This document shows, piece by piece, positions 1-64,000 of a stretch of DNA of 64,000 nucleotides. Under the pieces are notes generated by a model. That model did not search any database and was not told the DNA's origin. It saw nothing but the letters and a program-made list of their open reading frames with translations. The DNA is taken from the IMG/VR virus record IMGVR_UViG_3300021365_000007; one strand, 5' to 3'. Numbering within the stretch: the first letter of the stretch is position 1; each line of letters begins with the position of its first letter. The translations under genes were made by a program, and so were the position numbers. Source of the DNA: an uncultured virus (IMG/VR IMGVR_UViG_3300021365_000007). Taxonomy: Duplodnaviria; Heunggongvirae; Uroviricota; Caudoviricetes.

Positions 1-981
1 TTTCTTTTCCAAGTTCTTGATGACATCTTTTGCTGTTTCTATTCCATGATCTTTAACTAAGTCCGATATATCCTTACTCTTATAGTGAGAAGGTATCTTC
101 AAATTAGTTAGATCATACTTACTGCAGATCTTTGCAGCCATAGTTTGTCCAGGATTAGAAACCTTCTCAAAGTCGTTGTCGTAAAAGACTATTACTTTTT
201 TGAAGCGCGTTTTGATTTCTTCAATGGTTTCTTTACTTGGCACAAGCATTTCTGACTGAAGAGCAAAGGATGAATAACCAAGATTCGCCAAACACATAAC
301 ATCCTTGAGGGAACTTGTGAGAAATACTTTATCACCAATTTTAGGAAGTTGCCAATAACCTTGAAGGCATTGCGCACCCACGTTAGAGCTCCACTTAAAA
401 TCGCTTTCAAGCGGACGGTAAATCTTATAACCGCAGTCAAAGCGGTAACGATAGCTGATACTATTACACGAAAAACGTTTTTCATTTATCCAATAATGAG
501 TTATAGGTTTAACGTCAAATATACACAATAATTTCTTACTAATGTAAAATTGTTTCCAGTAATCAGCATCTTCCTTATTCCAAGGTCTTAATCTAACCTT
601 TATTTGTGCTCTTGTTTTCTCTTGTATTTTAGGGTCCACCTTTTGTACAGTCCCTGTAGAACGTACACCAGCAGACAACCCAAGACTAAAACTTCGATCA
701 ACGTGTATAAGTGATTCATTATAATTTAAATTGTATTTGTAACTAATATAACCAAAACAATCAAAGCTATGTTCAGGACACCCAAAATCTTTGTATCTAA
801 GTCTACCATTAAGCAGAGATATAGATACAGTGGGGTTGTTATCTTTACGTAGATCGCTTTTAAACCTTTTACTGGGGTCTTCAAAGTATGCACAATAATA
901 TTTAAATATCTGATACTCAGATACTTTATTAAGTATAGTGTCTTTAGTTAAGCTATCTTCGCTGTGTCTTGTATGTATCAT
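1..981 (-). CDS. dnaG: DNA primase (crAss-type TOPRIM), 3' end runs off the window
   Basis: Hand translation from ATG at 981 is open to base 1 (327 codons): MIHTRHSEDSLTKDTILNKVSEYQIF...YKDFG...YKIYRP...LTSSLKDVMCL...FYDND...KDISD. It has the TOPRIM DxD motif. Absent from the ORF track because no stop falls in the window. Confidence 0.9.
   Translation of the reverse strand, partial: MIHTRHSEDSLTKDTILNKVSEYQIFKYYCAYFEDPSKRFKSDLRKDNNPTVSISLLNGRLRYKDFGCPEHSFDCFGYISYKYNLNYNESLIHVDRSFSLGLSAGVRSTGTVQKVDPKIQEKTRAQIKVRLRPWNKEDADYWKQFYISKKLLCIFDVKPITHYWINEKRFSCNSISYRYRFDCGYKIYRPLESDFKWSSNVGAQCLQGYWQLPKIGDKVFLTSSLKDVMCLANLGYSSFALQSEMLVPSKETIEEIKTRFKKVIVFYDNDFEKVSNPGQTMAAKICSKYDLTNLKIPSHYKSKDISDLVKDHGIETAKDVIKNLEKK
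192..485 (-). CDS. Candidate overprinted amphipathic/basic protein in the +1 frame of primase
   Basis: 97-codon ORF with strong hydrophobic/basic helical periodicity, 30 nt downstream of a TATATTTG box. Confidence 0.4.
   Translation of the reverse strand: MKNVFRVIVSAIVTALTAVIRFTVRLKAILSGALTWVRNAFKVIGNFLKLVIKYFSQVPSRMLCVWRILVIHPLLFSQKCLCQVKKPLKKSKRASKK
516..548 (-). promoter_or_regulatory. Bacteroidota sigma-A-type promoter inside primase
   Basis: Minus-strand TATATTTG (523-516) with TTTA 21 nt upstream (548-545); consensus is TTTG-N19-21-TAnnTTTG. Confidence 0.55.
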
Positions 982-984
982 GGT

Positions 985-1048
985 AAATAAAAAGGAAGGG
1001 GGAGGCTTTTATTGGTATTGTTGAGACATTTACCTCCCCACAACCTCT
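985..1048 (-). terminator. Terminator-like hairpin with a large loop between the SSB-like gene and primase
   Basis: GGGGAGG/CCTCCCC stem (999-1005/1033-1039) with a 27-nt loop, followed on the minus strand by a U-rich tract. Confidence 0.5.
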
Positions 1049-1056
1049 ATTATTTA

Positions 1057-1824
1057 TTACAACCAATCGTTGTCAGCCGCAACAGGTTCAACTGTCTTAA
1101 CTTCTTCAGTAGCTGTTACTACTTCAGGACTGTAGCTTTGAAGTTGTAGATCGCTATTGTACTCAGCATTGAATGAACCATACTCATCATTCAAAGAACG
1201 TACAAAGATATCATCACGCTTAGGCTTAAGACGTCCGAAGCAACGAGTATATACTTGCTGATACTTACCATCTTTTACACCTAGCATAACTCTAAGCTTG
1301 TTATCCTTAAGAGCGCTAACAAGTGACTTTAACTCTTTAACGTCACCTTTAACAATATCATTGATAGTATCAAATGAACACTCACCTTCACCTGGAATAT
1401 TAGCCCATGCCTTTACAAAGGCAATAAGAGCTTCTTCGCCTGGGTATGTACGACGTACACCCTCTTGCTTAAACCAATCTGGTGCAGTGTCAGGCTTCTC
1501 AGCCCAAGTTACTTGACCAAACTTGTTAGTTATCTGAAACTTACCAGTTTTAGATGCAGGGCGATGTTCAGCCCCAACAAGGAGTTCAACACGAGTGCTG
1601 AAGTTATGTTGCTCATTCTTAACCCAGAACACAAGTTTGTTCTTTACACTTTCACCTAGCTGTATGCCAGAATAATTAGGTTCAGTTTTCATGTTAATAC
1701 CTAAAGAATGTAATTCTCCAAGGTTAGGATTAACTGCAATTACAGATACAGGTGCAATACCTGTGAATAGAGGTATACCACCTCCAGTTACTACTTCGTC
1801 AGAAGATTTAGATTGAATAGCCAT
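1057..1824 (-). CDS. Putative single-stranded DNA-binding protein (crAss-like conserved)
   Basis: FTGIAPVSVIAVNP N-terminal motif, acidic tail ending DNDWL, position between the ATPase and primase. Confidence 0.55.
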   Translation of the reverse strand: MAIQSKSSDEVVTGGGIPLFTGIAPVSVIAVNPNLGELHSLGINMKTEPNYSGIQLGESVKNKLVFWVKNEQHNFSTRVELLVGAEHRPASKTGKFQITNKFGQVTWAEKPDTAPDWFKQEGVRRTYPGEEALIAFVKAWANIPGEGECSFDTINDIVKGDVKELKSLVSALKDNKLRVMLGVKDGKYQQVYTRCFGRLKPKRDDIFVRSLNDEYGSFNAEYNSDLQLQSYSPEVVTATEEVKTVEPVAADNDWL

Positions 1825-2207
1825 TAGTCTTGAATTTCAGTTTGGTTATCATTATAAGAATTATAAAAATTATTTTCTGTAGGTTGTATAAACTCAGGAT
1901 TTAAAGCTTCTACTAACTCTACACTAGCTTCATCTTGTTCTACAGGAATACTAGTTTGATTCACATCTACAGTGTCATCAATAAGTTGCACACGCATTAC
2001 TTTTTGCTTTTTTACTCTTATACCCTGCAATTTAGGGTGTGAAAAGATAGCCTTAGCTTCTGCTTGTGTTAAACCATATTTCTTACGTATCTCATTGCGG
2101 TCAATACCGCTGTTAAGATCAGTTAATAATTGGGACACCGTTAAAGTTTTAGGTGTTTCTTCTTGTGCTACCTCTGGGGTAACGTCTACTCTTGCGTCAA
2201 AAGACAT
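1824..2207 (-). CDS. Hypothetical protein, possible HTH, acidic C-terminus
   Basis: 127-aa ORF coupled to its neighbours. Confidence 0.7.
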   Translation of the reverse strand: MSFDARVDVTPEVAQEETPKTLTVSQLLTDLNSGIDRNEIRKKYGLTQAEAKAIFSHPKLQGIRVKKQKVMRVQLIDDTVDVNQTSIPVEQDEASVELVEALNPEFIQPTENNFYNSYNDNQTEIQD

Positions 2208-2218
2208 TTGTTATTTAT

Positions 2219-2917
2219 TTAATCGATGAAAATCTTTGTCCACTCTAATTCAGCATCTAAACCTCTTAGATGCTCACAACGTGAACCTGCTGTGTCGTCG
2301 TTTGTTGAGTCAAACGAAATCTTTGTAGTCTTATCACCCCTATACACATAACCAATAGCGTCAGAGTTTGCACATGCAATCTCACGCAACTTACCAGATA
2401 GTGACAAATCATTAGCCTTAACCTCTTTACCATTTTTAGTTAGGTACTTGTCTTTCAAGTGACCAACAAAAATGACATGTGGAGCCAATTGTGACAGGCG
2501 ATTGAACCACTTCATGAAAGCCCTACGTAGATACAAGTAACCGGCACCGTTGGGCAGTGACAGTACAGACAGTCCTTTGTTATCTTTATCAAAGTTCTTA
2601 CCCATAGGGGTAGCTCTATACAATTGCTTAGCTTCTTCCTCACACCAGACTTCAAGCTGTGTGATGGTGTCAATAGCAATATACTTGTAAGGTTTTCCCT
2701 CGCTCATAATGGCCTTCCCAATCTTAGCAAGCTCAGCGAGAGAGTTTACTTTGATCTTGAGTGCATCGATCATATCTGACCCGTCTTCGAGGTCAATGAT
2801 AAGACACCCCTCAAGTTGTGAGAGAGACGTGGTCTTACCGATCTTCGGTGGACCATATATAATCATGTTTTTAGGGCTTTTACGTGCCGCTTTAATAACT
2901 TTTGTAGGTAATTCCAT
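2219..2917 (-). CDS. AAA/Sak4-like ATPase
   Basis: Walker A GPPKIGKTT, IIDLEDG and Walker B IAIDT. The likely start is MELPTK at 2917, not 3115. Confidence 0.85.
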   Translation of the reverse strand: MELPTKVIKAARKSPKNMIIYGPPKIGKTTSLSQLEGCLIIDLEDGSDMIDALKIKVNSLAELAKIGKAIMSEGKPYKYIAIDTITQLEVWCEEEAKQLYRATPMGKNFDKDNKGLSVLSLPNGAGYLYLRRAFMKWFNRLSQLAPHVIFVGHLKDKYLTKNGKEVKANDLSLSGKLREIACANSDAIGYVYRGDKTTKISFDSTNDDTAGSRCEHLRGLDAELEWTKIFID

Positions 2918-2924
2918 CAAGCTC

Positions 2925-3209
2925 TTATTTTTTACAATTTGTATAGCCTTGAGCTTTACACCTAGCAAACTTAAAACCTCTGTTGTACCCACATCTGTAT
3001 GAGTCCCCACAATCCCAATCAGGAGTAGGTGCCCATGGTGCAGTAGGACACCAAACGTTTTGTCCTTTAATGTCTTTCCATCCTTCACAATGCCCTGTCT
3101 CCCAACCTTCTTCAAAAGCTGTAAGAGTCTCTGACTCAGTAAAGGAAGTAAGTGTTACTCCTGCTACAATACACAGCGTAAATGCTGTAAAATAAAATAC
3201 TTTTTTCAT
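2925..3209 (-). CDS. Small secreted Cys-rich protein
   Basis: MKK plus hydrophobic signal peptide; six Cys in the mature part; A-rich start context. Confidence 0.75.
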   Translation of the reverse strand: MKKVFYFTAFTLCIVAGVTLTSFTESETLTAFEEGWETGHCEGWKDIKGQNVWCPTAPWAPTPDWDCGDSYRCGYNRGFKFARCKAQGYTNCKK

Positions 3210-3211
3210 GT

Positions 3212-3352
3212 TTAGTTTAGTTTATGAAATATATTATAATTTAATTTAAAATAATCGAACCAATGAGCTACTCGTTTTTTAAGAGCAGGCTTGGTAACTG
3301 TTTCTCGTTTCTTTTTTAGAGTCGCTCTTCTACGACTTAGTGTCTCTTTCAT
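3212..3352 (-). CDS. Small basic hypothetical protein (46 aa)
   Basis: Hand translation MKETLSRRRATLKKKRETVTKPALKKRVAHWFDYF...; fills the gap after dnaB. Confidence 0.4.
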   Translation of the reverse strand: MKETLSRRRATLKKKRETVTKPALKKRVAHWFDYFKLNYNIFHKLN

Positions 3353-4295
3353 TAATAGTAAATGTTGATAAATCTGTTTCGAATGGGATCATACCTAGCA
3401 ACCCATCACGGTTCTTCTCTATATGCACTGCCATAAGACCCATAGGATCTTCACCGCAGTATTTGTCAGTAATTCCATACAAGTCATTAGGACGTTGTAG
3501 CATCATAACTACATGTGCATCCTGACCAATAGAATCACCCCCAAATAGATCTGTTAGAAGGGGCTGGTATTGTTGTTTAGCACGGTACTCTTGCTCAATG
3601 TTACGGTTTAGTTGAGACAGAAGAATATTAATAGTCTGCATCCTAGCCTGCATCCACATGCAAGCCTTAGATAAAACATTAAGTCTTTGTAACTCTGTCT
3701 CTGCATTACCGAGAACCAATCGAGAGTGGTCAATCAAATTAATAATAGTAGCAGTAGGAAATTTCATGAATACCTGTTCATTAATGTTCTTTACCTTGTC
3801 CATATCTTGGGGTATAGAACAGAAGTGTATAGGATACTCTTTGTATTTCTGTACTGAATTTACATATTGACTGTATTTTATATCAGATAATTTGTTCTCA
3901 ACAGAGAGTAACTCAGCTGTCTGCATCTTGGTATCTTTACTACCAGCACGCAGTATCTGTTGTTCACCCGGCATCTCAAAGCTCCAATACAAAACAATTA
4001 CTTCTTTATCTGTATTACTATCTAATACATCAAAGATTAATTGATTTGAAAAGGCTGACTTCCCAACACCAGGTCTACCTGCAACTACATACATCTTTTG
4101 AGGCTGTAATCCCCCCATCAAGTTTTTGTTCAGCCTAGCCCATTTAGTAGGGTAAACTAGTCTTTTACCCTCCATACCCTTACGGACATCTTGAATAGAA
4201 CGTTCAACTGATTTAGAAATATGCCGTAGTTGAGGTATATCTGTTATGTTATAGCTGACGCGTGATGCGTCTTTGTTCTTCGGGAGATTGCTCAT
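3330..4295 (-). CDS. dnaB: DnaB-like replicative helicase (C-terminal domain only)
   Basis: Walker A GRPGVGKS, SFEM, LLSQLNR, GGDSIGQDA and KNRDG motifs. Confidence 0.92.
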   Translation of the reverse strand: MSNLPKNKDASRVSYNITDIPQLRHISKSVERSIQDVRKGMEGKRLVYPTKWARLNKNLMGGLQPQKMYVVAGRPGVGKSAFSNQLIFDVLDSNTDKEVIVLYWSFEMPGEQQILRAGSKDTKMQTAELLSVENKLSDIKYSQYVNSVQKYKEYPIHFCSIPQDMDKVKNINEQVFMKFPTATIINLIDHSRLVLGNAETELQRLNVLSKACMWMQARMQTINILLSQLNRNIEQEYRAKQQYQPLLTDLFGGDSIGQDAHVVMMLQRPNDLYGITDKYCGEDPMGLMAVHIEKNRDGLLGMIPFETDLSTFTINERDTKS

Positions 4296-4803
4296 CGTTT
4301 ATATCTTCATATTTCTCCCACGTGTAGTTATTGATCCAAGTAGGTAGCATCTGCATATACCCAAGAGTATCTGTAGACTTCCTTAGTTCTAACTCATTCT
4401 CCAAACACTTAACAATTCTATCGTGTAGTATCTTACTACCGTTTAAAATTCTTTTATACTTTTCCTTAGCTTTAGCATTGGCTTTAGCATGTGCATTTTT
4501 AGCTCTAAGCACACGCATATTGCCTTTGTTATAAACTCTTAGAGGAAAAGAGGAGAGAAGCTCAGACCACAAAGCGTCGAAGGAAGTCTGGAATAAATCC
4601 AGAAATTCCTGTCGTACTATGTGATCTTGCAGCTCCTCCCCTAACTTAACTAAGCCCTTGGTTTGCAAGGCCTCTGTGTTTGGTTTTAGTTCTAACTCTG
4701 TAATTAAATCATAACTTGTGGCGTACAAGAGATACAAATATAAGAAATCATCAGCAGTTATCCCAAACTTTTTTAGAATATCTGTGTTGATACTTACAAT
4801 CAT
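4249..4803 (-). CDS. Hypothetical replication-associated protein
   Basis: 184 aa overlapping the dnaB start; LPTWINNYTWEKY resembles C-termini of phage replication initiators (recalled, not searched). Confidence 0.6.
   Translation of the reverse strand: MIVSINTDILKKFGITADDFLYLYLLYATSYDLITELELKPNTEALQTKGLVKLGEELQDHIVRQEFLDLFQTSFDALWSELLSSFPLRVYNKGNMRVLRAKNAHAKANAKAKEKYKRILNGSKILHDRIVKCLENELELRKSTDTLGYMQMLPTWINNYTWEKYEDINDEQSPEEQRRITRQL
4735..4767 (-). promoter_or_regulatory. Full-consensus Bacteroidota promoter, probably serving dnaB
   Basis: TTTG (4767-4764), 21-nt spacer, TATATTTG (4742-4735). Confidence 0.7.
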
Positions 4804-4808
4804 ACCAA

Positions 4809-5126
4809 TTATTTAAATATTGCCGTTACCTCTCTACCATTTACTTGTATAGTAATATCTTGTGAATCCTTAGTAAGATTCATCAACATTTCTCTAACTC
4901 CTTGATTTGTAGGAGGTTTACTATTAGTAGACTTTGTCTTAGTAACTTTTGGTTTAGACATTTCATAGTATTTACTACGAACACCTGTCCATTTGTAGTT
5001 TTTACCATGTCTTTTCTTCAACATTGTAGCTACTCTAGTAGAAGCATCTTCAATACTTTTACCAGCTTTTCTGTGCATAGTCATTGCTGTAACTATGTCT
5101 TTTTTAATTTCCTTTGTATATTTCAT
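4809..5126 (-). CDS. Basic hypothetical protein, possibly DNA-binding
   Basis: 105 aa, Lys-rich, ATGA overlap with the helicase stop. Confidence 0.7.
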   Translation of the reverse strand: MKYTKEIKKDIVTAMTMHRKAGKSIEDASTRVATMLKKRHGKNYKWTGVRSKYYEMSKPKVTKTKSTNSKPPTNQGVREMLMNLTKDSQDITIQVNGREVTAIFK

Positions 5127-6316
5127 TTTAGGAATAATTTGAGATCTTCACCTCGTTGAACATTTTTTAACTTAGAGACTGCCTTATTAAGCCAAGTCTC
5201 TTCTTGACTGTCTTTCACGTATAGTATATATACACGTCCGACTTTGTCTTCACTTTTACGTAGGAGTCGTCCTACACGTTGAATCAAGGGCAAAGCCTTA
5301 CTTTCCAAGCCTACAATGATCCCAACACCAACGTCAGGGACATTAAAGCCTTGATTCAAAGCCTTAGTAGTACACAGTACACGACATCCCCCATCTCTAA
5401 AACACTCAAGAATATTTTCTCTCTTCTTAGGTGTTTTACCAGAGTGATAGCTTATACCATCTACACATTCAGCGATTTCATCAGCAAAAGCATTACTGCC
5501 ACCAAAAGTGAGAACTTTATCATTCTCGTAGTGATCTATAATAACTTTCGCTTCATCTATTTTGTACGCAGCATGTTGTACAACCTTCTTCCTGCCTCTA
5601 ATGGCATTCATAAATTGTGCAGCCACACCTTTATTACCAGGTATATACCCACTTAGTATACCCTGAGCTTTAGTAAAGGCATCATAACCACCGAGAGCCA
5701 TTTTCATCCTAACAAATAAACTTTGATAGCTGTCGTATTGTTTTTTCTCTTCTGTCGTTAGTTTTACCCCCACACAATAGATCTGATAGTCAGCTACATA
5801 ACCTCTACCCACGGCATCGTCCAAGCTTAGCTTGTACACAGGTGGGGCTAGATTAACTAATATCTGTCTATATTCAGGTTCTTCAGGCACAGTAGCCGTC
5901 ATACATAATAACTTGTTGTATGTATTCTGTTCAAAGAATTCCCTATATACAGGCGATAGCCCTAGGTGTATCTCATCACACAATACCACATGGTAGTGTT
6001 CATCTCTGAGTTTATGAGCAGATTGATAGCACATAATATCTATCAAATCCAAATAATCCTCAAAGCCCCACTTTTTAAACTCCTCTTCAAACTGTGCTTG
6101 AAGCTGAGTAGTAGGTACTAGCACCAAGGCTTTGTTATCGCCTAGTGCATTTTCATTTATAAGTTCTTCTAAAGAGTAACCAACGGCAAGCACACCAATA
6201 CGGGACTTACCAAAGCCAGTCGCTGCAATAATGCTACCTTTAAAGCCTTTACGGGCCCAAGCATTAAGTGCATCTTTCTGAGCTTGGTCTCTAGATGTAG
6301 GTATATCAAGATTCAT
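5123..6316 (-). CDS. Superfamily 2 (DExH) helicase
   Basis: ATGFGKS, VLVPT, DEIH, TAT, GFNVP and QRVGR motifs. Confidence 0.92.
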   Translation of the reverse strand: MNLDIPTSRDQAQKDALNAWARKGFKGSIIAATGFGKSRIGVLAVGYSLEELINENALGDNKALVLVPTTQLQAQFEEEFKKWGFEDYLDLIDIMCYQSAHKLRDEHYHVVLCDEIHLGLSPVYREFFEQNTYNKLLCMTATVPEEPEYRQILVNLAPPVYKLSLDDAVGRGYVADYQIYCVGVKLTTEEKKQYDSYQSLFVRMKMALGGYDAFTKAQGILSGYIPGNKGVAAQFMNAIRGRKKVVQHAAYKIDEAKVIIDHYENDKVLTFGGSNAFADEIAECVDGISYHSGKTPKKRENILECFRDGGCRVLCTTKALNQGFNVPDVGVGIIVGLESKALPLIQRVGRLLRKSEDKVGRVYILYVKDSQEETWLNKAVSKLKNVQRGEDLKLFLK

Positions 6317-6527
6317 CCTCCCAATTTAAAATGTCTTGTTCATACTCATGAAGATCTAAATTTGAATGATTCATAGGTTCAACCTCAACTTTAATTATAC
6401 TAACAGAGGGTTTTTCACCTGGGGTGTAATAATCACCTTCTGACCCGGGATTTATATCATATGTCAACATTACCTTCAACGGTCCTATGTCGGAGTCTAT
6501 CTCTACCTCCCATGTGGATTCTTTCAT
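6306..6527 (-). CDS. Hypothetical protein
   Basis: 73-aa acidic ORF overlapping the next gene; GDYYTPG motif. Confidence 0.65.
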   Translation of the reverse strand: MKESTWEVEIDSDIGPLKVMLTYDINPGSEGDYYTPGEKPSVSIIKVEVEPMNHSNLDLHEYEQDILNWEDES

Positions 6528-6651
6528 GTTCTATTAATTTTATATTTAACTTTACTATTTGTCTTCTTAGATAATTTATCTCATTTCTAAGATTATCTTG
6601 ATTCATTTTAAGACGCTCAAGATCGAACGTCATAGTCGGATCTGTATTCAT
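6457..6651 (-). CDS. Hypothetical coiled-coil protein
   Basis: 64 aa, heptad pattern, A-rich start. Confidence 0.55.
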   Translation of the reverse strand: MNTDPTMTFDLERLKMNQDNLRNEINYLRRQIVKLNIKLIEHERIHMGGRDRLRHRTVEGNVDI

Positions 6652-6676
6652 TTCTTATTTTATTTAATTACATGTG

Positions 6677-7132
6677 CTAAACACTGTTCTTAATTTCATG
6701 CATTCCCATGTTAAGGTTTTCTTCGTGTCCTTCTAAGGCATTTAGAAGAACTCTAGTTTTACGTTGAAGGGTTCGAAACTGGTTTTGTAATATTTCTTCA
6801 TCACGCACACTTTTGTTGATCAAGAAAGTTCCACTGACTGCAGAATATAATCTCCTATATTCCGGCTCCCCCATGTGGATAGGGTGTTGTCTTTCATAAT
6901 ATATTATGCTTGAATGATCTTTGTTTATAACTTTACCTACTTGATAACACGTAAGTCTAAGATGCTCACGCATCACGTTAACTAAAATCTTTCTTGCGTC
7001 TACTAGATGTCTACTTCTCTTAGTAGATAATATCTGCTTGTATGTAATACCGGTAATAGTTTCTACCGATGCTATTACTTGTTCTACATCATTTTGCAGT
7101 TCTACACTTAATTCTTCTGATGCTACACCCAT
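6677..7132 (-). CDS. DnaA domain IV-like HTH DNA-binding protein
   Basis: ILSTKRSRHLVDARKI...LTCYQVGKVINKDHSSIIY resembles the DnaA C-terminal signature (S.KR...ARQ...IG..F.RDH.TV). Confidence 0.75.
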   Translation of the reverse strand: MGVASEELSVELQNDVEQVIASVETITGITYKQILSTKRSRHLVDARKILVNVMREHLRLTCYQVGKVINKDHSSIIYYERQHPIHMGEPEYRRLYSAVSGTFLINKSVRDEEILQNQFRTLQRKTRVLLNALEGHEENLNMGMHEIKNSV

Positions 7133-7167
7133 TATGTTTGGTTTTAATATGTTAATAAATAAGAAGT

Positions 7168-7431
7168 TTATTCTTCAAGCGCTTTCGTTATACTTGATTC
7201 AAGAGCTTCCATTGCATTAGTTATAAACAAACTAAGGCTGTTATCTTTCATTTCTACTGATAAAACTTTATCTAGTTCTTTTTGTAGTCCATTAATATAA
7301 AATCTAAGTTTATGTTTAAACCTGGTATTACTTCCTGTTTCGTCCAATAGTTCTTGTAACAGCATAGATGTTACAAACAGCTTGACCTCAAGCTGGTTTA
7401 TCTTCTTATCATTAATTTGTACGTCAGGCAT
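7168..7431 (-). CDS. Hypothetical protein
   Basis: 87-aa helical ORF in the operon. Confidence 0.7.
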   Translation of the reverse strand: MPDVQINDKKINQLEVKLFVTSMLLQELLDETGSNTRFKHKLRFYINGLQKELDKVLSVEMKDNSLSLFITNAMEALESSITKALEE

Positions 7432-7434
7432 AGC

Positions 7435-7659
7435 TCATATTTTAATAAATGTGTTTGACTTAGTTTTTAACTTTTTAGTAACTTTTATTCTGTCACTTAA
7501 TTTTTTAGAAGTAATGTTAGCCTCTCGCTCTATTACTCCCATAGTAACTTTAAATGCATATGTTACAGCTTTCTGATTAATTGTGTCCACAATTTCATAT
7601 ACATCATCTGCTGATTCAAGCAGCTTTCTCATTTCTGTAACGCCTAGTAATCTTTTCAT
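7435..7659 (-). CDS. Hypothetical protein
   Basis: 74-aa ORF with A-rich start. Confidence 0.65.
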   Translation of the reverse strand: MKRLLGVTEMRKLLESADDVYEIVDTINQKAVTYAFKVTMGVIEREANITSKKLSDRIKVTKKLKTKSNTFIKI

Positions 7660-7684
7660 TGTTTAAATTTTAATATTAATAATA

Positions 7685-7754
7685 GAAAGGAGCCCGTAAT
7701 CAGCTTAATCAGCTAAGCAATAAATGATTAATAAAATTATTACGGACTCCCTTC
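7685..7754 (-). other. Long intergenic RNA hairpin
   Basis: 16-bp stem (two G-U pairs on the minus strand), an internal loop, then a 7-bp UUAAUCA/UGAUUAA upper stem. Confidence 0.7.
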
Positions 7755-7755
7755 A

Positions 7756-7857
7756 CTATTCTTCAGATATAAACTCACAATGCTCTAGGCAATCTGGGCA
7801 TATACCATACTCAGTCATAAAGCACGATGCTCCACAACAGTCACTTACTTCTCCCAT
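7756..7857 (-). CDS. 33-aa Cys-rich (Zn-finger-like) microprotein
   Basis: Hand translation MGEVSDCCGASCFMTEYGICPDCLEHCEFISEE; below the ORF-track cut-off. Confidence 0.7.
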   Translation of the reverse strand: MGEVSDCCGASCFMTEYGICPDCLEHCEFISEE

Positions 7858-7908
7858 GTTTTCTATTTTTTTATTTTCACTTTTGGTTATGCTATTAGGT
7901 GAATTGAT

Positions 7909-8163
7909 TCACTTATTGTATTCTTTAATAAATTTTACTACTGCTTCGTACACTACTTCAATGTTACACGTTAGTAGTGCATCGTTAATAAAGTAATGCT
8001 GTCCATCGCTCGGTTCATCTGTTGTTAAGCATTTTTCTGCTACGGGCATCAACCAATTCCATTCGGTGTGGTACTTTAAATACGAGAAATCTCCTTGTGT
8101 ACCTAAGTCAGGGTACTCCATGTACTCTGCTATAATTCTGTTTTCGTTTGTTAAGTCTTCCAT
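7909..8163 (-). CDS. Hypothetical phage protein
   Basis: 84 aa; NRIIAEYM and YHTEWNWLMPV motifs of a small phage protein family (recalled). Confidence 0.75.
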   Translation of the reverse strand: MEDLTNENRIIAEYMEYPDLGTQGDFSYLKYHTEWNWLMPVAEKCLTTDEPSDGQHYFINDALLTCNIEVVYEAVVKFIKEYNK

Positions 8164-8179
8164 TATTTCTTTTTAGTTT

Positions 8180-10051
8180 TTATTTCTCCCATGTTTTCGA
8201 TATGTTTGTGTCTGCTTTAAGCAAACCATTAGGTATAATTACTTTAGCAGCCTTCTCCATGAGCTCAGTCATCTTGACTGACCATGCTTCAGCTACATCT
8301 TCTTTACACACACAATCAATCTGATCGTGTACAGTCATAATAATCTTCACAGTATCTGACCATGACTCTTCTATCTCTCTATGTATATAAATAAGAGCCA
8401 GTTTAGTCATGTCAGCAGATGAACCTTGAATTGGGGTATTCTTAGATGCACGCTCGATACTACCAAGCTCCATCATCTTACTCCTGTCATCATACATTTT
8501 AGGGTACCAGCTATCAAACCAACGCCTCCTGTAAAAGGGAGCAAAGGTTTGTATATAACCATTACGTTTACCATATGTACCAAGTTTCTCTAGAAATGCC
8601 CTGATATTAGGGAACTCTGTAAAGTATTTCTCTATAAGATCTTGTGCTTGCTTCTTAGTTATCTGTAAAGTATCAGCTAATTTGAAAGGACCCATTCCGT
8701 AGGCCAAACCGAAGTTGATAGCTTTGATTTGGGTTCTAAGCTTTTTCCGTGCACTAGCGTCAGCATCTCGCCATTTATCTTCAAATACGAGATCTGCACA
8801 TACTCCGTGTAAGTCCATGCCTTTGGACAAAGCATCAAGCCACACTGGATCTTGACTCCCGTATGCAATGACATTTAGTTCCTGACTAGAGTAATCACTG
8901 GATACAAAGACCCATCCCTCTTCAGTAATGAAACAGTTTCGAAAGGTATTATCGCTGGGAATCTGTTGCATGTTAGGTTTACTAGAAGAGACTCTCCCTG
9001 TATCAAGTATTTGTGAGAAATTTGTATGGACTCGTCCATCAGCGTTGACGTAATTGAAGAACTTAGTACCGTAGGCATTTGCGAGTTTGGTTCTTTCCTT
9101 ATAGCGTATATATTCATCGATTAATTTGTGTTTGTACCTGTGTTTATTTAAGTTCTTTCCGTTAACATCCTCAAGACTTGGCACTAAGTTCTTGAATAGT
9201 CTGAGTGTTTGCATAGGGGAACCCCAATTGATAGCAGTATGTCTTACCTCTTCAATAGGAGCAAACATGTCTGCTTGTATTGGGATACGATAGTGTTGTA
9301 ACAAATCATGTTCCAATACCATATTATCTAACTGTAACTCCTGTTCATATGCCAGCTTGACGTTTTTCTCTGCCATAACTGTCCATTTATCCTTATCAAT
9401 AGCTAAGCCTTCGTATTCTATTTCAGCAAATACTTTAACTACCTCATTCTCAAGACGGGCAGTCTGTTCCAATTGATGCGTACGTAACGACGGTAATTGT
9501 TTTTCCCTGATGTCAAGCAGATAAATAACATCGTTTGCCCCATAGGTAATCTGATCGATCGTATATGGTTGACCCGTGAGCCCAATGAACTTATTTCTCG
9601 TCGTCTTATCCAAATTAATACTGAGGTACCTATCGACACACCTTGCGAGTGAGTAACCGTAGTCTTGTTTACCGCAATTGATAACTCTTTCCGTAAGAAA
9701 CGTATCGTATATGTTTTTGACATCGATGTTTGCCCATCGCTTGATGAATTTATAATCGAACTTTGCGTTATGAAATATCTTAATAATTTTCTCATCTTCT
9801 AATATATCTTTTAGTGGAGTAACATCCACAACACGTGTGTCTATCACATATTGTCTATCCTTATCCCCAATCTGAAGCATTATCATCTTCTTACAAGTGA
9901 AGTCAAAGCCTTCTGTTTCTGTGTCTACCCCAAGAACAGGTTTGTCCTTACAATATGACACACAGTCATCAATTGTTGTTACTTGAATCGTCGACGTGTT
10001 CAATAGAGCGTTCTGCCCTATGAATCTTATCTTGTTTGAATTGTTCATCAT
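8180..10051 (-). CDS. polA: DNA polymerase family A with 3'-5' exonuclease
   Basis: Exonuclease DTET and HNAKFD; TGRVSS, motif A DYSSQE, motif B RTQIKAINFGLAYG (Phe at the 762-equivalent), motif C VHDQ. Start probably MM at 10051 (ORF track uses 10078). Confidence 0.95.
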   Translation of the reverse strand: MMNNSNKIRFIGQNALLNTSTIQVTTIDDCVSYCKDKPVLGVDTETEGFDFTCKKMIMLQIGDKDRQYVIDTRVVDVTPLKDILEDEKIIKIFHNAKFDYKFIKRWANIDVKNIYDTFLTERVINCGKQDYGYSLARCVDRYLSINLDKTTRNKFIGLTGQPYTIDQITYGANDVIYLLDIREKQLPSLRTHQLEQTARLENEVVKVFAEIEYEGLAIDKDKWTVMAEKNVKLAYEQELQLDNMVLEHDLLQHYRIPIQADMFAPIEEVRHTAINWGSPMQTLRLFKNLVPSLEDVNGKNLNKHRYKHKLIDEYIRYKERTKLANAYGTKFFNYVNADGRVHTNFSQILDTGRVSSSKPNMQQIPSDNTFRNCFITEEGWVFVSSDYSSQELNVIAYGSQDPVWLDALSKGMDLHGVCADLVFEDKWRDADASARKKLRTQIKAINFGLAYGMGPFKLADTLQITKKQAQDLIEKYFTEFPNIRAFLEKLGTYGKRNGYIQTFAPFYRRRWFDSWYPKMYDDRSKMMELGSIERASKNTPIQGSSADMTKLALIYIHREIEESWSDTVKIIMTVHDQIDCVCKEDVAEAWSVKMTELMEKAAKVIIPNGLLKADTNISKTWEK

Positions 10052-10211
10052 ACATAAATAATAATATTTGGTTTGCATCTGCTATAGAGTAAGACTTACC
10101 AAGAAAAGATACATCTTCCCTGTTAGAATCTTTACTAGCTTTAATCAATCTGCGTAGTAAATCTACGTTGTTGTTGCGGATTATCTCCGCAATCTGTTTC
10201 ATTTTACCCAT
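9969..10211 (-). CDS. Hypothetical protein
   Basis: 80 aa starting MGKMKQI; overlaps the polA start. Confidence 0.6.
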   Translation of the reverse strand: MGKMKQIAEIIRNNNVDLLRRLIKASKDSNREDVSFLGKSYSIADANQILLFMYDEQFKQDKIHRAERSIEHVDDSSNNN

Positions 10212-10231
10212 TTTAAACTTGTTTGATATTA

Positions 10232-10313
10232 ATAGTCACCGTTATAGGAGTCGAACCTATTATATCTTAACTAAACTTCACTAAAATTAAGTATACTAAC
10301 CACTAGACGGTGA
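10232..10313 (-). ncRNA. tRNA-like element 1 (non-canonical cloverleaf)
   Basis: TCACCGT/ACGGTGA outer stem, AGTGGTT D-like loop, ~11-bp arm in place of the anticodon arm, ATAGG-TTCGACT-CCTAT T arm, 3' CTATT. Confidence 0.7.
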
Positions 10314-10342
10314 GAAAAGGGTGAGCTGTTACACTCACCCTT
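10314..10342 (-). terminator. Hairpin after the 10353-10934 gene
   Basis: AAGGGTGAG/CTCACCCTT 9-bp stem with a short U-rich tail on the minus strand. Confidence 0.6.
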
Positions 10343-10352
10343 AGTTTTGTAC

Positions 10353-10934
10353 TTACGACATAATCTCTCCTGTCGTAACATTCACATTCTGAGCAGCAAT
10401 GATACCACCTGTTGTTGCAGGTGCATCGCTCTCAAGGAACGTGTGCTGGGCTTCCCCGCTAACAACTTGAGTGTTAGCAAAGATGTACATACCCTGATGT
10501 GTGATGTAATCACCATCCTTTCCACGACGCTTCGCAGCTGTCTCAATGTTCATCGACTGGTACTCCGATGGCTCAGTTGATTCGTTCACTTGTACGTGAA
10601 GAACTGTGCCACCCATACTAGGGTTAAGAACATTCAACGGCTTGATATCTCTACCACGCTCGTCTGTCGTGTAACCTGATGATAAATCAACACCCAAGAT
10701 TTCAGCTGCATCAGCTGGCTCACAAGTAAGCCAAGCACGACGTGCCCCACCTTGAGAGAATCTCTCATCAGATTTGTTAAACATACCCAATAGGTTATTG
10801 CTTGATGATCCACCTTCAAGGCGTTCAGCAACTTCCAATTGGATTTTACCATTAGCTACTCTTCGTGAAGACACGAGCAAGCTATCTCCTGGATTTAGGG
10901 TATCCAGAGAACCACTGTTTAATGTATTTTCCAT
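10353..10934 (-). CDS. Hypothetical protein flanked by the two tRNA-like elements
   Basis: 193 aa, beta-rich, frequent CGT/GGT codons as in the capsid gene. Confidence 0.85.
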   Translation of the reverse strand: MENTLNSGSLDTLNPGDSLLVSSRRVANGKIQLEVAERLEGGSSSNNLLGMFNKSDERFSQGGARRAWLTCEPADAAEILGVDLSSGYTTDERGRDIKPLNVLNPSMGGTVLHVQVNESTEPSEYQSMNIETAAKRRGKDGDYITHQGMYIFANTQVVSGEAQHTFLESDAPATTGGIIAAQNVNVTTGEIMS

Positions 10935-10997
10935 GATGTTATGGTGTATTACATGTATTTAAATGTTGGAGACTATTAATGGTCGTCTCCTTAACCA

Positions 10998-11086
10998 ATA
11001 GTTACACGTAGGGGAGTCGAACCCCATTGCTATTCTCTATGCGCAAAGAATAACAATCCATTCGGAACCACCCGAATTACGTGTAA
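10998..11086 (-). ncRNA. tRNA-like element 2 (non-canonical cloverleaf)
   Basis: TTACACGTA/TACGTGTAA, ATTCGG-GTGGTT-CCGAAT, 11-13-bp long arm, GGGG-TTCGACT-CCCC, 3' CTATT. Confidence 0.8.
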
Positions 11087-11092
11087 TACCAA

Positions 11093-11410
11093 CTAGTTCG
11101 CCCATCTTTCATTAAGGAACTCATCAGTTGGGTACTTGATTCTATATAAATAGTCATCAAAGTTATCGTGATCAACTGCCATTGTAAGACGTGTATTATT
11201 ACGACGAACAACTATATTAGACATCTCTACCTTTATTGTGTCTACATTACAAGTAGATAAATTGGTGACAACTATATGACGCATACCGTTAATGAACTGA
11301 CATAAATGTTCTTCATCATTATCATCTTCGATAGAACCAAAGTAACCACACTGAGTGTACCCAATTAAGGATACACTCATTAGTATAGTAAGTAAGAGAG
11401 AGTATTTCAT
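11093..11410 (-). CDS. Secreted hypothetical protein
   Basis: Signal-peptide-like MKYSLLLTILMSVSLIGYTQ. Confidence 0.75.
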   Translation of the reverse strand: MKYSLLLTILMSVSLIGYTQCGYFGSIEDDNDEEHLCQFINGMRHIVVTNLSTCNVDTIKVEMSNIVVRRNNTRLTMAVDHDNFDDYLYRIKYPTDEFLNERWAN

Positions 11411-11596
11411 TTAGCTGTTAGTATTAAGTGCTTTAACTATTTCTTCAAGCTTAATTTCTTCTAGATTTAATGCATCTACTTCTTTACGTATCTGAGTAAT
11501 TCTATTTAATGAATCATCTCTAAGCTTTGATTGATTAGTAAGATGCTGATTGTAATCTTGTTGGATTGGGGTTAACTGAATGTTTTTCGTATTCAT
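11411..11596 (-). CDS. Small coiled-coil protein (61 aa)
   Basis: Likely start MNTKNI at 11596 after TTAAACTTTACAAT; the upstream extension in the track lies in structured RNA. Confidence 0.7.
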   Translation of the reverse strand: MNTKNIQLTPIQQDYNQHLTNQSKLRDDSLNRITQIRKEVDALNLEEIKLEEIVKALNTNS

Positions 11597-11629
11597 ATTG
11601 TAAAGTTTAATTAATAAATAAAGGGGAAT

Positions 11630-11980
11630 GAATAGCAATCTTATCACGTTCGCTTGGGTTATGATCCCAGGAATTATGGCGTGGCCGAAGCTCTTATAAC
11701 CCTTATTCCGCATACGTCTTGCGCCTGCAGTAACACTGATGAGAGGACGACACCATCAACACCATAGATTACTATTCAAAGTGTTAGCAGTTTGTCTTCA
11801 TGCTAAGGAATACGACGATGATCACGTCCTTTCTAATATGGAAATCTCGTTACTGTTTAAGCCTAAAGCTATCCGAGTATTAGGGAACGACCCGACGAGA
11901 TAATAAAGAAGGAAAGCTACAACCCGTGGTTATTTTTACGCCTTAGCTGAGCAGGCAACCTTAAGGCTGTTAGCTTCCCC
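11630..11980 (-). ncRNA. Cluster of four structured non-coding domains
   Basis: Closing stems at 11630-41/11766-77, 11784-89/11801-06, 11844-50/11895-901 and 11911-11980; G-U pairs favour the minus strand. Confidence 0.6.
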
Positions 11981-11997
11981 ATTATTAATTGAATTCG

Positions 11998-12066
11998 TTA
12001 CGACATAACAAACACATAGTTATAATGTGTTGTCATGTCTTCTAAGGCTACTGAATAAGCGTCCAT
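11998..12066 (-). CDS. 22-aa early micro-ORF
   Basis: MDAYSVALEDMTTHYNYVFVMS after TTTAAACTTCACAATC, the same leader motif as neighbouring ORFs. Confidence 0.5.
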   Translation of the reverse strand: MDAYSVALEDMTTHYNYVFVMS

Positions 12067-12120
12067 GATTGTGAAGTTTAAAGGTTTGTGTAATAGTATT
12101 GTATGTTACCTAAAGTATTA

Positions 12121-12150
12121 GGTGGTAAATAGTGGTAGAATGTGGTGAAT
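12121..12150 (+). repeat. Three 10-bp-period direct repeats NGTGGTRRAW
   Basis: ggtggtaaat agtggtagaa tgtggtgaat. Confidence 0.6.
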
Positions 12151-12216
12151 ACAGCCTGGTGACCGTACTCACACACATTAACGGTTATCGTTATAAAGAG
12201 TAGAAGAACCAAAGAA

Positions 12217-12384
12217 TCACGACTGTGATTCCTGGAACTTGAGAATGTCAAGACCGAGCTGACTGCGCGAGTTGACAAAGATAGGCTTGTCTATCTGTGT
12301 TGCTCCTGTCTTCTGGTCTACTGTACCTTGGTCTGCGATTAGCCATTGGCCATCTTTGCTGAGAATAAATGCTGATGCGTTCAT
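12217..12384 (-). CDS. First ORF of the leftward arm (55 aa)
   Basis: MNASAFILSKDGQWLIADQG... after ATTAAACTTCATTACA. Confidence 0.7.
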   Translation of the reverse strand: MNASAFILSKDGQWLIADQGTVDQKTGATQIDKPIFVNSRSQLGLDILKFQESQS

Positions 12385-12497
12385 TGTAATGAAGTTTAAT
12401 GTGAGTGCTTGAGGGGGCACTTTGGAACCCGAAAAGTAGTGCGGGTCTTTGATCGTGTTGGGTAACGCTTTCAAAAATTTCCCAAAAAAAATTTTTC

Positions 12498-12505
12498 TAT
12501 ATTTG
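12498..12505 (+). promoter_or_regulatory. -7 promoter box TATATTTG
   Basis: Matches TAnnTTTG; 4 nt before the ATG at 12510. Confidence 0.65.
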
Positions 12506-12509
12506 CATT

Positions 12510-12641
12510 ATGAAAAAAACAAATCACCAACTTTACGTAGCAAACGATGCTTCACGTCCTGGAGTGCACGCAAAAACTAAAAACTCAAACAACAAAACTT
12601 CTAAGCACTACAAAAAAAAGTATCGAGGGCAAGGAAGATAA
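12510..12641 (+). CDS. 43-aa basic peptide ending KKYRGQGR
   Basis: Hand translation MKKTNHQLYVANDASRPGVHAKTKNSNNKTSKHYKKKYRGQGR; similar C-termini are recalled from small marine phage proteins. Confidence 0.7.
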   Translation: MKKTNHQLYVANDASRPGVHAKTKNSNNKTSKHYKKKYRGQGR

Positions 12642-12653
12642 AGTATATTTTAT

Positions 12654-12661
12654 TATATTTG
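12654..12661 (+). promoter_or_regulatory. -7 promoter box TATATTTG heading the structured RNA
   Basis: Matches TAnnTTTG; shares upstream AAGATAAAGT with the 13414 promoter. Confidence 0.6.
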
Positions 12662-12664
12662 CAT

Positions 12665-12908
12665 CGAAACCACTTTAGTGACCGTCCTTTAGGTAATCAT
12701 AATAGGACTAGACATCGGGTTAAAGTAGCTGTCAACATAGTCAGTGAAAGTCGTCCCCGGTAGTTTCAAAAAGTGCGTTGGTATAAAACTCGGGTGGGAC
12801 AAGGCTATAGGCTGATAGAAATGCCCCCACGTAGGCTAAACACGGCGAGTGGAAATCCAACGTTTGACTGAAAACCAAGGGGGTGAGTTATATCCTTTTG
12901 TAACTTTA
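12665..12908 (+). ncRNA. Large structured non-coding RNA or 5' leader
   Basis: No ORF of 60 aa or more; GC-richer than flanks; at least seven nested stems and a 7-bp pseudoknot. Confidence 0.6.
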
Positions 12909-12921
12909 TTACGATACAACT

Positions 12922-13401
12922 ATGAAATTAGAAGTCCTAAGATTTAATTACGGAATAGATTCTACTAATGGTATTCTCTTTGATATATCAAATGGTGAAC
13001 GAAAATTTTTATGCTACACATTAGAAGATGAAAGTAGAGAAGAAAAAGTATGGGGAGAAACTTGTATACCTGAAGGAGAGTATTGCATCGGTCTTAGGAC
13101 TGTGGGTGGACATCACACCAAATACTCTAAAAGGTTTGCCGACATACACAAAGGCATGCTTCACGTACTTGATGTGCCTAACTTTAAATATATACTCATC
13201 CATTGTGGCAATACTGACGAACACACTGCAGGATGTTTACTACTGGGTAACTCGCAAGTAAACAACAATGTTAAGACTAATGGATTTATAGGTAACAGTA
13301 CAGAAGCTTACTTTAATGTGTACCCAAAAATTGCTGCAGTACTAGACGAAGGACAAGAGGACGTAACGATCAAGTACACCGACTTTACAATTATGAAATA
13401 A
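12922..13401 (+). CDS. DUF5675-like (L,D-peptidase-fold) protein, candidate endolysin
   Basis: CYTLED, TCIPEGEY and ILIHCGN...TAGCLLLG with a His/Cys pair. Confidence 0.75.
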   Translation: MKLEVLRFNYGIDSTNGILFDISNGERKFLCYTLEDESREEKVWGETCIPEGEYCIGLRTVGGHHTKYSKRFADIHKGMLHVLDVPNFKYILIHCGNTDEHTAGCLLLGNSQVNNNVKTNGFIGNSTEAYFNVYPKIAAVLDEGQEDVTIKYTDFTIMK

Positions 13402-13413
13402 AATTGTAAACTA

Positions 13414-13446
13414 TTTGCTTATATAAGATAAAGTTTTATATATTTG
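13414..13446 (+). promoter_or_regulatory. Full-consensus Bacteroidota promoter for the groES-terminase cluster
   Basis: TTTG, 21-nt spacer, TATATTTG. Confidence 0.8.
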
Positions 13447-13462
13447 TCGTAAATCAAACATT

Positions 13463-13741
13463 ATGGCAAAATTAAACTTTCTCCCTACCCGTGATTGGAT
13501 TGTTCTACCTTTAGTAAAGAAGGACGAAACTGATGCAGGTATTATTCTCCCGGACTCAGCTAAGAAATCTTTGCAGTCAAACATTCTTAAGGTACTCGCT
13601 GCCGGACCAGAATGCCTGATGGTAAAGACTGATGATACCGTTATGGTACACCCCAATACTGAAGGACTCATTGTCACTATCGATAGCACAGAGTGCGTGA
13701 TGGTCAATGAGTTTTCTGTTTGTGGGGTTATTCCTAAGTAA
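13463..13741 (+). CDS. groES: Co-chaperonin GroES/Cpn10
   Basis: FLPTRDWIV, mobile loop ETDAGIILPDSAK, VLAAGP. Confidence 0.85.
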   Translation: MAKLNFLPTRDWIVLPLVKKDETDAGIILPDSAKKSLQSNILKVLAAGPECLMVKTDDTVMVHPNTEGLIVTIDSTECVMVNEFSVCGVIPK

Positions 13742-13980
13742 TGGATGGGACAGTAACAATACCTATTACTCTCTTTGACCAGCTTAGAGGTGCAAAAGAA
13801 ATAGCACAAAGCAAAAACGATAACCTTAAGAGAGCCGCTAGAGAGATAGAAGTATTTCTATCATTCTTGTGCACAAGAGAACACATTAAAGAATACGTAG
13901 ACGAGTTTAACAGACAATCTACCAAGTCTAGAATAAACCTCGACGATGGGAAAGTTAAAATAGTAATCAGAGATGAGTAG
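13741..13980 (+). CDS. Hypothetical protein
   Basis: 79 aa, translationally coupled. Confidence 0.7.
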   Translation: MDGTVTIPITLFDQLRGAKEIAQSKNDNLKRAAREIEVFLSFLCTREHIKEYVDEFNRQSTKSRINLDDGKVKIVIRDE

Positions 13981-14287
13981 AAAAATACAAATCAAAACGG
14001 ATACTACCTTTAAATATCTACAAGTATTTAATGGTATATTAGAGTTGACTGACAAAGAGCTATTAATATTATCAAAGTTCATTGACCTGTCAGAAACAAC
14101 TAACATCTGTTCAGCAGACAGTAAAAAGAAAGTAGCAGACAATGTAGGAATTGCAGACCCAAACACTTTAAACAACTATGTCAAGCGACTTAAAGATAAA
14201 GGAGCAATAGTTAAAAGTAAAAATGGGTACATTATATCAAAACTTCTTAAAAAAGACAAAAGCGTAATCATTGAAATCCTTACATGA
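13973..14287 (+). CDS. Winged-helix DNA-binding protein
   Basis: LTDKELLIL...KKVADNVGI..NTLNNYVKRLKDKGAI. Confidence 0.7.
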   Translation: MSRKIQIKTDTTFKYLQVFNGILELTDKELLILSKFIDLSETTNICSADSKKKVADNVGIADPNTLNNYVKRLKDKGAIVKSKNGYIISKLLKKDKSVIIEILT

Positions 14288-14385
14288 AATAGTAAACAGC
14301 CAGTACATAGAGTATCCTTGGGCAGTTAGTATCTTACAAAGTTCTCAAGGACAGTTACTAAGTATAATAATTAAACACCTAGAAG

Positions 14386-14709
14386 ATGAGCGACAAGACA
14401 CCGTCATTGATGGACATGATGAAGAACTTCACTAAAGAAGTTATTGAATACGCCAAAGAAGGAGCTCCTCATGTAACAGAGGCTCAGTACAACGAAAGAT
14501 TAAAGACATGTGGCTCTTGTCCTTTTCTAAAAAGAGAGGTTATGAGATGTGGTAAATGTGGATGCGTAGTAGAACATAAAGCAAAGTGGGCTACAACTAC
14601 ATGCCCAGAAAAAAGATGGGACCCTATTAAAGTTGGGGCAGGAGGTAAAACAGTTAAACTAAAAAAGGGCAAGAGTGGAAAGAGTGATAATACAAAAACT
14701 AGCAAATAA
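14386..14709 (+). CDS. Cys-rich putative metal-binding protein (DUF6171-like)
   Basis: RLKTCGSCP...CGKCGC...CPEKRW. Confidence 0.7.
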   Translation: MSDKTPSLMDMMKNFTKEVIEYAKEGAPHVTEAQYNERLKTCGSCPFLKREVMRCGKCGCVVEHKAKWATTTCPEKRWDPIKVGAGGKTVKLKKGKSGKSDNTKTSK

Positions 14710-14890
14710 GTACAACCTGTCAATACAAAAAGTAGAGGAAGTGGTGTACTCACAGTTTAAATACGTAAACAAGATTATGAAAGAAGGAAAGTTTGAATCA
14801 GTACGACTACCCTATCTGGGCAAATTTCACGTAATGCCGGGCAGGCTTAAGTATCTACAACGCAATGAGGAATCTGATAACGGTAAGTAA
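14675..14890 (+). CDS. IHF/HU-like protein
   Basis: IIQKLANKYNLS...VRLPYLGKF, an HU-like pattern typical upstream of crAss terminase. Confidence 0.65.
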   Translation: MERVIIQKLANKYNLSIQKVEEVVYSQFKYVNKIMKEGKFESVRLPYLGKFHVMPGRLKYLQRNEESDNGK

Positions 14891-15362
14891 CAACGTAGTT
14901 ATTCCAAGCACCTATGCACTGACTATCAACGAATTCAAAGGTTTGAAAGGGCAGGAACTCAGTGCTGTATATTTCTACTCAGACCATAGATCCCCTTACA
15001 TTGTCTACGATGAGGAAGAACGAATTGAAAAAATTACTCAAGACTTAAAAATTAAATTTACCCCAAAGGTAAAAGCTGGAATTGACAAGTATAAAGAATT
15101 ATCAGAAACTTCTGCAGTCAAACTTCTTAAATCTGCACGTACATCCGTAACAAAGTTAGAAAAATACTTCAGAACAATAGACTTACAGCTGATTGATGAC
15201 AATGGTAAGCCAATATATCACGCTAAAGACTTGATAGCTAACCTATCAAACATGAGCAAAGTCATTAACGGACTGGAAGAACTGGAAGAGCTAGTACAAA
15301 AGCACGAACAGAAAGATAACCCTAACCGTGGTGGGGTAGTTACTAATAAGTACTCAAATTAA
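14865..15362 (+). CDS. Conserved protein upstream of TerL (possible small terminase)
   Basis: YFYSDHRSPY motif, helical, ends RGG..., TAATG-coupled to terL. Confidence 0.55.
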   Translation: MRNLITVSNNVVIPSTYALTINEFKGLKGQELSAVYFYSDHRSPYIVYDEEERIEKITQDLKIKFTPKVKAGIDKYKELSETSAVKLLKSARTSVTKLEKYFRTIDLQLIDDNGKPIYHAKDLIANLSNMSKVINGLEELEELVQKHEQKDNPNRGGVVTNKYSN

Positions 15363-17314
15363 TGTTTAAGAACAGTGATAAATACCTGCCGGCTGCTTTA
15401 CATTACTTGGAGAAAGGTTTCTACACTGACGCTATCCCAGGCACAAGAGAATTCTATGAGTATTGGGACACACAAAAAGACAGATGCTTAGAAGGATACT
15501 TAGATATAACAGGGTATCACTACTTCTATTTAAACTTCTGCCCAATAGATAGAGTAGTAGACGATATACTAAAAGACGGGACAAAGATTGCACGAAGAGA
15601 AAGAACATTCCCGGCATTTTACGACGGAGACCATGAATACTTTCACGCTATAGACAAAGCTCGTAGAGAAAATAAACATATGGTTGTGCTTAAAGCTAGA
15701 CGTAAAGGTTTCTCATATAAAGCAGGAGCTATGTTAGCCCGCAACTATTTTCACGTACGTAATAGTAAAAACTACGTTTTTGCATCTCAAAAAGAATATT
15801 TAATTGGGGACGGTTTGCTTTCTAAGGCTTGGGAGTTTTTAAGTTTTATTGATGACAACACTGCCTGGACTCAGCCTCGGCTGCGAGATAGAGAAATGTC
15901 TAAAATGGCCGGTTACAAAAAGAATGTAAACGGGGCAGACGTAGAACTTGGGATGAAGTCTCAAATAATGGGTGTTTCTCTTAAAGATAACCCTGATAAG
16001 GTCCGTGGTAAAGCTGGTGATCTAATATTCTTTGAGGAAGCGGGTTCTTTTGGGGGATTGCTTAAAGCATGGGAAGTTGCTATGCCTACAATGCGTCAAG
16101 GTTCAAAAACTCTAGGCACTATGGTAGCTTTTGGTACAGGTGGGGAAGAAGGTTCAGGATTCGAAGGAATGGATGAACTTTTTTATCATCCGGATTCCTA
16201 TGATTGCCTAGCTTTTGAAAATACTTGGGATCCAGGAGCAATGGGTACACAATGTGGGTACTTTGTCCCAATACAACAAAACTTAGATGGCTTTATAGAT
16301 GATAATGGTAATTCTTTAAAAGCAGAAGCACAAGCACATGAAGAAATACAGAGGGAAAAGAAAAAAGGGGCAAATGATCCAAAAGCATTGGACCAGTATA
16401 CAGCGGAGCACCCGTTTACTCCACAGGAGGCGACGTTACAAGTCACTGCAAATCTCTTCGATGTTACTTCTCTTAAAGAACAGTATAACAAGATTAAGGT
16501 TCATGGGCTTGACTCCGAAGGAACAGCCGGAATCATGTACTACGACAAAGATGGGAAGAGTTCTTTCCGACCTTCCGCAGATGTAACACCTATATACAAG
16601 TTTCCACATAGGAAAGGGGACAAAATAGAAGGTGCTATAGTTATATATGAATCACCTTATACAACACAAGAGGGAGAAGTGCCACATAATTTGTATATTG
16701 TATGCCATGATCCATACGCTCAATCCAAGTCCGTTTCAAACGAATCTCTTGGGTCTGCATATGTAATCAAACGACCTAATAACCTATCAAAACCTGATGA
16801 TATAATTGTAGCTAGCTATGTTGGAAGACCTAAGACACAAGATGAATACAACCGGAATCTATTTATGTTGGCTGAACACTACAACGCCAAAATTGGATTC
16901 GAGAACGACCGTGGAGAGCTTATTGCTTATGCGAAAAGATATCGCAAGCTACATAAGCTACAGGAAGAGTTTGAAATGTTGGATAAAAAAGAATTACGAT
17001 CCAGGAACGTGAAACGCCAGTATGGTATGCACATGACTGAGCAAAGAAAACGCCAAGGAGAACTTTATATAAGAGATTGGTTAATTACTCCTAGGCATAC
17101 AGATGAAGATGGGAATGTAACTTTAAACCTGCACAAAATCTATGATGCCGGGCTACTACAAGAGTTAATCAAGTTTAATCACAAAGGCAACTTTGATAGA
17201 GTTATGTCGTTTATGGTAGGGATGTACCATACGCGAGAGTTATATAATAGAGAGGTGGTAGAAATTTTAACAGATAGATCAGCAGACGATTGGTTTAATC
17301 AAATTTATAAGTAA
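15362..17314 (+). CDS. terL: Terminase large subunit
   Basis: GYHYFYLNF, Walker A KARRKGFS, Walker B IFFEEAG, FGTGG, nuclease HDPY and GNFDRV. Confidence 0.95.
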   Translation: MFKNSDKYLPAALHYLEKGFYTDAIPGTREFYEYWDTQKDRCLEGYLDITGYHYFYLNFCPIDRVVDDILKDGTKIARRERTFPAFYDGDHEYFHAIDKARRENKHMVVLKARRKGFSYKAGAMLARNYFHVRNSKNYVFASQKEYLIGDGLLSKAWEFLSFIDDNTAWTQPRLRDREMSKMAGYKKNVNGADVELGMKSQIMGVSLKDNPDKVRGKAGDLIFFEEAGSFGGLLKAWEVAMPTMRQGSKTLGTMVAFGTGGEEGSGFEGMDELFYHPDSYDCLAFENTWDPGAMGTQCGYFVPIQQNLDGFIDDNGNSLKAEAQAHEEIQREKKKGANDPKALDQYTAEHPFTPQEATLQVTANLFDVTSLKEQYNKIKVHGLDSEGTAGIMYYDKDGKSSFRPSADVTPIYKFPHRKGDKIEGAIVIYESPYTTQEGEVPHNLYIVCHDPYAQSKSVSNESLGSAYVIKRPNNLSKPDDIIVASYVGRPKTQDEYNRNLFMLAEHYNAKIGFENDRGELIAYAKRYRKLHKLQEEFEMLDKKELRSRNVKRQYGMHMTEQRKRQGELYIRDWLITPRHTDEDGNVTLNLHKIYDAGLLQELIKFNHKGNFDRVMSFMVGMYHTRELYNREVVEILTDRSADDWFNQIYK

Positions 17315-17325
17315 TTTGGTAGCAG

Positions 17326-19539
17326 ATGTATGGGACCCATCAAATACCTAAACAGCGTATACCACTAACGCAGAAAACAAAAAAGTGGAGAGAGGAATGC
17401 GTAGACGCATTTATCAATCTATCAAAGTTTGGGTTGTCAGAACGACGAAGCAGACTTAAATCGTTGTATGAATACTATAATGGTAACATACATGACGATG
17501 ATTATAAATATGTGCTAAAGCCCTATGGTAAAAGTAGATCTAACTTCCCTTCGAAGCTTAGAAACTACCCTATAATTAAACCTATTATTGATTTACTACT
17601 AGGTGAGAAGTCAAAACGTCCCCTGAACTATACAGTTACAGTAAGTAACGCAGACTCTGTATCCCAGAAAGAAGAAGCTAAGAAACAAGCTATCTTCCAA
17701 CAGGTAGAGAAAATGTATATGAATGAACTTGCTAAGCAGCCTGACTTTAATATGGAAGAGCAAGAAGTTATTCTCCCAAAGCAGGTTCAAGAAGAGTTTG
17801 ACCGAAGCTATGTAGACAACAGAGCTATTACAGGACAAAAAGCAATTAACTATATCATGCACCAAGAAGAGGTGTACGATAAATTTCAAAAAGGATTTTT
17901 TCATTTCCTTGTGACAGGGGAAGTATACTCTCATAAAGGAGTAAGACGTAACGAACCGTTTTACGAGATACTTAACCCATTAGATATAGACTATGATAAA
18001 GACCCAGACATAGAGTTTGTAGAGGATGGGGACTGGTCTATCGTTAGAAAGTTTGCACACGCATCTACCATTATAGATACCTTTGGGGACTTCTTAACAC
18101 CTGAACAAGTGCTTGAGTTAGAGAACCCAAAGCATGAGTCTACAGAATCATACCTGCTATATCGATCAGAAGCTACAGGCTCTGACGATAACATTGCACG
18201 TAACCGACTCATTGAGTGTATAACAGTGTACTGGAAAGGTAGGAAACGTATTGGATTTGTAGAATACATAGACGAGAATACCGGTACTATGGAGATGCTG
18301 CAAGTAGAGGAAGGGTATCGGATGTCTGCTGATATGAAAGAAAGAGGAGCAAAGATTAAGTATGAATGGGTAAATGAAGTATGGGAAGGAACAAAGATTG
18401 ATGGGAGATTTTATATTCGTATGTCTCCTGTAGCTAATCAACGTACATCATTAGACAATCCATCTACATGTAAACTCCCACTTAACGGAAGAAAGTACTC
18501 AGATGTAAATGCTGAAAACATATCACTTGTATCACTAGGTATCCCATTTCAACTTAATTACAATATATTTAAGTATAGAATGGAACTAGCGATTGCCAGG
18601 TCTAAGGATATTATCGCACAGTTTGACATTAATATGATACCCAAAAAATGGGACATGGATAAGTTCATGTACTTTGTAGAAGGTACCGGTATTGCATGGG
18701 TTGATTATAATAAAGAGGGTATACAACTATCCCCACAACATCAGTCTGTATTAGACATGTCAATCAAAACTATTGATCAGTACTTAGGACTTCTAGAGTC
18801 TATCATGCAAGAATGGGAGAAGATCTCAGGAGTAAATAGACAGCGTCAAGGAAGTATCGGAACTTATGAAGGAAAAGCAACGTCACAACAAGCGATTGTT
18901 CAATCATCGCACATTACTGAAGATATTTTCCGCAAATTCTCTAGATTTGAACAAAGAGACCTCCAAGGCCTTTTGGATTATTCTAAAGAAGCGTGGATTA
19001 CAGGCAAAAAAGCGATGTACGTAATGCCTGATTTAAATACACAGTTTTTAGAGCTAGATTCTTTTGAGCACATGGAGAGTGAGTATGGTGTATTTGTATC
19101 TGACTCTGGGAGAGATCAAGATAAACTTGAACAAGCTAAAGCTCTATCTCAGTCTATGATTCAAAATGGGGTACCGGCCTCTGCAGTACTTGACTTATTT
19201 GATACCGAAAACTATGCAGGTATTAAAGATAAGATTAAGAGAGCAGAAAAGGCACAGAAAGAACTAGATGAAGCTCAACAACAAGCTCAGCAAGAACAAG
19301 CTGCACAGCAGGCTCAGATACAGCAACAGCAGATACAGCAGAATGCTATTGATAAAGAAAAAGATAGACAACTTGAAATAGAAGTTGCTCTTATTAAAGC
19401 TGAGGCATCAGACAATGAAGACAGGCTTAATTTAGATATGGCTAAGATGCAGCAACAGTTTGAGTTAAAAGAAAGAGAACTTAATCTTAAGCAACAAGCT
19501 TTGGATAAAGAAGGAGATCTTACACCTGACGGAGAATGA
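17326..19539 (+). CDS. Portal protein
   Basis: Follows terL; NYPIIKPIIDLLLGE, WVNEVWEG, ISGVNRQRQG; Gln-rich coiled-coil C-terminus. Confidence 0.92.
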   Translation: MYGTHQIPKQRIPLTQKTKKWREECVDAFINLSKFGLSERRSRLKSLYEYYNGNIHDDDYKYVLKPYGKSRSNFPSKLRNYPIIKPIIDLLLGEKSKRPLNYTVTVSNADSVSQKEEAKKQAIFQQVEKMYMNELAKQPDFNMEEQEVILPKQVQEEFDRSYVDNRAITGQKAINYIMHQEEVYDKFQKGFFHFLVTGEVYSHKGVRRNEPFYEILNPLDIDYDKDPDIEFVEDGDWSIVRKFAHASTIIDTFGDFLTPEQVLELENPKHESTESYLLYRSEATGSDDNIARNRLIECITVYWKGRKRIGFVEYIDENTGTMEMLQVEEGYRMSADMKERGAKIKYEWVNEVWEGTKIDGRFYIRMSPVANQRTSLDNPSTCKLPLNGRKYSDVNAENISLVSLGIPFQLNYNIFKYRMELAIARSKDIIAQFDINMIPKKWDMDKFMYFVEGTGIAWVDYNKEGIQLSPQHQSVLDMSIKTIDQYLGLLESIMQEWEKISGVNRQRQGSIGTYEGKATSQQAIVQSSHITEDIFRKFSRFEQRDLQGLLDYSKEAWITGKKAMYVMPDLNTQFLELDSFEHMESEYGVFVSDSGRDQDKLEQAKALSQSMIQNGVPASAVLDLFDTENYAGIKDKIKRAEKAQKELDEAQQQAQQEQAAQQAQIQQQQIQQNAIDKEKDRQLEIEVALIKAEASDNEDRLNLDMAKMQQQFELKERELNLKQQALDKEGDLTPDGE

Positions 19540-21143
19540 CCAATCAAGAACGTAGACAGTTATTAGATAGATTTAGATCTTCAGGAATGGAGGGATCTAT
19601 ACTCGACGTGTTCCAAGCCTACAACCAAGGTGTGGATCTTATATCACAACATGAAGCGTCTCAAGCCAAAGACCAACCGGTCACTCTCACTGGCCCCCAA
19701 GAACAACGAGAGGGCTTGAGACCTTACCACGCAGCTGGGGATTTAAATAAAACTGCAGTTTTTAAAGACGTGCCTGCTAATACTCCATTTAACACAAATG
19801 GGATGAAGGTTCCTATAAATATTGATAAGTATAATGAGCAAGGACATCTTGTAGAATCGCATAAAAGCGTTCCTCCCGGAGTTCGTAATATACCTACAGG
19901 CCCATACAGAGGAGACGTAATAGAAACCCCAGCTAAAGGTTATCAAAAAGGAGGTTTTGTAAATAAGAAGCAAAAGGGAGGAACAGTAGATAAATATGGT
20001 TCCCCAATAGGTCAAAATTTAGTAACAGGTACTACTACTAAATCAGACAATACTAAAGTAAGTATCCCTAGTGTTTCTAGTGTACTAAAAACAGCAGACA
20101 AAAAAATAGACGTTATAAAATCTGAAGACCAAAAAAAAGAAGAATATTTTAATCCTGAGATAAAAGATATTTCAAGTGGAGATTGGAAATTAGATGCAGT
20201 TTATAAAAATCCGTGGTTAATGGATGTTCCTATTGTTGGGGATATGATTAAAGATAAGGCTAAAAATATAGCTGGTCAAAACAGTGGTGCTACGAGACTA
20301 CCAAGTCAATTAAAAAATATTAATTCTTCATCACAAAACTATACTGGTACGTTTAGGGAAGGGTATGAGGCAAATCATCAAACTCCTCATAAACTATTAG
20401 ACATCTATTTCCAAGACGAAGATAAAAGAACATTACCTAAATCTAGATATAAACCTACTTCTGATTATTTAGAATTTCTTCCGTCATATTCTTTAAAAGA
20501 TAACATTATTGAGGATCTTAACCCTACTGATAGGGACACTTCTTTAAAAGAAATGACTGATCTTATATTAGAAGAGAAAGGAATGGATTGGGAAAATTTT
20601 ATCAAAAATAAAAAAACATTACACACTGCTGCGGGATGGGATGATACTAGTTACTTGGCAGGAGCAGAATACGGTGACAACGAAAAAGAAGATGATTTAA
20701 ACTGGAAACGTGATACTAGAAAAAATTTAGCTGCGGATTTGTTAGGGGCTAATTTAGGGCATCACAAACAAGGTTTAGCATGGGATGACGAATTACAATT
20801 ACCTTATATGTCTATATCTGATGCTTGGGATTTTTCACCAAAACATTATGCTGATACGTGGGGCAAGAATAAAGATCGTAGGGGAGACGGAAGCGCAAGT
20901 CAAAATGAAATAGCATACATTCAGTCTTCTTTGATGCATAAAGCAGGAAACCCTTTTAAAGTATACGATCGTTTCTACTTTGATCCTGAAACAAGAGAAT
21001 ACATTTCAGATGAAGACATTGAAAGTCGTCAAAGCAAATCTACTTCTAAAAAAATGTATGGGGGAAGAAAGAATTCTAGTAAGTATAATTTACGGAGAGG
21101 AGGTGTTAGACATAAGGCTCAAAAAATAAGGAGTGTAATATAG
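19536..21143 (+). CDS. Putative head cargo protein with xxGG-delimited modules
   Basis: YQKGG and KQKGG precede, and MYGG and RRGG follow, a central domain. Confidence 0.65.
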   Translation: MTNQERRQLLDRFRSSGMEGSILDVFQAYNQGVDLISQHEASQAKDQPVTLTGPQEQREGLRPYHAAGDLNKTAVFKDVPANTPFNTNGMKVPINIDKYNEQGHLVESHKSVPPGVRNIPTGPYRGDVIETPAKGYQKGGFVNKKQKGGTVDKYGSPIGQNLVTGTTTKSDNTKVSIPSVSSVLKTADKKIDVIKSEDQKKEEYFNPEIKDISSGDWKLDAVYKNPWLMDVPIVGDMIKDKAKNIAGQNSGATRLPSQLKNINSSSQNYTGTFREGYEANHQTPHKLLDIYFQDEDKRTLPKSRYKPTSDYLEFLPSYSLKDNIIEDLNPTDRDTSLKEMTDLILEEKGMDWENFIKNKKTLHTAAGWDDTSYLAGAEYGDNEKEDDLNWKRDTRKNLAADLLGANLGHHKQGLAWDDELQLPYMSISDAWDFSPKHYADTWGKNKDRRGDGSASQNEIAYIQSSLMHKAGNPFKVYDRFYFDPETREYISDEDIESRQSKSTSKKMYGGRKNSSKYNLRRGGVRHKAQKIRSVI

Positions 21144-21195
21144 TAATAGAGAATATAAAAAATAATTTTATATATATATAAACCAAAACAATTAA

Positions 21196-21203
21196 TAAAT
21201 TTG
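21196..21203 (+). promoter_or_regulatory. -7 box TAAATTTG for the scaffold/capsid genes
   Basis: TAnnTTTG 4 nt before the ATG at 21208. Confidence 0.65.
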
Positions 21204-21207
21204 TACT

Positions 21208-22302
21208 ATGCAAGACCCAAATGACAAATTAGACATCAGTGCAATCTCCTTCGACGATATGTTAGGAGATGGACTGGAAACGGCTCCTCAAGACGTTGAG
21301 GAAACAACGCCGGATGACGTAAAAGAAGTTGAAACACTAGAAGAAGAGGCAACAGCCTCAGACCCTGGAGACGATCGCGGTGATGAAGATTACGAAGACA
21401 ATGTAGACGAAGACTACAATGATCAAGATAATGAATCTTTAACCGTTGAAGATGAATTACCAATAGCTGATCAAATTTCAGAAGTTTTAGGACTTGAATT
21501 AGAAACTGAATATGATGACACTGTAGAAGGACTTACAAACTTTGTACGAGACATGTCTCAAGAAGTAGCAGAAGACCAACTACAAAGTCTATTTGAAGAA
21601 TTCCCAGAAGTACAACGCCACCTTGACTATATAATGGCAGGTGGAGATCCTGAACAGTTTTATGCTACTAACAGTCCACAATCAGACTATGGTAACATAC
21701 AAATGTCTGAACAAGATATTACACTACAACGGGCTATGCTTGGGGAATACTTTAAAGCTAAAGGTCACCAAGAAGATTTTGTTCTAGACATGCTCAATGA
21801 TTATGAGGAGTCTGGAAAATTATATGGTAAAGCACTAGCTGCACAAGAACAATTATCTCTTGCTCAACAAGAGCAAAAAGAACAGTTGTACCAACAACAA
21901 ATGATGCAGCAACAAGAAACTCAAGCAGAACAAGAAGAATTTTGGGATGCAGTTGCAAACACCATTGAAGATGGAAATGAATTTGCAGGTATTCGTATAC
22001 CTGATAACGATAAACAAGAGTTCTTTGATTACATATCTGCATCGGTAGATGAACAAGGTAATACTCAAAGAGACTTAGACTACTCTGAAGCTAACATGGA
22101 TATCAAACTTGCTATTGATTATTTAATGTACAGTGGTTTTAATTTAGGAGACATTATTGATACGAAAGCTCGTACCAAAAGTGTAGAAAATCTTAGATCA
22201 CGTATACAAAATAATGAAGCCCAAGTAAAGAGTGCCCGTAAAGCTTCTCGTAGACAAAAAACATTTGATCCAGATACACTGGACATAAACGCGCTTTTTT
22301 AA
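21208..22302 (+). CDS. Acidic scaffold-like protein upstream of the capsid gene
   Basis: Very acidic N-terminus, coiled coils, conserved position in crAss-like head modules. Confidence 0.75.
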   Translation: MQDPNDKLDISAISFDDMLGDGLETAPQDVEETTPDDVKEVETLEEEATASDPGDDRGDEDYEDNVDEDYNDQDNESLTVEDELPIADQISEVLGLELETEYDDTVEGLTNFVRDMSQEVAEDQLQSLFEEFPEVQRHLDYIMAGGDPEQFYATNSPQSDYGNIQMSEQDITLQRAMLGEYFKAKGHQEDFVLDMLNDYEESGKLYGKALAAQEQLSLAQQEQKEQLYQQQMMQQQETQAEQEEFWDAVANTIEDGNEFAGIRIPDNDKQEFFDYISASVDEQGNTQRDLDYSEANMDIKLAIDYLMYSGFNLGDIIDTKARTKSVENLRSRIQNNEAQVKSARKASRRQKTFDPDTLDINALF

Positions 22303-22333
22303 ACAAGCAATTAATTTTTAAATATATACAATC

Positions 22334-23782
22334 ATGGCTTTGATGCAAGTACTTAAGTCGTACTATAACGACTCTCAGATGACCGACACTAACTCGTTGG
22401 TCAACGCATTGATGGAGAAGCCCGAAGAGCTCTCTCCTATCATTACGCACTTGGCCGGACGTGAAGAAAAGAAATTTCCTCTTTCCTTCTTAACGGAAGG
22501 GGTTGGAAACACGCGCTCGATCAATCGATTTGAGTATGAGTACCGTGTTAAGACTCATGAAGTAAACGTTCGACCAGTAATTTCTTCAGTAGGAACAGGC
22601 GCCGGAGGTGCTATGTTCAAAATTGTCTTCCCAGACAAATGGTTTGTTTTCCCATACACTCTAGTATCAGCAAGTGGTACTTTAGCTCGTATTATGGCAG
22701 ACCCTGTAGCTACGGGAGGAGGGTATGAATATACTCTTCAACTAGTATCTCCGGATAACAGTGCAGGGGCAGCTTCTGCTGATGTTGCTGCAGGTGCACT
22801 TTGGGGACAATTATACGCTAACGTTGGAGTAGATTTCTCTCGTGGAAATGCTTCTAACTGGAGTGCTCCAGGTTTAGTTCGTTCTAAGATTGGTACTGTA
22901 CGTAAGTCGTACCACTTCTCAGGAAACGCTAAAGATTACGTAGCTGAATTTACTCTCCCATTGAAGGAGGGATCTTCTACTAAACTTTGGATGGATTACG
23001 AGGAGTACCGTCACATGCTCAAGTTTAAAGAAGAGTGTGAAATGTACTACTGGTACGGACAAAAAACTCACGACGCTAACGGCAAGTCTACTATGCTAGA
23101 TGAGAACGGACAGCCAGTTGTTTCTGGACCTGGTCTTCTTGAGCAGATTATCAACAAAGATTCTTACTCTACTCTTACACAGAAGAAGATTGAGGATACC
23201 ATTGGTGATCTATTCTACGGTATGACAGATGCTACGGACAAGCAGGTAACACTATACACAGGTATTGGTGGAGCACGTGAGTTCGATAAAGCTCTTCGTA
23301 ACTACTACGCTACAGGTGCTAATTCAGCTAGTATGACTCAGACTACTTCTTACTTGAAGACATCTGAATCTAAGTTCATTACTGGTAGCGGTCGTAGCCT
23401 TGGTATCACTGGTTACTTCACTTCGTACGATCACATTGATGGTCACACAGTGAATGTAGTTAAGTCACCATTATTTGATCACGGTCCTGTTGCTCAGGCT
23501 TCTAATAAGCATCCTGAAACAGGTCTTCCACTAGAATCATACCGTATGGTATTTGTTGATCAGTCTACTTATGACGGTGAAAACAACCTTCAGATGATTA
23601 ATAAGAAGGGTCGTGAAATGCTTCGCTGGTGTGTTGCTGGTTCTGTTGTACCTAAAGGGTTCAGCGAGACAGACACTCGAGCTTCAGATATAGACGGTGC
23701 TTCTGTGCACATGTTGAAAACAGCTGGTATCCTGCTTCGCAGATTCGATACTTCGCTTGATTTAACTTGCACTGCATCGTAA
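22334..23782 (+). CDS. Major capsid protein
   Basis: 482 aa, strong codon bias, GPGLLEQI, YTGIGGAREF and PLFD motifs, position after the scaffold-like gene. Confidence 0.9.
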   Translation: MALMQVLKSYYNDSQMTDTNSLVNALMEKPEELSPIITHLAGREEKKFPLSFLTEGVGNTRSINRFEYEYRVKTHEVNVRPVISSVGTGAGGAMFKIVFPDKWFVFPYTLVSASGTLARIMADPVATGGGYEYTLQLVSPDNSAGAASADVAAGALWGQLYANVGVDFSRGNASNWSAPGLVRSKIGTVRKSYHFSGNAKDYVAEFTLPLKEGSSTKLWMDYEEYRHMLKFKEECEMYYWYGQKTHDANGKSTMLDENGQPVVSGPGLLEQIINKDSYSTLTQKKIEDTIGDLFYGMTDATDKQVTLYTGIGGAREFDKALRNYYATGANSASMTQTTSYLKTSESKFITGSGRSLGITGYFTSYDHIDGHTVNVVKSPLFDHGPVAQASNKHPETGLPLESYRMVFVDQSTYDGENNLQMINKKGREMLRWCVAGSVVPKGFSETDTRASDIDGASVHMLKTAGILLRRFDTSLDLTCTAS

Positions 23783-23788
23783 TTTGTG

Positions 23789-23837
23789 TTTGGTTTGCAT
23801 AGGGGGGATGGGTAACTGTCCCCCTGCTTGCAACCAA
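23789..23837 (+). terminator. Strong hairpin after the capsid gene (terminator or stabiliser)
   Basis: GGGGGATGG-GTAA-CTGTCCCCC, extended by TTGGT..TGCA/TGCA.ACCAA; no clear U tract. Confidence 0.65.
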
Positions 23838-23859
23838 CTATTGTAAAACCACACAATTG

Positions 23860-23916
23860 AGTTATTCTTTGACTAAAGAACAACTTAGTTATTCTTTCTA
23901 AACTTAAAAGAACATG
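23860..23916 (+). repeat. Tandem duplicated hairpin overlapping a start codon
   Basis: AGTTATTCTTT-N4-AAAGAACA, then AGTTATTCTTT-N9-AAAGAACATG. Confidence 0.7.
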
Positions 23917-24720
23917 AAAAAAGTTATTATTAGACGTAAAGAAGTCCTCGGTCATCTACCAAAAGAGATTAGAGCTGGGGCAAAGATTAAAATTGGTTCA
24001 GTCTACGTAGGTAGACAACCATTAAAAGGAGTTGAAGGTGAGGAAGCTCACAAATTGCTTGGAGGTATTTTAGATGTTCCTCCTGGACACGAATCTTGGC
24101 CACGATTGGAAAAAGATTTTTGGGCAAGTATGGCATTAAAAATACCGTTTGAGGGTAAAGAACTAGACATCACTACAGATGAAGATGGTACCCCTCACAA
24201 CGCCTTAGACTACGTTAGTTACAAGTGGTGCCAAAAGCATAGACAAGTAGCTATTTCAAAAGAGGAAATGGATAAAGATGGACAAAAAAAGTTTTATATC
24301 TATGATCCACAAAGAGACCTTTTGAAAAAGAATGCAAAAGTAAAGATTAGCAAAGAAGCTGATAAAGAATTCATCAAAGTGTCATCGGACGTCGCTAAGA
24401 TGAAAAGACTTCTTAGACTCCTTGTTAAAGGAACTAACCCTGATACTCTTGCAAACATCGAAATTGAGAATAAATTATACGAATTTAAAAGTGCGAATCC
24501 CGCTAAGTTTTTAAAGCGTGCACTAGATAAAGATTTAGATCTCAGAGCAGAAATAGAAGAAATGGTTGAGAAGTCAGTTCTTCGTAAAATTGGTAATCAG
24601 TATATTTCTGGCGATGAAACAATCGGAGAAAATATAACAGATACAATTGTTTACTTTAAAAATAAAAAGCACTCAGGAGCAGTGAATGCTATGAGAGCAC
24701 AACTTAAAGACGCACAGTGA
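23914..24720 (+). CDS. Conserved crAss-like protein downstream of the capsid gene
   Basis: 268 aa; KFYIYDP motif; synteny. Confidence 0.7.
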   Translation: MKKVIIRRKEVLGHLPKEIRAGAKIKIGSVYVGRQPLKGVEGEEAHKLLGGILDVPPGHESWPRLEKDFWASMALKIPFEGKELDITTDEDGTPHNALDYVSYKWCQKHRQVAISKEEMDKDGQKKFYIYDPQRDLLKKNAKVKISKEADKEFIKVSSDVAKMKRLLRLLVKGTNPDTLANIEIENKLYEFKSANPAKFLKRALDKDLDLRAEIEEMVEKSVLRKIGNQYISGDETIGENITDTIVYFKNKKHSGAVNAMRAQLKDAQ

Positions 24721-25907
24721 CAATAGAAGAGATGCATATAGCTGTCAACTTGGGAACCCAAAAAATTGGGTCTTTCCAGGTTGACAATCTCTTACCAGAA
24801 GAGATAGATCATGAATTAAACCTTGCACAAAGGAGATTCATTAAACAACGCTACTCTAATCTGAGTAATCAGAAAAGAAAAGGATTTGAACAGTCTCAAA
24901 AAAGGCTTGATGATCTACGTAACCTCGTTGAAGATTACTACCACAACCTGCCCAGTTTTATGGGATCAGTATATACATCTTCTAGCAAAGGAGATGTATT
25001 TGTATACAGGGTAAAGTTTCCTACAGACTACATGCATCTTGTAAATGTAAGAGCTAAGGTATTTGAGATATGTAATGTTAAAAAGCCTATTGTGCCTTTT
25101 CAAGAGATAAACAAAGATTACTATTATCTAAGACTTCCTATTAGTGCCCCAGTTAGAGGCTACATACTTGTAGACATTTTACTCCCAAATGACGAAGGTG
25201 CCTTAACTTCAGTTAAAGCTAACCCTGGAGGTTTAACTATAGACTCTTTGCGTAATGGTAATTACGGGGAAGAGGTAGTACCAACATTATCCCCTAATGA
25301 TGGATTTTCAGATTTAACTTCTGCTTCAATTACAGCAGATTCTCCAGTAGCAGATGCTAATGAGATTTTTCTAAAAAGAGAAAGAAAATTTGTACAATCA
25401 CTAGATCTAGGAGGAGATGGTGCAACTGAATCAGTAGGAGCTTATGCAGTACTCAATTGGAAGCACCCGGTTACAGAAGAAATAATTCAAGTAAACATTA
25501 ACCAAGGTCCTTCTATAATTGAAGAAGTACTAAGAGATGTAACTCCTGAGATTATAACAGAGACACCTAATCTTAAGCTTAAAAGGACACTTTGCAAGTA
25601 CTCTCAACATGACGACTTATATGCATTATTAGATGACCCATTTAATTCGACAAAAAGTTCGTCACCTTTGTATACAATACAAGAAAATTTTGTAGATTTG
25701 TATGCAACTAGTGAATTCCTACCACAGGACATTTATATAAAATATTTACGGAGACCAGCCCTGATGAGTTATAGCAGAGGTATTGGTTCCGAGCTGCCCG
25801 AACATGCTCACGACGAAGTCGTAGAGATGGCAGTTAAAAGCATCCTGGAGGCAATTGAGTCTCCAAGATATCAATCACAATCTGGGGAGGTCCTAGAAAG
25901 TGAATAA
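24717..25907 (+). CDS. Tail ring / head-tail connector protein
   Basis: EEIDHELNLAQRRFIKQRY..GFEQSQKRLDDLRNL, YLRRP and SELPEHAHDEVVEMAV motifs; GTG start. Confidence 0.75.
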   Translation: MTIEEMHIAVNLGTQKIGSFQVDNLLPEEIDHELNLAQRRFIKQRYSNLSNQKRKGFEQSQKRLDDLRNLVEDYYHNLPSFMGSVYTSSSKGDVFVYRVKFPTDYMHLVNVRAKVFEICNVKKPIVPFQEINKDYYYLRLPISAPVRGYILVDILLPNDEGALTSVKANPGGLTIDSLRNGNYGEEVVPTLSPNDGFSDLTSASITADSPVADANEIFLKRERKFVQSLDLGGDGATESVGAYAVLNWKHPVTEEIIQVNINQGPSIIEEVLRDVTPEIITETPNLKLKRTLCKYSQHDDLYALLDDPFNSTKSSSPLYTIQENFVDLYATSEFLPQDIYIKYLRRPALMSYSRGIGSELPEHAHDEVVEMAVKSILEAIESPRYQSQSGEVLESE

Positions 25908-25912
25908 ATTTG
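25905..25912 (+). promoter_or_regulatory. -7 box TAAATTTG
   Basis: TAnnTTTG upstream of 25939. Confidence 0.45.
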
Positions 25913-25938
25913 TTTAATCCCTTAAATTAAAAAAAATC

Positions 25939-27057
25939 ATGGGATCTAATTTAAATCAGGTATTCATATCAAATGCCTTAACAGTTATAGAAGGCACTCA
26001 AGCTCAGTTTGGTAGTCTTGCTGGCGCTGATGGTGCTGATGATGTAGGTATTTTTACGCTGGGTACAGGTACTCCAGCATACACTAAGACAGCAATTTAT
26101 CAAAAGAAGTTTGCAGGTGTTGGAACTAACGTCGACACTAGTGACAGTGGTGCCGCTGACGACCCGCTCGAAGACTTGCTTACTACTGTAGCCCCAATCT
26201 GGACAGTAAGTGCTTTTCAACTTACACAACGTGCTTTAACAGGAAACATTATTGCATCACCAATTATCGATGCAACTAGAGTTAAGCGCATCAACTACAA
26301 CGGACACGTTGAATGGGTTGGTCATAAGGCAACTTGTGTTGATGCAACTTTCGACACTACTAACTCTGTTAATGCTGACTCTTACCAGTTTAAGTTTATT
26401 ATTCGAACAGTTCCTGTCAATCAGACAGCGTTCTATAATACTACAGCTGCTGGTATTTATACTAAGCAATTCCCAACGGGAGCGTTTAATGCTACTAACC
26501 ACAAAGCAATAAACATGACTGTTGTGATTGCTGATCACACTGATGCTGATGCAGCAGCCAACATAACTAACGCTACTAATGCTGTTGCAGCACACCCACT
26601 CCTCAAAGACATGGTGTCTGTTGCAGATGTTAGTAATGACATGGTCTTCACCTCACTCCACCCAGGTTTTACTTTTGACTTGATTGTAACAAACTTGGAT
26701 AGAGATGACGATGGTGTGGTTGCAGCTACTACTGGAGAAGTGAAAGGTGTTGGTAATGACTGGCAGGTTGCTGATGATGAAGCTCGTTGCCGCTACGGTC
26801 AAGGTAACTTTAATCGTATGTACTTTCCACAAGCTGTTGATACTTATGTAACTGCAGGGCATGACTACGATAAGATTACTATCGAGTACGAAACGCCTAA
26901 CTGGCCAAATGGTGCAGGTATTGTTCCTGCAGGTAGCACTAATATTGCTACTATCTACTACACGAATGAGGGTACCGATCCAGGTACTACCGCGTCAAAC
27001 GAGTTTGCTGACGTATTCAACTTCGTTGAAAACGTTGACGAGCAGTTTATTTGGTAA
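25939..27057 (+). CDS. Abundant virion protein, possibly auxiliary capsid protein
   Basis: Capsid-like codon bias, own terminator, position after the ring gene. Confidence 0.55.
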   Translation: MGSNLNQVFISNALTVIEGTQAQFGSLAGADGADDVGIFTLGTGTPAYTKTAIYQKKFAGVGTNVDTSDSGAADDPLEDLLTTVAPIWTVSAFQLTQRALTGNIIASPIIDATRVKRINYNGHVEWVGHKATCVDATFDTTNSVNADSYQFKFIIRTVPVNQTAFYNTTAAGIYTKQFPTGAFNATNHKAINMTVVIADHTDADAAANITNATNAVAAHPLLKDMVSVADVSNDMVFTSLHPGFTFDLIVTNLDRDDDGVVAATTGEVKGVGNDWQVADDEARCRYGQGNFNRMYFPQAVDTYVTAGHDYDKITIEYETPNWPNGAGIVPAGSTNIATIYYTNEGTDPGTTASNEFADVFNFVENVDEQFIW

Positions 27058-27078
27058 TAACTAATCTATAAAATTACT

Positions 27079-27112
27079 GGGGGTACAATTGGGTACCCCC
27101 TTTAATACTTTT
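27079..27112 (+). terminator. Rho-independent terminator
   Basis: GGGGGTAC-AATTGG-GTACCCCC followed by TTTAATACTTTT. Confidence 0.8.
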
Positions 27113-27116
27113 AACC

Positions 27117-27581
27117 ATGGCATCAAAACCCACATATAGCGATTCAAAACTTCGAGTAAGAGCATCTAACTTAAGTGCTCGAGAAAGATATACTGTTGAA
27201 CTTACCAACCTAAGTACAGGTGCTACTAAAATGTTCAAGCAAATATCTATTGGAGGAAAACTGCATAAGACAGTACCTTTCCAAAGTGGAGGAGTTGTAC
27301 AAACAATAATTAGAGATTCTAAAGGTAAGGTCGTTAAGAAAAACGCCGCAATAGGTACCGCTGAAATCGATTGTTGCATTGCTAAGCTAGTGCATGATGC
27401 AATCAATTGTACTTGTAAGTGCAATAAATGTGTAGAAGATTTAAAGAGAGCTGAAACTATTTATCTTCTACTTCAATCTGCAAAGCATGAAGCTTTTACA
27501 CTTGTAAACCCACTAATGGCTGCTGACAAAATGAGAAAAGCGAAAGAGTTGTGTACTGAGGTCTGCGCGTGCGGATGCTAA
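27117..27581 (+). CDS. Virion-module protein with Cys-rich C-terminus
   Basis: DCCIAK, CTCKCNKC, ends CACGC. Confidence 0.7.
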   Translation: MASKPTYSDSKLRVRASNLSARERYTVELTNLSTGATKMFKQISIGGKLHKTVPFQSGGVVQTIIRDSKGKVVKKNAAIGTAEIDCCIAKLVHDAINCTCKCNKCVEDLKRAETIYLLLQSAKHEAFTLVNPLMAADKMRKAKELCTEVCACGC

Positions 27582-27591
27582 ACATCTACAA

Positions 27592-30500
27592 ATGAATAAA
27601 GGAGGTAAACATTATGTGGTAGTACCCACATTAACTGATATAAATGCTGCTAGCAATAATGCTGCTGCAAGTACTAGTGTATTTTGCCCATTTAAAATAC
27701 TTAACAGTCATAACGGAGGAAAGGACGTAACATATGACGGGGACAAGTATCGTTTCGAGGAAGGGTTCTTTCAAGAAGTTATGGGTGTTGTGCCTTCTAA
27801 AATACATAATTACCATACAGGAGATATTGTCTTATTGTCTGAAAGCAATATTAGTACATATATTGATAAAATCAGATACAACTATCTTGAGGACGGGCAT
27901 AAAATAATAAGCATTATTTATAATCAAGAAGCATTTCAAGATGATGTAGCCCGAGAAATAGAATTTAAAGTACTATTTGAAGATGGAGATTACCACTCTG
28001 TAAAACAGCCAGTTATACATAGTGAGTGTTTAGAAGACATTAGTTTAAACTTTGACCAAGTATTTACCTCCAACGAAACAGGAAGTGCACCACTTCAATC
28101 AGGAGGAGGAGTACCCTTAAGAAGTGGTATAGGAATTAACAATAATCCAGGAGGTAGCGATCCTATTGTATTTCATACAGCAGCTTATACAGATCCCAAG
28201 TGGGGAAATATAGAAGCGCCTCAGACTAGAGATTATTATCAAACCATATATATTAATAATGAAATATTACCATACGGGGCTGGGAACTCAACAATAGTTA
28301 CTGGACAGGATGGGAATAATTATACTATAGGTACACGAAGTGCTTTATGGGAATTTAGACAAATCGCTTCTACTACTGATTACAGCTATGATTCTTCTAC
28401 TGGAATTGTAGGAGGTAGTTTATATAACGAGACTCTTGACGGCTTACAATCAATAAGCACTAATTTAATTCAGTTCGGAGCTACTGCAGGCCGAGATGGT
28501 TATAAAAGTATAGAGTTTTTTAATACTGTATGCCCTTCAATAACTGCAACTGGGCAAATAGTGTCTGACCCCAGCGATCTTTTTAATCCTAACCTTTTGA
28601 ATATAAAAGAAAAAAGTTTAGCCGGGACTTTATACGGAGGAGCTAGGGGATATGCAGGTCAATATACTTCTGATGGAGTACCTAGTAAAAGTCTAGTAAA
28701 CGCGTTTTATTTAAAAAATAGTCCTAATGTTCGTAGTAATACTGATACCTCTAGACGAATGGATGGTATTGTTTTTGGAATAAAAAAACAAAATAATACA
28801 AATTTTTCGGGTGCAGGGTTTGCTGCTGTAGATGGCGGGTATGACACAGCGAACAATTTGTTACGTGACATAGCTATTAAACTTTTAGAAGGAGCTGAAG
28901 CACAAAGCATCAATCAATCTTTAGGAGGATATAGTCAGGGGGCTTGGTTGCCTCCGGGCTATGAGAGTTCAGCTGGTAATCAATTGATGTGTAATTTAAT
29001 GTCTCCTCAAGACTTAATAAGTAACTTTATATTTGGGCAACATACTTTCTTTTTATCTAGACCACATCATTTAGGAGCAGGAGTTGATAGCGCTCAAAGT
29101 ACTTATCAGTCATCTTTAGCTGCCTCTTTATTTAAAAAAGCACAACATCCAAACTTTACTCCTAGGGATGGTAGTAGCGATTTTGCACAATCAACTGTTA
29201 ATGGGCTAGCTATAGATAATGTAGGAGAGGACCCTAAATATATTACAGCTGTTCCTTATCATATATATGTAGATTCTTTTCAAAATATAAGTTGTAATAC
29301 AATTCAAGCTGGTAATAATTTTACGGATAGCTCAGTAATGGGAACTGCAGGCTTAGAGGGGGGCGTACCTGCGCAAGATGCATTTATTGGAAGTCTTACA
29401 GGTCAAGCTGGACCAGTTGCTAGTTTATCTACTTCTTTGTTTCAATCTCAATTTCCGGAAGGTACTGATAATACCAAAGTACAGGTAGTTAATGTATCAA
29501 GTTCTCAAATAGCGAATATACTTACAGTATACACACCAGTCAAAAATAATGTAACTCCTAACACGGCTCTTCTTCCAAGCGATTCTTTAGACCTGCCAAG
29601 TTTAGATAAAAACTCTGTAAAATGGACTAATGGTAACTTAAACGAACCAGTAGGCGTCGATTCCTATACTTTACAAATTTTACAAGCAACAAATCCTGCT
29701 CTTTCGACATTTTGGAACAGCCTACAAGAATCAAATTATTATACTGATATATCCCATGCTGCAGCAAAAGGAATAGTTACTCAAGGCTTAAGATGGAGAC
29801 CCGGAGCCACCTCTTCAGATAATAGATTTGTATATCTACGAGGATGTTTAAATTTAAAAAGAGGACGTGAGCTTATTATAGAAGATTCAATTTCAAGTAA
29901 CTATCAGCTGGACTTATTAATAACTCCAGGACTAAGTGAGGTTACTACAAATGTTACAGAGTTACAATTTAAAGCTAAATATGATGCAGGAGTAGGTAAT
30001 ATTGTTTCATCTAGCATAATTCCTACTTTAGAGTTTTTAGCAGATTGTGGATGCAATTCCCTCCCCACTAAAGTAGAGTGGGAAAATGCATCTAATTTGA
30101 ATGTAGACGCAAATGCTTTAAACATATTTGCAATAAAGTACACACCCGGGAGACATGAAATAGATCCAATTTTATTTCCCATCAACGATGATACGTACTC
30201 GATAGGAACACAAGTAACAGCAGACGATTCAAGCGTTGATACTGATAATAATCATCCTCTAACACTTACTGTTAATTTAGATAATCAAACTCCATTAAGT
30301 GTAGACAGGCCTCTTGTAGACGTAAACTTAAGCAGTTTTCAATGGGATGAAACTTTTGCCCCAACATCTAAAATACAATTAGGGCAAAGAGCAGGTGAAA
30401 CATCTTATCAACTTGGTCTAGAGCCCCCATTTGAATATTCATCAACAGCTGTTGAATTCTCTCCCCAAACATTTGACTTCGTCTCACTTGGTGTACAAGT

Positions 30501-33500
30501 CGTAGAAGGAGGAGGTGTTCAAGAACCTACGCCTGGATGCACAGATCCCAATGCAATTAATTATAATCCTAAAGCTGATGTAGATGATGGTAGTTGTCAG
30601 TACTGTGATGAAGATGATCCATTAAATAGCGCATATGGAGAGTTTCTTAGCTCAGGTATTTCTAATATTCAAATATTCCCACAAGCTCCAATTACTGGTT
30701 CAAACATACCATTTGGATTATCCAGTTTTATATCTCAAATAGAGTGGTACCAAGGACAAATAGGTAACGCTCATAATTACTGGGGCTATGGACTTAATGC
30801 TGCAGTAGCAGCTGATGGATCTGTAGCTGTTCCCTACGGAGATGATTTTGGGGAGGAGGCTAACATATATACAAATTTTAGATTTGAATTTGATTTTGCT
30901 CCTTACCAATCTGCTAACTATCCAAATGATAATTTAGAATCTTTGCTTACTACTTTAATAGAGCAAGCTGGAGCAGATGCTACTAATATATTTACTTTAT
31001 CTTTCTACGATATAGAAAAGTGGAATGGAGAGAATAGTGATTACGCAACACTTTATACACAAGATGACTTTGAAGCAAGTTATTTAACAGATGGAGCTAG
31101 TACTGTTTCTATAGGAAGCATGACTAACCAATCTACAAACCCACTACAAGCTAGATTTGCTTCTTATGATAGTTCAGTTACAATTGGGGTTGGTGGCCCC
31201 GCTGTTGCAGGTAATGCTACACTTGAAGCAAGTTATTTTAATGGATTGAACGTTACTCAAACAATAGATGGAGAATCCACAACACAATTGTTATCGCCTC
31301 TCACAGATGGATTTGGTCAAACGTTTCTTGCTCCTGGTAAACAATACTTAGTTGTATTAAATATTGACATAGGTCTTTTGTTTAACGGGTATATTGATGC
31401 CGCTACTGCTGACGAATTATCATGTAATATTCAATTAAGAGTTCCATATAATTTCTGGGTTACTTTTTGTGGTTGTGATCTTCCAGATTCCCCTAATTAC
31501 ATAGGAGATTTAATTACTGATTATGTATGGAGCGGAACAAGTACATTTCCAGCAGGATACAATATCTTTGATCAATGTGTATCAGGTGCTGGAAGTAGAA
31601 TAAAAAGAAATTCTGATGCAGAATCTGCTGGATACTGCTTACCCGTTCCAGATCCTTTTAACTGTGAAAACTTTATTGATGCTTGTACTCAAACTGCTAC
31701 TTCAGATTGTATTCCTCTTAATGATGGAACCGGAAATCAAACATTTGTAGGAACATTAACAGTAGACGTATTTGGAGCTTATACTGGAGCGGACAACGCA
31801 GATCAGTATGCATTTGTATTTGGGGATGAGTTATTCCAATTTGAAATGTGGCTAATTGAAGGTTCATGGGACGGAACAACGCCTGTTGCTGAAGAAGGAA
31901 TGTATTACAGTTTTCAATCCTATGACGATTATGCTGCTGTAGGATTTAACCCTGCATCTTCTGGACAATTAAATTTAGTATTTACTAATTTAACTGCTGG
32001 TCTATATACTGTAGTTATAAATCAATTAAGTGCATTTTCTTTCCAAGAAGATTACTATTCAGGTGAGCCTGTACCATGTCCTATGATATCACTACCTACT
32101 GTTACAGTAGGCTTGGGCGACGGAACGGATTGTCCACCCCTAGTAGTAGGATGTACGGATCCTGACGCAACAAATTATAATGCAGATGCTGAGGTAGATG
32201 ATGGAACTTGTGAGTATGTAGATTGTGATGATGTATACCTTTCAGGTAAAATTACTCAAATTAGTACAGTAAATACAGTTATTGATTGTGTAGTAGAAAC
32301 ACTAGATGAAGATACGAATACAACTACAACTGTACTTGTAGATACAGGAGTAGGATCTATTACTGTAGATACCTTCATAAATGATATAACAGGAGGAGGA
32401 GAGGATGCAACAATAGCAGGTACGTTTGTAATGGGCTACTGTCAAGTAATTAATGGTAACGCAGGAGCAGCAGTAACAAATCTTTTAGATTTGTTCAGCA
32501 GCAATCAAAACGAACAGATAACAGATACCACAAGAACAGAAACAATTTTTGTTACAACTAATGCTGGTGTTAATATTGGGGGTTTCTTAGGATTTGACGC
32601 TGCAGGACAACCGCTTCTTACAACAGGAACTATATTAGATGCAGGGTATTATGCAGTAATGCTTATACCTTCTTTTGCCATGGTACAAGACACAGACTGC
32701 ACAAGTGTATTAGTAGCAAACTTTGATTCTATTTCTTTTGCAACTGTTGGTAGTACCTTTAATTTTACAGATTGCCCAACTCCATGTAATGATCAAACAA
32801 ACCCAGAAGATTGCGGCGATCAAATAGGTGGGTGTACAGATGAAAATGCAACTAATTACGATCCTACTGCAACATTTGATACAGGTATTTGCGATTATAG
32901 TGATCAGTCTGAATGTGATCAAAATGAAAATGCTGAAGGATGTGAAGACTGTGATACTGCAGAAGCTTCAGGATTACCTGGATTTAGAAATTGTGATGAG
33001 TTTAACGATACTACAGAAGGATGTTGTGACCCATTAGCATGTAACTATGATCCAACAGTAGATGTATGTTTACAAAGTAGATGTGAGTACTGTTGCGACC
33101 CCAGTGATGAAGAATGTATAGATGATCCAGGACCTGACGAATGTGAAGACGTTAATGGTAATATACTACCAGATTGTGTACAACCTGAATGTCCAGATCC
33201 AACTAATCCTGACTGTTTAGAGCCTCCAGTAGACCCATGTCCTAATGGAGATTGTGGAGGTCCCCCAGAAGCAGAATGTGTTATTCTTGGAAACTGCCCA
33301 GAAGGTGACGACGGTGGAGACGATGATGATGTTGTTATTATAGATGATCCTATCATTGAAGACGTATACTGTACCCCTACAGGACTAGGTAACTATACTA
33401 CCTTTGAAGACGTAAGACTAGCAGCAATGACATGTTCTGCAAATGAAGGAAGTAAACTTTTATTTAAGCTAAGATCAGGAGTTAAGATGGATCGCACAGA

Positions 33501-34038
33501 TCTTATAAAGCTAGAGTTAATTAATTACTTATTTAACAATGCAATCAATGAGCCTTGTATGGCTAATTGTGACGACACTGAAGATCCAAAAGCAATTGCA
33601 AAAGGTATTAAGAAGCCCTCTTGTAACGAGAGATGGAAGTCTGGAGGATTTGAGGTATGGACACCTACTAGTACATATGGTAAAGGTGTTACAGTAGCAG
33701 TAATAAGATACGAAGCAGGTCAATTAAAAAGACGATTTTATACTTCTACAGCTGCTATCGGATCAGGAGATGTTCCCCCTCGAACAGCAATCTCAAATAC
33801 AAAAGTCTCTAAGTGGACTCCTTGTAAAACAGTTAGAGGTAAGAGTTCTAATAACCCAGGAGAACCTGCATATATAACAAAACTGTATGAATTTATGGCT
33901 AAGTTCTGCGAACAATGTTCAGTATACAAAGTAGCAGAAGATGCAGACGCAGATACATCTGCAAAAAGAGACATACAGAAAGATTCAAGTCCTTCAGGAC
34001 TCGTTGACGAAAACGGTAACGAAATAAAACTTTTTTAA
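27592..34038 (+). CDS. Giant (2148 aa) putative fibre/surface protein with GCxDxxAxNY repeats
   Basis: Four GC(T/C)DxxAxNY repeats and a Cys/Asp/Pro-rich segment; no signal peptide. Confidence 0.75.
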   Translation: MNKGGKHYVVVPTLTDINAASNNAAASTSVFCPFKILNSHNGGKDVTYDGDKYRFEEGFFQEVMGVVPSKIHNYHTGDIVLLSESNISTYIDKIRYNYLEDGHKIISIIYNQEAFQDDVAREIEFKVLFEDGDYHSVKQPVIHSECLEDISLNFDQVFTSNETGSAPLQSGGGVPLRSGIGINNNPGGSDPIVFHTAAYTDPKWGNIEAPQTRDYYQTIYINNEILPYGAGNSTIVTGQDGNNYTIGTRSALWEFRQIASTTDYSYDSSTGIVGGSLYNETLDGLQSISTNLIQFGATAGRDGYKSIEFFNTVCPSITATGQIVSDPSDLFNPNLLNIKEKSLAGTLYGGARGYAGQYTSDGVPSKSLVNAFYLKNSPNVRSNTDTSRRMDGIVFGIKKQNNTNFSGAGFAAVDGGYDTANNLLRDIAIKLLEGAEAQSINQSLGGYSQGAWLPPGYESSAGNQLMCNLMSPQDLISNFIFGQHTFFLSRPHHLGAGVDSAQSTYQSSLAASLFKKAQHPNFTPRDGSSDFAQSTVNGLAIDNVGEDPKYITAVPYHIYVDSFQNISCNTIQAGNNFTDSSVMGTAGLEGGVPAQDAFIGSLTGQAGPVASLSTSLFQSQFPEGTDNTKVQVVNVSSSQIANILTVYTPVKNNVTPNTALLPSDSLDLPSLDKNSVKWTNGNLNEPVGVDSYTLQILQATNPALSTFWNSLQESNYYTDISHAAAKGIVTQGLRWRPGATSSDNRFVYLRGCLNLKRGRELIIEDSISSNYQLDLLITPGLSEVTTNVTELQFKAKYDAGVGNIVSSSIIPTLEFLADCGCNSLPTKVEWENASNLNVDANALNIFAIKYTPGRHEIDPILFPINDDTYSIGTQVTADDSSVDTDNNHPLTLTVNLDNQTPLSVDRPLVDVNLSSFQWDETFAPTSKIQLGQRAGETSYQLGLEPPFEYSSTAVEFSPQTFDFVSLGVQVVEGGGVQEPTPGCTDPNAINYNPKADVDDGSCQYCDEDDPLNSAYGEFLSSGISNIQIFPQAPITGSNIPFGLSSFISQIEWYQGQIGNAHNYWGYGLNAAVAADGSVAVPYGDDFGEEANIYTNFRFEFDFAPYQSANYPNDNLESLLTTLIEQAGADATNIFTLSFYDIEKWNGENSDYATLYTQDDFEASYLTDGASTVSIGSMTNQSTNPLQARFASYDSSVTIGVGGPAVAGNATLEASYFNGLNVTQTIDGESTTQLLSPLTDGFGQTFLAPGKQYLVVLNIDIGLLFNGYIDAATADELSCNIQLRVPYNFWVTFCGCDLPDSPNYIGDLITDYVWSGTSTFPAGYNIFDQCVSGAGSRIKRNSDAESAGYCLPVPDPFNCENFIDACTQTATSDCIPLNDGTGNQTFVGTLTVDVFGAYTGADNADQYAFVFGDELFQFEMWLIEGSWDGTTPVAEEGMYYSFQSYDDYAAVGFNPASSGQLNLVFTNLTAGLYTVVINQLSAFSFQEDYYSGEPVPCPMISLPTVTVGLGDGTDCPPLVVGCTDPDATNYNADAEVDDGTCEYVDCDDVYLSGKITQISTVNTVIDCVVETLDEDTNTTTTVLVDTGVGSITVDTFINDITGGGEDATIAGTFVMGYCQVINGNAGAAVTNLLDLFSSNQNEQITDTTRTETIFVTTNAGVNIGGFLGFDAAGQPLLTTGTILDAGYYAVMLIPSFAMVQDTDCTSVLVANFDSISFATVGSTFNFTDCPTPCNDQTNPEDCGDQIGGCTDENATNYDPTATFDTGICDYSDQSECDQNENAEGCEDCDTAEASGLPGFRNCDEFNDTTEGCCDPLACNYDPTVDVCLQSRCEYCCDPSDEECIDDPGPDECEDVNGNILPDCVQPECPDPTNPDCLEPPVDPCPNGDCGGPPEAECVILGNCPEGDDGGDDDDVVIIDDPIIEDVYCTPTGLGNYTTFEDVRLAAMTCSANEGSKLLFKLRSGVKMDRTDLIKLELINYLFNNAINEPCMANCDDTEDPKAIAKGIKKPSCNERWKSGGFEVWTPTSTYGKGVTVAVIRYEAGQLKRRFYTSTAAIGSGDVPPRTAISNTKVSKWTPCKTVRGKSSNNPGEPAYITKLYEFMAKFCEQCSVYKVAEDADADTSAKRDIQKDSSPSGLVDENGNEIKLF

Positions 34039-34039
34039 A

Positions 34040-35548
34040 ATGGCACTAAGAGCTAAAGATTTAAGCAAAAAAACTAAAAGTAGCGCTACTACAAATGAAG
34101 TGCTCATAGTACAAAATACAGATACTAACAAAGCAAGTCAGTTTCCTATTGATGATATATTTCCTATGCTCCAAAATGGAGCTACTACCTCCGGCAGTAA
34201 AATTTTAGGAAGTGCCCTAGGAGTATCCTCAACTACCCCTTTATTTGTAGGTGGGGGATTTGGTAGTAGTATTACAGGCAGTGATAAGAATACACTTATA
34301 TTTAAAGGTATTCGTTCTAATGATACTGTTTTAGAAATTAAAAATGAAACGTTACCAGGAGATGCTACTAAAGGAAATATAGTATTAGACTTTAATCAAT
34401 CTGTTTTAGATCTTAATGCTTGTAATAATGCCACCTCAGCCTTTCTTTCACAAGTTACACTCAGTAGTGCCACACACGTAACTGGGACATTGGGAGTAGC
34501 AAATGGAGGTACTGGAGCTACTGCATTTGCAGACAAGTCTGTAATCATAACACAAGATTCAGGGACTGATACACTTGCTGCTGTAGCAATGTCTACAAAT
34601 GGGCAACTTCTTATTGGGGGCTCATCCGGACCGGCAGTAGCTACTCTTACAGGGGGAACAAATGTTACTGTTACAAATTCAGACGGAAGAATTAGTATTG
34701 CATCAACAATTGGAACTATTGCTGCTGACCTAGATATGAACAATTATGATATTGATCTAGGTACAGGATGGTTAAGTGGAGATGGTACACATGAAGGTAT
34801 TAATATTGATTCAGCAGGTAAAGTATTTATAGGAGAATCAACTCCTTCATCATACTTTACTTCGTCTCTTAATGTTAATGGAAGTATATCCCTTGGAAAT
34901 ATAACAGGAAGTTCTACTGTAGGGTTAACTATGAAACCTTGTACTTCAGGAACATCACCTAATCTAACTATCTCAGGAGCGAACGCTTCAGGAACTGGAA
35001 ATACAGGTGGTAGAACTGAACTTTCAGCTGGTAATGGAGATACTAATGGTAATGGTGGACCCTTACATTTAAATGGTGGACTTAAAGCAGGTTCTGGTAC
35101 AGACGGATCAGTTTTGATTACAACAGGGGGTGTTACAGCCATCACTGTAGATAATGTTCAAAACACTACATTTGGGGGACACGCTATTATAACAGCTGCT
35201 ACAGACGGGTTAGTGCATACAGGGTCAGGAACAATTACTCAAGCAACTAATCACACTACAGGTGTAACTATTAATGCTACTTCTGGTGTAATACAATTAG
35301 CTGCTGCCGCACTTAATGCTGCAACGAATGCAGAATTTACTGTTACTAATAGCACTGTACAAGCAGACTCAGTTATTATTTTAACAGTGCAGGATGAGAA
35401 CACAACTAACAATGCACAGCTTACTGCATGCACACATACAATAGCTGGTGGAAGCTTTAAAATTTCAGTGTTTAATCCTGCAGCAACTGGGGCTACTTCA
35501 GCTACTGCAAGTAAAATTCACTTCTTAATTATTAATAACTCCGTATAA
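34040..35548 (+). CDS. Tail fibre-like protein
   Basis: VTGTLGVANGGTGAT motif; Gly/Thr/Ser-rich beta repeats. Confidence 0.75.
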   Translation: MALRAKDLSKKTKSSATTNEVLIVQNTDTNKASQFPIDDIFPMLQNGATTSGSKILGSALGVSSTTPLFVGGGFGSSITGSDKNTLIFKGIRSNDTVLEIKNETLPGDATKGNIVLDFNQSVLDLNACNNATSAFLSQVTLSSATHVTGTLGVANGGTGATAFADKSVIITQDSGTDTLAAVAMSTNGQLLIGGSSGPAVATLTGGTNVTVTNSDGRISIASTIGTIAADLDMNNYDIDLGTGWLSGDGTHEGINIDSAGKVFIGESTPSSYFTSSLNVNGSISLGNITGSSTVGLTMKPCTSGTSPNLTISGANASGTGNTGGRTELSAGNGDTNGNGGPLHLNGGLKAGSGTDGSVLITTGGVTAITVDNVQNTTFGGHAIITAATDGLVHTGSGTITQATNHTTGVTINATSGVIQLAAAALNAATNAEFTVTNSTVQADSVIILTVQDENTTNNAQLTACTHTIAGGSFKISVFNPAATGATSATASKIHFLIINNSV

Positions 35549-35552
35549 TTCG

Positions 35553-35560
35553 TATATTTG
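35553..35560 (+). promoter_or_regulatory. -7 box TATATTTG
   Basis: Intergenic TAnnTTTG. Confidence 0.55.
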
Positions 35561-35579
35561 ACAAACCTTAAAATAAATT

Positions 35580-35987
35580 ATGATGACTAAAGTCGAAGCA
35601 ACCAACCGTGAATTCCTCGATCTATTCCGTGGACTCGAGGCCGTAAAAACAATCAAAGGAGCACGCTTTGCCGTACTCGTTGGTAAAAACCTTAAAGAGT
35701 TGAGACATGTTCTCGAACCTATTGAAACGGCTGCACAGCCACCTTTTCCTTTTCAGGAAATATCTATGAAGATGCAAGAACTTGCAGAGAAAGAAGACAA
35801 AGACGCAATGACTGCTTTGGAAGCTAATAATAAAGATATTATTGATGAGAGAAAAGCACAACTTGCAGCTGTTGAAGATATGCTTGATGACTCTGCAGAA
35901 GTATATCTGCATATCATTAAAGAAGCTCAGCTTCCCGAGGAAATTACTGGTGAGCATATTGAGAAGCTCATCAAAATAATAGAATAA
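35580..35987 (+). CDS. Helical protein, possible fibre chaperone
   Basis: 135 aa following the fibre gene. Confidence 0.55.
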   Translation: MMTKVEATNREFLDLFRGLEAVKTIKGARFAVLVGKNLKELRHVLEPIETAAQPPFPFQEISMKMQELAEKEDKDAMTALEANNKDIIDERKAQLAAVEDMLDDSAEVYLHIIKEAQLPEEITGEHIEKLIKIIE

Positions 35988-36388
35988 TGGCTTCAATAAT
36001 TACTAGACTTAGTGTTAGATCTAAGAACTTATTTTCAAATGCTTTAAGTGCTCGACATGATAAAGTAACTGCCGTAGGCACAGATGCAGACAGAAGGATA
36101 AAAACAATTAAAGTAGCATCAGGTGCTCCTGCGATATTATTAGATGCTTCAGATTATCATTCTACGGGCGAAGAAACAGTTTTTGTATTTGTAAAAAATA
36201 CAACAACAACAGCTAACAAGTATATCTATTTAAAAATAGGTAGTCAGGTAGCATTTAAACTTAAGCCAGGAGCGTATACTATGTTTCCTTGGTACGTAAA
36301 CAGTGAAAGTATAGACATTAACGTTTACTCAAATGATGCTTCTAATGGAGTTAAGGTAGAATACTTTGCAGTTAAAGAAACTACATAA
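35987..36388 (+). CDS. Small beta-sandwich protein (paralogue of 44720-45088)
   Basis: VFVKN...KLKPGAYTMFPW. Confidence 0.65.
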   Translation: MASIITRLSVRSKNLFSNALSARHDKVTAVGTDADRRIKTIKVASGAPAILLDASDYHSTGEETVFVFVKNTTTTANKYIYLKIGSQVAFKLKPGAYTMFPWYVNSESIDINVYSNDASNGVKVEYFAVKETT

Positions 36389-36825
36389 TGGGCAAGAAGA
36401 AGATTAAAGACACAAAGCTAGGGAACTGGCTTAAAGACAAAGCACCTAATATATTAGATGTTGTGGGAGATCTTCTTCCTGATTCTGGGGGTTTAGGTGT
36501 AGTTAAAAATCTAATTAGTAAAGATGACAGTATTGATCCTGTAGAGGCTCAAGCTAAAATAGATGCTGAAATAAAATTTCAAGAAAACGTTACAGAGCGT
36601 TGGAAAGCAGACATGGGCAGCGATGTAAAGCTAGCTAAACTTATACGTCCTGTTACGCTTATATGCCTTATGGGGATGTTTATGGTGACTATGTTTATAG
36701 ACAGTATGGACAACGTACCCTTTAATGTAAAGAACTCTTATGTGTCTTTACTAGAGCTTCTAATGCTTACAGCATTTGGTGCTTACTTTGCAGGTAGAAC
36801 TATAGAAAAGAAATCAAAAAAATAA
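36388..36825 (+). CDS. Holin-like membrane protein (3TM-holin-like)
   Basis: RWKADM, IRP followed by a TM helix, second TM ending GAYFAGRTIEK, basic tail. Confidence 0.7.
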   Translation: MGKKKIKDTKLGNWLKDKAPNILDVVGDLLPDSGGLGVVKNLISKDDSIDPVEAQAKIDAEIKFQENVTERWKADMGSDVKLAKLIRPVTLICLMGMFMVTMFIDSMDNVPFNVKNSYVSLLELLMLTAFGAYFAGRTIEKKSKK

Positions 36826-36840
36826 TCTCAAACCAAACAC

Positions 36841-37980
36841 ATGACGATTAGTGAAATAAAGAGTTTTTTAGAAAGTAAGCCCGGATATTTAAAAAAGAGC
36901 GCAGAGGTGCTTTCCGGGCGATTAGAGTGTGATATTGAACTTTGTGAAACAGCACTCTATGAAATGAGACGAACGGCTAAGGAACAGCCTGATGACAATG
37001 CCAACAACAACGACAGTGTTATTAACGAGTTCCAAGAGTTCCTTGATAAAAATGGTATCAATCCTACAGACGTTTCAAGCGTTAAGTTCTGGCAAACAGT
37101 GTCAGGTAAACAAAGATTCTCAGTAGTTACAAAGAACGAATCCAAAACTATGGATGAGTTTAAAAAGGAGATTGAAGATTTTGCTTTAAGTTTTTCACCT
37201 ACGGTAAAAGAATACGAAGCTAAAATTAATATAGATCCTGTAGCGTACGAAATATCATTACCAGACATCCACTATGGCAAATTGCATAATTATACTTTAG
37301 ATGAAGTTGAAGATCAATTTATGGATGCTGTAGTAGATCTAGTTCGTAAAGCTGAAGGTCTAAACATTGAAAAGTTTATTCTACCTATCGGTAATGATGG
37401 AATGAATTCAGAGGGCATGCGTATGGCTACAACTAAAGGAACTCCACAGCAAGATAATGCTGGGTGGAAAGCAACCTTTACAGGTTACTGGAATCTTATG
37501 GTTATAGCGATCAACTACTTAAAAGAAATTGCCCCCGTTCATGTTATTGTGATTTCAGGTAATCATGATTTTGAACGAATGTTTTATGCTGGAGATGTAA
37601 TCTCTGGTTGGTTTAGGAATGATACTAATGTCACAGTTGATAATACTTCTAACTCTAGAAAGTACTATGAGTATGGGAATAACATGTTAATGTTTACCCA
37701 TGGTGACAAGGAGAAACCTGCTGATATGCCATTAATTATGGCTACTGAAGAACCCGAAATGTTTGCACGTACTACAAGCCGAGAAGTACACTGTGGGCAT
37801 CTTCATAAAGAAATGGTGAATGAGTACAGAGGTATCAAGGTTAGGTTCTTACCATCTATTTGTCCTAACGATGAATGGCACAAGCAGATGGGGTATGAGG
37901 CTAAACGAACAGGGCAGGCATATATATGGAATAAGCAAAGAGGACTTGAAGGATATTTACAAACAAATGTTAGAGTTTGA
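36841..37980 (+). CDS. Calcineurin-like metallophosphoesterase
   Basis: DIH, GND, GNHD, HGD and GHLH motifs. Confidence 0.85.
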   Translation: MTISEIKSFLESKPGYLKKSAEVLSGRLECDIELCETALYEMRRTAKEQPDDNANNNDSVINEFQEFLDKNGINPTDVSSVKFWQTVSGKQRFSVVTKNESKTMDEFKKEIEDFALSFSPTVKEYEAKINIDPVAYEISLPDIHYGKLHNYTLDEVEDQFMDAVVDLVRKAEGLNIEKFILPIGNDGMNSEGMRMATTKGTPQQDNAGWKATFTGYWNLMVIAINYLKEIAPVHVIVISGNHDFERMFYAGDVISGWFRNDTNVTVDNTSNSRKYYEYGNNMLMFTHGDKEKPADMPLIMATEEPEMFARTTSREVHCGHLHKEMVNEYRGIKVRFLPSICPNDEWHKQMGYEAKRTGQAYIWNKQRGLEGYLQTNVRV

Positions 37981-38266
37981 CGACATAGATGATGAAGACT
38001 ACACTTCTTCAGTAGAAGAAGAAATAGAAATCTTAGACGAAGCATACAGAAATGCATATGCTATCGCTACGGGCAAATTATCTGTACGTGAACTTTTAAA
38101 CAAAAGTCCGGACATGATCTTTTTGCCCTTTGATCCTTCCAAACCAGACACGTTTAAGTTAATAGTTGATGACATAATCAGATACTTCGAAGATAACGAA
38201 GAGTACGAAAAATGTGCCGAGTTAGTTCTTGCGATTGAAAAAGAAAAAATAGATGACCCTAGATGA
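37967..38266 (+). CDS. Acidic protein with a C-terminal UVR-like motif
   Basis: YFEDNEEYEKCAEL; likely start MLEFDD at 37967. Confidence 0.65.
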   Translation: MLEFDDIDDEDYTSSVEEEIEILDEAYRNAYAIATGKLSVRELLNKSPDMIFLPFDPSKPDTFKLIVDDIIRYFEDNEEYEKCAELVLAIEKEKIDDPR

Positions 38267-38921
38267 AATTGCATATAACATTCTAAACCTACTAAGGGGA
38301 GGAAGATCTAGTAATGATGAACTTATATCTGTGGAACAGATTAAGTTTAACATTAAACATTATCGTGCTATGTTTATACGTAGAGACTATGCTAGAAATG
38401 GCTATGTCTCTAATCATTTAGAACAAGATTTAGGATGTCTTGAATTAGAACAAGTAGACGCAAGTAGATGCTGTAATCTTCCTCAAAATTGTCCAGTATA
38501 TCGAACAAAAGAAAAACCACCTAAAACCGTAAGGTTTAATTTTACTGATGCTTTTACTTTTATTGGTAAGCCTAACGGTACAGGTACAATACCTAAAGTA
38601 GAGTCTTACGAGATAGAACTTTTACCTTACGATAAATTTACTTCTGGGCACAGTAAATATTATATTATTGATGACTATATTTACGTATACAATCCTAAAG
38701 GATTAGAAGCTATAAATGTTCGTGGTGTATTTGAAGATCCAGAAGATGTAGCAAACTTTTCTACATGTAAAGACGGAGAATGTTATGACGACCAATCCCC
38801 ATTTCCATTGCCAATGGATATGGTTAGCACAATTACTGCAGGGATGGCTGCAGGAGAACTGGCACTTTTAGTTGGGGGTATTAATGATACCACCAATGAT
38901 CGACAACAAGATAAACAATAA
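38253..38921 (+). CDS. Tail ring protein
   Basis: MTLDEIAYNI, QDLGCLELEQVD and RGVFEDP motifs typical of crAss ring proteins. Confidence 0.7.
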   Translation: MTLDEIAYNILNLLRGGRSSNDELISVEQIKFNIKHYRAMFIRRDYARNGYVSNHLEQDLGCLELEQVDASRCCNLPQNCPVYRTKEKPPKTVRFNFTDAFTFIGKPNGTGTIPKVESYEIELLPYDKFTSGHSKYYIIDDYIYVYNPKGLEAINVRGVFEDPEDVANFSTCKDGECYDDQSPFPLPMDMVSTITAGMAAGELALLVGGINDTTNDRQQDKQ

Positions 38922-38926
38922 TTAAA

Positions 38927-39268
38927 ATGGGATTAAATACAACAACCGATAGATTGTTAGATAAGTTAACAAAAGCTCACGAGGATATGATTGCACCTCA
39001 CAATACAGTGTACCTTACAGGAACAAAAGCTTTTACAGGACCTTTTTATGCAATTACAGCTTTAACAGAAACTGTAATTGATGCAAGTGAAGGTGACACT
39101 AACATTGTAGAAAGTGATGATTCAGGGTCAATGCAAAATTTATCAGGAACTTTAACAATTCCTGCAGGCGTTACTATTTATGGTAATTTTGGAGTTGTTG
39201 AACTAGATAGTGGAACTGCAGTAGGTTATGCAAAACGTGGAGTAACAGTAGCAGTAGCAGGATCGTAA
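38927..39268 (+). CDS. Small virion-module beta protein
   Basis: TIPAGVTIYGNF..VELDSG. Confidence 0.65.
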   Translation: MGLNTTTDRLLDKLTKAHEDMIAPHNTVYLTGTKAFTGPFYAITALTETVIDASEGDTNIVESDDSGSMQNLSGTLTIPAGVTIYGNFGVVELDSGTAVGYAKRGVTVAVAGS

Positions 39269-40095
39269 TGTTAGGATTAGGACTTGGAGCAGGAAAATTA
39301 AGTTATGTACCCGTAGCAGGAGCAGGGTACACAAACGCACAATCAATTGACCTTGATGGTACAGGTGATTATGTAGAAACAAATTATACTGCAGCAGCTT
39401 TACAAACTTTGATACGTGGTAATTTTAGTGTTTCTATGTGGATAAGAGCTCCTTATAATGCTAGTTTTCATTTGTTTGGATATGACGATACAGGTAGTAG
39501 TGTTGCGGGAAGGTTCGAAGTAAACTATTTATACTTTGGTGCACTTGATGCTTTTCAAGCTACTGGTAAATCAAGTAATCAAAATTGGAGTACTATAACT
39601 TCTGTTAACCCAACTGCAACAAACACTCCAAACGCCTGGATACATGTAGCATATACAGTAATAAAAGGACCAGACAACTCCACTAACGGTACACATAATA
39701 TATATATAAATGGATCGTTATTAGCATCTGCTGCTACGCAGACGAAAAACTATTTTGAAGCTACTGAAGTAAGTACTAGTGGGGTCGCACGAGGGCTTGC
39801 TATTGGAGCAAAAAATACTAATGGTACTGTAGGTCAACATATGACTGGGCAAATAGATGAAGTTGGTATATTTGGTGTTGCTTTAGATGCAGACGCTGTA
39901 GCAGCTATATATAATTCAGGAGTACCATTTGATCTTACAGAAAATAATGGTAATTATGATACTTCTCTTAAATTAGCTCGTTATTATAGATTTGAAGGCA
40001 CAGATCAAACTGCGCTACAATTAGATAGAGGTAAAAATGAAGTAAATATAACGCTAGAGGGAAATCCAACAGCTAGTAGTGAAGTACCAAGTTAA
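39268..40095 (+). CDS. LamG/concanavalin-A-like lectin-domain protein
   Basis: LDGTGDYV, FSVSMW, WIHVAY, GQIDEVGIF, IYNSG motifs. Confidence 0.8.
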   Translation: MLGLGLGAGKLSYVPVAGAGYTNAQSIDLDGTGDYVETNYTAAALQTLIRGNFSVSMWIRAPYNASFHLFGYDDTGSSVAGRFEVNYLYFGALDAFQATGKSSNQNWSTITSVNPTATNTPNAWIHVAYTVIKGPDNSTNGTHNIYINGSLLASAATQTKNYFEATEVSTSGVARGLAIGAKNTNGTVGQHMTGQIDEVGIFGVALDADAVAAIYNSGVPFDLTENNGNYDTSLKLARYYRFEGTDQTALQLDRGKNEVNITLEGNPTASSEVPS

Positions 40096-40100
40096 TAGAT

Positions 40101-40328
40101 ATGGGCTGGACAATAATAAATAAATCAGAAACAGAGTCGTTAGACTTCTCTCAACTACCGTTTACTAACGCAAATAAACTTAGGCATTCTTTAGATGGAT
40201 CTAAAGTTGTTGTCAAATACATTGGAGATAAACCTTCATTCCTTGATGGGACAACTGATTATACATACGAAGAGATAAGTACTATCCTTAAAGGAGACGA
40301 CTGGTCTAATAATGAAGATCCTAGGTAA
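40101..40328 (+). CDS. Small hypothetical protein following the LamG gene
   Basis: LRHSLDGSKVVVKY..PSFL. Confidence 0.7.
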   Translation: MGWTIINKSETESLDFSQLPFTNANKLRHSLDGSKVVVKYIGDKPSFLDGTTDYTYEEISTILKGDDWSNNEDPR

Positions 40329-40840
40329 TGGCAGTAAGGAAAACAGCAAAAGGATTAGCTCTTAAACGATGGTTTAAAGAAGACTGGAGAACTCCTAAAG
40401 GAAAGAAAGGATACAGTGGTTCTGACAAAACATTTAGACCTACTAAAAAAGTATCCTCTAAAACTCCTTCAACATGGTCAGAGTTAAGCGATTCCGAAAA
40501 AGCAACAGCTGCAAAAGAAAAACGAACTAAAGGAAGAGTTAGTAGATATAAAAAGAAAATGGGAGGAACTAAATCACCAGCGTGGACACGTAAAGCAGGA
40601 AAGAATCCTTCAGGTGGACTTAACCGAAAAGGAATTGCATCTTATAGAAGAGCAAATCCAGGAAGTAAACTGTCTATGGCAGTTACTGAAAAGAACCCTA
40701 CAGGTAAGAAAAAATCTAGACGTAAATCATTCTGCTCACGTATGTGCGGCATGAAATCAAAAAGAACTGGAGCAGAGGGAAAGAGAGATCCCAACTCACG
40801 TATTAATAAAGCACTTAGAAAATGGAGATGCAGATGTTAA
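40328..40840 (+). CDS. Basic two-module protein (DUF5872-like plus DUF6321-like) joined at KKKMGG
   Basis: LKRWFKEDW..RPTKKVSSKTP module, then PAWTRKAGKNPSGGLN..RRKSFCSRM..KALRKW module; family names recalled, not searched. Confidence 0.65.
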   Translation: MAVRKTAKGLALKRWFKEDWRTPKGKKGYSGSDKTFRPTKKVSSKTPSTWSELSDSEKATAAKEKRTKGRVSRYKKKMGGTKSPAWTRKAGKNPSGGLNRKGIASYRRANPGSKLSMAVTEKNPTGKKKSRRKSFCSRMCGMKSKRTGAEGKRDPNSRINKALRKWRCRC

Positions 40841-42975
40841 AAAATTTACTTACATTATTTCTTATAAGTTTAGCAAGTACTATATGTGCACAAGATAGTT
40901 GGGTTAATGTAGTTGTGCAAACAGATCAGTATGGAGGTGAGACTGCTTGGGAGATATACCAAGACAGTCAGTTAATGGCCGTCTCTCCACCCTATCAAGG
41001 TAACTCGTATTATGAGACTGTAGTTGAACTACCTGCTGGGCAGTATAACTTAGTTGTATACGACACTTTTGGTGATGGTATCTGCTGTGCTTTTGGAACT
41101 GGTTACTTTGGGGTAACGAACTCTTGTGGATTAGACACATTTGTATATGACTTTAGCACTCCACAGGCCACTGTATTTTTTGAGTTAACTGAATGTGAAC
41201 GACCTGTATACGGGTGTTTACAACCTAACGCTTTAAACTACAATCCATGGGCTAATACCCCAACACCATGTAACTTTCCACCAGTACCGTGTGGGGAAGG
41301 TCAAACAAACATACTGTCGTTTTTTACTCCTGATAGTTATCCAACAGAAACAAGTTGGGAGATTACAGTTAACGGTGACTCACTAACATCTGGTGGTGGT
41401 GGTACAACGGGTATAACTGAACCTGTTTATCACTGCGTCAACGAAGGTGATACGGTTGTTGCTAGTATATACGATATATACGGAGACGGTATGTGTGGTA
41501 CTTGTTGGGGTGGAGTTGATGGATTCTTTCACGTAACAACTTTGTGTGGTGATAATATATTTATGGCGGGTGGTGGTATTGAGTTTGATACACTATACTC
41601 AGAACCTTATATAGTACCATCTTGTACACCTCCGTTTTTACCAGGGTGCACTAACGAGCTATTTGTAGAATATAATCCTAACGCTCAAATAAATGATGGA
41701 AGTTGTATTACTGAAATCGCTCTAGGGTGTATACAAGAAGATGCTTTAAACTACGATCCGCTAGCTAATACAATGGAGACTGAAAATGCTTGTAGTTATG
41801 ACCTTGTTATAACAGATGGTGGAGCTGACGGTTGGTTTGGGAGTTGGTTAGGTTTTACACAAGGTGACAGTCTATATGGTCCATATCAAATGGGCCCTAA
41901 CGATGGGCATGAAGAAGTATTTGAGGTTAACTTAAACTCTCATGAAGAAGTTAAGGTTTATTTTTTCACAAGTGGCAACGCTGAAACTACAGCAGCTCAG
42001 TGCGGGTTTAGACTAGAAGGCCCTAATGGTGTTATAGCTCAGAGCGGAACAAATCCTTGGACTGACAAGTTAAAGAAGTTTCCATTCTTTTACAGCGCTA
42101 TACCTACGTGTTCAAACTACTGCATATCACCTGTGATAGGTTGTGTTGATACTGAAGCTTGTAACTTTAATAGCTTAGCAAATGTAAATCACGGATGTAT
42201 TTATTCTATAGAATACTACGACTGTGACAACTTATGTAACAGTGACATGGATAACGACGGTGTGTGTGATGAGCTTGAGATAGTTGGTTGCATGGATCAA
42301 ACCGCTTTTAATTATAATGAGTTAGCTACAGATCCAGCTGACTGTGAACCACTAATATTCGGATGTACAGATGCCACGCAATATAACTATAACCCAGAAG
42401 CTAACACAGAAAACGGTAGCTGTATTCCTTACATTGACGGTTGTACTGATAGCACTGCCTTTAATTATGATCCGTTGGCTACTGCTGACAACGGCTCGTG
42501 TATTGAAATCGTGGAAGGGTGTGCAGATATTGAAGCGGTAAATTATAATTCTCTAGTAAATATTCCTAACAATAATGTATGTCTATATGATGCAGGATGC
42601 ATTACAGGACCAGGAGAACCATATTACTTAAACGATTCATGCTATGCTTGGATTATAAATATTGACTCATACTGCTGTGAAGTAGGATGGGATGCAGCTT
42701 GCATAAATTTATATGAGTACTGTGAACAAGGTTGGCCTACAGGAGTACCAGAGATTAACACAGGTATTACTCTGTACCCAAACCCTACAAGTACTATACT
42801 AAATATACAAACTTCTTTAGACGTAGTCACAGAGATATATAACGCACAAGGCCAACTTGTAGTCTCTGGAACTACAAAAAAAAGAATAGATCTTATGGGA
42901 CTCTCTAAAGGTCTATATCAAGTTGTTATAGATTACAACGGTAGAAAAATTAATAAAAAGATAACTAAGCTATGA
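40834..42975 (+). CDS. Secreted Cys-repeat protein with a type IX secretion (type A) C-terminal sorting domain
   Basis: Signal peptide ending ICA-Q; eight GCxxxxAxNY-type repeats; C-terminal LYPNPT..IYNAQGQLV..IDLMGLSKGLY..KKITKL. Confidence 0.88.
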   Translation: MLKNLLTLFLISLASTICAQDSWVNVVVQTDQYGGETAWEIYQDSQLMAVSPPYQGNSYYETVVELPAGQYNLVVYDTFGDGICCAFGTGYFGVTNSCGLDTFVYDFSTPQATVFFELTECERPVYGCLQPNALNYNPWANTPTPCNFPPVPCGEGQTNILSFFTPDSYPTETSWEITVNGDSLTSGGGGTTGITEPVYHCVNEGDTVVASIYDIYGDGMCGTCWGGVDGFFHVTTLCGDNIFMAGGGIEFDTLYSEPYIVPSCTPPFLPGCTNELFVEYNPNAQINDGSCITEIALGCIQEDALNYDPLANTMETENACSYDLVITDGGADGWFGSWLGFTQGDSLYGPYQMGPNDGHEEVFEVNLNSHEEVKVYFFTSGNAETTAAQCGFRLEGPNGVIAQSGTNPWTDKLKKFPFFYSAIPTCSNYCISPVIGCVDTEACNFNSLANVNHGCIYSIEYYDCDNLCNSDMDNDGVCDELEIVGCMDQTAFNYNELATDPADCEPLIFGCTDATQYNYNPEANTENGSCIPYIDGCTDSTAFNYDPLATADNGSCIEIVEGCADIEAVNYNSLVNIPNNNVCLYDAGCITGPGEPYYLNDSCYAWIINIDSYCCEVGWDAACINLYEYCEQGWPTGVPEINTGITLYPNPTSTILNIQTSLDVVTEIYNAQGQLVVSGTTKKRIDLMGLSKGLYQVVIDYNGRKINKKITKL

Positions 42976-44015
42976 AACATGTTCTAATTATGTTGTCTGT
43001 TTTTCTACTTGCGTCTGTTACGGCTAGTGGGCAAACACTTAAAAAAACATTTAAGTTTGCTACATTCTATACAGCGTTTAGCGGGGGTAATTCTATTTCA
43101 GATAATAATATTTATTCTGTATCTAATGGGCTGCAGACTAACGTAGTATCAACACCTTTTGATTATTCACTTACAGCAGGTGTACGTAAAATAGCTAGGT
43201 TTGGATATGAGAACAGAGCTAATACATTTTACAACGGAACAGAGAAATCATACAGTGATGCTGCTACTGTTGGTAAAGTAAAAGGCTTTGAGTTTCTTTT
43301 TGAGGCTGACTGGCGTAGACAGCAAGGAACAAACTTCTTAGATCAAAATCACTTTCTTAGATATGTAGCTAAAGACTGGATAGCTAAAGTTGAATACGTA
43401 CAAGATGGATTTGCTGATGTAAGTTACTTTGAAGGATCTCAACGATATAGACTTAATGTAAATAAACGTCTTAGTTTTAACATAGGTGCAGCACAACGTA
43501 TTTCTGAGCCTTACGGTTATGATGCTCTCGAAGAGTGGATGTTATCTAATGGAAACTTACATTACACCACCCTTGCTATACAAGAAGGATATAGTATAGA
43601 TGTAGCTGCTAACGAATATTACAATCCAGAAGGATCTTTAGTTGCTACAAGTGCAGATGTATGGGAGCAAGTTGTTGTCCCTGAAGTTCTAAATGATTAT
43701 GTGTCACGTAAAAGAAACGAACTTCCTAGTCAATGGAACTATTCTTTAGTCATTGGATATGACTACTACAAATTTGATAAAGATTTTTGGATACACAGTT
43801 GGGCCAGTGTAATGCCTTATCATTTTTCAACAGGCGGTGAATACTCTTATTTTGAAACAACTAATGGGGATCAGTGGGTAGATTACGCTGGAGGTCTTAT
43901 ATTTGGTTGGAGACTTAATAAAAGTCTTGGGATTTTTTTAGAAGGCAAATATAATAAATATTGGAACAGAGAGTGGCATGACTTTTCTGTGGGACTTAAT
44001 TACGTAATACGATAA
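42972..44015 (+). CDS. Putative outer-membrane beta-barrel protein
   Basis: Signal peptide ending ASG-Q; aromatic-rich alternating strands; terminal strand DFSVGLNYVIR. Confidence 0.7.
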   Translation: MKHVLIMLSVFLLASVTASGQTLKKTFKFATFYTAFSGGNSISDNNIYSVSNGLQTNVVSTPFDYSLTAGVRKIARFGYENRANTFYNGTEKSYSDAATVGKVKGFEFLFEADWRRQQGTNFLDQNHFLRYVAKDWIAKVEYVQDGFADVSYFEGSQRYRLNVNKRLSFNIGAAQRISEPYGYDALEEWMLSNGNLHYTTLAIQEGYSIDVAANEYYNPEGSLVATSADVWEQVVVPEVLNDYVSRKRNELPSQWNYSLVIGYDYYKFDKDFWIHSWASVMPYHFSTGGEYSYFETTNGDQWVDYAGGLIFGWRLNKSLGIFLEGKYNKYWNREWHDFSVGLNYVIR

Positions 44016-44016
44016 A

Positions 44017-44301
44017 ATGGCACAACAAATAGGGGAAAATACTAAAGTAACATTAGACCTAAAAACAATAGGGATGGGAGTTGTTGGGTTAGCAGCTTTA
44101 ATAGGCATGTGGTTTGCGTTACAAGCTGATATAGCTTTAGCAAAAGAATTGCCTGAGCCACTACCTCCTGAAATATCTCGCATGGAGTTTGACATGAAAG
44201 ATCAACTTGTAAGGCAAACAATTATGACAACCCAAGAAGACGTAACTGAATTAAAAGAAGATCTTGACCGAATAGAAGAAAAAATAGATAAATTAAAATG
44301 A
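44017..44301 (+). CDS. Single-TM protein with C-terminal coiled coil
   Basis: TM segment IGMGVVGLAALIGMWFAL; heptads VTELKEDLDRIEEKIDKL. Confidence 0.75.
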   Translation: MAQQIGENTKVTLDLKTIGMGVVGLAALIGMWFALQADIALAKELPEPLPPEISRMEFDMKDQLVRQTIMTTQEDVTELKEDLDRIEEKIDKLK

Positions 44302-44307
44302 TGAGAT

Positions 44308-44676
44308 ATGAAATCAATCCTTGCAATCCTTGCATCATTAGTATTATTTTCGGCAACTGTTTATGTAACAGCTGTTCCGGAAGTAATTAGTATACCTGAG
44401 TCAGGTGTTTGTGTTGTAGAATTTAATGCTAGCTTTAACTCTGGAAACAGTGTAGGCTGGTTAGACAACTTAAACGACTGTAAAGGTAAACGAATAGATA
44501 TAGCAACAGATCCTTCTATGCAAAAAGAGCATAAGATCGTTGTAGTACCCACCATTATAGTATTTAATGAGGGGGAAGAAATAGAACGTTTTCAAGCTAA
44601 CATTATGATGCAGCTTGAAGCCACAGAAAAAGATGTACAAGAAGTAATAGATGAGATACTTATGAGCTCCTTCTAA
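44308..44676 (+). CDS. Exported thioredoxin-fold protein lacking CxxC
   Basis: Signal/anchor; VVEFNASFN where VVDFWAxWC is expected; IVVVPTIIVFNEGEEIERF cis-Pro strand. Confidence 0.75.
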   Translation: MKSILAILASLVLFSATVYVTAVPEVISIPESGVCVVEFNASFNSGNSVGWLDNLNDCKGKRIDIATDPSMQKEHKIVVVPTIIVFNEGEEIERFQANIMMQLEATEKDVQEVIDEILMSSF

Positions 44677-44719
44677 TCACTATCTTTATAAAATATATAA
44701 CTACTAAATAAGACCTAAA

Positions 44720-45088
44720 ATGGCAACTCTAAAAACAACACTGACTCTGACGTCAACCGACGTTTCATCAAACAGACTTAACATATCTGTATCTGATGTT
44801 CTTACAACTGCGGCAGCAGGACCCTCAAAGGGACTCTCAAGAGAAACAATAACAACCTCTGACAACCAAGAAATTTTGGATGAGGCAGTTAGCGGAGTAT
44901 TTTATTTCTACGCAAAAAATCTAGACTCTACTAACTTTATCATTCTTCAAACCACTGCTAGTGTACAGTATGCTAGACTTGGTCCAGGAGAATTTGCATT
45001 CTTCCCTGTAAACGATGGGGCGGGGGTAGAAGCAAGAGCTGATACATCTTCTTGTATCATAGAGTATGGATACTGGAAAAAAGCATAA
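44720..45088 (+). CDS. Small beta-sandwich protein (paralogue of 35987-36388)
   Basis: FYAKNLD...RLGPGEFAFFPV. Confidence 0.7.
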   Translation: MATLKTTLTLTSTDVSSNRLNISVSDVLTTAAAGPSKGLSRETITTSDNQEILDEAVSGVFYFYAKNLDSTNFIILQTTASVQYARLGPGEFAFFPVNDGAGVEARADTSSCIIEYGYWKKA

Positions 45089-45099
45089 TCTATAGTATT

Positions 45100-47142
45100 A
45101 TGAAAGCAAAATATCAAAAAGGTGGACGAAAAGCTGAAAGGGTTCAAAATAGAAAGGATGCAAAAGCAAATAGAAAAAAGTTTAAAAAATTTGGCACTCC
45201 TTTAAACAAAAAATCAATAAATTCATTTCGTCAAAAAGGTGGGTTTTCTTCAGCAGGAATAGGAACTTCGTATGAAAGGGAGAAAAGATTTGAGAACCGT
45301 GAGAAACAAAAACCTGACTTAAACCCTCCGCAATACTATGAGTATAAAGACGGTAAAAAAACAATACGGTACAAAGACGGCGATACTTACACACAGCCTC
45401 CTGCAGGAACTACGTATAAAATTAACAGAGGAGATAATACTGAAAGTAGCGAGATGCCTGTAGATAGGCGAAAAGGCGGCAAGCGTTATCAGAAAGGTGG
45501 AAAAAAGGTAAAGTCTTCTCTACAATATAAGCCAGGTTTTCCTGCTACGGGAAATAAACCTAGTCCTTACAATTTAAAAACTTTACAAAAAGCTATCAAT
45601 AGAGATAGCACAAAAGTTGCTGACCGTGGAATGATTGGGGACTTTTTTGACCCCGGAGTTACTAGTGGAAGCACAGGTCCAAGTGATCAATACAATCTTC
45701 AAATTAACCGTGAGTTTAGAGATAAAGAAACGGGATCTAGCTCAGAACAAACAGCTAAAAAAATTAATACAATGAAAAATAAAAAACAGAAAGGCGGCGA
45801 TTTAGATTTTCGTAAACAATGGTCTCAGGTCCGTAATAAAACCGCAGTTAAAGGTAAAAAGGCAGGACCAAAAGGACCTAGAACAATTGTAACAGCAAAA
45901 GGTTCTAAAAATAATGACAAAGGAGTAGGTCTTTTTGACCAAACAACTACAGGTACAAGTACCTTTACTAAAAAACGAAGAGACGGAACCGTTAAAAAAA
46001 CTATTACAAATAAAACAACTCGTACACCAAGAAAAGGCAGAAGTGATGCTAAGACAGATACAACTACAAAAACAAAATATAGAAAAGATGGTTCAGTAAA
46101 AAAATCTGTAACTCGTCCAGGACTTAATAAAAAAGCCCCAGGTTCTCGTATGGCTTCTAGTAAAATGCAGATGTATAACAAAGGCGATAAAGAAAAGTTT
46201 CAGAAAGGCGGGTACATGGAACCCTCTAAGGAAGTCAAGTTTGGCGGTCCTACAAAGAAAATGCAAAAAGGTGGATTGACCCAAGGAAAAGGTAAGGTCT
46301 CAACATCTGGAAAATCTAGAAAAAGAAACCCCAATGAAAGAACTCCTGTAGATCCAAGACCTAGTGACGAAATGACTTTTCTTCCTCCTGGGACAAGGGG
46401 AAAAAAGCAAAAAGGTGGTAAATACGGTAAGAAGTTTGATAGGCTGGGAAAGAAAATGCAAACACTTGAGAACAAGCAAATAGATAATTTTGACAACAAA
46501 AAAAAGTTTGATAGGCTTGGAAGCAGACGTACAAAGGTAATAAAAAAAAGACGTGATATTAAAGCTAAAAAAAATAGTAGTTCTGCTATGCAAAAAGGTG
46601 GATTAAAAACTCCTACTGCTAACCAAAAAGGTTTGAAGAAGCTTCCTACATCTGTACGCAATAAAATGGGTTTCAAGATGATGGGAGGTAAAATGAAATA
46701 CGGCATGGGCGGTAAAAAAAATAAAAAGTTTCTTGGAGGATTAGCAGGAGCTATTGGTGGAGCTAAAGGTGGTGGAGGAATCGGTGGTGCACTTAAAGGA
46801 GCACTTGGTGGTGGAATAGCTGGTAGATTTGCTGGAGCTATTGGTGGACTGAAAGATGGCGGTGGTCTTAAAGGAGCTATGCAAGGATTTGCAGGTGGAG
46901 CATTTGGAAACTCTAATCCTATGGGGGGTGGAGGAGCAGGAGGTGCAGCGGGAGGAGGTGTTCAGCAAGCTGCAGCAGATCCTGCAGCAGTAGCAGCTAA
47001 GCAAGAAGCAACAATACCAGGTGCTATGAAACGTGGTGGTTTAAAAGATCGTCGTAAAGCAGCTAAAAAGCGTATGAAAAAATCTAAAGCTTCTGCAAAA
47101 AGATCTGCTAAAAAAATAAACTCAAAAAATGCAGTATCCTAA
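45100..47142 (+). CDS. Highly basic low-complexity protein with eight QKGG motifs
   Basis: Likely start MKAKYQKGG at 45100; Lys/Arg-rich; Gly/Ala-rich stretch near the C-terminus. Confidence 0.8.
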   Translation: MKAKYQKGGRKAERVQNRKDAKANRKKFKKFGTPLNKKSINSFRQKGGFSSAGIGTSYEREKRFENREKQKPDLNPPQYYEYKDGKKTIRYKDGDTYTQPPAGTTYKINRGDNTESSEMPVDRRKGGKRYQKGGKKVKSSLQYKPGFPATGNKPSPYNLKTLQKAINRDSTKVADRGMIGDFFDPGVTSGSTGPSDQYNLQINREFRDKETGSSSEQTAKKINTMKNKKQKGGDLDFRKQWSQVRNKTAVKGKKAGPKGPRTIVTAKGSKNNDKGVGLFDQTTTGTSTFTKKRRDGTVKKTITNKTTRTPRKGRSDAKTDTTTKTKYRKDGSVKKSVTRPGLNKKAPGSRMASSKMQMYNKGDKEKFQKGGYMEPSKEVKFGGPTKKMQKGGLTQGKGKVSTSGKSRKRNPNERTPVDPRPSDEMTFLPPGTRGKKQKGGKYGKKFDRLGKKMQTLENKQIDNFDNKKKFDRLGSRRTKVIKKRRDIKAKKNSSSAMQKGGLKTPTANQKGLKKLPTSVRNKMGFKMMGGKMKYGMGGKKNKKFLGGLAGAIGGAKGGGGIGGALKGALGGGIAGRFAGAIGGLKDGGGLKGAMQGFAGGAFGNSNPMGGGGAGGAAGGGVQQAAADPAAVAAKQEATIPGAMKRGGLKDRRKAAKKRMKKSKASAKRSAKKINSKNAVS

Positions 47143-47626
47143 ACTTGATTATAAAAAAGGGGGCGCTAAAAAAGATGCCTGTTATCATAAGGTGAAGTCC
47201 AGATATAGTGTCTGGCCTTCAGCTTATGCTTCAGGTGCTTTGGCTAAGTGTCGTAAAGTTGGAGCTAGTAGTTGGGGTTCTAAAAAACAGATGGGAGGAA
47301 TTGATGTAGATTTTAGAACTGCAGACGAAAAAAAAACTGATTCAAAAGCTCAAAGAAAGCAAGACAGAAAAGACAAGAAAGGAATGATTCCTGCTAGATT
47401 TAGAAACAGGGGTCAAGAGGGATTAGATGCTTACAAAAAGATGATGATTAAAAAGCGAAAGAGAAAAACAAATAATCCTTTTGCTAAATTCAAAAAAGCA
47501 CGTACAGCTAGAAAAGCAGCTAGGCAAGGAGATAGCAATAGAAAAGCTTCTTCAGGGTCTGGGTGTCAAGGTAAAGGCTGTGGAGCTTACGAAAGATATG
47601 GTGGGTTAAAAGGTGTAAGAGGTTAA
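47129..47626 (+). CDS. Basic modular protein (KDACYHKVK..PSAYASG module between xxGG motifs)
   Basis: YKKGG, KQMGG and ERYGG delimit the modules. Confidence 0.7.
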   Translation: MQYPKLDYKKGGAKKDACYHKVKSRYSVWPSAYASGALAKCRKVGASSWGSKKQMGGIDVDFRTADEKKTDSKAQRKQDRKDKKGMIPARFRNRGQEGLDAYKKMMIKKRKRKTNNPFAKFKKARTARKAARQGDSNRKASSGSGCQGKGCGAYERYGGLKGVRG

Positions 47627-48108
47627 TGTATACAATTAAAGACATACATAAAAACTACTTAGATAGCGTTGAAGACCCTATAGAAACTCGTTTGTTTAAA
47701 CAACTATGTGAGGAATTCAATATGCAAGTAATCGATATGGTTCTTGAGGGTAAAGAATTTAGTATGGGTAGTAATCTATCAACATTGTCTATCCGAAGAA
47801 TAGAACGCAATCCCAGCAAGCCTACAATAGACTGGTGGGAAAGTAACAAATACAAGCAAGAGCTAGTTGCCGAAGGCAAACAACTCTATGATGCTGAGGC
47901 TAAAACAGGAGAAAAGTGGTTTGTGTACTACACTGATCCTTGGTATTGTAAATATCACTGGCAGAAGTCTAGATGTAAAATATCTAATAAGTCTGCATAT
48001 AGGTTTACCCCTACTAGAGGTATAAAAGGAAATAAAGAAAAACTAACAAGGTTATTAAAAGAAGACGAGTTAGCTTATTTAAAATTTAAGAAGCATGGCA
48101 ATATATAA
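47626..48108 (+). CDS. crAss IHF-like protein upstream of tail genes
   Basis: FSMGSNLSTLSI, IDWWES, YRFTPTR motifs; synteny. Confidence 0.7.
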   Translation: MYTIKDIHKNYLDSVEDPIETRLFKQLCEEFNMQVIDMVLEGKEFSMGSNLSTLSIRRIERNPSKPTIDWWESNKYKQELVAEGKQLYDAEAKTGEKWFVYYTDPWYCKYHWQKSRCKISNKSAYRFTPTRGIKGNKEKLTRLLKEDELAYLKFKKHGNI

Positions 48109-49051
48109 AACCACATCTTGTCAGGTAGTACTGAGAAAGGTTATGAGAGATCTAAATCCCCCAGACGGGAATTGGATTGATGATGGCGTAGAATGGATTG
48201 GGGAAGCACTAGAACACATTGGTGCTAGTACTCAATTAGTTACTGAGGGGTGCATACTTGAAGTTAAAGACTTCAAAGCTGTATTACCCCCAGACTTATA
48301 CTACATTAATCAAGTATCTATAAATGAAACTGAAGGAGGAATATCTATAACTAGTCAGATGGATACTCTTAAAACTTTACTAACAGAAACTATAGCATCT
48401 ACTACTGCTTCTAGAAACGAAATAGCCAATAGCATACAAAAATTGGTTGACGGTACTACAACAAGCAACTTAACTAACACACAATTAGAAGCTAATGCTG
48501 GTTTACAAAAAGCAAGTGATAAAACATTGAATGAAATCAATGCTAGGTTACAAGTGTTAGAAAATGATTATATGACCCAAAACCAAACAATACTTGCATA
48601 CTGCACTACAAACTTTCCAGAAGCAATACACTGTGAAGGATGTGTGAACAAACAAGCTAAATGTAAAGAGTGTTACTATGTAGAAGACGGATACGTTAAA
48701 ACTTCATTTGAAAGCGGTAAAGTATGTTTATCTTATAAAGCTTTCCCAACAGATGCAGAATGCTACCCATTGGTCCCAGACGACATTAGTTATAAAGAAG
48801 CTATGTTCTGGTACATATATAAAAAGATGTTACTAGGAGCAACGTTTGATGCTTCTAAAAACGGTATTGATTACAGCTACGCAGATCAACAGTGGAAGTA
48901 CTACTGCACACAAGCACGTAATGCAGCTGTATACCCAGATATTGACAGAATGGAAAGTTTTATGAATCAATGGGTTAGGCTTATACCTAATATAAATAGA
49001 GTAGATGAAGGTTTTGAAAACTTAGGAACACGAGAAAATCTACAGAGGTAA
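48095..49051 (+). CDS. Tail tubular / ring protein
   Basis: EWIGEALEHIG, TSFESG..LSYKAFPTD..YPLVPD motifs; directly upstream of the muzzle gene. Confidence 0.75.
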   Translation: MAIYKTTSCQVVLRKVMRDLNPPDGNWIDDGVEWIGEALEHIGASTQLVTEGCILEVKDFKAVLPPDLYYINQVSINETEGGISITSQMDTLKTLLTETIASTTASRNEIANSIQKLVDGTTTSNLTNTQLEANAGLQKASDKTLNEINARLQVLENDYMTQNQTILAYCTTNFPEAIHCEGCVNKQAKCKECYYVEDGYVKTSFESGKVCLSYKAFPTDAECYPLVPDDISYKEAMFWYIYKKMLLGATFDASKNGIDYSYADQQWKYYCTQARNAAVYPDIDRMESFMNQWVRLIPNINRVDEGFENLGTRENLQR

Positions 49052-49063
49052 CGGCAGCAGAAC

Positions 49064-52000
49064 ATGAAGAAATTAATTAAAGGTATGCACAAAGACTCCG
49101 AGAGAGTCGATCAGCCAGAAAATACGTATAGAGATGCTCTTAATGCAAATCTGTACTATTCTAAAGGAGCTATTGTTAATGAGGAGGGTACAGAAATAAT
49201 GGGTACTCATCCTATTCAAGTAATAGGTGCTATTCCTCTACTCAACGATCAAGTTATATCTTTTGGGTGGGTAGACGATTCAGGAGCTGAGATACCTTCT
49301 TTTGATTCTACACAGTCTGCAATTGTTCTTACTGATACTAAGAAAGGCAGCAGCAGAATACTGTATAAAAACCAAGGGCTTAACTTTCAAAAAGACTATC
49401 CTATCAAAGGAGAATTTAGAGTAGACGCTAAGAATGACATTCTTATTTATTTTACAGACAATTACTTTTTAGAAGAAGCCACGCCAGAAGGAACTAATTT
49501 ATCAGAATATAATTCTCCTAGAGCATTTAACGTTACAAGACAGCTTGAACATTTAAATACTAGTACTGTAGCAGAGCCTTATACTAAGTTGTATGATGAT
49601 AACGAAGACTTCGATGTAGAAAAACTAAGTCTGTTTGCTAAGGTAGGTAAACACTCTATGGTTGAAAGTGTGAGGATTTATGAGGGAGGTGTTCTTGTAT
49701 CAGGTGCTTACCACTTAGCATTATGCTATTCAGATGAAAACTTCTTAGAGACAGATTACTTTGTAGTGTCTAATCCTGTATACATCTTTCAGTCACAAGA
49801 ACAACAGTATCCTGCAGATATTATTACAGGCTGTCAAGCAGGATCTCAAACTAATAAAGCTATTAAGTTTAAAGTTAGAGTATTTAAAAATAATAACTAC
49901 AAGTTTTTACAACCATCTATTATTCAAAGAGTTGGCAACGCAGAATTTGCTTTTAAGCTTGAAAGAATAGAACTAGGAAACGATCAAGACGACGAGCAGA
50001 TAGAGATAAACTTTACGGGTAATGAAGATAGCTCTACTACATCAGTAGAAGATATAATGATTGATAACGTAGGTTATCTTACAGCTAAAACTCTTACTCA
50101 GCTTGACAACAGACTTTATCTAGGTAATTTAAAATCTAGGAAAGATATTGGCTTTCAAAGGTATGCACATAACATTGAAGTTGAAGCTGTCACTAATCCC
50201 TTTGACAAATTCGATGTTAGAGTTTTTGATATTCAAAGTTTAAATATAGGTTATGCTATTATGGCTTTACCTTTATACAATAGAAGTGCAATTCAAGGAT
50301 CTCAGTTTGGGATAGGTCAAACTTTTATAAGAAACTTTCAAGGAAATCAGGATGGGGAAGGAGAAGGTGGATTTAATAACGAAGACAATGTAAGAAGAAA
50401 TTACTTTGAACACATTCAACAGTTATTAAACTATGAAGATAATGTGTCTATAGGTAGTTATGATGGCGATCTTCAAGCGGGATATAATTTAACTAACAAA
50501 ATAGGTAAAGGCTATAAAGACTTTAGATTTTCATTTAGAAATAAAAGCTTTAGACGTAATGAAGTATATGCTCTTTATATATCATTTGTATTAAATGATG
50601 GTACAGAAACATATGCATATCATATTCCTGGGAGACATGCTTTATATAAAGAGCATCCTACAAAACCTAATACCTTTCTTAGTGAGAATAGTAATATAGG
50701 CGGTACTCAAACAACCTGGGGAAATATTAGAGAGACTTTTGGATTTTACCCGGCTGAGTTTGGGGTAAACGATTCGTCTTCGGGCGTATACCAGTACATA
50801 GATACTAGTATGTTAAATGGCCTTGTATTACAGCCTAATACTGGAGCTCCTGGATCAGAAGGCAATGGAGTACTACAAAACCATATGAGTTTTTGGAATA
50901 ACCGAAATGAACGCTATCCTGTAACAGATGATTTTATTGGAGGAATAGTAACTGCTACTGGGGGAGCGAGTATAAATGGAGCTGACGATCATAGAAATGA
51001 TTTTGTAAGACATCATAAGATGCCCTCAAATCATAATGATAACTACTCATTCTTAGATATGGATGAGGGAAATAATCCGTTTAGTCATCAATCATTACTT
51101 ACAGATACTCTTAATAGCACAGATTTGTTAAATGATAGTATTACAGATCTTGTAGGTGAAAATGGTCGGTATAAAGACAAAAAAATTGTATCAAGAGATC
51201 CGATCAGACTTTTAGGAATTAAGTTAAAGAACTTAAAAATACCAAGGCACATACTTAAACAAGTACAGGGGTACAAAGTTTACTATGCCAAGCGTAAAGA
51301 TGAGGATAAAACAGTAGTGGGACAAAGTCTTGCTGTACCTGCTCATCCTAGATACGCCAGTGTAGATACACAGAATAAACTGCTTGCTAGACTAGGACCA
51401 TTTAAAAATGCATTTTACTTGTATGGGGGATTAATGCAAGACGACTCTAATGCTATGGAGATTAATAGCACTTGGAAAAAAGCAAGTGGGCAGCAAGGTG
51501 CTGGAGAAGATTCTGACAATGGTAGATATATAGGAAATCCTGTATTTACATTTCATGATTTTAACATGTTACGTAAACGCCCAACACTGGAAGGGCTTAC
51601 ACATATAAGTTGTCAAAGTGCAGTTGTCTTTAGACCATTTCAAGGAGGACCTAATCTATTTAGAAAACCTGCAGATTACGATGAGCTTACTGCTGGCGGT
51701 GAAGCTGCCGATTCTCAATCAGGACTTGAACTAGCTACAGAATTAACTAGATTTCGTTCTTTAGGATGGATACATCCTGACTTAGGTAATACTACAGACT
51801 TTGGAAAAGATGGATCAATCTTTGATATTACAGATGACTTTATTGACCTTACTGAGGATGTAGAAAATCCTTACGGTTATAATACTGATGATGACCCACC
51901 ATCAGGAAATAGTAAAAGAAAAAGAGGTAGAGCTAGGGGGCTAAGACAAGCGAACGATAAGCTAAGAGCCCAAGATCTTATGATCAAACACTGGAGAACC

Positions 52001-54763
52001 CAGGTAAACATTGCGGCTAAGTATATTAAACCAGGATCTATATTTCACACAGAAGTAATTAAAGGAGGAGACAATAGAGAAAATTATTCAACTTTTTGGG
52101 ACTCGTACAATGTTCCTAATACTCAGATGTTATTTAGATTAGATCCTAAAAGTAGAATATATGCTCAGGGACTAGCTAACATAGAAGTACCAGAATCAAC
52201 ATCTTTTAAAGGAGCAACAAAGCTTTACAATAGAGGTGGAGAAAGTAGTATGGTTTTTGGACTCGACAGCGGTTTAATACATTTAAAAGGATGGAGAGAG
52301 TTTGATAACAACTACTGGACAAATGGGCCTGGAGCTACTGGAAGCATGGAGCAGCCAACTTCATGGGATCTTGTAAAGTGGGGTGATGATCCTAACTTTT
52401 TATTTCCAGACGCTTTTTACTACAGAGGTGAAAAATTACCAGACCACTATGAAGAGTACTACGGTAGTCTTGAAGCGGCTCGTAAACAGTTTAGAGGATA
52501 TAGATATAGTCTTGAGGGAAATAGTCAGCATGATGGCTACCCCATGGCATGGCTTGTCAATGTAGAAAGTGCAAAGACAGATGTGTATCAACCTTTTGAT
52601 AAACAAGAATTAGTATGGACTGGATATTATAAAGCTATAACTCCAAAAGATAACGGAGGATTAATAACCGGTGATTGTATAGATGACTACGGTAATAATT
52701 CCAATTACTACACAGGAGCAGAATCAGCAAATATATATGGGGGAGATACTTATATAACTAAATATTCATTCCGTACAACATCTCAAAGCTATGGGCACTG
52801 TTTCTTTAGAGGGGCTGTTAACTTAGGTGACGCAGGAGTAAGTGATTCACATGAAGCAATGCATGTCTATAATGGTAACAAAGATAGATTTCAAGCAGAT
52901 TTACCTGATTTCTATAATGCTTTTAACCAAGATACTTGGGGAAAAGGAGCTGGAGAGATGCAAATTTGGAGAGATTGGATTGACAACACTGCTGATGTAT
53001 TGACGTTTGATGAAAAAGTAAGTGAATCTGCAGCTTTAATAAATAGTGTAAGTAATTGGCAACAAGGTAATGTAGATCCTGTTTCTACACTATTTCAATT
53101 TATGGTAGAATCTGATGACAACATTGGTTTAAGACATAAGAACGATGTAGATAAAGGGATTAGTACAAAGTACTATGACGCAGATATAGCTTCAACCGTA
53201 CTCTTTGCCCCTCCAACAGAAGATCTTACTAAACAAGATAACCTACTGTACGAAGATCACTACTCAGCATTACAAACTATTAGAGTAACTAGACCATACC
53301 CAAAAAGAAAAGCGTCAGACTCAGACATTACTAATTTTAACACGCGGGTCATTAGATCTAATGTAGCAGGATTGTCAATTGGGGATAAATACAGACAATT
53401 CTTAGCTAACGAGTTTAAAGATATACCAAAAAACAGAGGGGATATATGGAGTTTATTTACTCTCGGTGGACTACTGTACATACATACAGAACGATCATTA
53501 TTTAAGACACAAGGTAAAGAAGAACTAAACGTTACAGGTGTAGCTGCATTTATTGGAAGTGGTAATGTCTTTGCTACAGATCCTGTAGAGCTTAGAGATA
53601 CTAAAATTGGTTACGGAGGTACAACTTCTATCTATGGAGGAGTAAGTACTCCTTACGGAAGATTCTTTATATCTAGACGAGATAGAAAAATCTTTAACAT
53701 GCAGCAAGGTATTACTGAAGTAATGTCTGGTATGGAAAGTTGGTTTAGAGAAAACATTCCATTTACTATTGAGTCTTTAGGAATAGATGTTGATGCTAAT
53801 GACTTTGGGTATAACCCTGATGCTCCTACAGCTGCAAATCCAATGGGTTTTATTATTGCGTATGATGCTAAATATAAAAGAGTAATCCTTACAAAAAGAG
53901 AACCTGCACCAACAACACATCTTCTCACAGGTATATCTAAGGGTACTATATATGTAGAAAATAATAAGTTCTACGTTTCATCTTCTCTTGGGACAGGAGA
54001 CGATATACAGTTTTTTGAAAACGAAATAAACTTAGCCGATCCAAAGTATTTTACACCAAGTGGATGGACTTTATCATACTACCCAGAATTACAAGTTTGG
54101 GGCAGTAGGCATAGTTACTTACCTAAATTATATGTAAGTACTGCTGATACCATGTTTAGTTTTAAAAACTCTTTCATGTGGTCTCATACAAATCTAGATG
54201 AACCTGGTAATTTTTATAATACAACATACCCATTTGAAGTAGAGCTTATAGATAACTCTAGTCCTGGAGATTCTAAAACTTTCTCATCTATTGGGTATTG
54301 GTTAGATGTACAGAAAAAAGATACAACTAATCTATCTGAATTTGATAGAAAAACAAATCCTGGTTTTACATCTTTCTATGTATACAACAGCGATCAAGTA
54401 TCAGCATTGGGTACAAATCTTAATTATTTAAGTAATGTACGAAGAGTAGATAAATTTTGGTATATTAACTCATTCAGAGATTTATCTAAAACTACAGAGC
54501 AAACAAGCGATTACATTAACTCTGGTCAATCTAATGTAGTAGGTGGGTACACTACCACTATAACAGCTCCTATATCCTCTCAGAGTATGTTTACAGAAGA
54601 AGGAGTAGTAAACGCAGAGTACATTGATTCAACTAAACCTTGGCATATGCAAAAAAGATTTGTAGATCATTACCTAGGAGTACGTCTTAGTAGTGACAAC
54701 TCTAGCACAAATTTATTATATTTGTATGCCGCCGGAACTAAATTCCGTAAATCCAACAGATAA
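49064..54763 (+). CDS. Tail stabilisation / muzzle protein
   Basis: KGMHKD..YRDALN, DNRLYLGN, FRRNEVYA, GGDTYI and WGSRHSYLP motifs; 1899 aa. Confidence 0.8.
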   Translation: MKKLIKGMHKDSERVDQPENTYRDALNANLYYSKGAIVNEEGTEIMGTHPIQVIGAIPLLNDQVISFGWVDDSGAEIPSFDSTQSAIVLTDTKKGSSRILYKNQGLNFQKDYPIKGEFRVDAKNDILIYFTDNYFLEEATPEGTNLSEYNSPRAFNVTRQLEHLNTSTVAEPYTKLYDDNEDFDVEKLSLFAKVGKHSMVESVRIYEGGVLVSGAYHLALCYSDENFLETDYFVVSNPVYIFQSQEQQYPADIITGCQAGSQTNKAIKFKVRVFKNNNYKFLQPSIIQRVGNAEFAFKLERIELGNDQDDEQIEINFTGNEDSSTTSVEDIMIDNVGYLTAKTLTQLDNRLYLGNLKSRKDIGFQRYAHNIEVEAVTNPFDKFDVRVFDIQSLNIGYAIMALPLYNRSAIQGSQFGIGQTFIRNFQGNQDGEGEGGFNNEDNVRRNYFEHIQQLLNYEDNVSIGSYDGDLQAGYNLTNKIGKGYKDFRFSFRNKSFRRNEVYALYISFVLNDGTETYAYHIPGRHALYKEHPTKPNTFLSENSNIGGTQTTWGNIRETFGFYPAEFGVNDSSSGVYQYIDTSMLNGLVLQPNTGAPGSEGNGVLQNHMSFWNNRNERYPVTDDFIGGIVTATGGASINGADDHRNDFVRHHKMPSNHNDNYSFLDMDEGNNPFSHQSLLTDTLNSTDLLNDSITDLVGENGRYKDKKIVSRDPIRLLGIKLKNLKIPRHILKQVQGYKVYYAKRKDEDKTVVGQSLAVPAHPRYASVDTQNKLLARLGPFKNAFYLYGGLMQDDSNAMEINSTWKKASGQQGAGEDSDNGRYIGNPVFTFHDFNMLRKRPTLEGLTHISCQSAVVFRPFQGGPNLFRKPADYDELTAGGEAADSQSGLELATELTRFRSLGWIHPDLGNTTDFGKDGSIFDITDDFIDLTEDVENPYGYNTDDDPPSGNSKRKRGRARGLRQANDKLRAQDLMIKHWRTQVNIAAKYIKPGSIFHTEVIKGGDNRENYSTFWDSYNVPNTQMLFRLDPKSRIYAQGLANIEVPESTSFKGATKLYNRGGESSMVFGLDSGLIHLKGWREFDNNYWTNGPGATGSMEQPTSWDLVKWGDDPNFLFPDAFYYRGEKLPDHYEEYYGSLEAARKQFRGYRYSLEGNSQHDGYPMAWLVNVESAKTDVYQPFDKQELVWTGYYKAITPKDNGGLITGDCIDDYGNNSNYYTGAESANIYGGDTYITKYSFRTTSQSYGHCFFRGAVNLGDAGVSDSHEAMHVYNGNKDRFQADLPDFYNAFNQDTWGKGAGEMQIWRDWIDNTADVLTFDEKVSESAALINSVSNWQQGNVDPVSTLFQFMVESDDNIGLRHKNDVDKGISTKYYDADIASTVLFAPPTEDLTKQDNLLYEDHYSALQTIRVTRPYPKRKASDSDITNFNTRVIRSNVAGLSIGDKYRQFLANEFKDIPKNRGDIWSLFTLGGLLYIHTERSLFKTQGKEELNVTGVAAFIGSGNVFATDPVELRDTKIGYGGTTSIYGGVSTPYGRFFISRRDRKIFNMQQGITEVMSGMESWFRENIPFTIESLGIDVDANDFGYNPDAPTAANPMGFIIAYDAKYKRVILTKREPAPTTHLLTGISKGTIYVENNKFYVSSSLGTGDDIQFFENEINLADPKYFTPSGWTLSYYPELQVWGSRHSYLPKLYVSTADTMFSFKNSFMWSHTNLDEPGNFYNTTYPFEVELIDNSSPGDSKTFSSIGYWLDVQKKDTTNLSEFDRKTNPGFTSFYVYNSDQVSALGTNLNYLSNVRRVDKFWYINSFRDLSKTTEQTSDYINSGQSNVVGGYTTTITAPISSQSMFTEEGVVNAEYIDSTKPWHMQKRFVDHYLGVRLSSDNSSTNLLYLYAAGTKFRKSNR
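54717..54724 (+). promoter_or_regulatory. -7 box TATATTTG before the cargo genes
   Basis: TAnnTTTG about 40 nt upstream of 54763. Confidence 0.45.
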
Positions 54764-57700
54764 TGCACGTAAAAAATATAAAGCAGAAATATAGAAAAGG
54801 GGGCAAACGTAAAATTACTAAACGTAGAAAGTATCAAGACGGTGGAGTACCTTCTCTTATACCTAACTTACCTGTACAACAGATAGCTCAAAGCCCAGTA
54901 AGTCAACAAGGAATTCAAATTGGGGGATCTACTATAGCAGACCAGTTAGGAACTCAACAAGGGTTAGGGGAAAAATTACGTTTAGGAGCAGAAGGTGCAG
55001 GCATGAAACTAGCAGGTGCGGGGCAAGGAGCGCTAGGATCATTAAAAGAAGGATTAGCTGAGGGTAAGATAAAATTAGCAGGAGCAGCTGCATTATTAGG
55101 AGCAGGGGCTAATAAACTTATAAGTAAAAATTCAGCAACAGCTAATGATGCTTATCGTACAGACAGCAAGCAAAGAACTGGTGCAGCAGTAGGTGGTGCT
55201 ATCAAGGGTGCAGGTAAAGGTTTTGACATAGGTAACAAAATTATCCCTGGTCTGGGGGGTGCTATCGGTGCAGGAATTGGAGCTCTGGGTGGGCTTTTTA
55301 AAGGTAAAAAGGGTCTTGAACAAGACAGAAAAGCATCAGTACGAGGGCTACGAGAAGCACAAAATGCTCAAATGAAAGGAGCTGCAAATCAACCTGACCC
55401 CTTCTCAGTAAAAGCAGGAGTTGGTTTTAACACAGCAACGTCTAGAACTAAAGCTTACGACCAAGCGTCTAGAGCAAGGAAAGGTGGAGTAAGAATGCAA
55501 AACGGAGGAGATGTGACTAGAGGTAATTTTAGGTACTCCACAACAAATGATATAGTTATGGACCCCAATGTTCGTGTAGGATCTAATGCCCCAGATGAGG
55601 CAATGATGAAAGCATATGCAGACACTATAAAACAAGAGGAAGCTCAATACGGGGAGGATAAATACGGTATGACCCCAGAGGAAAGAAAAGCATATGATAG
55701 AAAATACACCTCATCTACTGGTCCTACTGCAGGAAAAACTAATTGGACATTTAATGAAGCTTATTCTCATGCTCGTTCTGCAGGTAAAAAAACATTTGAA
55801 ATGTTTAAGAATGGAAAGTGGGTTAGATATTCTACTCGACGTGCGGATGAAACTGTAGATCAATTTAATAAGTCTTTTATATTAGGTACAGCAGAACAAG
55901 AAGCAGCAAACCAAGAACGTACAGGAAGAGAACGTATTCCATATGGACCAGGTGATGCTTTTAAAAATATAAAAAGAAGTGGAGGAGTAAAAAGACTACC
56001 CGGAGGTGTAATGTCCTCTCTGCCTGGTGGAGCTGTAGAGTTTAAAGGACAGACTCATGAGCAAGGAGGCATCATGTTAGATCAAATGACAGAGGTAGAA
56101 ACTGGTGAAACTATGGATAAAGTAAACATGAAAAAATCAGGAGGTAAAGCAAAAGACTACATCTTTTCTGACTACTTAAAACTAGGTGGTAAGACATTTG
56201 CAGCACGTCATAAAGAGATATTAAAAAGAGGTGGATCTCAACAAAAGATTCAAGAGTTAGCTAAGCTTCAAGAAAAGAAAGCTAATCGTTCACCTAAAGT
56301 TATGCAAGAAGGTGGAGAAAGAGGAGGTGGTACTTCAGACCTATTAGCAGGATTGTCTGGATTTAATACCGCTAGAACAGACGGCAGTACCGCAGAAAAA
56401 GAATTAAACAGAGCAGCTACAGAAGCAGCTAATGCTTATTCAGAAGAAGAGGCTGCAGCAATTAATGCAGAGAGAGAAGCTGTACTTGCACGTAATGAAG
56501 AGAAAAGAAATGTGCGTGCAAAACAAGGAAGTACAGAAGAAAAAGATGAAGAGACAGGTTCGAGAATATATGGAGCTTCTGCTGACGCAAAGGACAATAT
56601 AGGAAATTGGTTAGGTATGATGGAGACGGATATGGGTAACTTGCCTGAAGAGTTTCAAACCTTTGACTTTAGTAAATTTAAAAATGCAGAGGGTAATTTT
56701 GATGCAAACGCATTTAACACTCAAGCAAATAAAGGTGAATTTAGAGAATGGTATAACAGCTTACCTGACGATCTTGTAAGTGGTAAACTTTCTGCAAAAA
56801 ATGATAAAGGTGATTTAATTTTTGGAAAACAATGGAATTCAAGAAGATTGCTTGAAAGACCAGATGTTCCACAAGCTATAGAGCGAACTGATGTAAAACT
56901 TGCGTTAGATATGCCTGAACCTGTTGAAGGAGATACTCCTAAAATAGATAAAACAACTGAGGTTACAACCAAAAGTAGAGACGTTCCTTTAGGGGCTATA
57001 CTTGCAGGAGCTTCTCAGCTTATACCACCAGCTTATTCTTTACTTAAAAAGCCTAAGAATGTGCCAGGCTATGCACCACAAGCATATGCTAAACCACAGC
57101 TCCCACGAGTAAACTATAATGCAGAACGTGCAGCTAACGCTTCAGATACAAGAGCTACTTTAGCTAGTATAGAAAACAATGCAGCAGGACCAGCAGGTAT
57201 GGTTAATATGATTGCTGCAATGGGTAAGAAGAGACAAGGAGATCTTGAGATTGCTACGCAGGAGTCAAGAGCTAACAAGCAATTATCTGCAGAAGAAGCA
57301 AGATTAGGAGCACAAGCATCTCAGTTTAACATAGGCCAAGATGCTCAAGCTCAACAATATAATAGAGGACTTGCAAGAGAACAAATTAAAGATAGACGTG
57401 AAGAGGTTATGGGAGCACTTGATGCTGCAGCTGATCGTATTGCAGGTATGACCGGCGATGTATTAGACTACAAAGCACAAGAAAGATTAGCAGAAGCAGT
57501 ATCTGGAGAGACCGGAGTACTACTTAGAGAAAGACTTAAAGGTCAAAAGAATCCTGCTACTGGTGAAGTGTATAAAGATTTAGAAATAGCTGCGTTAGCA
57601 GGTAAGCTAGAGAGTGAAGGTACACCTCCAGGTGCTAATACTAAAGTTAAAGTTGATAAACAAGCTAAAAGACAGCAAAGAAGAGCGGATAACAAAAAGG

Positions 57701-58263
57701 CAAGAGACGCACGAAAACTTCAAAATGCTAAAGACAATCCTATCTCTACTACATCCTTTCCAGCAGGCGGTGCTGAAGACTCTAACGGAAAAGTTACTGC
57801 TAAAGAAGAAAATGAAAAAGACATAAAAAAGTTTGAACAAAACAAAAAAGCAGTTGACAAAGCTAATAAGCAAAATGAAAGAAGGTTAGCTAGAGATCCT
57901 AATCAGGAAGTAACTTTTAACTCTAACGCTCAAAATCCTATGACTGAAAAAAAGTGGGATAAGATGAGTGCTACTGAACAGATAGAGTACATTAAAAACG
58001 AAACTCCTGAACAAGCGGCTATAAGAAGAGAGTCTGGTATTGGGGTTGTAGACACGAGTAAACCAGACGGTACAAAAGTAGAAGGTGCTAGTCTCCGAAG
58101 AGAAGATGTTAAAAGAAACTATCCAAATGCACAACTGGATTCATTTACAAACGCAAAAGGACAAATAATATATTATCCTATATACGATGAAGGTCCGAGT
58201 CCAGACTACAGAAAAGGCGGTTACCTTAAACGTCGCGGACGTATTAAAAGAAAAAGAAGATAA
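54763..58263 (+). CDS. Virion cargo / ejection protein
   Basis: Gly-zipper hydrophobic segments, GQTHEQGGI..EVETGE motif, many xxGG motifs. Confidence 0.75.
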   Translation: MHVKNIKQKYRKGGKRKITKRRKYQDGGVPSLIPNLPVQQIAQSPVSQQGIQIGGSTIADQLGTQQGLGEKLRLGAEGAGMKLAGAGQGALGSLKEGLAEGKIKLAGAAALLGAGANKLISKNSATANDAYRTDSKQRTGAAVGGAIKGAGKGFDIGNKIIPGLGGAIGAGIGALGGLFKGKKGLEQDRKASVRGLREAQNAQMKGAANQPDPFSVKAGVGFNTATSRTKAYDQASRARKGGVRMQNGGDVTRGNFRYSTTNDIVMDPNVRVGSNAPDEAMMKAYADTIKQEEAQYGEDKYGMTPEERKAYDRKYTSSTGPTAGKTNWTFNEAYSHARSAGKKTFEMFKNGKWVRYSTRRADETVDQFNKSFILGTAEQEAANQERTGRERIPYGPGDAFKNIKRSGGVKRLPGGVMSSLPGGAVEFKGQTHEQGGIMLDQMTEVETGETMDKVNMKKSGGKAKDYIFSDYLKLGGKTFAARHKEILKRGGSQQKIQELAKLQEKKANRSPKVMQEGGERGGGTSDLLAGLSGFNTARTDGSTAEKELNRAATEAANAYSEEEAAAINAEREAVLARNEEKRNVRAKQGSTEEKDEETGSRIYGASADAKDNIGNWLGMMETDMGNLPEEFQTFDFSKFKNAEGNFDANAFNTQANKGEFREWYNSLPDDLVSGKLSAKNDKGDLIFGKQWNSRRLLERPDVPQAIERTDVKLALDMPEPVEGDTPKIDKTTEVTTKSRDVPLGAILAGASQLIPPAYSLLKKPKNVPGYAPQAYAKPQLPRVNYNAERAANASDTRATLASIENNAAGPAGMVNMIAAMGKKRQGDLEIATQESRANKQLSAEEARLGAQASQFNIGQDAQAQQYNRGLAREQIKDRREEVMGALDAAADRIAGMTGDVLDYKAQERLAEAVSGETGVLLRERLKGQKNPATGEVYKDLEIAALAGKLESEGTPPGANTKVKVDKQAKRQQRRADNKKARDARKLQNAKDNPISTTSFPAGGAEDSNGKVTAKEENEKDIKKFEQNKKAVDKANKQNERRLARDPNQEVTFNSNAQNPMTEKKWDKMSATEQIEYIKNETPEQAAIRRESGIGVVDTSKPDGTKVEGASLRREDVKRNYPNAQLDSFTNAKGQIIYYPIYDEGPSPDYRKGGYLKRRGRIKRKRR

Positions 58264-61010
58264 TGGCATACGAATTTAAACCATACAGAAGTGTATATCG
58301 TGATCCTCAGAGCGTAAAAGTATCTGAGGTTTTACGCAATAGATATGTAGATAACTTTGCATCCGACAGTATGCTTGATAAGCAACTTAATGAGATGCTT
58401 GTAGCAGCTGAGTTTGCAGGTGATGTAGAAAAAGCTAATGAGTTAAAAGCTAGGCTTGCACAAAATGCTACTGCAAGAACAGATCGTGGTGACTTTGAAA
58501 ATCTAGGCATGGCCATTAATATGGATGTCAGAGATTTTAGTAAGAACTATCAACCTCTTAAGTTAAACTATGAGACTAGAGAGAAAGATAAGGAAACCAA
58601 AAGACAGCTTATAGGACGACCAGGAGGTATAACCCAAAATCAATATGACGCTTGGGAAAAAAGATCTGCTATGGTAACGGATGAGACTACTGGAGATTAC
58701 ACAGGCTATGGAGGTATAGAGTATGGTGAAGATGGTAACCTTGACAGAGGATCATTATATCAGCCTAGAAGTATAGCATCTAACATAAATGTAGATAAAG
58801 AAGTACTCGCAGCGCTACAATCTATTGAAGCTGAACTAGGAGGGGGGTATGTTAGAAGGAAGTCTACAATGAAAGATTATGACGGTGATGGTATTCCTGA
58901 TGCAGAATATTACATAGAAACAGAAAGTGGAAAGACTAGAGTAATAGATCCAGAGACTGTCAAAAGAGTTACTAACCAGGTATTGGACCGTGCAGATGTA
59001 CGATCTTTTATGGAACAAGATGCTGACTTTGCTACTTTTGAATTAAATGAAGATGAATTAGACGGACAGCTTATTTCTAGAGTTAAACTGTTAGAAGGTA
59101 GACTGTCCTCAGGAAGACTTACACGAGAAGAATCAGACGCTGCTCGTAAACAAATTGCGTCTTTAAAAAACATAGTAGAGACTGGTGATGTAGGTACTAA
59201 GAGAGGCGCTGCAAGACAAGTTTACGATTCTGGTAAAAGAGAAGGGTTCTTAGATATGGCTGTAGATTCAAAAGCTGTAAACGATGTAGTAGGAGGAGCT
59301 CGTAAAGAAACATTTGTAAGACTGCTAGAGCAACAAGGTCCTAGCAACACAAGTAATTTGACTACCACGGGTGGAGCAACAGCTACAGGAGCAGGTTTAA
59401 CTACAGACACTAGATCTCCTTTAGCAGGAGACGATGGTAGAGTAACAGAAGCATCTGCAGAAGAAGCTATAAATTCAGCTAGTACAGATTCAGAAACGGC
59501 TGTAGCAACATTATTCCAATTGTACCCAGGGTTGGCATCAATGTACTCAGGTTTAAATGTAAATGACCCATCCACATTCAACGTTGCATTGGAAATGTTA
59601 GATACATCAACAGACAATAAAGAGACAATAATAGCTAACATAGAAAAGGCAGTAGAAAAAAATCCAAATTTATTAATGTCAAGCACTGGAGGTGCAGTTT
59701 CACCTGCTGCTTTAGCTGAAGCTGTATTAGCAGCAAAAAGCCAAAGAGAAACCTACTTAGCACTACAAGATTCATATGAGGATATCTTTACTGTTGCTAG
59801 AAGTCAAGTAAGTTCGGGAGACCAGAAGAATAACGTTCCAGGCTTAGTTACAGCCCCAACAGATTGGGGAATATTAGGAATATTAAACACTGATCTAGAA
59901 ACGTTAGATGTAATAGCAAAAGGTGATGAAGCTCAATCAAAAGCAGATTTAGAATACTCAGCGTTACAAGTTTTCCAAAACTTATTTGATAGTCCTGAAG
60001 AAGCTACAGTGAATCATCCTAATTACGGTAATATTGTAGATCATTTAGTTGCTGCTTACGACGGCAGATTAACTAGAGAAAGCATTGAATCTGTATATGA
60101 TGCATTTGCAAGTGGGGAAGAACTAGATGTATACTCAAATGCTGCGGGAAGTTTCAGAGGTCGTACTACAAAGGCAGGAAACGCTGCTGGTAGAGTGGCT
60201 AGAAAAATCTCTGACTCCCTTGAAGCAGGACATGAAGCAACTAAAGAAAAGCTTACAGAGCTAAGCACAGGAAAAATTACTTACCCTATAGCACCTAAAC
60301 CTGCATACATTACTAAGGAGAAGTATAAAGAATTTACAGACGCTGTAAAAGCTATACCGCTTACTGGTCCTGGAGGTCTTTTACAAAGAGATGATGTTAC
60401 CGGTGAGAACATTGGAGCTCAATTAAACATAAATAAAGGTGAAATTGTTGGAGTTAGCACTACATGGCATACTAATCCATCAACAGGATTACCAGAACCT
60501 GCCTTTATACTTAAGATAAAAGGTAAAAAGGGCACTATAACCACAACAGGTAGTGTAATTGTTAATCCAAAAGTTATAGCAGCAAATGCTGCCGGAGCAG
60601 TTCAAGGATTTGGTTTCAATACTTTAGACAATGTGATAACACAAAGAGCTCTTGCTGCATACAACGCAGCTCCTGGAGTAGCACGAAATACTGGTAAAGT
60701 AAAAACAACTTGGAATAATACCGGTACCACAGCTAACTATACTTTTGAGTTTGATGCTAACACAGTTAAACTTAATACTGCTGAAGGAACTGCTGAAAGC
60801 ATAGATTTAACCTCTGGTAATGTAAGAGTAACAGGAACTCATGCAGATGGAACACTCATAGATCAGATATACACACACGCAGAGTGGGCTGTGGAAATGC
60901 ATAACATGGGAGTTGCTTTTGGACTACAAGCAGATGTGGCATTTAATAATATGAACAATGCTACCGCTCCAGGAGTCCCTGCAATCACACCAGGTAATGT
61001 GTTTGACTAA
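58263..61010 (+). CDS. Virion cargo protein
   Basis: 915 aa starting MAYEFKPYRSVYRDP; lies between cargo genes. Confidence 0.7.
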   Translation: MAYEFKPYRSVYRDPQSVKVSEVLRNRYVDNFASDSMLDKQLNEMLVAAEFAGDVEKANELKARLAQNATARTDRGDFENLGMAINMDVRDFSKNYQPLKLNYETREKDKETKRQLIGRPGGITQNQYDAWEKRSAMVTDETTGDYTGYGGIEYGEDGNLDRGSLYQPRSIASNINVDKEVLAALQSIEAELGGGYVRRKSTMKDYDGDGIPDAEYYIETESGKTRVIDPETVKRVTNQVLDRADVRSFMEQDADFATFELNEDELDGQLISRVKLLEGRLSSGRLTREESDAARKQIASLKNIVETGDVGTKRGAARQVYDSGKREGFLDMAVDSKAVNDVVGGARKETFVRLLEQQGPSNTSNLTTTGGATATGAGLTTDTRSPLAGDDGRVTEASAEEAINSASTDSETAVATLFQLYPGLASMYSGLNVNDPSTFNVALEMLDTSTDNKETIIANIEKAVEKNPNLLMSSTGGAVSPAALAEAVLAAKSQRETYLALQDSYEDIFTVARSQVSSGDQKNNVPGLVTAPTDWGILGILNTDLETLDVIAKGDEAQSKADLEYSALQVFQNLFDSPEEATVNHPNYGNIVDHLVAAYDGRLTRESIESVYDAFASGEELDVYSNAAGSFRGRTTKAGNAAGRVARKISDSLEAGHEATKEKLTELSTGKITYPIAPKPAYITKEKYKEFTDAVKAIPLTGPGGLLQRDDVTGENIGAQLNINKGEIVGVSTTWHTNPSTGLPEPAFILKIKGKKGTITTTGSVIVNPKVIAANAAGAVQGFGFNTLDNVITQRALAAYNAAPGVARNTGKVKTTWNNTGTTANYTFEFDANTVKLNTAEGTAESIDLTSGNVRVTGTHADGTLIDQIYTHAEWAVEMHNMGVAFGLQADVAFNNMNNATAPGVPAITPGNVFD

Positions 61011-61018
61011 GAAAGAAC

Positions 61019-61026
61019 TATATTTG
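61019..61026 (+). promoter_or_regulatory. -7 box TATATTTG
   Basis: Intergenic, 6 nt before the ATG at 61033. Confidence 0.55.
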
Positions 61027-61032
61027 TAAAAC

Positions 61033-64000
61033 ATGGCAGACGATCAGACTACACAAAAAATAAGTCCTTTTACAGGATTACCTTATGTTGTTGGGGGACC
61101 AAATGACAAGAAAGAAAAAATAAGTCCTTTCACCGGTAAACCTTATGCAATTAAATCAGGACCGCCTGAAAGTCCTTTTAAAGGAACTGTGGGTATGGCA
61201 GGAAGTTTTGAGGATTATAATGGAACATGGCTTAGTCCTGCAACAGATGTAAATCCTTTTGCAGATATAGATGAGCAACGAGCTCGTAACCAATCTACAT
61301 GGGATAAGTGGGGTAATGGATTGGCTAAAGCTGGACTTACATTTACGGGAGCTGTATCGGAGAATACACTTGGGTATACTTTGGGTCTTGTAGACTACAT
61401 GGCTAGTGGGTTTGAGGACTTTGAAGAGTCTATGGCAAACAACCCTGTAGGAACTTTTTTTGATGGTTTAAATGATAGGGCTAGAGCTGCACTCCCAAAC
61501 TATCAAACAAGAGAAGAACAACGAGATCAAGGTACATTATCTCAACTAGGTAACGCTAACTTTTGGGCAGACACAGTTATGAATGGTGCTGCATACTCTT
61601 TAGGGTCTGTAGCTAGTGCATACCTTATGGGCGGTGTTGGAACAGTATCAGCTATAGGTAGAGGACTGGGGGCTTCTACACGTATAAGTAAGTCCTTAGC
61701 TAGTTACAGAGCTGCCAAAGCATTGCAGAATGGTTTAGGAGTAGGAGAAGCCTTAAAGAAAGGAAGAGCAATAAAGACCGGTATCTCACGAGGGAGTAAA
61801 GCAATTGGCTTTCTTGAAGGAGGAGCTATGATGTCTATTGCAGAATCTGCAGTAGAAGCTAGAGAAATAGAAGACAATATTAGAGGAGAGCTTATTCGAG
61901 ACTACAAGCTAAAGAATGGATTAGGAGAGTTAGATAGAGTGCCTTCACAAGAGATGCGAGATATTGATCTTGCTGCACAAGAAATGGGTAGCCTTGGCTT
62001 TGATGCTAACATGGCTGTACTTATGCCTACAAACCTTTTAACATTTGGTGGTATGCTTAGACCTATGGCAATGGGTAAAAATGCTATATGGGGAGCAGGT
62101 CTTACTAAAGAAGGTGGTAAGAAAGTACTTAAAGAATCTATTGAAAACCTACCAGGCTGGGCACAGAAAGGAGCTAGGCTTGGACGTACATACGCTAAAC
62201 CTACAGTTACAGGAGCAGTGTCTGAAGGATTCCAAGAAGGTTCTCAGTATGCAATATCTGAGGGTCTTGCAGATTTCACTAGGGATGAAGTAGAAGAGTT
62301 AGGAAGTGTTGATGCATTCAATGCTATGACCAATGGCAGAAATTCAAAAGCTATTGGTAGAGTTCTTAAAGACGGTGTAAAGAATGTTTCTAGTCCTGAA
62401 GGAAGGGAGCAAGCTATGGTAGGAGCCTTAGTTGGTTTGTTGTCTGGAGGTATAGGAGGGATAAGAGCAAACAGAGCTAAAGACGAACGCACTAAAAAAG
62501 CATTAGAATACTTTAACCAATTTGATAATTCTGTAAATCTAAAAACACTTGCTCAAAGTGATGAAATAGCAAAGCGTCACTTTAGGGCCATGGAGATTGC
62601 TGAACAAAGCAACGACTCCAAAGCATATGACGATGCTAAGTTTAGATTAATCAGACAGATGGCTCTTACTCATGCACAGAACGGAACGTTTGATGCATTT
62701 ATAGAGAGGCTTGAAGATACTAAAGAGTTGTCAGAAGAAGAGTTTAACTCATTGTTTGGGGTAGAAACTAAAGTAAAGTCTAGAGGTGAAGGTGGTAGAT
62801 TTCAGAGTGTAGATGTATCTAACAAAGAAAGAATAGATGAGCTTGTAACAAGAGCAAAAGATCTTAAGGCTACCTATGAAATGGTGGAAGAGCTTTACCC
62901 ATCTGTATCCCCAAAGGGAGGATTGCTTAAGACATTTATTAGAGCAGCTCAAGGAAAAGAAAGACTAGCAGAGCTTAGACAGCAAGACGCTGATCAAAAT
63001 CTTTACAAGCATGCTATGGTTTTGGCTATGACTGAAAGCAAAGATGCTGAAGAAAGAGCTCTGAAGAATCTCAAAGAACTTCAAAAGCTAGACCCAGATC
63101 TAGTCATTGAAGAGATAACAGATATTGAATCCGAAGGGTATGATGTAGCTTTAGATAAAGAAGGGAAAGAAAAAGTAGGTGTAAGTCGTCCTGAATTTTT
63201 AGAAAAGTCATTGCAGGAATCTGTAGATAGAGCTGTTGAGAATGGTGCTTCTAGAGAACAAGCTACAAAATATGCTCAATCAGCTTTAAATTTATTGACC
63301 GATCGTAATAATGCACGTGAGGCTTACAACAACTTAGAAGCAAGCCCTGAAGCAAGAGAGATCTACAAGCAGAGAAAGAAATTAGAAGCTGAGCTAAAAG
63401 AACAAAGACGTATAGATCAAGCTGCGGACAATGCTATCAACGATAGTGAAAGCCATGCAGATCTTGTTAAGGCTGCTGAGCAGTTAGATCCTGACGTTAG
63501 TGATGAAGCTAAAAAAAGAGTACAAGATGAGATAGTCTCACGACTTAGAAAAGTCAATGAGTTTAAAAGAAAGTTTGAAGCTATGGACCCGGCCCAAGTC
63601 AAAGCTCTTAACCCTGCAGATATGGAAGCGCTTGAAAAAGAAGCGTGGGAACTTGACGTAGAGGAAATAGATAAGACAAAAAGAACTAAGCCAAAAAGAA
63701 AAGCAGCAAGTGAAAACTCTAAAACTAAAACTAAAGAAGCTGCTAACAAACGGGGGAAAAAAGAGGCACCTAAAAACAAACAAGGTAAGGGTCTAAAGAA
63801 AGATGTAAGATCTAATAGGGGTAGAGCTAAGAAAGCAGTTGATCAGACTAATACTCTTGATACAACAACAGATATATCAGGAGAACAGTATAGTGGACAG
63901 TATAACTTAGTTAAGGGACCTGACGGTAGGACTTATGTACAAGTAGACAGTAAAGGTAATCCTGTAGAAGGAGACAGACAAGCCGGTCATAGGCTTAATG
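61033..64000 (+). CDS. Giant cargo protein of the virion RNA-polymerase gene block, 3' truncated
   Basis: Open from ATG 61033 to the window end (>=989 aa): RARNQSTWDKWGNGLAK, LPNYQTREE, NFWAD, EGFQEGSQY. No catalytic RNAP motif is seen within the window. Confidence 0.8.
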   Translation, partial: MADDQTTQKISPFTGLPYVVGGPNDKKEKISPFTGKPYAIKSGPPESPFKGTVGMAGSFEDYNGTWLSPATDVNPFADIDEQRARNQSTWDKWGNGLAKAGLTFTGAVSENTLGYTLGLVDYMASGFEDFEESMANNPVGTFFDGLNDRARAALPNYQTREEQRDQGTLSQLGNANFWADTVMNGAAYSLGSVASAYLMGGVGTVSAIGRGLGASTRISKSLASYRAAKALQNGLGVGEALKKGRAIKTGISRGSKAIGFLEGGAMMSIAESAVEAREIEDNIRGELIRDYKLKNGLGELDRVPSQEMRDIDLAAQEMGSLGFDANMAVLMPTNLLTFGGMLRPMAMGKNAIWGAGLTKEGGKKVLKESIENLPGWAQKGARLGRTYAKPTVTGAVSEGFQEGSQYAISEGLADFTRDEVEELGSVDAFNAMTNGRNSKAIGRVLKDGVKNVSSPEGREQAMVGALVGLLSGGIGGIRANRAKDERTKKALEYFNQFDNSVNLKTLAQSDEIAKRHFRAMEIAEQSNDSKAYDDAKFRLIRQMALTHAQNGTFDAFIERLEDTKELSEEEFNSLFGVETKVKSRGEGGRFQSVDVSNKERIDELVTRAKDLKATYEMVEELYPSVSPKGGLLKTFIRAAQGKERLAELRQQDADQNLYKHAMVLAMTESKDAEERALKNLKELQKLDPDLVIEEITDIESEGYDVALDKEGKEKVGVSRPEFLEKSLQESVDRAVENGASREQATKYAQSALNLLTDRNNAREAYNNLEASPEAREIYKQRKKLEAELKEQRRIDQAADNAINDSESHADLVKAAEQLDPDVSDEAKKRVQDEIVSRLRKVNEFKRKFEAMDPAQVKALNPADMEALEKEAWELDVEEIDKTKRTKPKRKAASENSKTKTKEAANKRGKKEAPKNKQGKGLKKDVRSNRGRAKKAVDQTNTLDTTTDISGEQYSGQYNLVKGPDGRTYVQVDSKGNPVEGDRQAGHRLN

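What the first reader, a model, noticed from the sequence alone, without database searches (positions are those of the whole stretch)
10232..11086. Pair of non-canonical tRNA-shaped elements bracketing one gene
Seen: two minus-strand elements (10236-10313 and 11002-11086) with different stem sequences but the same loops and layout: GTGGTT D-like loop, GG-TTCGACT-CC T loop, 12 nt from T loop to an A discriminator (5+7 and 4+8), and the same 3' CTATT. Neither has a 7-nt anticodon loop; each has an ~11-13-bp arm. This amounts to covariation within one genome. Known: RNase P, RNase Z and the CCA-adding enzyme recognise the elbow and the 12-bp acceptor-T helix. Inference: these are processing signals that cut out the 10353-10934 mRNA, stable tRNA-mimic RNAs, or decoys for tRNA-targeting defences.
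Basis: partly seen in the sequence, partly recalled or inferred. Interest (0 to 1): 0.85.

Follow-up and report, generated by a model that had tools for sequence, protein, structure and literature searches.

The report
tRNA-shaped cut marks around a phage gene
Two tRNA-shaped RNA elements without a working anticodon arm flank one strongly expressed gene of a marine crAss-like phage, and they most likely serve as cutting signals that release that gene's messenger RNA from a longer transcript.

Summary
Both elements are real (minus strand, 10313-10236 and 11086-11002). They are tRNA-derived but are not ordinary tRNAs. Rfam's tRNA model misses both. ARAGORN calls only element A, as a weak tRNA-Thr(AGU).

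Relatives of the bracketed 193-aa gene came from 79 viral and 40 metagenome loci. Many carry tRNA or tRNA-like genes in the same two slots.
- At least 27 of 92 distinct loci have one within 130 nt downstream of the gene.
- 8 of 98 have one within 120 nt upstream.

Across these elements the acceptor stem, T arm and D elbow are kept by compensatory changes, while the anticodon arm is replaced by anything from an 8-22-nt loop to a 14-bp hairpin or a branched domain. In other relatives a twister-like ribozyme sits in the upstream slot.

In the window there is no room for promoters between the elements and their neighbours. Metatranscriptome contigs cover only 10367-10991, which is the gene plus a conserved 5' pseudoknot.

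Best reading (about 0.5): tRNA-derived processing signals ("t-elements") cut by host RNase P and RNase Z, excising a stable mRNA. No RNA ends or cleavage were measured. This is a new variant of a known kind.

The parts
11002..11086 (-). Element B, the upstream tRNA-like element. Acceptor 5' strand 11086-11078, D arm 11077-11060 (6-7 bp, loop UGGU within GUGGUU), long arm 11057-11026 (14 bp), T arm 11025-11011 (4 bp plus UUCGACU), acceptor 3' strand 11010-11002. Read either as 8/4 with U-1:A73 or as 9/4.
   Evidence: Sequence. MFE -36.8 kcal/mol, z = -5.3. Family alignment of 4 sequences: 7 of 33 pairs have changes on both sides. No Rfam tRNA hit. The L001 homologue scores 31.4 bits on tRNA-Sec, below the gathering score of 47.
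10997..11001 (-). CUAUU trailer after element B. Its last U (10997) is the first base of the pseudoknot.
10968..10997 (-). H-type pseudoknot in the 5' leader of the 193-aa gene. S1 is UGGUU/GACCA and S2 is GGAGAC/GUCUCC. It is followed by a 33-nt A/U-rich leader.
   Evidence: Found in 40 of 85 distinct leaders of relatives, with 12 distinct S1 and 16 distinct S2 sequences, against 0-3 per 85 in 20 shuffle rounds. RNA contigs reach 10991.
10353..10934 (-). The bracketed gene: 193 aa, conserved, function unknown.
   Evidence: ORF. No Pfam, PHROG or NCBIfam family. Alignment of 11 relatives. AF2 model pLDDT 74 with no convincing fold match. Metatranscriptome contigs from 4 runs cover 10367-10991.
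10317..10342 (-). G+C-rich hairpin 12 nt after the stop codon (core GGGUGAG...CUCACCC, 10340-10319). It is followed by UUUUC, which runs directly into element A.
   Evidence: the same hairpin-then-element layout is seen in relatives
10236..10313 (-). Element A, the downstream tRNA-like element. U-1 plus acceptor 5' strand 10313-10307, D-like GUGGUU region 10306-10297, central arm 10296-10262, T arm 10260-10244, unpaired A 10243, acceptor 3' strand plus A73 10242-10236.
   Evidence: Sequence. ARAGORN tRNA-Thr(AGU), a weak call. No Rfam hit. Family covariation: 12 of 17 pairs have changes on both sides.
10231..10235 (-). CUAUU trailer after element A. The next ORF starts 24 nt after A73.
11093..11410 (-). 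Upstream 105-aa ORF. Its stop codon lies 6 nt before element B, so there is no room for a promoter or terminator.
   Evidence: its C-terminal coding sequence is conserved next to the first tRNA-like element in L018 and L120
8180..10211 (-). Downstream genes on the same strand: an 80-aa ORF (9969-10211) and family A DNA polymerase (8180-10078).

Best explanation
Elements A and B are tRNA-derived 't-elements'. They keep the acceptor/T-arm coaxial helix, the T loop and a D-loop GG elbow. These are the parts that RNase P, RNase Z and the CCA-adding enzyme recognise (established knowledge, recalled). They have lost a decoding anticodon arm.

Both lie inside one minus-strand polycistronic unit: 105-aa ORF, B, pseudoknot, 193-aa gene, hairpin, A, 80-aa ORF, PolA. 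The proposed mechanism is as follows.
1. Host RNase P cuts at the 5' side of each element.
2. A 3' endonuclease (RNase Z or similar) cuts after A73.
3. The 193-aa gene's mRNA is released with a compact pseudoknot near its 5' end and a G+C-rich hairpin at its 3' end.
4. The expression and stability of that mRNA are thereby uncoupled from the flanking replication genes.

Shown here: the anatomy, the synteny, the covariation, the twister-like ribozyme found in the upstream slot in other relatives, and RNA contigs limited to the bracketed stretch. Inferred, not shown: co-transcription, the cuts themselves, and the enzymes responsible.
For: 1. Anatomy. Both elements have U-1, a 12-nt run from the T loop to A73 (all 12 positions paired in B, 11 in A, where C7.A66 mismatches), a UUCGACU T loop, a GG-containing D loop, and A73-C74. 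Canonical tRNA-Arg and tRNA-Lys genes (5 of the 7 checked) elsewhere in relatives' contigs share the U-1/A73/C74 context; the 2 tRNA-Met genes have C-1.

2. Tight packing on one strand. The gaps are 6 nt from stop codon to B, 4 nt from B to the pseudoknot, 5 nt from hairpin to A, and 24 nt from A to the next ATG. No Bacteroidota-type TAnnTTTG lies between 11086 and 10934 on the minus strand (the motif is recalled).

3. Synteny. A tRNA or tRNA-like gene lies within 130 nt downstream of the gene in 27 of 92 distinct loci, and within 120 nt upstream in 9 of 98, one of which is spurious. These are lower bounds, because L119's downstream element was missed.

4. Selective constraint.
- In 8 A-family members, 97.6% of cells pair, against 36-44% when partners are slid. 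12 of 17 pairs change on both sides. 0 of 500 shuffles reach this.
- The D stem was not used to find the elements, and all 4 of its pairs show changes on both sides.
- Across 38 elements each acceptor position shows 4-6 pair types (these were selected for pairing, so this is not an independent test).

5. The anticodon arm is unconstrained in form.
- One canonical tRNA-Thr(UGU) occurs at this slot (L068).
- Members scoring 52-58 bits on Rfam tRNA have 8-22-nt loops and are called 'tRNA-???' by ARAGORN.
- Others have 9-14-bp arms, branched domains, or are 48-67-nt minis.
- Loop sequences differ between close relatives: UUAGUAA against UUGUGAU.

6. Ribozyme in the same slot. Twister-P1-like ribozymes (52-59 bits, E 1e-9 to 1e-11, below the gathering score of 67.2) lie 46 nt upstream of the gene in L013 and L034. 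By motif, 9 of 98 leaders have one, and 7 of the 8 with both flanks also carry a downstream tRNA-like element.

7. RNA. Contigs from 4 metatranscriptome runs in 4 studies, 93-96% identical to the window, cover only 10367-10991. None covers the elements or the neighbouring genes.

8. Precedent. Plant mitochondrial t-elements at mRNA 5' and 3' ends (PMC1920247, abstract read).
Against: - No RNA end, cleavage or CCA addition was observed. Contigs cannot show true ends, and the RNA runs were found with this gene, so absence over the neighbours is weak. The contigs are from relatives whose flanks may fall below the 90% cut-off.
- Only two such elements exist in 64 kb, so this is not genome-wide punctuation.
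- 59 of 89 distinct relatives with both flanks have neither a tRNA-like element nor a twister at the gene. The signals are therefore dispensable.
- In L015 and L112 the B-type element lies 501 nt upstream, with another small ORF in between.
- Element A is the weakest member of its family: a 3-nt deletion, a C7.A66 mismatch, and z = -0.9.
- The hairpin before A could be an efficient terminator, in which case A would need another source of transcription.
- Phage promoters of this group are unknown, so internal promoters cannot be excluded.
- The constant scaffold with variable or bulged arms could mean that the RNA itself is the product.
Confidence: 0.5

Rival explanations
1. The excised tRNA-shaped RNAs are themselves the functional products. 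On this reading the tRNA frame is a stable scaffold, processed, CCA-tailed and nuclease-resistant, that displays a variable central arm. The arm could be a protein-binding hairpin, a regulator, or a host-specific decoy. The flanked gene merely supplies strong transcription. This is compatible with processing also taking place.
For: - The B' family has a constant scaffold with a hypervariable arm tip in close relatives.
- L018, L122 and L123 share an arm design of a 9-10-bp stem, a one-base 3' bulge and a 6-7-nt loop, with compensatory changes. This is my reading.
- The apical loops of the B family share GCAUA.
- Elements of this kind also occur in tandem upstream arrays in L018-L020 and L123.
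Against: - No arm motif is shared across families.
- Arm length ranges from none (48-58-nt minis) to branched domains.
- The arms of A and B have no complementarity beyond chance 10-11-mers elsewhere in the window.
- A twister ribozyme, which displays nothing comparable, can occupy the upstream slot.
Confidence: 0.2
2. They are tRNA pseudogenes in decay, relics of a phage tRNA gene (perhaps tRNA-Thr) with no present function.
For: - A canonical tRNA-Thr(UGU) occupies the downstream slot in L068, and ARAGORN reads Thr(AGU) in A and in L002.
- Element A has a deletion and a mismatch relative to its family.
- Many relatives lack the elements.
Against: - Decay would not maintain pairing by double changes in the acceptor, T and D stems. 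12 of 17 pairs do so, and the D stem was not part of the search criteria.
- Decay would not keep the T loop invariant in 38 of 38 elements.
- B folds far better than shuffles, z = -5.3.
Confidence: 0.1
3. They are working tRNAs of unusual shape: A as tRNA-Thr(AGU), B as a tRNASec-like or allo-tRNA-like 8/4 or 9/4 species used in phage translation.
For: - ARAGORN calls A as Thr(AGU) with a 7-nt loop and U33.
- L017 and W share an AGU in a 7-nt loop, and L122/L123 show GGU.
- 8/4 tRNAs are known in phages (PMC5389517, abstract and one passage read).
- The L001 homologue of B scores 31.4 bits on Rfam tRNA-Sec.
Against: - B has a single 14-bp hairpin with a 4-nt loop in the MFE fold (6-10 nt if the weak closing pairs open) where an anticodon arm and a variable arm should be.
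- Arms in the A family are 9-11 bp, whereas known active tRNAs have 5-6-bp anticodon stems and 7-nt loops (PMC7609411, passages read).
- The putative anticodon changes between close relatives: AGU, GUG, GGU, GUA.
- Rfam tRNA gives no hit on A or B at E <= 10.
- The tRNA-Sec score is below the gathering score.
Confidence: 0.07
4. They are decoys that absorb host tRNA-targeting defence nucleases or toxins.
For: They have an overall tRNA shape with an intact elbow and acceptor. They are embedded in an early/replication module.
Against: Known anticodon nucleases read the anticodon loop (recalled). Here that region is the least conserved part, and it is absent in the mini forms. No defence or anti-defence gene was identified nearby.
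Confidence: 0.06

Closest known systems
t-elements of plant mitochondria (Forner et al. 2007, PMC1920247; abstract read)
   Same: tRNA-like structures next to mRNA 5' or 3' termini, proposed as cis-signals for RNase P and/or RNase Z. They are not decoding tRNAs.
   Different: Here the setting is a dsDNA phage of (probably) Bacteroidota. The elements bracket one gene in particular. They are paired with a 5' pseudoknot and a 3' hairpin, and a twister-like ribozyme takes the upstream place in other relatives. Cleavage is not shown here.
tRNA punctuation of mitochondrial polycistronic transcripts (recalled; the papers listed were seen only as a search listing)
   Same: tRNAs embedded between coding regions are excised, and that excision defines the mRNA ends.
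   Different: Mitochondrial punctuation uses working tRNAs throughout the genome. Here there are two non-decoding elements around one gene in 64 kb.
MALAT1/mascRNA tRNA-like 3'-end processing (PMC8457004, listing and start of abstract only; details recalled)
   Same: A tRNA-like element just downstream of a protective RNA structure; RNase P cleavage would create the mature 3' end of the upstream RNA.
   Different: That is a eukaryotic nuclear lncRNA protected by a triple helix. Here the transcript is a phage mRNA and the structure is a simple hairpin.
8/4 and 9/3 'allo-tRNAs' and tRNASec-like tRNAs (Mukai et al. 2017, PMC5389517; abstract and one passage read)
   Same: Element B has a long acceptor stem and short T stem (8/4 or 9/4) and a 6-bp D stem with a 4-nt loop. 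Such acceptor branches occur in phage tRNAs.
   Different: Those tRNAs have an anticodon arm with a 7-nt loop and a long variable arm. B has a single 14-bp hairpin with a 4-nt loop in the MFE fold (6-10 nt if the weak closing pairs open).
Twister-P1 ribozyme (Rfam RF03160)
   Same: It occupies the upstream slot of the same gene in relatives L013 and L034. It would also generate a defined 5' end that carries a compact structure.
   Different: It is not present in the window. The hits are below Rfam's gathering score (52-59 against 67.2). It is self-cleaving rather than enzyme-dependent.
T4 gene 32 translational operator (PMC535899; passages read)
   Same: This concerns the pseudoknot, not the tRNA-like elements. 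Both have a roughly 28-30-nt pseudoknot at the 5' end of the leader followed by an unstructured A/U-rich stretch up to the start codon, in a gene of a replication module.
   Different: The 193-aa protein has no detectable similarity to gp32 or to any SSB. The leader has one UUUAAAU rather than repeated UUAAA. Autoregulation is untested.

Membership tests
Canonical decoding tRNA | 12-bp acceptor/T coaxial stack with a standard T loop and D-loop GG | tested here: met
   A is 7/5 with a C7.A66 mismatch. B is 8/4 (or 9/4 with U-1:A73). Both have the UUCGACU T loop and GUGGUU.
Canonical decoding tRNA | 5-bp (at most 6-bp) anticodon stem with a 7-nt loop, U33 and purine 37 | tested here: not met
   B has a 14-bp arm with a 4-nt loop in the MFE fold (6-10 nt if the weak closing pairs open). 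A reaches a 7-nt loop only in ARAGORN's alternative fold, which has a U.U mismatch; its MFE fold has an 11-bp arm and a 12-nt loop. The size rule is taken from PMC7609411.
Canonical decoding tRNA | Score at or above Rfam RF00005 gathering score (29 bits) | tested here: not met
   No RF00005 hit on the window at the gathering score, nor at E <= 10 in 10150-11200. More distant slot-mates do score 52-58 bits.
Canonical decoding tRNA | Anticodon conserved among orthologues | tested here: not met
   Loops of syntenic relatives read AGU, GUG, GGU and GUA. Others have 8-22-nt loops that ARAGORN calls 'tRNA-???'.
tRNA-Sec / allo-tRNA (8/4, 9/4, 8/5) | Extended acceptor with shortened T stem, and a 6-bp D stem with a 4-nt loop | tested here: met
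   Element B has a 9-bp acceptor, a 4-bp T stem, and a 6-7-bp D stem with loop UGGU.
tRNA-Sec / allo-tRNA (8/4, 9/4, 8/5) | Both an anticodon arm (7-nt loop) and a long variable arm between the D and T arms; Rfam RF01852 at or above 47 bits | tested here: not met
   Only one hairpin lies between the D and T arms. The L001 homologue scores 31.4 bits, E 0.02. There is no hit on the window.
t-element / tRNA-like processing signal | tRNA-like acceptor/T/elbow module without decoding capacity, under selection | tested here: met
   Covariation in the acceptor, D and T stems, with an unconstrained central arm.
t-element / tRNA-like processing signal | Element abuts a mature mRNA terminus | tested here: inconclusive
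   RNA contigs from 4 runs span 10367-10991, ending 11 nt from B's 3' end and 14 nt inside the gene's 3' end. Contigs cannot define ends.
t-element / tRNA-like processing signal | Cleavage by RNase P at the 5' side and RNase Z at the 3' side | not testable with these tools
   This needs end mapping or in-vitro cleavage.
T4 gene 32-type operator (for the pseudoknot only) | 5' pseudoknot plus an unstructured A/U-rich leader; the regulated protein is an ssDNA-binding protein that binds its own leader | tested here: inconclusive
   The pseudoknot and A/U-rich leader are present and conserved. The protein's fold and function are unresolved; the best structural matches have Z <= 3.2.

The most novel reading that the evidence does not exclude
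In marine crAss-like phages, tRNA-derived t-elements and twister ribozymes may be interchangeable 'end-definition cassettes'. On this reading they cut one highly expressed mRNA out of a replication operon and leave it capped by a conserved pseudoknot and closed by a hairpin. That would be a bacterial-virus counterpart of organellar tRNA punctuation. The excised tRNA frames may additionally serve as natural scaffolds that display fast-evolving arms.
Probability: 0.3. Interest if true: 0.75.

Novelty: new variant of a known kind. Interest (0 to 1): 0.6.

Why it matters
If correct, this shows that a dsDNA phage uses tRNA mimicry for messenger RNA processing rather than for decoding. Such processing has so far been documented mainly in organelles and for a few eukaryotic long non-coding RNAs.

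It would explain a class of 'tRNA-???', pseudo-tRNA or uncalled tRNA-like genes in viral metagenomes, which inflate or confuse phage tRNA counts.

It also links three kinds of structured RNA at one locus: a tRNA-like element, a twister ribozyme and a pseudoknot. That gives a natural system for asking why self-cleaving ribozymes are common in phages.

I found no description of this arrangement. The searches were 'tRNA-like' + 'crAss-like' + 'phage' (1 unrelated paper), 'tRNA punctuation' + 'phage' (organelle papers only among the 10 listed of 30). The library holds open-access papers only.

Tried and rejected
- **Whole genome of the window.** None is held. The nearest record, G001, lacks this region.
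- **Cultured relatives.** blastn of 9900-11500 and tblastn of the 193-aa protein against GenBank phages found no match, so no annotated relative exists.
- **Function of the 193-aa protein.** Nothing usable came from any of these:
  - Pfam, PHROGs and NCBIfam gave nothing.
  - A PDB profile search gave E >= 0.19.
  - Foldseek returned only GFP-like noise.
  - The VIA wide search gave Z <= 3.2, small beta-barrels including an SSB-like PrgE.
  - The ESM Atlas returned only unnamed clusters.
  - The SSB idea therefore stays a guess.
- **Intron reading.** ARAGORN with introns and low thresholds builds a tRNA-Ile with a 100-nt intron out of B's 3' half. I rejected this as an artefact.
- **Single alignment of all 38 elements.** MAFFT did not keep the 5' strands in register. 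I counted the acceptor pairs in a script anchored on the T loop instead, and used the tool only on an 8-member A-family alignment.
- **Pseudoknot alignment.** A4 had a register shift, so I used a script search with shuffles.
- **Antisense targets.** The arms of A and B match the rest of the window only at chance-level 10-11-mers.
- **Promoters.** The sigma-70 scan is at the chance level (5 found, 6.8 expected). TAnnTTTG is not enriched (75 found, 75.4 expected). The one copy 79 nt before B lies in conserved coding sequence.
- **Ribozymes downstream.** Twister-looking sequences downstream of the gene in L058, L059, L061 and L079 gave no Rfam hit at E <= 0.01.
- **RNA coverage.** The lack of RNA-contig cover over the elements and the neighbouring genes proves nothing on its own.
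Full report
**What is there**

On the minus strand, element B (11086-11002) and element A (10313-10236) flank a 193-aa ORF (10934-10353). Both carry GUGGUU in a D-like loop and GG-UUCGACU-CC as the T arm. Both have 12 nt from the T loop to an A, and both are followed by CUAUU.

The 11-mer GGTTCGACTCC occurs only at these two places in the window at up to 1 mismatch. The expectation is 0.32, and 5 of 100 shuffles give 2 or more.

- **Element B folds convincingly.** MFE is -36.8 kcal/mol against -19.8 for shuffles, z = -5.3, and 0 of 200 shuffles fold as well. It has a 9-bp acceptor, a 7-bp D stem with loop UGGU, a 14-bp arm with a 4-nt loop, no variable loop, and a 4-bp T stem.
- **Element A folds weakly.** z = -0.9, and 34 of 200 shuffles fold as well. 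It has a 7-bp terminal helix, a 10-nt unpaired D-like stretch, a 4+7-bp arm with a 12-nt loop, a 5-bp T stem, and one unpaired A before the 3' acceptor strand.

**How tRNA finders read them**

ARAGORN calls one gene in the whole window. It is element A, called tRNA-Thr(AGU), 78 nt, through a fold with a 3-bp D stem, a U.U mismatch in the anticodon stem and a C.A mismatch at 7:66. With introns allowed and lowered thresholds it also assembles an implausible tRNA-Ile with a 100-nt intron from B's 3' half.

Rfam finds nothing in the window at gathering scores. In 10150-11200 at E <= 10 there is no tRNA-clan hit. The best hit on B is Tymo_tRNA-like at 15.4 bits, E = 2.

The observation therefore stands. 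These are tRNA-shaped elements that fail as tRNAs in the anticodon region.

**The genome**

- The window has 37.6% G+C.
- The large terminase is closest to crAss-like phages, at 41-44% identity, with 158 matching records.
- Portal and major head proteins match PHROG families. The minus-strand block holds Sak4-like, DnaB-like, helicase and family A polymerase genes.
- DNA and RNA runs that hold the stretch are marine.
- No cultured relative has the region or the 193-aa protein.
- The protein has no family and no convincing fold match.

**Relatives**

Searching with the 193-aa protein and its alignment gave 13, then 79 viral loci, and 40 metagenome loci. I scanned them for a T arm followed by a perfectly paired acceptor. 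I also ran ARAGORN and Rfam on them.

*Downstream slot.* This is the space between the gene's hairpin and the next ORF. It holds a tRNA or tRNA-like gene in 27 of 92 distinct loci. That is a lower bound, because L119 has one with a single acceptor mismatch that the scanner missed.

- Close relatives carry 72-119-nt elements of the A family. They have U-1, a 7-bp acceptor, one linker base, a 4-bp D stem with loop AYGG, a central arm or branched domain, a 3-5-nt linker, and a 4-5-bp T stem followed by A73-C74.
- More distant relatives carry genes that Rfam scores as tRNA at 52-58 bits (7 slot-mates among 20 loci searched). ARAGORN labels these 'tRNA-???' or assigns odd anticodons, because the loop is 8 to 22 nt.
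- L068 has a canonical tRNA-Thr(UGU) in this slot.
- L076 has a 48-nt acceptor/T minihelix with a small hairpin.

*Upstream slot.* It holds tRNA-like elements within 120 nt in 9 of 98 distinct loci. One of these, L034, is a spurious call that overlaps a ribozyme. They fall into three groups:

- the B family (W/L151, L112, L119, L015);
- a B' family with a constant scaffold and a hypervariable arm tip (L017-L020, L116, L120, L121, L123, L124);
- 58-67-nt minis (L123, L020).

Several relatives have arrays of two to four such elements.

**Selection**

*A family.* I aligned 8 A-family members. I left out the 96-119-nt members and the canonical-D group, because their centres do not align. On this alignment:

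| Measure | Observed | Control |
|---|---|---|
| Cells forming standard pairs | 97.6% | 36-44% with partners slid by 1-3 columns |
| Pairs with changes on both sides | 12 of 17 | none of 500 shuffles reaches this |

The D stem played no part in finding the elements, and all 4 of its pairs have double changes.

*B family.* Only 4 sequences are available. 7 of 33 pairs change on both sides.

*All families together.* I passed 38 elements to this count: 36 of the 44 scanner hits plus the two window elements. I dropped 4 near-duplicates, 1 exact duplicate of window element B (L151), 2 canonical upstream tRNAs and 1 spurious call. Every acceptor position shows 4-6 pair types, and 448 of 456 cells pair, against 60% after shuffling the 3' halves. 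That set was selected for pairing, so the diversity of pair types is informative but the percentage is not.

*Central arm.* By contrast, the central arm has no common form. Where a 7-nt loop can be drawn, it differs even between close relatives: UUAGUGA in W, UUAGUAA in L017, UUGUGAU in L118, AUGGUUA in L122, GGGUAAA in L018. The stems are 9-14 bp long, whereas active tRNAs have 5-6 bp (PMC7609411, passages read). A decoding role is therefore very unlikely for B and unlikely for A.

**Context in the window**

Everything lies on one strand and is tightly packed:

- The 105-aa ORF ends 6 nt before B.
- B is followed after 4 nt by an H-type pseudoknot (10997-10968).
- A 33-nt A/U-rich leader runs from the pseudoknot to the ATG.
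- 12 nt after the stop codon comes a G+C-rich hairpin (10342-10317).
- The hairpin's UUUUC tail runs into A.
- 24 nt after A73 the next ORF begins, followed by PolA.

No space is left for promoters between these parts. Neither the sigma-70 scan nor TAnnTTTG gives anything above chance there. The simplest reading is a single transcript from which the elements must be cut out.

Canonical tRNA-Arg, -Met and -Lys genes found elsewhere in relatives' contigs mostly share the same U-1/A73/C74 context (the 2 tRNA-Met genes have C-1). This suggests the odd elements enter the same maturation route.

**Ribozymes in the same place**

In L013 and L034 a twister-P1-like RNA lies 46 nt before the ATG, where the other genomes have the pseudoknot preceded by a tRNA-like element. 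It scores 52.1 and 59.4 bits, with E = 6.5e-9 and 7.8e-11, below the gathering score of 67.2. L038 and L044 have one about 570 nt upstream.

By a motif taken from these hits, 9 of 98 distinct leaders have it. The only locus scored as having both a twister and an upstream tRNA-like element is the spurious L034 call. Of the 8 twister loci with both flanks available, 7 carry the downstream tRNA-like gene. These loci are related, so the counts are not independent events.

A self-cleaving ribozyme and an RNase P/Z substrate have one thing in common: each makes a defined cut.

**RNA evidence**

Six metatranscriptome runs hold part of the stretch. I laid four of them, from four studies. Their contigs are 93-96% identical and cover 10367-10991 only, which is the gene and most of the pseudoknot leader. 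Nothing covers the elements, the upstream ORFs or PolA.

This fits an abundant separate mRNA bounded by the two elements, but it is weak evidence for four reasons:

- contigs do not show ends;
- the runs were found with this gene;
- the flanks of these relatives may differ by more than the 90% cut-off;
- such libraries usually lose small RNAs.

**Conclusion**

The best-supported explanation (about 0.5) is that A and B are tRNA-derived processing signals. RNase P would cut at their 5' sides and a 3' endonuclease after A73. This would free the 193-aa gene's mRNA with a pseudoknot at its 5' end and a hairpin at its 3' end, and would separate it from the replication genes.

The closest precedents are plant mitochondrial t-elements (PMC1920247, abstract read), mitochondrial tRNA punctuation, and the MALAT1 mascRNA (the last two recalled).

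The rival explanations are, in order: the excised RNAs are functional products in their own right (0.2); pseudogene decay (0.1); unusual working tRNAs (0.07); and decoys (0.06). The first of these does not exclude processing.

**The pseudoknot**

The pseudoknot deserves separate attention. It is present in 40 of 85 distinct leaders, with 12 distinct S1 and 16 distinct S2 sequences, at a fixed 22-38 nt from the ATG. Shuffled leaders give 0-3 per 85 in 20 rounds.

Its layout resembles the T4 gene 32 operator, which is a roughly 28-nt pseudoknot followed by an unstructured A/U-rich leader (PMC535899, passages read). The 193-aa protein could therefore be an autoregulated nucleic-acid-binding protein. 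Nothing in the protein analyses confirms this.

Noticed in passing
window 10968-10997 (minus): A conserved H-type pseudoknot lies in the 5' leader of the 193-aa gene. It occurs in 40 of 85 distinct leaders of relatives with extensive compensatory variation, against 0-3 per 85 in shuffles. It has no Rfam family. [quoted passage not shown]
   Followed up: partly
L013:2897-2955, L034:2397-2455, L038:1865-1929, L044:1429-1493: Twister-P1-like ribozymes (52-59 bits, E 1e-9 to 1e-11, below the gathering score of 67.2) lie upstream of the same gene in relatives. In L013 and L034 they sit exactly where the window has the pseudoknot.
   Followed up: partly
L047:3483-3698: Group I intron hit above Rfam's gathering score (53.2 against 50), about 1.8 kb downstream of the gene and probably inside the polymerase region.
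   Followed up: no
L003:2710-2940 and L005 likewise: A G+C-rich, apparently structured insert of about 230 nt lies between the B' tRNA-like element and the pseudoknot. There is no Rfam hit at E <= 0.1.
   Followed up: no
window 9969-10211 (minus); L005:3665-3940: A conserved ORF of about 80 aa (MGKMKQIA...) overlaps the start of the PolA ORF by about 110 nt in the window; L005 has the same arrangement with an overlap of about 44 nt. It is either a separate small gene or a conserved frameshift into the polymerase.
   Followed up: partly
L038, L044, L046, L052-L054, first ~55 nt after the gene's stop codon: A conserved nested-hairpin element (CCCCUG...CAAGG AGCGAAA CCUUG CAGGGG) follows the stop codon directly. 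It has no Rfam hit at E <= 0.01 in those loci that were searched.
   Followed up: no
L017:2121-2206, L018:2331-2434, L019:2103-2206, L020:2102-2211, L120:830-936, L124:668-746: The B' family of tRNA-like elements has an almost invariant scaffold, but the arm tip differs completely in length and sequence between close relatives.
   Followed up: partly
L093 (minus, ~1330-1440), L097:1410-1520, L061:4021-4203: Class-II-like tRNA-shaped genes (TAGTCAGGTGGC..., 8/5) with aberrant central regions sit next to canonical tRNA-Arg. ARAGORN does not call them.
   Followed up: no
L037:3118-3201: The downstream tRNA-like gene carries a 12-nt tandem duplication (AUUAUAACUAA x2) in its anticodon arm. This is one visible route by which the arm is remodelled.
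   Followed up: no

What the first reader, a model, noticed from the sequence alone, without database searches (positions are those of the whole stretch)
10266..10287. Long arm of tRNA-like element 1 is antisense to the start regions of three early ORFs
Seen: the arm reads AUUUUAGUGAAGUUUAGUUAA. The three most upstream leftward ORFs share the leader TTAAACTTYA. Pairing is 18 nt with one mismatch and two G-U to 12383-12400 (reaching the AUG at 12384), a perfect 10 nt to 12071-12080, and 15 contiguous nt with two G-U to 11600-11614. Inference: a natural tRNA-scaffolded antisense RNA that shuts off the earliest genes or similar host leaders. Caveat: Bacteroidota leaders are A-rich, so U-rich matches arise easily, and part of the seed lies within the stem.
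Basis: partly seen in the sequence, partly recalled or inferred. Interest (0 to 1): 0.75.

Follow-up and report, generated by a model that had tools for sequence, protein, structure and literature searches.

The report
tRNA-shaped antisense RNA of a marine crAss-like phage
A marine crAss-like phage carries a tRNA-derived RNA whose anticodon arm has been replaced by a hairpin that matches, in antisense, the start regions of its first early genes, and related phages with different hairpins match their own start regions, so it is probably a small regulatory RNA built on a tRNA frame.

Summary
On the minus strand at 10313..10236 lies a tRNA-shaped element with a good acceptor stem and T arm. Its anticodon arm is a 7-bp stem with a 12-nt loop (10291..10266).

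In the window alone the signal is moderate. The three leaders rank 1, 2 and 3 of 62 start regions (third-best reached by 2 of 400 shuffled arms). Equal-energy chance sites exist elsewhere in the 64 kb.

Related marine phage contigs give the stronger evidence. The element keeps its place and its tRNA frame through compensatory changes, while the arm differs in every lineage. In six arm types the arm matches its own first-gene leader. Lineage 1d, L013 and seven further arm types give nothing; for L057 and L058 the first gene was not identified.

Expression, processing and the direction of regulation are not shown, and a strand-polarity test could not exclude a DNA-level inverted repeat.

Best reading (about 0.5): a tRNA-scaffolded antisense RNA acting on early-gene start regions. 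It works like the RNase P-processed C4 RNA of phages P1 and P7 but is unrelated to it. This scan noted a similar tRNA-shaped antisense RNA on other DNA.

The parts
10236..10313 (-). tRNA-like element 1 (78 nt). Acceptor stem 10313-10307 with 10242-10236. T arm 10260-10244. Weak D arm. No encoded CCA.
   Evidence: ARAGORN calls it tRNA-Thr(agt) with the anticodon at position 31. Rfam gives no tRNA match at gathering score or at E<=5.
10266..10291 (-). The long arm that replaces the anticodon arm: a 7-bp stem (two A-U-rich strands) with a 12-nt loop TTAGTGAAGTTT at 10284-10273. This is the antisense segment.
10317..10342 (-). G+C-rich hairpin followed by a T run, ending 3 nt before the element's 5' end. 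It is terminator-like on both strands. Its position is conserved in related loci.
12383..12400 (-). Target site A: leader and first bases of the AUG of ORF A. Pairs with the arm over 18 nt (one mismatch, two G-U).
   Evidence: (duplex -14.8, net -6.9 kcal/mol after opening costs).
12071..12080 (-). Target site B: 10-nt perfect complement, 4 nt upstream of the ATG at 12066 (22-codon ORF B).
   Evidence: (net -8.8).
11600..11614 (-). Target site C: 15 contiguous pairs (two G-U), ending 3 nt upstream of the ATG at 11596 (61-aa ORF C).
   Evidence: (net -10.4).
12217..12384 (-). ORF A (55 aa), the first leftward gene. It is preceded by a G+C hairpin and followed by a terminator-like hairpin at 12233-12212. 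Orthologues are present in 7 aligned lineages.
10353..10934 (-). Conserved 193-aa gene of unknown function. Its 3' end marks the position of element 1 in all related loci.
   Evidence: RNA contigs of relatives cover 10367-10991.
11002..11085 (-). tRNA-like element 2 (acceptor TACACGT/ACGTGTA, a 14-bp arm with a 4-nt loop). It is a second member of the same kind of tRNA frame. No clear target was found.
   Evidence: (z -4.78).

Best explanation
Element 1 is a tRNA-derived RNA that no longer decodes. Selection keeps its acceptor stem and T arm. These are the parts that RNase P, RNase Z and the CCA-adding enzyme recognise, so they could release and stabilise the RNA from the leftward operon transcript. 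The anticodon arm has been replaced by a lineage-specific hairpin. The loop of that hairpin and its adjoining strand base-pair with the 5' leaders and start codons of the first leftward genes: ORF A, and in this phage also ORFs B and C.

Bacteroidota-type messages have no Shine-Dalgarno sequence and need an open, A-rich start region. Pairing from -17 to +2 would therefore most likely block initiation. The result would be a delayed shut-off of the earliest genes once the downstream RNA accumulates.

Shown: the fold conservation, the complementarity, and its co-variation across lineages.
Inferred: expression as a discrete RNA, processing, trans action and repression.
For: 1. The frame is under selection.
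- In 22 elements at the same genomic position the acceptor stem forms 7 of 7 pairs in 20 and 6 of 7 in 2.
- Each stem position shows 2 to 6 different pair types, counting the three non-pairing cells.
- The T loop is nearly invariant.

2. It is not a decoding tRNA.
- Interior lengths range from 39 to 86 nt.
- ARAGORN gives Thr(agt), Tyr(ata), Lys(ttt), or 2- and 4-letter 'anticodons', or nothing, at the same position.
- Rfam gives no tRNA match.
- A distant relative (L088) has a canonical tRNA-Thr(tgt) there, which suggests the origin.

3. In the window, leaders C, A and B rank 1-3 of 62 start regions. The third-best value is reached by 2 of 400 shuffled arms.

4. Co-variation. ORF A is orthologous across WIN, L019, L016, L003, L022, L005 and L024.
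- Longest perfect Watson-Crick run, own arm against own ORF A leader (-30..+6): WIN 9, L019 10, L016 10, L003 11, L022 10, L026 8. Cross-lineage pairs are mostly 4-7.
- Shuffled arms reach the observed run in 79, 11, 9, 4, 3 and 40 of 5000 trials respectively.

5. An unbiased scan of each whole locus on the sense strand puts the longest perfect match inside the ORF A leader in L019 (tied with leader B), L016, L003, L022 (a three-way tie: the ORF A leader, a second leader, and one site away from any leader) and L026, where it is the only match of 8 nt or more.

6. Extended pairing in two lineages.
- In L016 the interior pairs with the leader in four colinear blocks from -41 to +3. The duplex is -44.8 kcal/mol against -24.1 +/- 3.7 for shuffles (0 of 500).
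- L056 has the same leader but a different arm: -20.7 against -13.5 +/- 3.0 (5 of 500).

7. Close polymerase relatives that lack the element (L095, L112, L114) also lack the TAAACTTCA motif in the corresponding leader.

8. Net interaction energies after opening costs remain favourable in the window: -6.9, -8.8 and -10.4 kcal/mol.
Against: - No evidence of expression. RNA contigs from 4 metatranscriptome runs covered only 10367-10991, and they came from relatives 90-99% alike.
- The element's own fold is not more stable than that of shuffles: z -0.61, with 52 of 200 shuffles folding as well.
- Genome-wide, chance sites of equal or better energy exist.
- Energy-based tests over all ATG windows are weak: WIN 2/200, L003 8/200, L019 15/200, L016 24/200, L022 28/200. 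The 13 other loci tested (11 further arm types) give 49-196 of 200.
- Lineage 1d (L005, L024) and L013 show no leader match (run of 5). L057 and L058 show nothing of 9 nt or more. The 9-nt hit in L005 lies inside a gene on the opposite strand.
- The pairing site shifts between lineages. It lies next to the ATG in some and in the upstream hairpin loop in L016 and L026.
- Part of the seed lies in the arm's own stem.
- The strand-polarity test was neutral: the sense polarity was better in 6 of 13 pairs and the mirror polarity in 7 of 13.
- A terminator-like hairpin directly precedes the element, so its transcription needs read-through or an unseen promoter.
- The three window leaders share a motif that may partly reflect a local duplication around the 389-nt noncoding insert.
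Confidence: 0.5

Rival explanations
1. The tRNA-like element has another job, and the leader complementarity is chance or a by-product. Possible jobs are an RNase P/Z cutting signal that punctuates the operon transcript, a 3' stabiliser for the 193-aa gene message, or a decoy for a host tRNA-targeting defence.
For: - It sits in an intergenic spacer directly after a hairpin.
- Arms are hypervariable, as expected for an unconstrained or arms-race region.
- Eleven or more arm types show no leader signal.
- Of 16 other tRNA-like elements tested, none had a top match inside a start region. One lay 34-43 nt and one 13-22 nt upstream of an ATG.
- Chance sites of equal energy exist in the window.
Against: - None of these jobs predicts that six different arms each carry their longest match to their own ORF A leader.
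- L016 at -44.8 kcal/mol, reached by 0 of 500 shuffles, is hard to credit to chance.
- Processing and antisense action are compatible, not exclusive.
Confidence: 0.2
2. The same complementarity acts in cis. The leader and the element, about 2.1 kb apart on one long early transcript, pair to close the transcript or to form a double-stranded cutting site. This would resemble the way flanks of rRNA precursors pair for RNase III.
For: - Both partners are on the same strand, in the same transcription direction.
- L016 pairing is long and colinear: 34 pairs over 45 nt.
Against: - Terminator-like hairpins follow ORF A (12233-12212) and precede the element, which suggests separate transcription units.
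- Leader B has its own promoter-like sequence (read).
- Three separate leaders are matched in this window, which fits a diffusible RNA better.
Confidence: 0.12
3. The match is a DNA-level inverted repeat. It could be a pair of recombination (inversion) sites, or an inverted copy of the early promoter or leader region captured in the arm, with no RNA pairing role.
For: - The polarity test shows no preference for the transcribed strands (6 against 7 of 13).
- Co-variation is also expected for recombination partners.
- tRNA anticodon arms are classic integrase target shapes (from general knowledge).
Against: - No integrase, invertase or other recombinase was found among 52 ORFs of the window scanned against Pfam. 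The window is not the whole genome.
- All contigs that carry the region keep one orientation.
- Perfect cores are short (8-11 bp) and interrupted.
- One partner lies in the exposed arm of a structured RNA and the other in mRNA start regions, which is the pattern of RNA regulators.
Confidence: 0.1
4. It is a working tRNA (the Thr(agt) that ARAGORN names) with an enlarged anticodon loop or a short intron.
For: - The ARAGORN call.
- The cloverleaf frame.
- A canonical tRNA-Thr(tgt) at the same place in L088.
Against: - The loop is 12 nt, not 7.
- No anticodon is conserved among orthologous elements.
- No Rfam tRNA match even at E<=5.
- No splicing endonuclease or RNA ligase among 52 ORFs.
- The phages carry ordinary tRNAs elsewhere.
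Confidence: 0.03

Closest known systems
C4 antisense RNA of phages P1 and P7 (Rfam C4 family)
   Same: - It is a phage-encoded antisense RNA of about 77 nt, cut from a longer transcript by RNase P.
- Its loops pair with the leader of phage genes and partly cover the ribosome-binding site.
- P1 and P7 differ by a few loop bases and by matching target bases, which is co-variation of RNA and target.
- Sources: passages of PMC5320573 and PMC11143913. The original papers were not held.
   Different: - No sequence or structure match to the Rfam C4 model.
- C4 is three stem-loops, not a cloverleaf with a canonical T arm.
- By recall, C4's targets lie downstream in its own operon, whereas here they lie about 1.3-2.1 kb upstream.
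- The hosts are enterobacteria with Shine-Dalgarno sites, whereas this phage infects a Bacteroidota-type host.
Engineered 'tRNA scaffold' RNAs, in which a foreign RNA is inserted in place of the anticodon arm (recalled from the literature; not read here)
   Same: Same architecture: the acceptor, D and T arms are kept for processing and stability, and a payload hairpin takes the place of the anticodon arm.
   Different: Those are man-made. This would be a natural case with an antisense payload.
Phage-encoded decoding tRNAs
   Same: - Acceptor stem and T arm.
- Location among early and replication genes.
- Probable descent from a tRNA-Thr gene (L088).
   Different: - A 12-nt loop on a 7-bp stem.
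- No conserved anticodon.
- Not recognised by the Rfam tRNA model.
tRNA-linked regulatory hairpins of murid gammaherpesvirus 68, and other viral tRNA-like structures (recalled, not read here)
   Same: A viral tRNA-like unit serves as the processing handle for a regulatory RNA.
   Different: - There the hairpins follow the tRNA-like unit and yield microRNAs in an animal host.
- Here the hairpin is inside the cloverleaf and the host is a bacterium.
Abundant early non-coding RNAs of Cellulophaga crAss-like phage phi14:2
   Same: - The preprint 10.1101/2020.03.07.982082 (passages) reports two long intergenic regions of the early module. They are transcribed above most genes, are present from the first time point, and do not decline.
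- ARAGORN reports a tmRNA-like, tRNA-ended call inside that region.
   Different: - No sequence relation to this window was found.
- Their function is unknown.
- No arm-to-leader analysis was done on phi14:2 here.

Membership tests
Decoding tRNA | Cloverleaf with a 7-bp acceptor stem and a canonical T arm | tested here: met
   Acceptor stem 7 of 7 pairs. T loop TTCGACT on a 5-bp stem.
Decoding tRNA | 5-bp anticodon stem with a 7-nt loop, and an anticodon conserved among orthologues | tested here: not met
   The window has a 7-bp stem with a 12-nt loop. Interiors range from 39 to 86 nt. ARAGORN anticodon calls disagree or fail among the orthologous elements that were scanned.
Decoding tRNA | Match to the Rfam tRNA covariance model | tested here: not met
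   No match at gathering score in 64 kb. No tRNA match at E<=5 in 9900-12900.
C4 antisense RNA (P1/P7) | Match to the Rfam C4 model (sequence and structure) | tested here: not met
   No Rfam match.
C4 antisense RNA (P1/P7) | Loops complementary to the leader and ribosome-binding region of the phage's own genes, co-varying with the target | tested here: met
   This is a functional likeness only.
C4 antisense RNA (P1/P7) | 5' end made by RNase P from a longer precursor | not testable with these tools
   It is only inferred from the tRNA frame. RNA contigs did not cover the element.
Trans-acting base-pairing small RNA | Made as a discrete, stable small transcript | tested here: inconclusive
   Contigs from four RNA runs cover only the neighbouring gene, and contigs cannot show RNA ends.
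Trans-acting base-pairing small RNA | Seed complementarity to target start regions, maintained by compensatory change | tested here: met
   Six arm types match their own ORF A leader. Lineage 1d, L013 and the seven further arm types do not. L057 and L058 could not be tested at the leader.
Intron-containing tRNA | Bulge-helix-bulge or group I intron, with a splicing enzyme available | tested here: not met
   The insert is only a few nt. No Rfam intron match. No endonuclease or ligase domain in 52 ORFs.
Invertible DNA segment (site-specific inversion) | A recombinase gene, and both orientations seen among copies | tested here: not met
   No recombinase domain in 52 ORFs of the window. All related contigs show one orientation. 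The rest of the genome and raw DNA reads were not examined.

The most novel reading that the evidence does not exclude
Marine crAss-like phages use a family of re-targetable, tRNA-framed guide RNAs. The cloverleaf frame recruits the host's tRNA-processing enzymes. The swapped-in arm sets the target, and arm and leader co-evolve so that each phage lineage controls (and perhaps excludes relatives through) its own early genes. The several other tRNA-like elements with variable arms in the same early regions, and the abundant early non-coding RNAs of phi14:2, would be further members aimed at phage or host messages not yet identified.
Probability: 0.22. Interest if true: 0.85.

Novelty: new variant of a known kind. 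Interest (0 to 1): 0.68.

Why it matters
- It would be a natural counterpart of the engineered tRNA scaffold.
- It would be a second, unrelated example, after C4 of P1 and P7, of a phage antisense RNA that borrows tRNA processing.
- It would give a first post-transcriptional control of early genes in Crassvirales. The hosts (Bacteroidota) lack Shine-Dalgarno-led initiation, and their small-RNA biology is little known.
- It explains why tRNA finders report odd 'tRNAs', such as Thr(agt) with a misplaced anticodon, in such phage genomes.
- The frame plus a swappable arm could serve as a knock-down tool in Bacteroidota.
- The co-varying arm and leader pairs give ready-made compensatory mutants for a clean test.

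Tried and rejected
- Expression. Six marine metatranscriptome runs held about a tenth of the sampled words of 10200-12450. Four were laid. Their contigs cover only 10367-10991, the 193-aa gene, in relatives 90-99% alike. The lack of cover over the element and the leaders says nothing either way.
- No whole genome is held for the window.
- DNA search of the phage collection with 9900-12700 found no match. The terminase is at most 44% identical to known crAss-like phages.
- Duplex-energy statistics with whole arms were noisy and mostly weak. Perfect-run statistics were sharper.
- Generalising to the other tRNA-like elements failed: 16 interiors were scanned and there is no consistent leader targeting. 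The top match of window element 2 is a 10-nt site at 11630-11639, 34-43 nt upstream of the ATG of ORF C. A class-4 element in L024 and L028 has a 10-nt match at -22..-13 of a 61/63-aa ORF. The rest look random.
- The 9-nt match of the lineage 1d arm next to an ATG in L005 and L024 was rejected, because that ORF overlaps a longer gene on the opposite strand.
- The G-U polarity test was neutral.
- Opening-energy sums for the long duplexes of other lineages were not meaningful, because the simple duplex routine over-extends them.
- The phi14:2 early region gave one doubtful T-arm element and an ARAGORN tmRNA-like call. These were not pursued.
- Literature searches for a natural tRNA-framed antisense RNA in phages found none. 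PMC10690425 (passages) lists predicted tRNA-like structures in phages without such a role.
- No supplementary files were consulted.

Full report
**Setting.** The window is part of a marine crAss-like (Crassvirales-type) phage.
- Terminase, portal, major head protein, tail-ring proteins and very large virion proteins run rightward from about 12,500.
- Primase, helicases, an annealing protein and a family-A DNA polymerase run leftward from about 12,400.
- The terminase is at most 44% identical to any phage in the reference collection.
- A type IX secretion sorting domain in a tail protein points to a Bacteroidota host. So do TAnnTTTG-like boxes before the rightward genes (read; the consensus is recalled).
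- No whole genome is held.

**The observation.** On the minus strand, 10313..10236 folds as a cloverleaf.
- The acceptor stem is 7 bp (TCACCGT/ACGGTGA).
- The T arm is ATAGG-TTCGACT-CCTAT.
- The D arm is weak.
- Where the anticodon arm should be there is a 7-bp A/U-rich stem closing a 12-nt loop, TTAGTGAAGTTT.
- ARAGORN reports it as tRNA-Thr(agt) with the anticodon at position 31.
- Rfam reports nothing, either at gathering score over 64 kb or at E<=5 over 9900-12900.

The motif TTAAACTTYA occurs three times in the window, all on the minus strand and each just upstream of an ATG at 12384, 12066 and 11596.

**Chance within the window.**
- The motif count alone is unremarkable: 14 of 100 shuffles give 3 or more.
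- A scan of all positions on both strands finds several unrelated sites of equal or better duplex energy.
- Among 62 start regions the three leaders rank first, second and third (-15.6, -14.8, -13.1), and the next is -11.0.
- Shuffled arms reach the best value in 16 of 400 trials and the third-best in 2 of 400.
- After subtracting the cost of opening both partners, the interactions stay favourable at -6.9, -8.8 and -10.4 kcal/mol.
- The three leaders share a motif and are not independent, so the window by itself gives only moderate support.

**Relatives: the frame.** The 193-aa gene just upstream of the element (10353-10934) retrieved 13 viral and 40 metagenome loci. An alignment of it retrieved 48 viral loci, 14 of them already among the 13 and 34 new. 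The polymerase retrieved 80 more, some from the same contigs.
- In relatives down to about 62% identity, and again in a 50-58% group, a tRNA-shaped element sits at the same place, usually right after a G+C hairpin with a T run.
- Across 22 such elements the acceptor stem is fully paired in 20 and has one mismatch in 2. Each position shows two to six pair types, counting the three non-pairing cells, which means compensatory change.
- The T loop is nearly invariant.
- The interior ranges from 39 to 86 nt and shares no sequence between lineages.
- ARAGORN's anticodon calls at this position are contradictory or absent.
- One distant relative (L088) has an ordinary tRNA-Thr(tgt) there.

The element is therefore a selected, tRNA-derived frame whose anticodon arm is free to be replaced.

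The element is absent from some close polymerase relatives (L095, L112, L114). These carry a different gene of about 191 aa at that place, and their corresponding leader lacks the TAAACTTCA motif.

**Relatives: co-variation.** The first leftward gene, ORF A, is orthologous in the window, L019, L016, L003, L022, L005 and L024.

| Lineage | Longest perfect run, own arm against own ORF A leader (-30..+6) | Shuffled arms reaching it (of 5000) |
|---|---|---|
| Window | 9 | 79 |
| L019 | 10 | 11 |
| L016 | 10 | 9 |
| L003 | 11 | 4 |
| L022 | 10 | 3 |
| L026 | 8 | 40 |
| L005 / L024 | 5 | not significant |
| L013 | 5 | not significant |

- Foreign arm-to-leader pairs mostly give runs of 4-7. They are higher only where leaders share sequence.
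- A scan that ignores gene positions gives the same picture. The longest sense-strand match in the whole 4.8-8.6-kb locus falls in the ORF A leader in L019 (tied with leader B), L016, L003, L022 (a three-way tie: the ORF A leader, a second leader, and one site away from any leader) and L026.
- The matched leader sequences differ: TAAACTTCA, TCAAACCCCC, AATCCCTTTAC, CAAACTTTAT and AACCATCC.
- In L016 the interior pairs with the leader in four colinear blocks from -41 to +3. The duplex is -44.8 kcal/mol against -24.1 +/- 3.7 for shuffles, 0 of 500.
- L056 has the same leader and a different arm, and gives -20.7 against -13.5 +/- 3.0, 5 of 500.

**Against.**
- Lineage 1d, L013, L057 and L058 show nothing convincing. 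An apparent 9-nt hit in lineage 1d lies in a spurious ORF.
- The group with a canonical D arm (L070-L086) shows nothing convincing either.
- Energy-based tests over all ATG windows are weak even in the positive lineages.
- The pairing site moves between the ATG-proximal leader and the upstream hairpin loop.
- The element's own fold is no more stable than that of shuffles.
- Sixteen other tRNA-like elements in these early regions do not follow a leader rule.
- Comparing the transcribed polarity with its mirror gave 6 against 7 of 13, so wobble pairs do not show that the match is used as RNA.
- RNA contigs of four metatranscriptomes cover only the neighbouring gene.
- A terminator-like hairpin stands directly before the element.

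**Mechanism.** The most economical reading is a tRNA-framed antisense RNA.
- The frame lets host tRNA-processing enzymes release and stabilise it from the operon transcript.
- The arm then pairs with the start regions of the earliest genes, which in an SD-less host should block initiation.
- Because the RNA is encoded about 2 kb downstream of its targets, it would act as a delayed shut-off.
- Only the fold conservation, the complementarity and the co-variation are shown. The rest is inference.

The rivals are: another function with chance matches; cis pairing within one long transcript; a DNA-level inverted repeat, for which no recombinase was found among 52 ORFs and no inverted arrangement among related contigs; and a true tRNA.

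**What is known.**
- The closest system is the C4 antisense RNA of P1 and P7. It is about 77 nt, its 5' end is made by RNase P, its loops pair with the leader and the ribosome-binding region, and a few loop and target bases differ between the two phages. The sources are passages of PMC5320573 and of PMC11143913. The original papers were not held.
- The present element does not match the Rfam C4 model and has a different, cloverleaf architecture.
That note is unchecked here except for the C4 literature.
- Four full-text searches found no natural tRNA-framed antisense RNA in phages.
- The phi14:2 preprint (passages) reports abundant, persistent non-coding RNAs from the early region of a cultured marine crAss-like phage. 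That makes stable early RNAs in this group plausible, but it is not linked to this element.

**Verdict.**
- It is a new variant of a known kind.
- Probability is about 0.5 for a functional arm-to-leader RNA pairing, and lower for the specific shut-off role.

Noticed in passing
window 10940-11000 (minus), and the same place in L001, L003, L005, L006, L009, L010, L023, L026, L057: A conserved hairpin lies about 45 nt upstream of the 193-aa gene's ATG (GGAGAC...GTCTCC in the window). Five of its 6 pairs show compensatory changes in 10 sequences. A second helix (TGGT.../...ACCA) interleaves with it, which suggests a pseudoknot. It may be a translational operator of this gene, which is covered by RNA contigs in four marine metatranscriptomes.
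   Followed up: partly
window 11002-11085 (minus): Second tRNA-like element: acceptor TACACGT/ACGTGTA and a 14-bp arm with a 4-nt loop, fold z -4.78. Homologues with different arms occur in L001, L016, L023 and L055. Its longest match in the neighbourhood is a 10-nt site at 11630-11639, 34-43 nt upstream of the ATG of ORF C. That match is not significant on its own.
   Followed up: partly
window 11612-12000 (minus): A 389-nt stretch without a credible ORF, richer in G+C, lies between the 22-codon ORF B and ORF C. Fold z is -2.3 and there is no Rfam match. Pieces of it recur at other positions in L001, L003 and L005. It is flanked by two copies of the TTAAACTTYACAAT leader, so it may be an inserted structured RNA that duplicated the leader.
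   Followed up: partly
L003, L004, L005, L020, L021, L024, L025, L027, L028, L036 (upstream of the 193-aa gene): Further families of tRNA-like elements (acceptors TAGTGCG and TAGTATG, and others). Inserts of very different length sit at the tip of a conserved long arm, with up to three elements in a row (L027 281-594).
   Followed up: partly
ORF A leaders: window about 12405-12425 (minus); L016 975-1000; L005 2350-2375: A G+C hairpin precedes ORF A in every lineage, for example GGCGG-TCAAACC-CCCGCC. Its loop is close to the complement of a tRNA T-loop segment. It may be an early promoter or a stabiliser, and in L016 and L026 it is the site matched by the arm.
   Followed up: no
L093 (Cellulophaga phage phi14:2) 4031-4500 and 1772-1850: ARAGORN reports a 470-nt 'tmRNA' inside the long non-coding early region that the phi14:2 preprint found highly transcribed. 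A T-arm-bearing element lies at 1772-1850. Large tRNA-ended RNAs may be common in marine crAss-like early regions.
   Followed up: no
L001 4166-4200 and 4869-4900: Two copies of a ~45-nt intergenic element (AAGTGAATAAACTCACCTAATAG...) lie before successive genes downstream of the polymerase. This looks like a repeated promoter or leader. It pairs moderately with the L001 arm.
   Followed up: no
window 39268-40092 (plus): A tail-region protein with a concanavalin-like lectin domain. It has weak sub-threshold Pfam similarity to sialidase and neurotoxin receptor-binding folds, so it is probably a glycan-binding receptor-recognition protein.
   Followed up: no

Follow-up and report, generated by a model that had tools for sequence, protein, structure and literature searches.

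A four-gene phage cassette with products predicted to be addressed to the Bacteroidota cell envelope and with recurrent linkage to lysis genes

Organization of the locus

The analyzed window, a stretch of 64,000 nt, belongs to a phage whose crAss-like affiliation, proposed in a first-pass annotation of the sequence, was borne out by HMM matches to Crass_capsid, Ring 1 and Ring 2. Four ORFs on the + strand (g1 to g4, Table 1), which that annotation had marked as tightly coupled, are indeed tightly packed at positions 40834-44676. The start of g2 overlaps the stop of g1 by 4 nt, and intergenic room for separate promoters is absent from the cassette; neither promoter-like sites (43 found vs. 42.5 expected) nor terminator-like sites (5 found vs. 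7.3 expected) were in excess. The cassette lies inside a variable island bounded by the crAss tail ring proteins 2 and 1, which share 73% and 54% identity, respectively, with those of G016, a complete, syntenic crAss-like relative of 89 kb. A further neighbor, g5, showed a weak match to a 'minor tail protein' PHROG (E 2.7e-4). The possibility of a chimeric host insert was rejected: both borders of the cassette are bridged by identical contigs from an independent marine run, and relatives were almost all located on viral contigs.

Table 1. Position of the cassette genes and of related features in the window.
Feature	Position (nt)	Strand	Description
DUF5675 protein	12922-13401	+	Candidate endolysin; PF18925, E 8.8e-26
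Holin-like gene	36388-36825	+	phrog_3427 ('holin'), E 9.5e-22; 4 kb upstream of the cassette
crAss tail ring protein 2	38253-38921	+	PF25702, E 2e-39; left border of variable island
g0	40328-40840	+	Very basic DUF5872 + DUF6321 protein (Pfam); overlaps g1 start
g1	40834-42975	+	T9SS cargo with CTD (predicted); 717-aa ORF opens at 40822
g1 type-A C-terminal sorting domain	42772-42963	+	Residues 651-714; PF18962 + TIGR04183
g2	42972-44015	+	Outer-membrane beta-barrel (predicted), leader
g2 residues 75-102	43194-43277	+	Most conserved stretch of the family; disordered in model, pLDDT below 50
g3	44017-44301	+	94-aa bitopic inner-membrane protein (predicted)
g4	44308-44676	+	Exported thioredoxin-fold protein without redox motif (predicted)
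crAss tail ring protein 1	48095-49051	+	PF24228, E 8.3e-60; right border of variable island

Features of the encoded proteins

Leaders and membrane segments of g1 to g4 were called with a Kyte-Doolittle script and by reading of the sequences. The start of g1 was set at 40834, as in the first-pass annotation, because its homologues begin at the residue matching M5. A hydrophobic N-terminal leader, whose end falls between ..ICA and Q, precedes three domains of beta-sandwich type (about residues 25-122, 161-264 and 323-408 in the 717-aa numbering), after which come some eight repeats of Cys-knot type ('GC.D..A.NYN..A....C'), a Cys-rich helical region and a C-terminal domain (CTD); the protein has 40 Cys, and its AlphaFold2 model a mean pLDDT of 66. 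In 21 of 22 leader-bearing homologues the hydrophobic core is followed by a small residue and then Gln, which we take to be a fit to the Bacteroidota 'Q-rule'. The CTD matched both Pfam Por_Secre_tail (E 8.3e-11, 42.5 bits, cut-off 27) and the NCBIfam type-A sorting domain (39.1 bits, cut-off 23) above their curated cut-offs, and no type-B CTD model was listed at E<=0.1 in the HMM search; across 11 homologues, YPNP (652-655), G697, Y699 and the terminal lysines showed little or no variation. The signal-peptide, Cys-repeat protein with a type-A signal for the T9SS (type IX secretion system) read by the first-pass annotation was thus recovered.

No enzyme domain was found in g1 by Pfam and model-based searches, and some homologues carry AMPK1_CBM or CBM53 (carbohydrate-binding-type) domains or TSP3 repeats. 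In other phages, a CTD was present in 19 of 24 large proteins adjoining the barrel gene, and in two further phages (L036 and L078) it was found in a protein downstream of the g4 homologue. g1 is the fastest-evolving member of the cassette: its best-segment identity across 80 loci fetched with g2 was 33-63%, while g2 reached 60-87% and g3 mostly 58-91%. Its Cys-repeat module recurs in giant structural proteins, namely a 2148-aa protein of the window phage itself and a 1921-aa 'virion structural protein' of the cassette-bearing phage G003.

The signal-peptide barrel expected for g2 was supported by a leader ending between ..ASG and Q, by an all-beta AlphaFold2 model (mean pLDDT 77.4, pTM 0.74) and by Foldseek, where all matches listed were outer-membrane barrels. 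VIA-align ranked Tsx best (Z 14.2, rmsd 3.6, 188 aligned), followed by the EstA beta-domain (Z 13.7), KdgM (12.7), NalP (12.4) and NanC (12.3). According to the model, g2 is a 12-stranded outer-membrane beta-barrel of an apparently phage-specific family, in which residues 179-253 form a large structured insert and the C-terminal strand ('G.NY.I[F/R]') is beta-signal-like. A credible Pfam match was obtained for 0 of 32 family members; Phage_OMP lies near g2 only in feature space (0.94). Near-invariant residues are R72, K73, A75, F77, Y79, G89 and E91, and by strand count the stretch 75-102 would form a long periplasmic turn; its conservation and predicted side make it a candidate partner-binding site.

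Substrate-specific 12-stranded channels (Tsx, KdgM, NanC) are among the top fold matches of g2, some g1 homologues carry starch- or glycogen-binding modules, and marine metagenomes contain the cassette in great abundance, all of which would suit an auxiliary 'host-benefit' module, in which a secreted binding protein and a small solute channel, active during infection, improve attachment to particles or polysaccharides, or the uptake of nucleosides or sugars. We regard this as improbable, given that g2 matches autotransporter barrels equally well, that no catalytic or transport family was detected in HMM searches, that g3 and g4 are left without a role and that the cassette lies in putative late operons.

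For g3, a transmembrane segment plus a coiled coil had been proposed. A single hydrophobic segment (about residues 17-36) was found after a short N-terminus, and the tail, which follows a Pro-rich linker and contains an invariant 'RME.DMKD', was read more generally as acidic and helix-type, forming a long predicted periplasmic helix in a periplasmic part of about 58 residues. Family matches were weak (phrog_1009, E 1.7e-4; PspC, E 0.019), and no related solved structure was found (best E 0.65). The g4 product carries an N-terminal leader, and its family profile retrieved 188 PDB sequences at E<=1 (best E 4.5e-9), those listed being nearly all thioredoxins, in line with the exported thioredoxin fold without CxxC read previously. 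It shares with that family fold-level homology and the cis-Pro loop ('VPT'), and differs in being exported and in having CxxC replaced by NxxN or deleted, so that g4 is probably not a redox enzyme. Among 120 listed of 2157 related protein clusters, none had an informative name or Pfam.

Based on these address labels, g1 would fit Sec plus T9SS and g2 Sec plus BAM, the routing already suggested in the first-pass annotation, and delivery of the cassette products to the envelope is a well-supported prediction.

Occurrence across phage genomes

The g2 barrel has 434 relatives in IMG/VR, and the cassette is common to hundreds of ocean phages; it was not found in any GenBank phage. In the 80 fetched loci, tblastn detected g3 in 72, g4 in 69 and a gene resembling g1 in 75, and where partners were missing the locus nearly always ended at or beside the barrel gene. 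Clustering of the same loci gave similar values (CTD protein 71, barrel 70, thioredoxin-like 68, g3-like 66). Wherever flanks exist, the other three genes adjoin the barrel, in gene orders that represent three cyclic permutations (1-2-3-4, 2-3-4-1 and 3-4-1-2). The four genes are therefore strongly co-conserved, as the first-pass annotation had anticipated.

The cassette is not confined to crAss-like phages: it was found mostly in phages of about 62 kb unrelated to the window phage and in phage contigs of 105-171 kb, and its distribution among relatives of the window phage is patchy. All four complete genomes of the 62-kb portal clade contain g2 (4/4), compared with only 2 of 14 records in the portal clade of the window phage. 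Moreover, G016 lacks the cassette and keeps the holin-like gene, and the cassette is therefore dispensable in that lineage. Its position also varies: after the portal gene (G002-type), after the holin-like gene (G003-type) or between ring proteins (window). The portal and capsid of the window phage showed no BLASTP similarity to those of G003 (E 2.0 and 8.2), and g1 to g4 were 51-80% identical between both phages, a pattern pointing to a mobile cassette. Only 8 of 47 proteins in the window had a match at E<=1e-5 in G003 (11 of 47 in G002), and those with at least 44% identity were the cassette proteins, the DUF6321 protein and another basic protein, the holin-like protein and the DUF5675 candidate lysin. 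That the cassette is, with these last two, among the few genes common to the window phage and the 62-kb phages is a new observation. The DUF6321 protein g0 was 64-85% identical over partial length to proteins of G003 and G002; its cluster neighbors the cassette in 21 of 80 loci, and in many other phages a DUF6321 protein lies 3' of the cassette.

The location, flanked by tail ring genes in the window and by the portal and capsid genes in G002-type phages, as well as the weak match of g5, could indicate virion parts, that is, four tail or capsid accessories with a CTD-like domain that is merely a structural Ig-like fold. This is very unlikely: conserved leaders of cleavable type are present on three of the four proteins, one of which is a predicted membrane barrel, and tailed-phage virions assemble in the cytoplasm; in addition, the same cassette occurs in phages with unrelated portal and capsid, and is missing from a complete close relative.

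Regarding lysis genes (holin and lysin labels being family annotations), the holin-like gene of the window was 85-86% and the DUF5675 protein 68-78% identical to the copies of G003 and G002. A DUF5675 protein is grouped structurally with C82-like peptidase lysins in a preprint (10.64898/2026.04.11.717860). In 9 of 80 loci the gene directly upstream of the cassette is a phrog_3427 gene, which in the G003 type immediately precedes the CTD gene, while PG_binding_1 plus Amidase_2 lie directly downstream in 9 loci, followed by Phage_holin_4_1 in 7. A small protein with 2 TM segments flanks the cassette in 8 loci, and Peptidase_M15_3 (L078 type) or an SLT-domain protein (G003 type) is encoded 3' of it. 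This abutment on holin or endolysin genes in several backbones is likewise new. The arrangement seen most often (42 loci) and that of the window have structural rather than lysis genes as neighbors, and 3 of 8 near-complete cassette-bearing genomes lack the DUF5675 candidate lysin. Lipobox-like ORFs were found only in L048/L049-type loci, and collagen-like fibre genes adjoin the cassette in some phages.

Possible roles of the cassette

A CTD surface protein that has a dedicated outer-membrane barrel as gene neighbor or working partner is known from the T9SS pairs PorU-PorV, PorZ-PorQ and SprB-SprF/PorP, in which the barrel holds the CTD protein at the surface, and g1 and g2 resemble them in this respect. 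However, g2 is probably 12-stranded and Tsx- or autotransporter-like, with no match to PorP/SprF and PorV models in the HMM searches, and it is for type-B CTDs that the rule of a dedicated barrel is known, the CTD of g1 being of type A.

Phage-encoded T9SS cargo and phage outer-membrane proteins are each already on record, and no published description of the four-gene cassette was found in the literature. The earlier remark that no such system had been described was too broad in that T9SS sorting-domain proteins as such are reported from 'Cryophage' (Bellas et al. 2020, PMC7468147) and from crAss-like contigs (de Jonge et al. 2019, PMC6949934), where the authors propose that genes with type-A domains, variable between phage variants, hijack the host T9SS. 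g1 shares this domain and this variation; unlike the cassette, the cargo in the available text of both papers consists of single genes (endoglucanase, GH39, PA14, BACON), described neither with a conserved barrel as partner, a helix protein anchored in the membrane or a thioredoxin-like gene nor with a link to lysis genes. As a predicted signal-peptide beta-barrel for the host outer membrane, g2 is comparable to lambda Lom and Bor and to cyanophage Phage_OMP (PF24653), with whose families it gave no HMM match, and to the 1,603 barrels of huge phages with genomes above 200 kb (bioRxiv 10.64898/2026.10.24.761521). Receptor-level interference has been proposed for such proteins, and the available text of that preprint, which cites the blocking of LamB by lambda Lom, contains 0 occurrences of T9SS.

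The first-pass annotation placed an adhesin-like protein and its barrel on infected cells, for superinfection exclusion, aggregation, grazer evasion or occupation of the T9SS. Accordingly, a variable g1 delivered by T9SS and held by its own barrel might coat the infected cell and post-lysis debris, hiding or blocking the phage receptor, so that superinfection is excluded and progeny are kept off debris, while g3 and g4 aid folding or installation. Rapid evolution of g1 is expected of a part meeting a variable surface, and its modularity, the module shared with giant structural proteins, the tail-gene or fibre-gene surroundings, the accessory status among relatives of the window phage, the Lom precedent and the cargo-plus-barrel design of T9SS all agree with such masking. 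We nevertheless consider it rather unlikely. Exclusion genes known so far are single, small and often early-expressed, unlike a four-gene trans-envelope set in putative late operons; there is no known receptor, g2 has no PorP/SprF or PorV relative by HMM or fold rank, and both the recurrent holin/endolysin adjacency with co-transfer and the core status in the 62-kb clade are left without explanation.

In view of the recurrent adjacency of the cassette to holin/endolysin genes and its joint transfer with them, masking now has a serious rival, a role at lysis or egress, which we place ahead of it, tentatively and at less than even probability. g1 would cross the inner membrane by Sec, fold and make many disulfides in the periplasm, and be passed by its type-A CTD to the host T9SS and on to the cell surface; g2 would be exported by Sec and inserted as a 12-stranded barrel by BAM; g3 would remain in the inner membrane with its helix extending into the periplasm, where g4 would reside as a redox-dead thioredoxin-fold protein. 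Made late with the structural genes and possibly forming a physical complex, these proteins would act at release, providing or controlling the outer-membrane and surface step of lysis. In other Gram-negative phages the outer-membrane step is performed by spanins, and g3 might take the role of the inner-membrane subunit, with the g2 barrel as outer-membrane anchor. Like the i-spanin of lambda Rz/Rz1, g3 combines an N-terminal membrane anchor with a periplasmic helix, and the cassette shares the tight coupling to an outer-membrane partner and, in several phages, the holin/endolysin neighbors. Unlike Rz/Rz1, that partner would be an integral barrel, no lipoprotein equivalent to an o-spanin being present in the cassette; the cassette also has two additional members (T9SS cargo and thioredoxin-like), a sequence relation is lacking, and the periplasmic part of g3 is short to span the periplasm. 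Also against a lysis role, a hypervariable, modular, Cys-rich surface protein free of enzyme domains has no known place in lysis, G016 has a holin-like gene and no cassette, g2 is infrequent in the clade of the window phage, structural genes are the commonest neighbors, and occurrence of the DUF5675 candidate lysin does not follow that of the cassette. Accessory 'moron' genes (lambda bor, lom) also typically insert beside lysis or tail genes.

The cassette is best explained as a self-contained, horizontally mobile phage unit with products addressed to four layers of the Bacteroidota envelope, in which the conserved trio g2-g3-g4 would be the working core and g1 the fast-evolving, surface-exposed part.

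Genomic context of the cassette

Judged by its best protein matches, the phage carrying the cassette is crAss-like, with Crassvirales capsid (Crass_capsid, E 1.9e-78) and tail ring proteins (Ring 1, E 8.3e-60; Ring 2, E 2e-39) accompanied by PHROG matches for terminase and portal and by minus-strand replication genes. A tRNA-Thr gene is situated between the replication and structural modules. The cassette lies in a 9-kb interval between the two ring genes. Synteny with G016, a complete relative of 89 kb, extends across almost all of the window, with 73% identity in the portal and 84% in the capsid; G016 carries in the same interval a different 12.5-kb gene set, which includes a weak Phage_cement_2 match and lacks any protein with a type-A C-terminal sorting domain (CTD) for type IX secretion (the T9SS); the interval is therefore considered a variable island. 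Only the DUF6321 gene and a 160-aa gene preceding Ring 1 are common to both versions. The record nearest to the window, a 27.5-kb fragment (G001), has no barrel gene.

The four ORFs that the first-pass annotation had described as tightly coupled were all recovered, packed without gaps: the stop of the upstream gene g0 (DUF5872 + DUF6321 protein) overlaps the start of g1 (T9SS cargo), the g1 stop and the start of g2 (barrel) overlap as ATGA, and 2 nt and 7 nt separate g2 from g3 (membrane helix) and g3 from g4 (thioredoxin-like), respectively. Base composition across the region was even, and a scan of it for promoters and terminators gave counts at chance level. A chimeric host insert, which would have undermined the first reading, was excluded by an independent marine sequencing run, whose contigs (at most one differing letter) tile positions 38001-48000 and bridge both borders of the cassette, one over g0/g1 and another over g3/g4 and the following gene g5. 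None of the sequencing runs on record as RNA contained the cassette region. The summed contig depth of four marine runs peaked in g3 and in the DUF6321 part of g0, conserved segments common to many co-occurring phages. In the window the cassette has neighbours on either side that encode extremely basic proteins rich in Lys and Gly (DUF5872, DUF6321, phrog_727), and a DUF6321 protein follows the thioredoxin-like gene in 21 of 80 other IMG/VR loci; these basic proteins may themselves belong to the mobile unit.

Coordinates of features in the window and in related records (L-numbers, loci or pieces of records)
Feature	Coordinates	Remarks
Four-gene cassette	40834-44676	plus strand
Ring 2 gene	38253-38921	left of cassette interval
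Ring 1 gene	48095-49051	right of cassette interval
Ring 2 - Ring 1 interval	38921-48095	
Same interval in G016	L229:19212-20000; L230:1-12186	
Bridging contigs, independent run	40363-42234; 44187-44994	over g0/g1; over g3/g4/g5
Depth peaks, four marine runs	44013-44346; 40339-40672	g3; DUF6321 part of g0
Basic flanking protein genes	40328-40840; 45052-47142; 47129-47626	
DUF6321 gene after thioredoxin-like gene	L002:8373-8693	example
Giant structural-region ORF	27592-34038	2148 aa
Cys repeat in giant ORF	30532-33132	
Holin-like gene	36388-36825	85% identical to G003 copy; 4 kb from cassette
DUF5675 candidate lysin gene	12922-13401	68-78% identical to ~62-kb phage genes
tRNA-Thr gene	10235-10312	anticodon AGT; minus strand
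Small Cys-containing ORF	L097:8697-8882; L011:7786-7974	
Small lipobox ORFs	L048:7672-7986; L048:3797-4024	in or near cassette
Large-phage neighbour genes	L045:2537-3208; L048:10800-11501; L048:12085-13335; L061:2313-3395	

Predicted products of the four genes

The g1 ORF comprises 717 aa counted from position 40822, and its homologues begin at M5 (position 40834). The type-A CTD first read by eye was recognized by both PF18962 (42.5 bits, cut-off 27) and TIGR04183 (39.1 bits, cut-off 23). Based on hydropathy and sequence reading, the N-terminus is a hydrophobic leader ending in ICA followed by Q, conserved in 22 homologues. In 21 of these leader-bearing homologues a small residue and then Gln follow the hydrophobic core, the pattern known as the 'Q-rule' of Bacteroidota signal peptidase I substrates. 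With a sorting domain and a Sec leader, g1 has the features of a type-A T9SS cargo, and its T9SS-dependent secretion is predicted. Por_Secre_tail scored above cut-off in 19 of the 24 scanned large proteins encoded directly upstream of the barrel gene; two loci (L075, L077) have upstream proteins with CTD-like ends and no HMM call, and in two (L036, L078) the CTD protein is found downstream of the g4 homologue instead.

In the model of g1 (pLDDT 66), a protein with 40 cysteines, three beta-sandwich domains are succeeded by Cys-knot repeats in a row, then by a Cys-rich helical region and finally by the sandwich of the CTD; a fold search with this model returned only generic tandem beta-sandwiches (C2, laminin G, C1q; TM about 0.1), none of which allowed a domain to be named. 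In the ESM Atlas, g1 and g2 matched viral 'hypothetical' clusters only, some g1 neighbours bearing Por_Secre_tail or MAM. The Cys repeat of g1 (GC.D..A.NYN..A....C) is also found inside the giant structural-region ORF of the window and in a 1921-aa 'virion structural protein' of the ~62-kb phage G003, and appears to be an extracellular module common to a virion protein and a secreted one. That the cassette products are themselves virion parts is considered highly improbable.

The proposal that g2 (347 aa, with leader) is a beta-barrel was borne out by its AlphaFold2 model and fold matches. No family match was found for g2 in Pfam, PHROG or NCBIfam, nor any credible Pfam family among 32 of its relatives. 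The model, built from a 32-row alignment (pLDDT 77.4, pTM 0.74), shows a barrel of 12 long strands in which residues 179-253 form a structured insert and a stretch at 75-102 is disordered though highly conserved. When it was ranked by VIA-align against 48,161 chains, the top places were occupied by 12-stranded barrels, namely Tsx (Z 14.2, rmsd 3.6, 188 aligned), the EstA beta-domain (13.7), KdgM (12.7), NalP (12.4) and NanC (12.3), and the Foldseek matches listed were outer-membrane barrels throughout. The C-terminus reads NY.IF in many of the 32 homologues aligned; the last residue of the window copy is R. From its leader, modelled barrel and C-terminal beta-signal, g2 is predicted to be an outer-membrane beta-barrel and a BAM substrate.

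No PorP/SprF or PorV model matched g2 or its 32 relatives, at E<=1 in Pfam or at E<=0.1 in NCBIfam. FadL-type chains reached Z 7.4, against 12-14 for the 12-stranded barrels, and no PorV/PorP rows occurred among the matches listed. The cyanophage family Phage_OMP (PF24653) did not match the 32 g2 family members at E<=1, and was related to g2 only as a neighbour in feature space (0.94, 151 shared features).

A transmembrane segment plus coiled coil had been claimed for g3 (94 aa), in which a single membrane segment and a helix-type acidic tail were found. An N-terminal membrane anchor followed by a periplasmic helical domain is also the layout of i-spanins, a resemblance of layout only, with no family model behind it. 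For g4 (122 aa, with leader), the proposed thioredoxin fold was supported by comparison of the family profile with solved PDB thioredoxins (E 4.5e-9), single-sequence matches being weak (Pfam 17.3 bits, cut-off 23.5). Although the fold is that of thioredoxin, the CxxC active site is missing: the thioredoxin F.A.WC..C is replaced by FNA.[FW]N..N, with N40, A41 and N44 invariant and N47 nearly so among 27 homologues, and the cis-Pro motif VPT is retained.

Co-conservation, distribution and mobility

Relatives of g2 were abundant in IMG/VR (434 among 440 pattern matches) and formed 329 clusters at E<=1e-3 in a 50%-identity library. The co-conservation on which the idea of a four-gene unit depended also held, since tblastn over 80 g2 loci detected g3 in 72, g4 in 69 and g1-like sequences in 75, nearly all missing partners corresponding to loci that end at or beside the barrel gene. 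An independent clustering of 1143 neighbouring ORFs placed the four families in 71, 70, 68 and 66 loci. The gene orders were three cyclic permutations, 1-2-3-4 in most loci, 2-3-4-1 in L036, L078, L081 and L090, and 3-4-1-2 in L075 and L093, which would fit a circular or tandem intermediate in movement. The fastest-evolving member was g1, with a best-segment identity to the window copy of 33-63% across the 80 loci, compared with 60-87% for g2, mostly 58-91% for g3 and up to 94% for g4.

A Cys-containing ORF of 57-74 aa without leader was often present between the CTD and barrel genes (33 + 19 of 80 loci), two copies of it (L097, L011) ending in ..RFRFMI.NFGFE[IF]; the window, in which g1 overlaps g2, lacks this ORF. 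In large phages, the neighbours of the cassette included genes for an Fe/Mn superoxide dismutase, a Zeta_toxin/AAA_33-type kinase, a PAP2 phosphatase and a family-2 glycosyltransferase.

Carriers comprised phages of ~62 kb (G002, G003 and G004, each with a completeness rating of 100%, G003 having terminal repeats), 105-171-kb contigs (G005, G006, G010) and a few crAss-like contigs. The crAss Ring 1 protein was detected in one of nine viral records tested, the positive control G007, and weakly on another contig of a metagenome-assembled genome (MAG), G011. Portal and capsid of the window phage showed no BLASTP similarity to those of G003 (E 2.0 and 8.2, respectively), the terminases and portals of both falling within the same remote PHROG families. 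Within the 62-kb group the position of the cassette differed, after the portal in the G002 type (42 loci) and after the holin-like gene in the G003 type, the 812-aa portal of the former being 67% identical to that of the latter. In the portal clade of the 62-kb phages, 9 of 11 records, among them all four complete ones, had g2, against only 2 of 14 in the portal clade of the window phage, whose sole complete genome lacks it. This accessory pattern among crAss-like relatives is best explained, as are the hypervariable g1 and the tail-region placements, by surface masking or superinfection exclusion, a purpose that we regard as possible but doubtful.

A pattern-limited scan of species-representative prokaryote genomes yielded five loci, all in MAGs and all with cassette genes. 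The taxonomy of these MAGs was inconsistent (an archaeon, three alphaproteobacterial MAGs and Winogradskyella), and the loci are read as mis-binned phage DNA; the one in Winogradskyella may be a prophage. Among GenBank phages, megablast of positions 38000-48000 found nothing and tblastn with g2 no relative; the sole tblastn match of g1 was to a Cys repeat of 58 residues in one marine virus. In public metagenomes the thioredoxin-like member was represented by 2157 protein clusters, and near-identical copies of the window region occurred in marine runs from many studies. It is well supported that the cassette forms a phage-specific unit that moves between phages, and that its products carry addresses for the cell surface, the outer membrane, the periplasm and the inner membrane, with the Sec, BAM and T9SS machineries of the host as the routes.

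Association with lysis genes

In G003, the gene order is 1752-aa protein, holin-like protein (phrog_3427, E 1.2e-22), CTD protein, 61-aa ORF, barrel, g3-like, 75-aa ORF, thioredoxin-like, DUF6321 protein and a protein of 907 aa that contains an SLT lysozyme domain. A holin-like gene directly 5' of the CTD gene was found in 9 of 80 loci. In a 165-kb type (L051/L052), a 2-TM 112-aa protein precedes the CTD protein, barrel, g3-like and thioredoxin-like genes, which are followed by a PG_binding_1 + Amidase_2 gene (9 loci) and then by Phage_holin_4_1 (7 loci). In addition, a 2-TM 73-aa protein follows the thioredoxin-like gene in L048/L049, and in L078 the gene after the CTD gene encodes a Peptidase_M15_3 protein. 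This spanin-like siting with holin and endolysin is seen in the G003, L051, L048 and L078 types; in the commonest arrangement, as in the window, the neighbours of the cassette are structural.

The most telling link to lysis is the gene set shared with the 62-kb phages. Among the window proteins (n=47), a tblastn match at E<=1e-5 was found for 8 in G003 and 11 in G002, and those shared at >=44% identity were the cassette proteins g1-g4, two basic proteins (g0, with DUF6321, and g7), the holin-like protein and the DUF5675 protein. The identity of the last two despite unrelated portal and capsid suggests that phage lineages, presumably infecting the same host, have recently exchanged envelope-active genes. 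A DUF5675 protein has been grouped by structure with C82-like peptidase lysins in a 2026 preprint (10.64898/2026.04.11.717860).

A constant association of DUF5675 with the cassette was rejected, since it is lacking in three of eight near-complete cassette genomes and present in one record that has no g2 match. The holin-like gene is retained in G016 without the cassette. In two-component spanins a small outer-membrane lipoprotein with a lipobox, the o-spanin, is encoded with the i-spanin, whereas the cassette has no regular counterpart: lipobox-like ORFs beside it were found only in L048/L049-type loci, and none in the window cassette. The L048/L049-type contigs (105-171 kb) have two such small ORFs, one of them Pro/Cys-rich and located between the CTD and barrel genes.

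Possible function and significance

A late role at egress, as an outer-layer lysis step or its control, is tentatively favoured because of the layered trans-envelope design and the spanin-like layout of g3, together with the repeated adjacency to and co-transfer with lysis genes and the core status of the cassette in the 62-kb clade. A more specific and rather unlikely form of this role is an outer-layer lysis device of Bacteroidota phages, acting in place of spanins or as a sensor for the timing of lysis. In such a device, the outer-membrane barrel would be tied by the periplasmic thioredoxin-fold adaptor to the inner-membrane helix protein, and the T9SS-delivered surface protein would pre-load or jam the giant T9SS pore, or sense the outside, so that holin firing would become coupled to outer-membrane failure. 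Help in nutrient acquisition or adhesion is an improbable purpose.

The cassette is real and widespread, its components being of known kinds and their combination new. In the portions of text available, a phage-encoded T9SS cargo is described in 'Cryophage' as a unique occurrence (PMC7468147), crAss-like contigs are reported to contain ORFs with a T9SS sorting domain (PMC6949934), and a survey of outer-membrane barrels in huge phages never mentions T9SS (bioRxiv 10.64898/2026.10.24.761521). The literature searched contained no report of a cassette combining a cargo, a barrel, a membrane-helix protein and a redox-dead thioredoxin.

Bacteroidota are among the main polysaccharide degraders of the ocean and the gut. 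To our knowledge, recognizable spanins are seldom annotated in their phages, and the way in which these phages pass through or reshape the outer layers of the host is poorly known. If confirmed, the lysis device would be the first in any phage to work through a secretion system of the host, and one that unrelated marine phages swap as a unit together with genes for holin-like proteins and candidate lysins. Phage-specific, abundant and moving between unrelated phages, the cassette stands as the clearest example to date of phage genes grouped around a T9SS address label, and offers a new family of 12-stranded barrels and a redox-dead exported thioredoxin fold. Whatever its purpose, it provides a defined four-gene handle on whether phages make use of the T9SS and BAM of their hosts.
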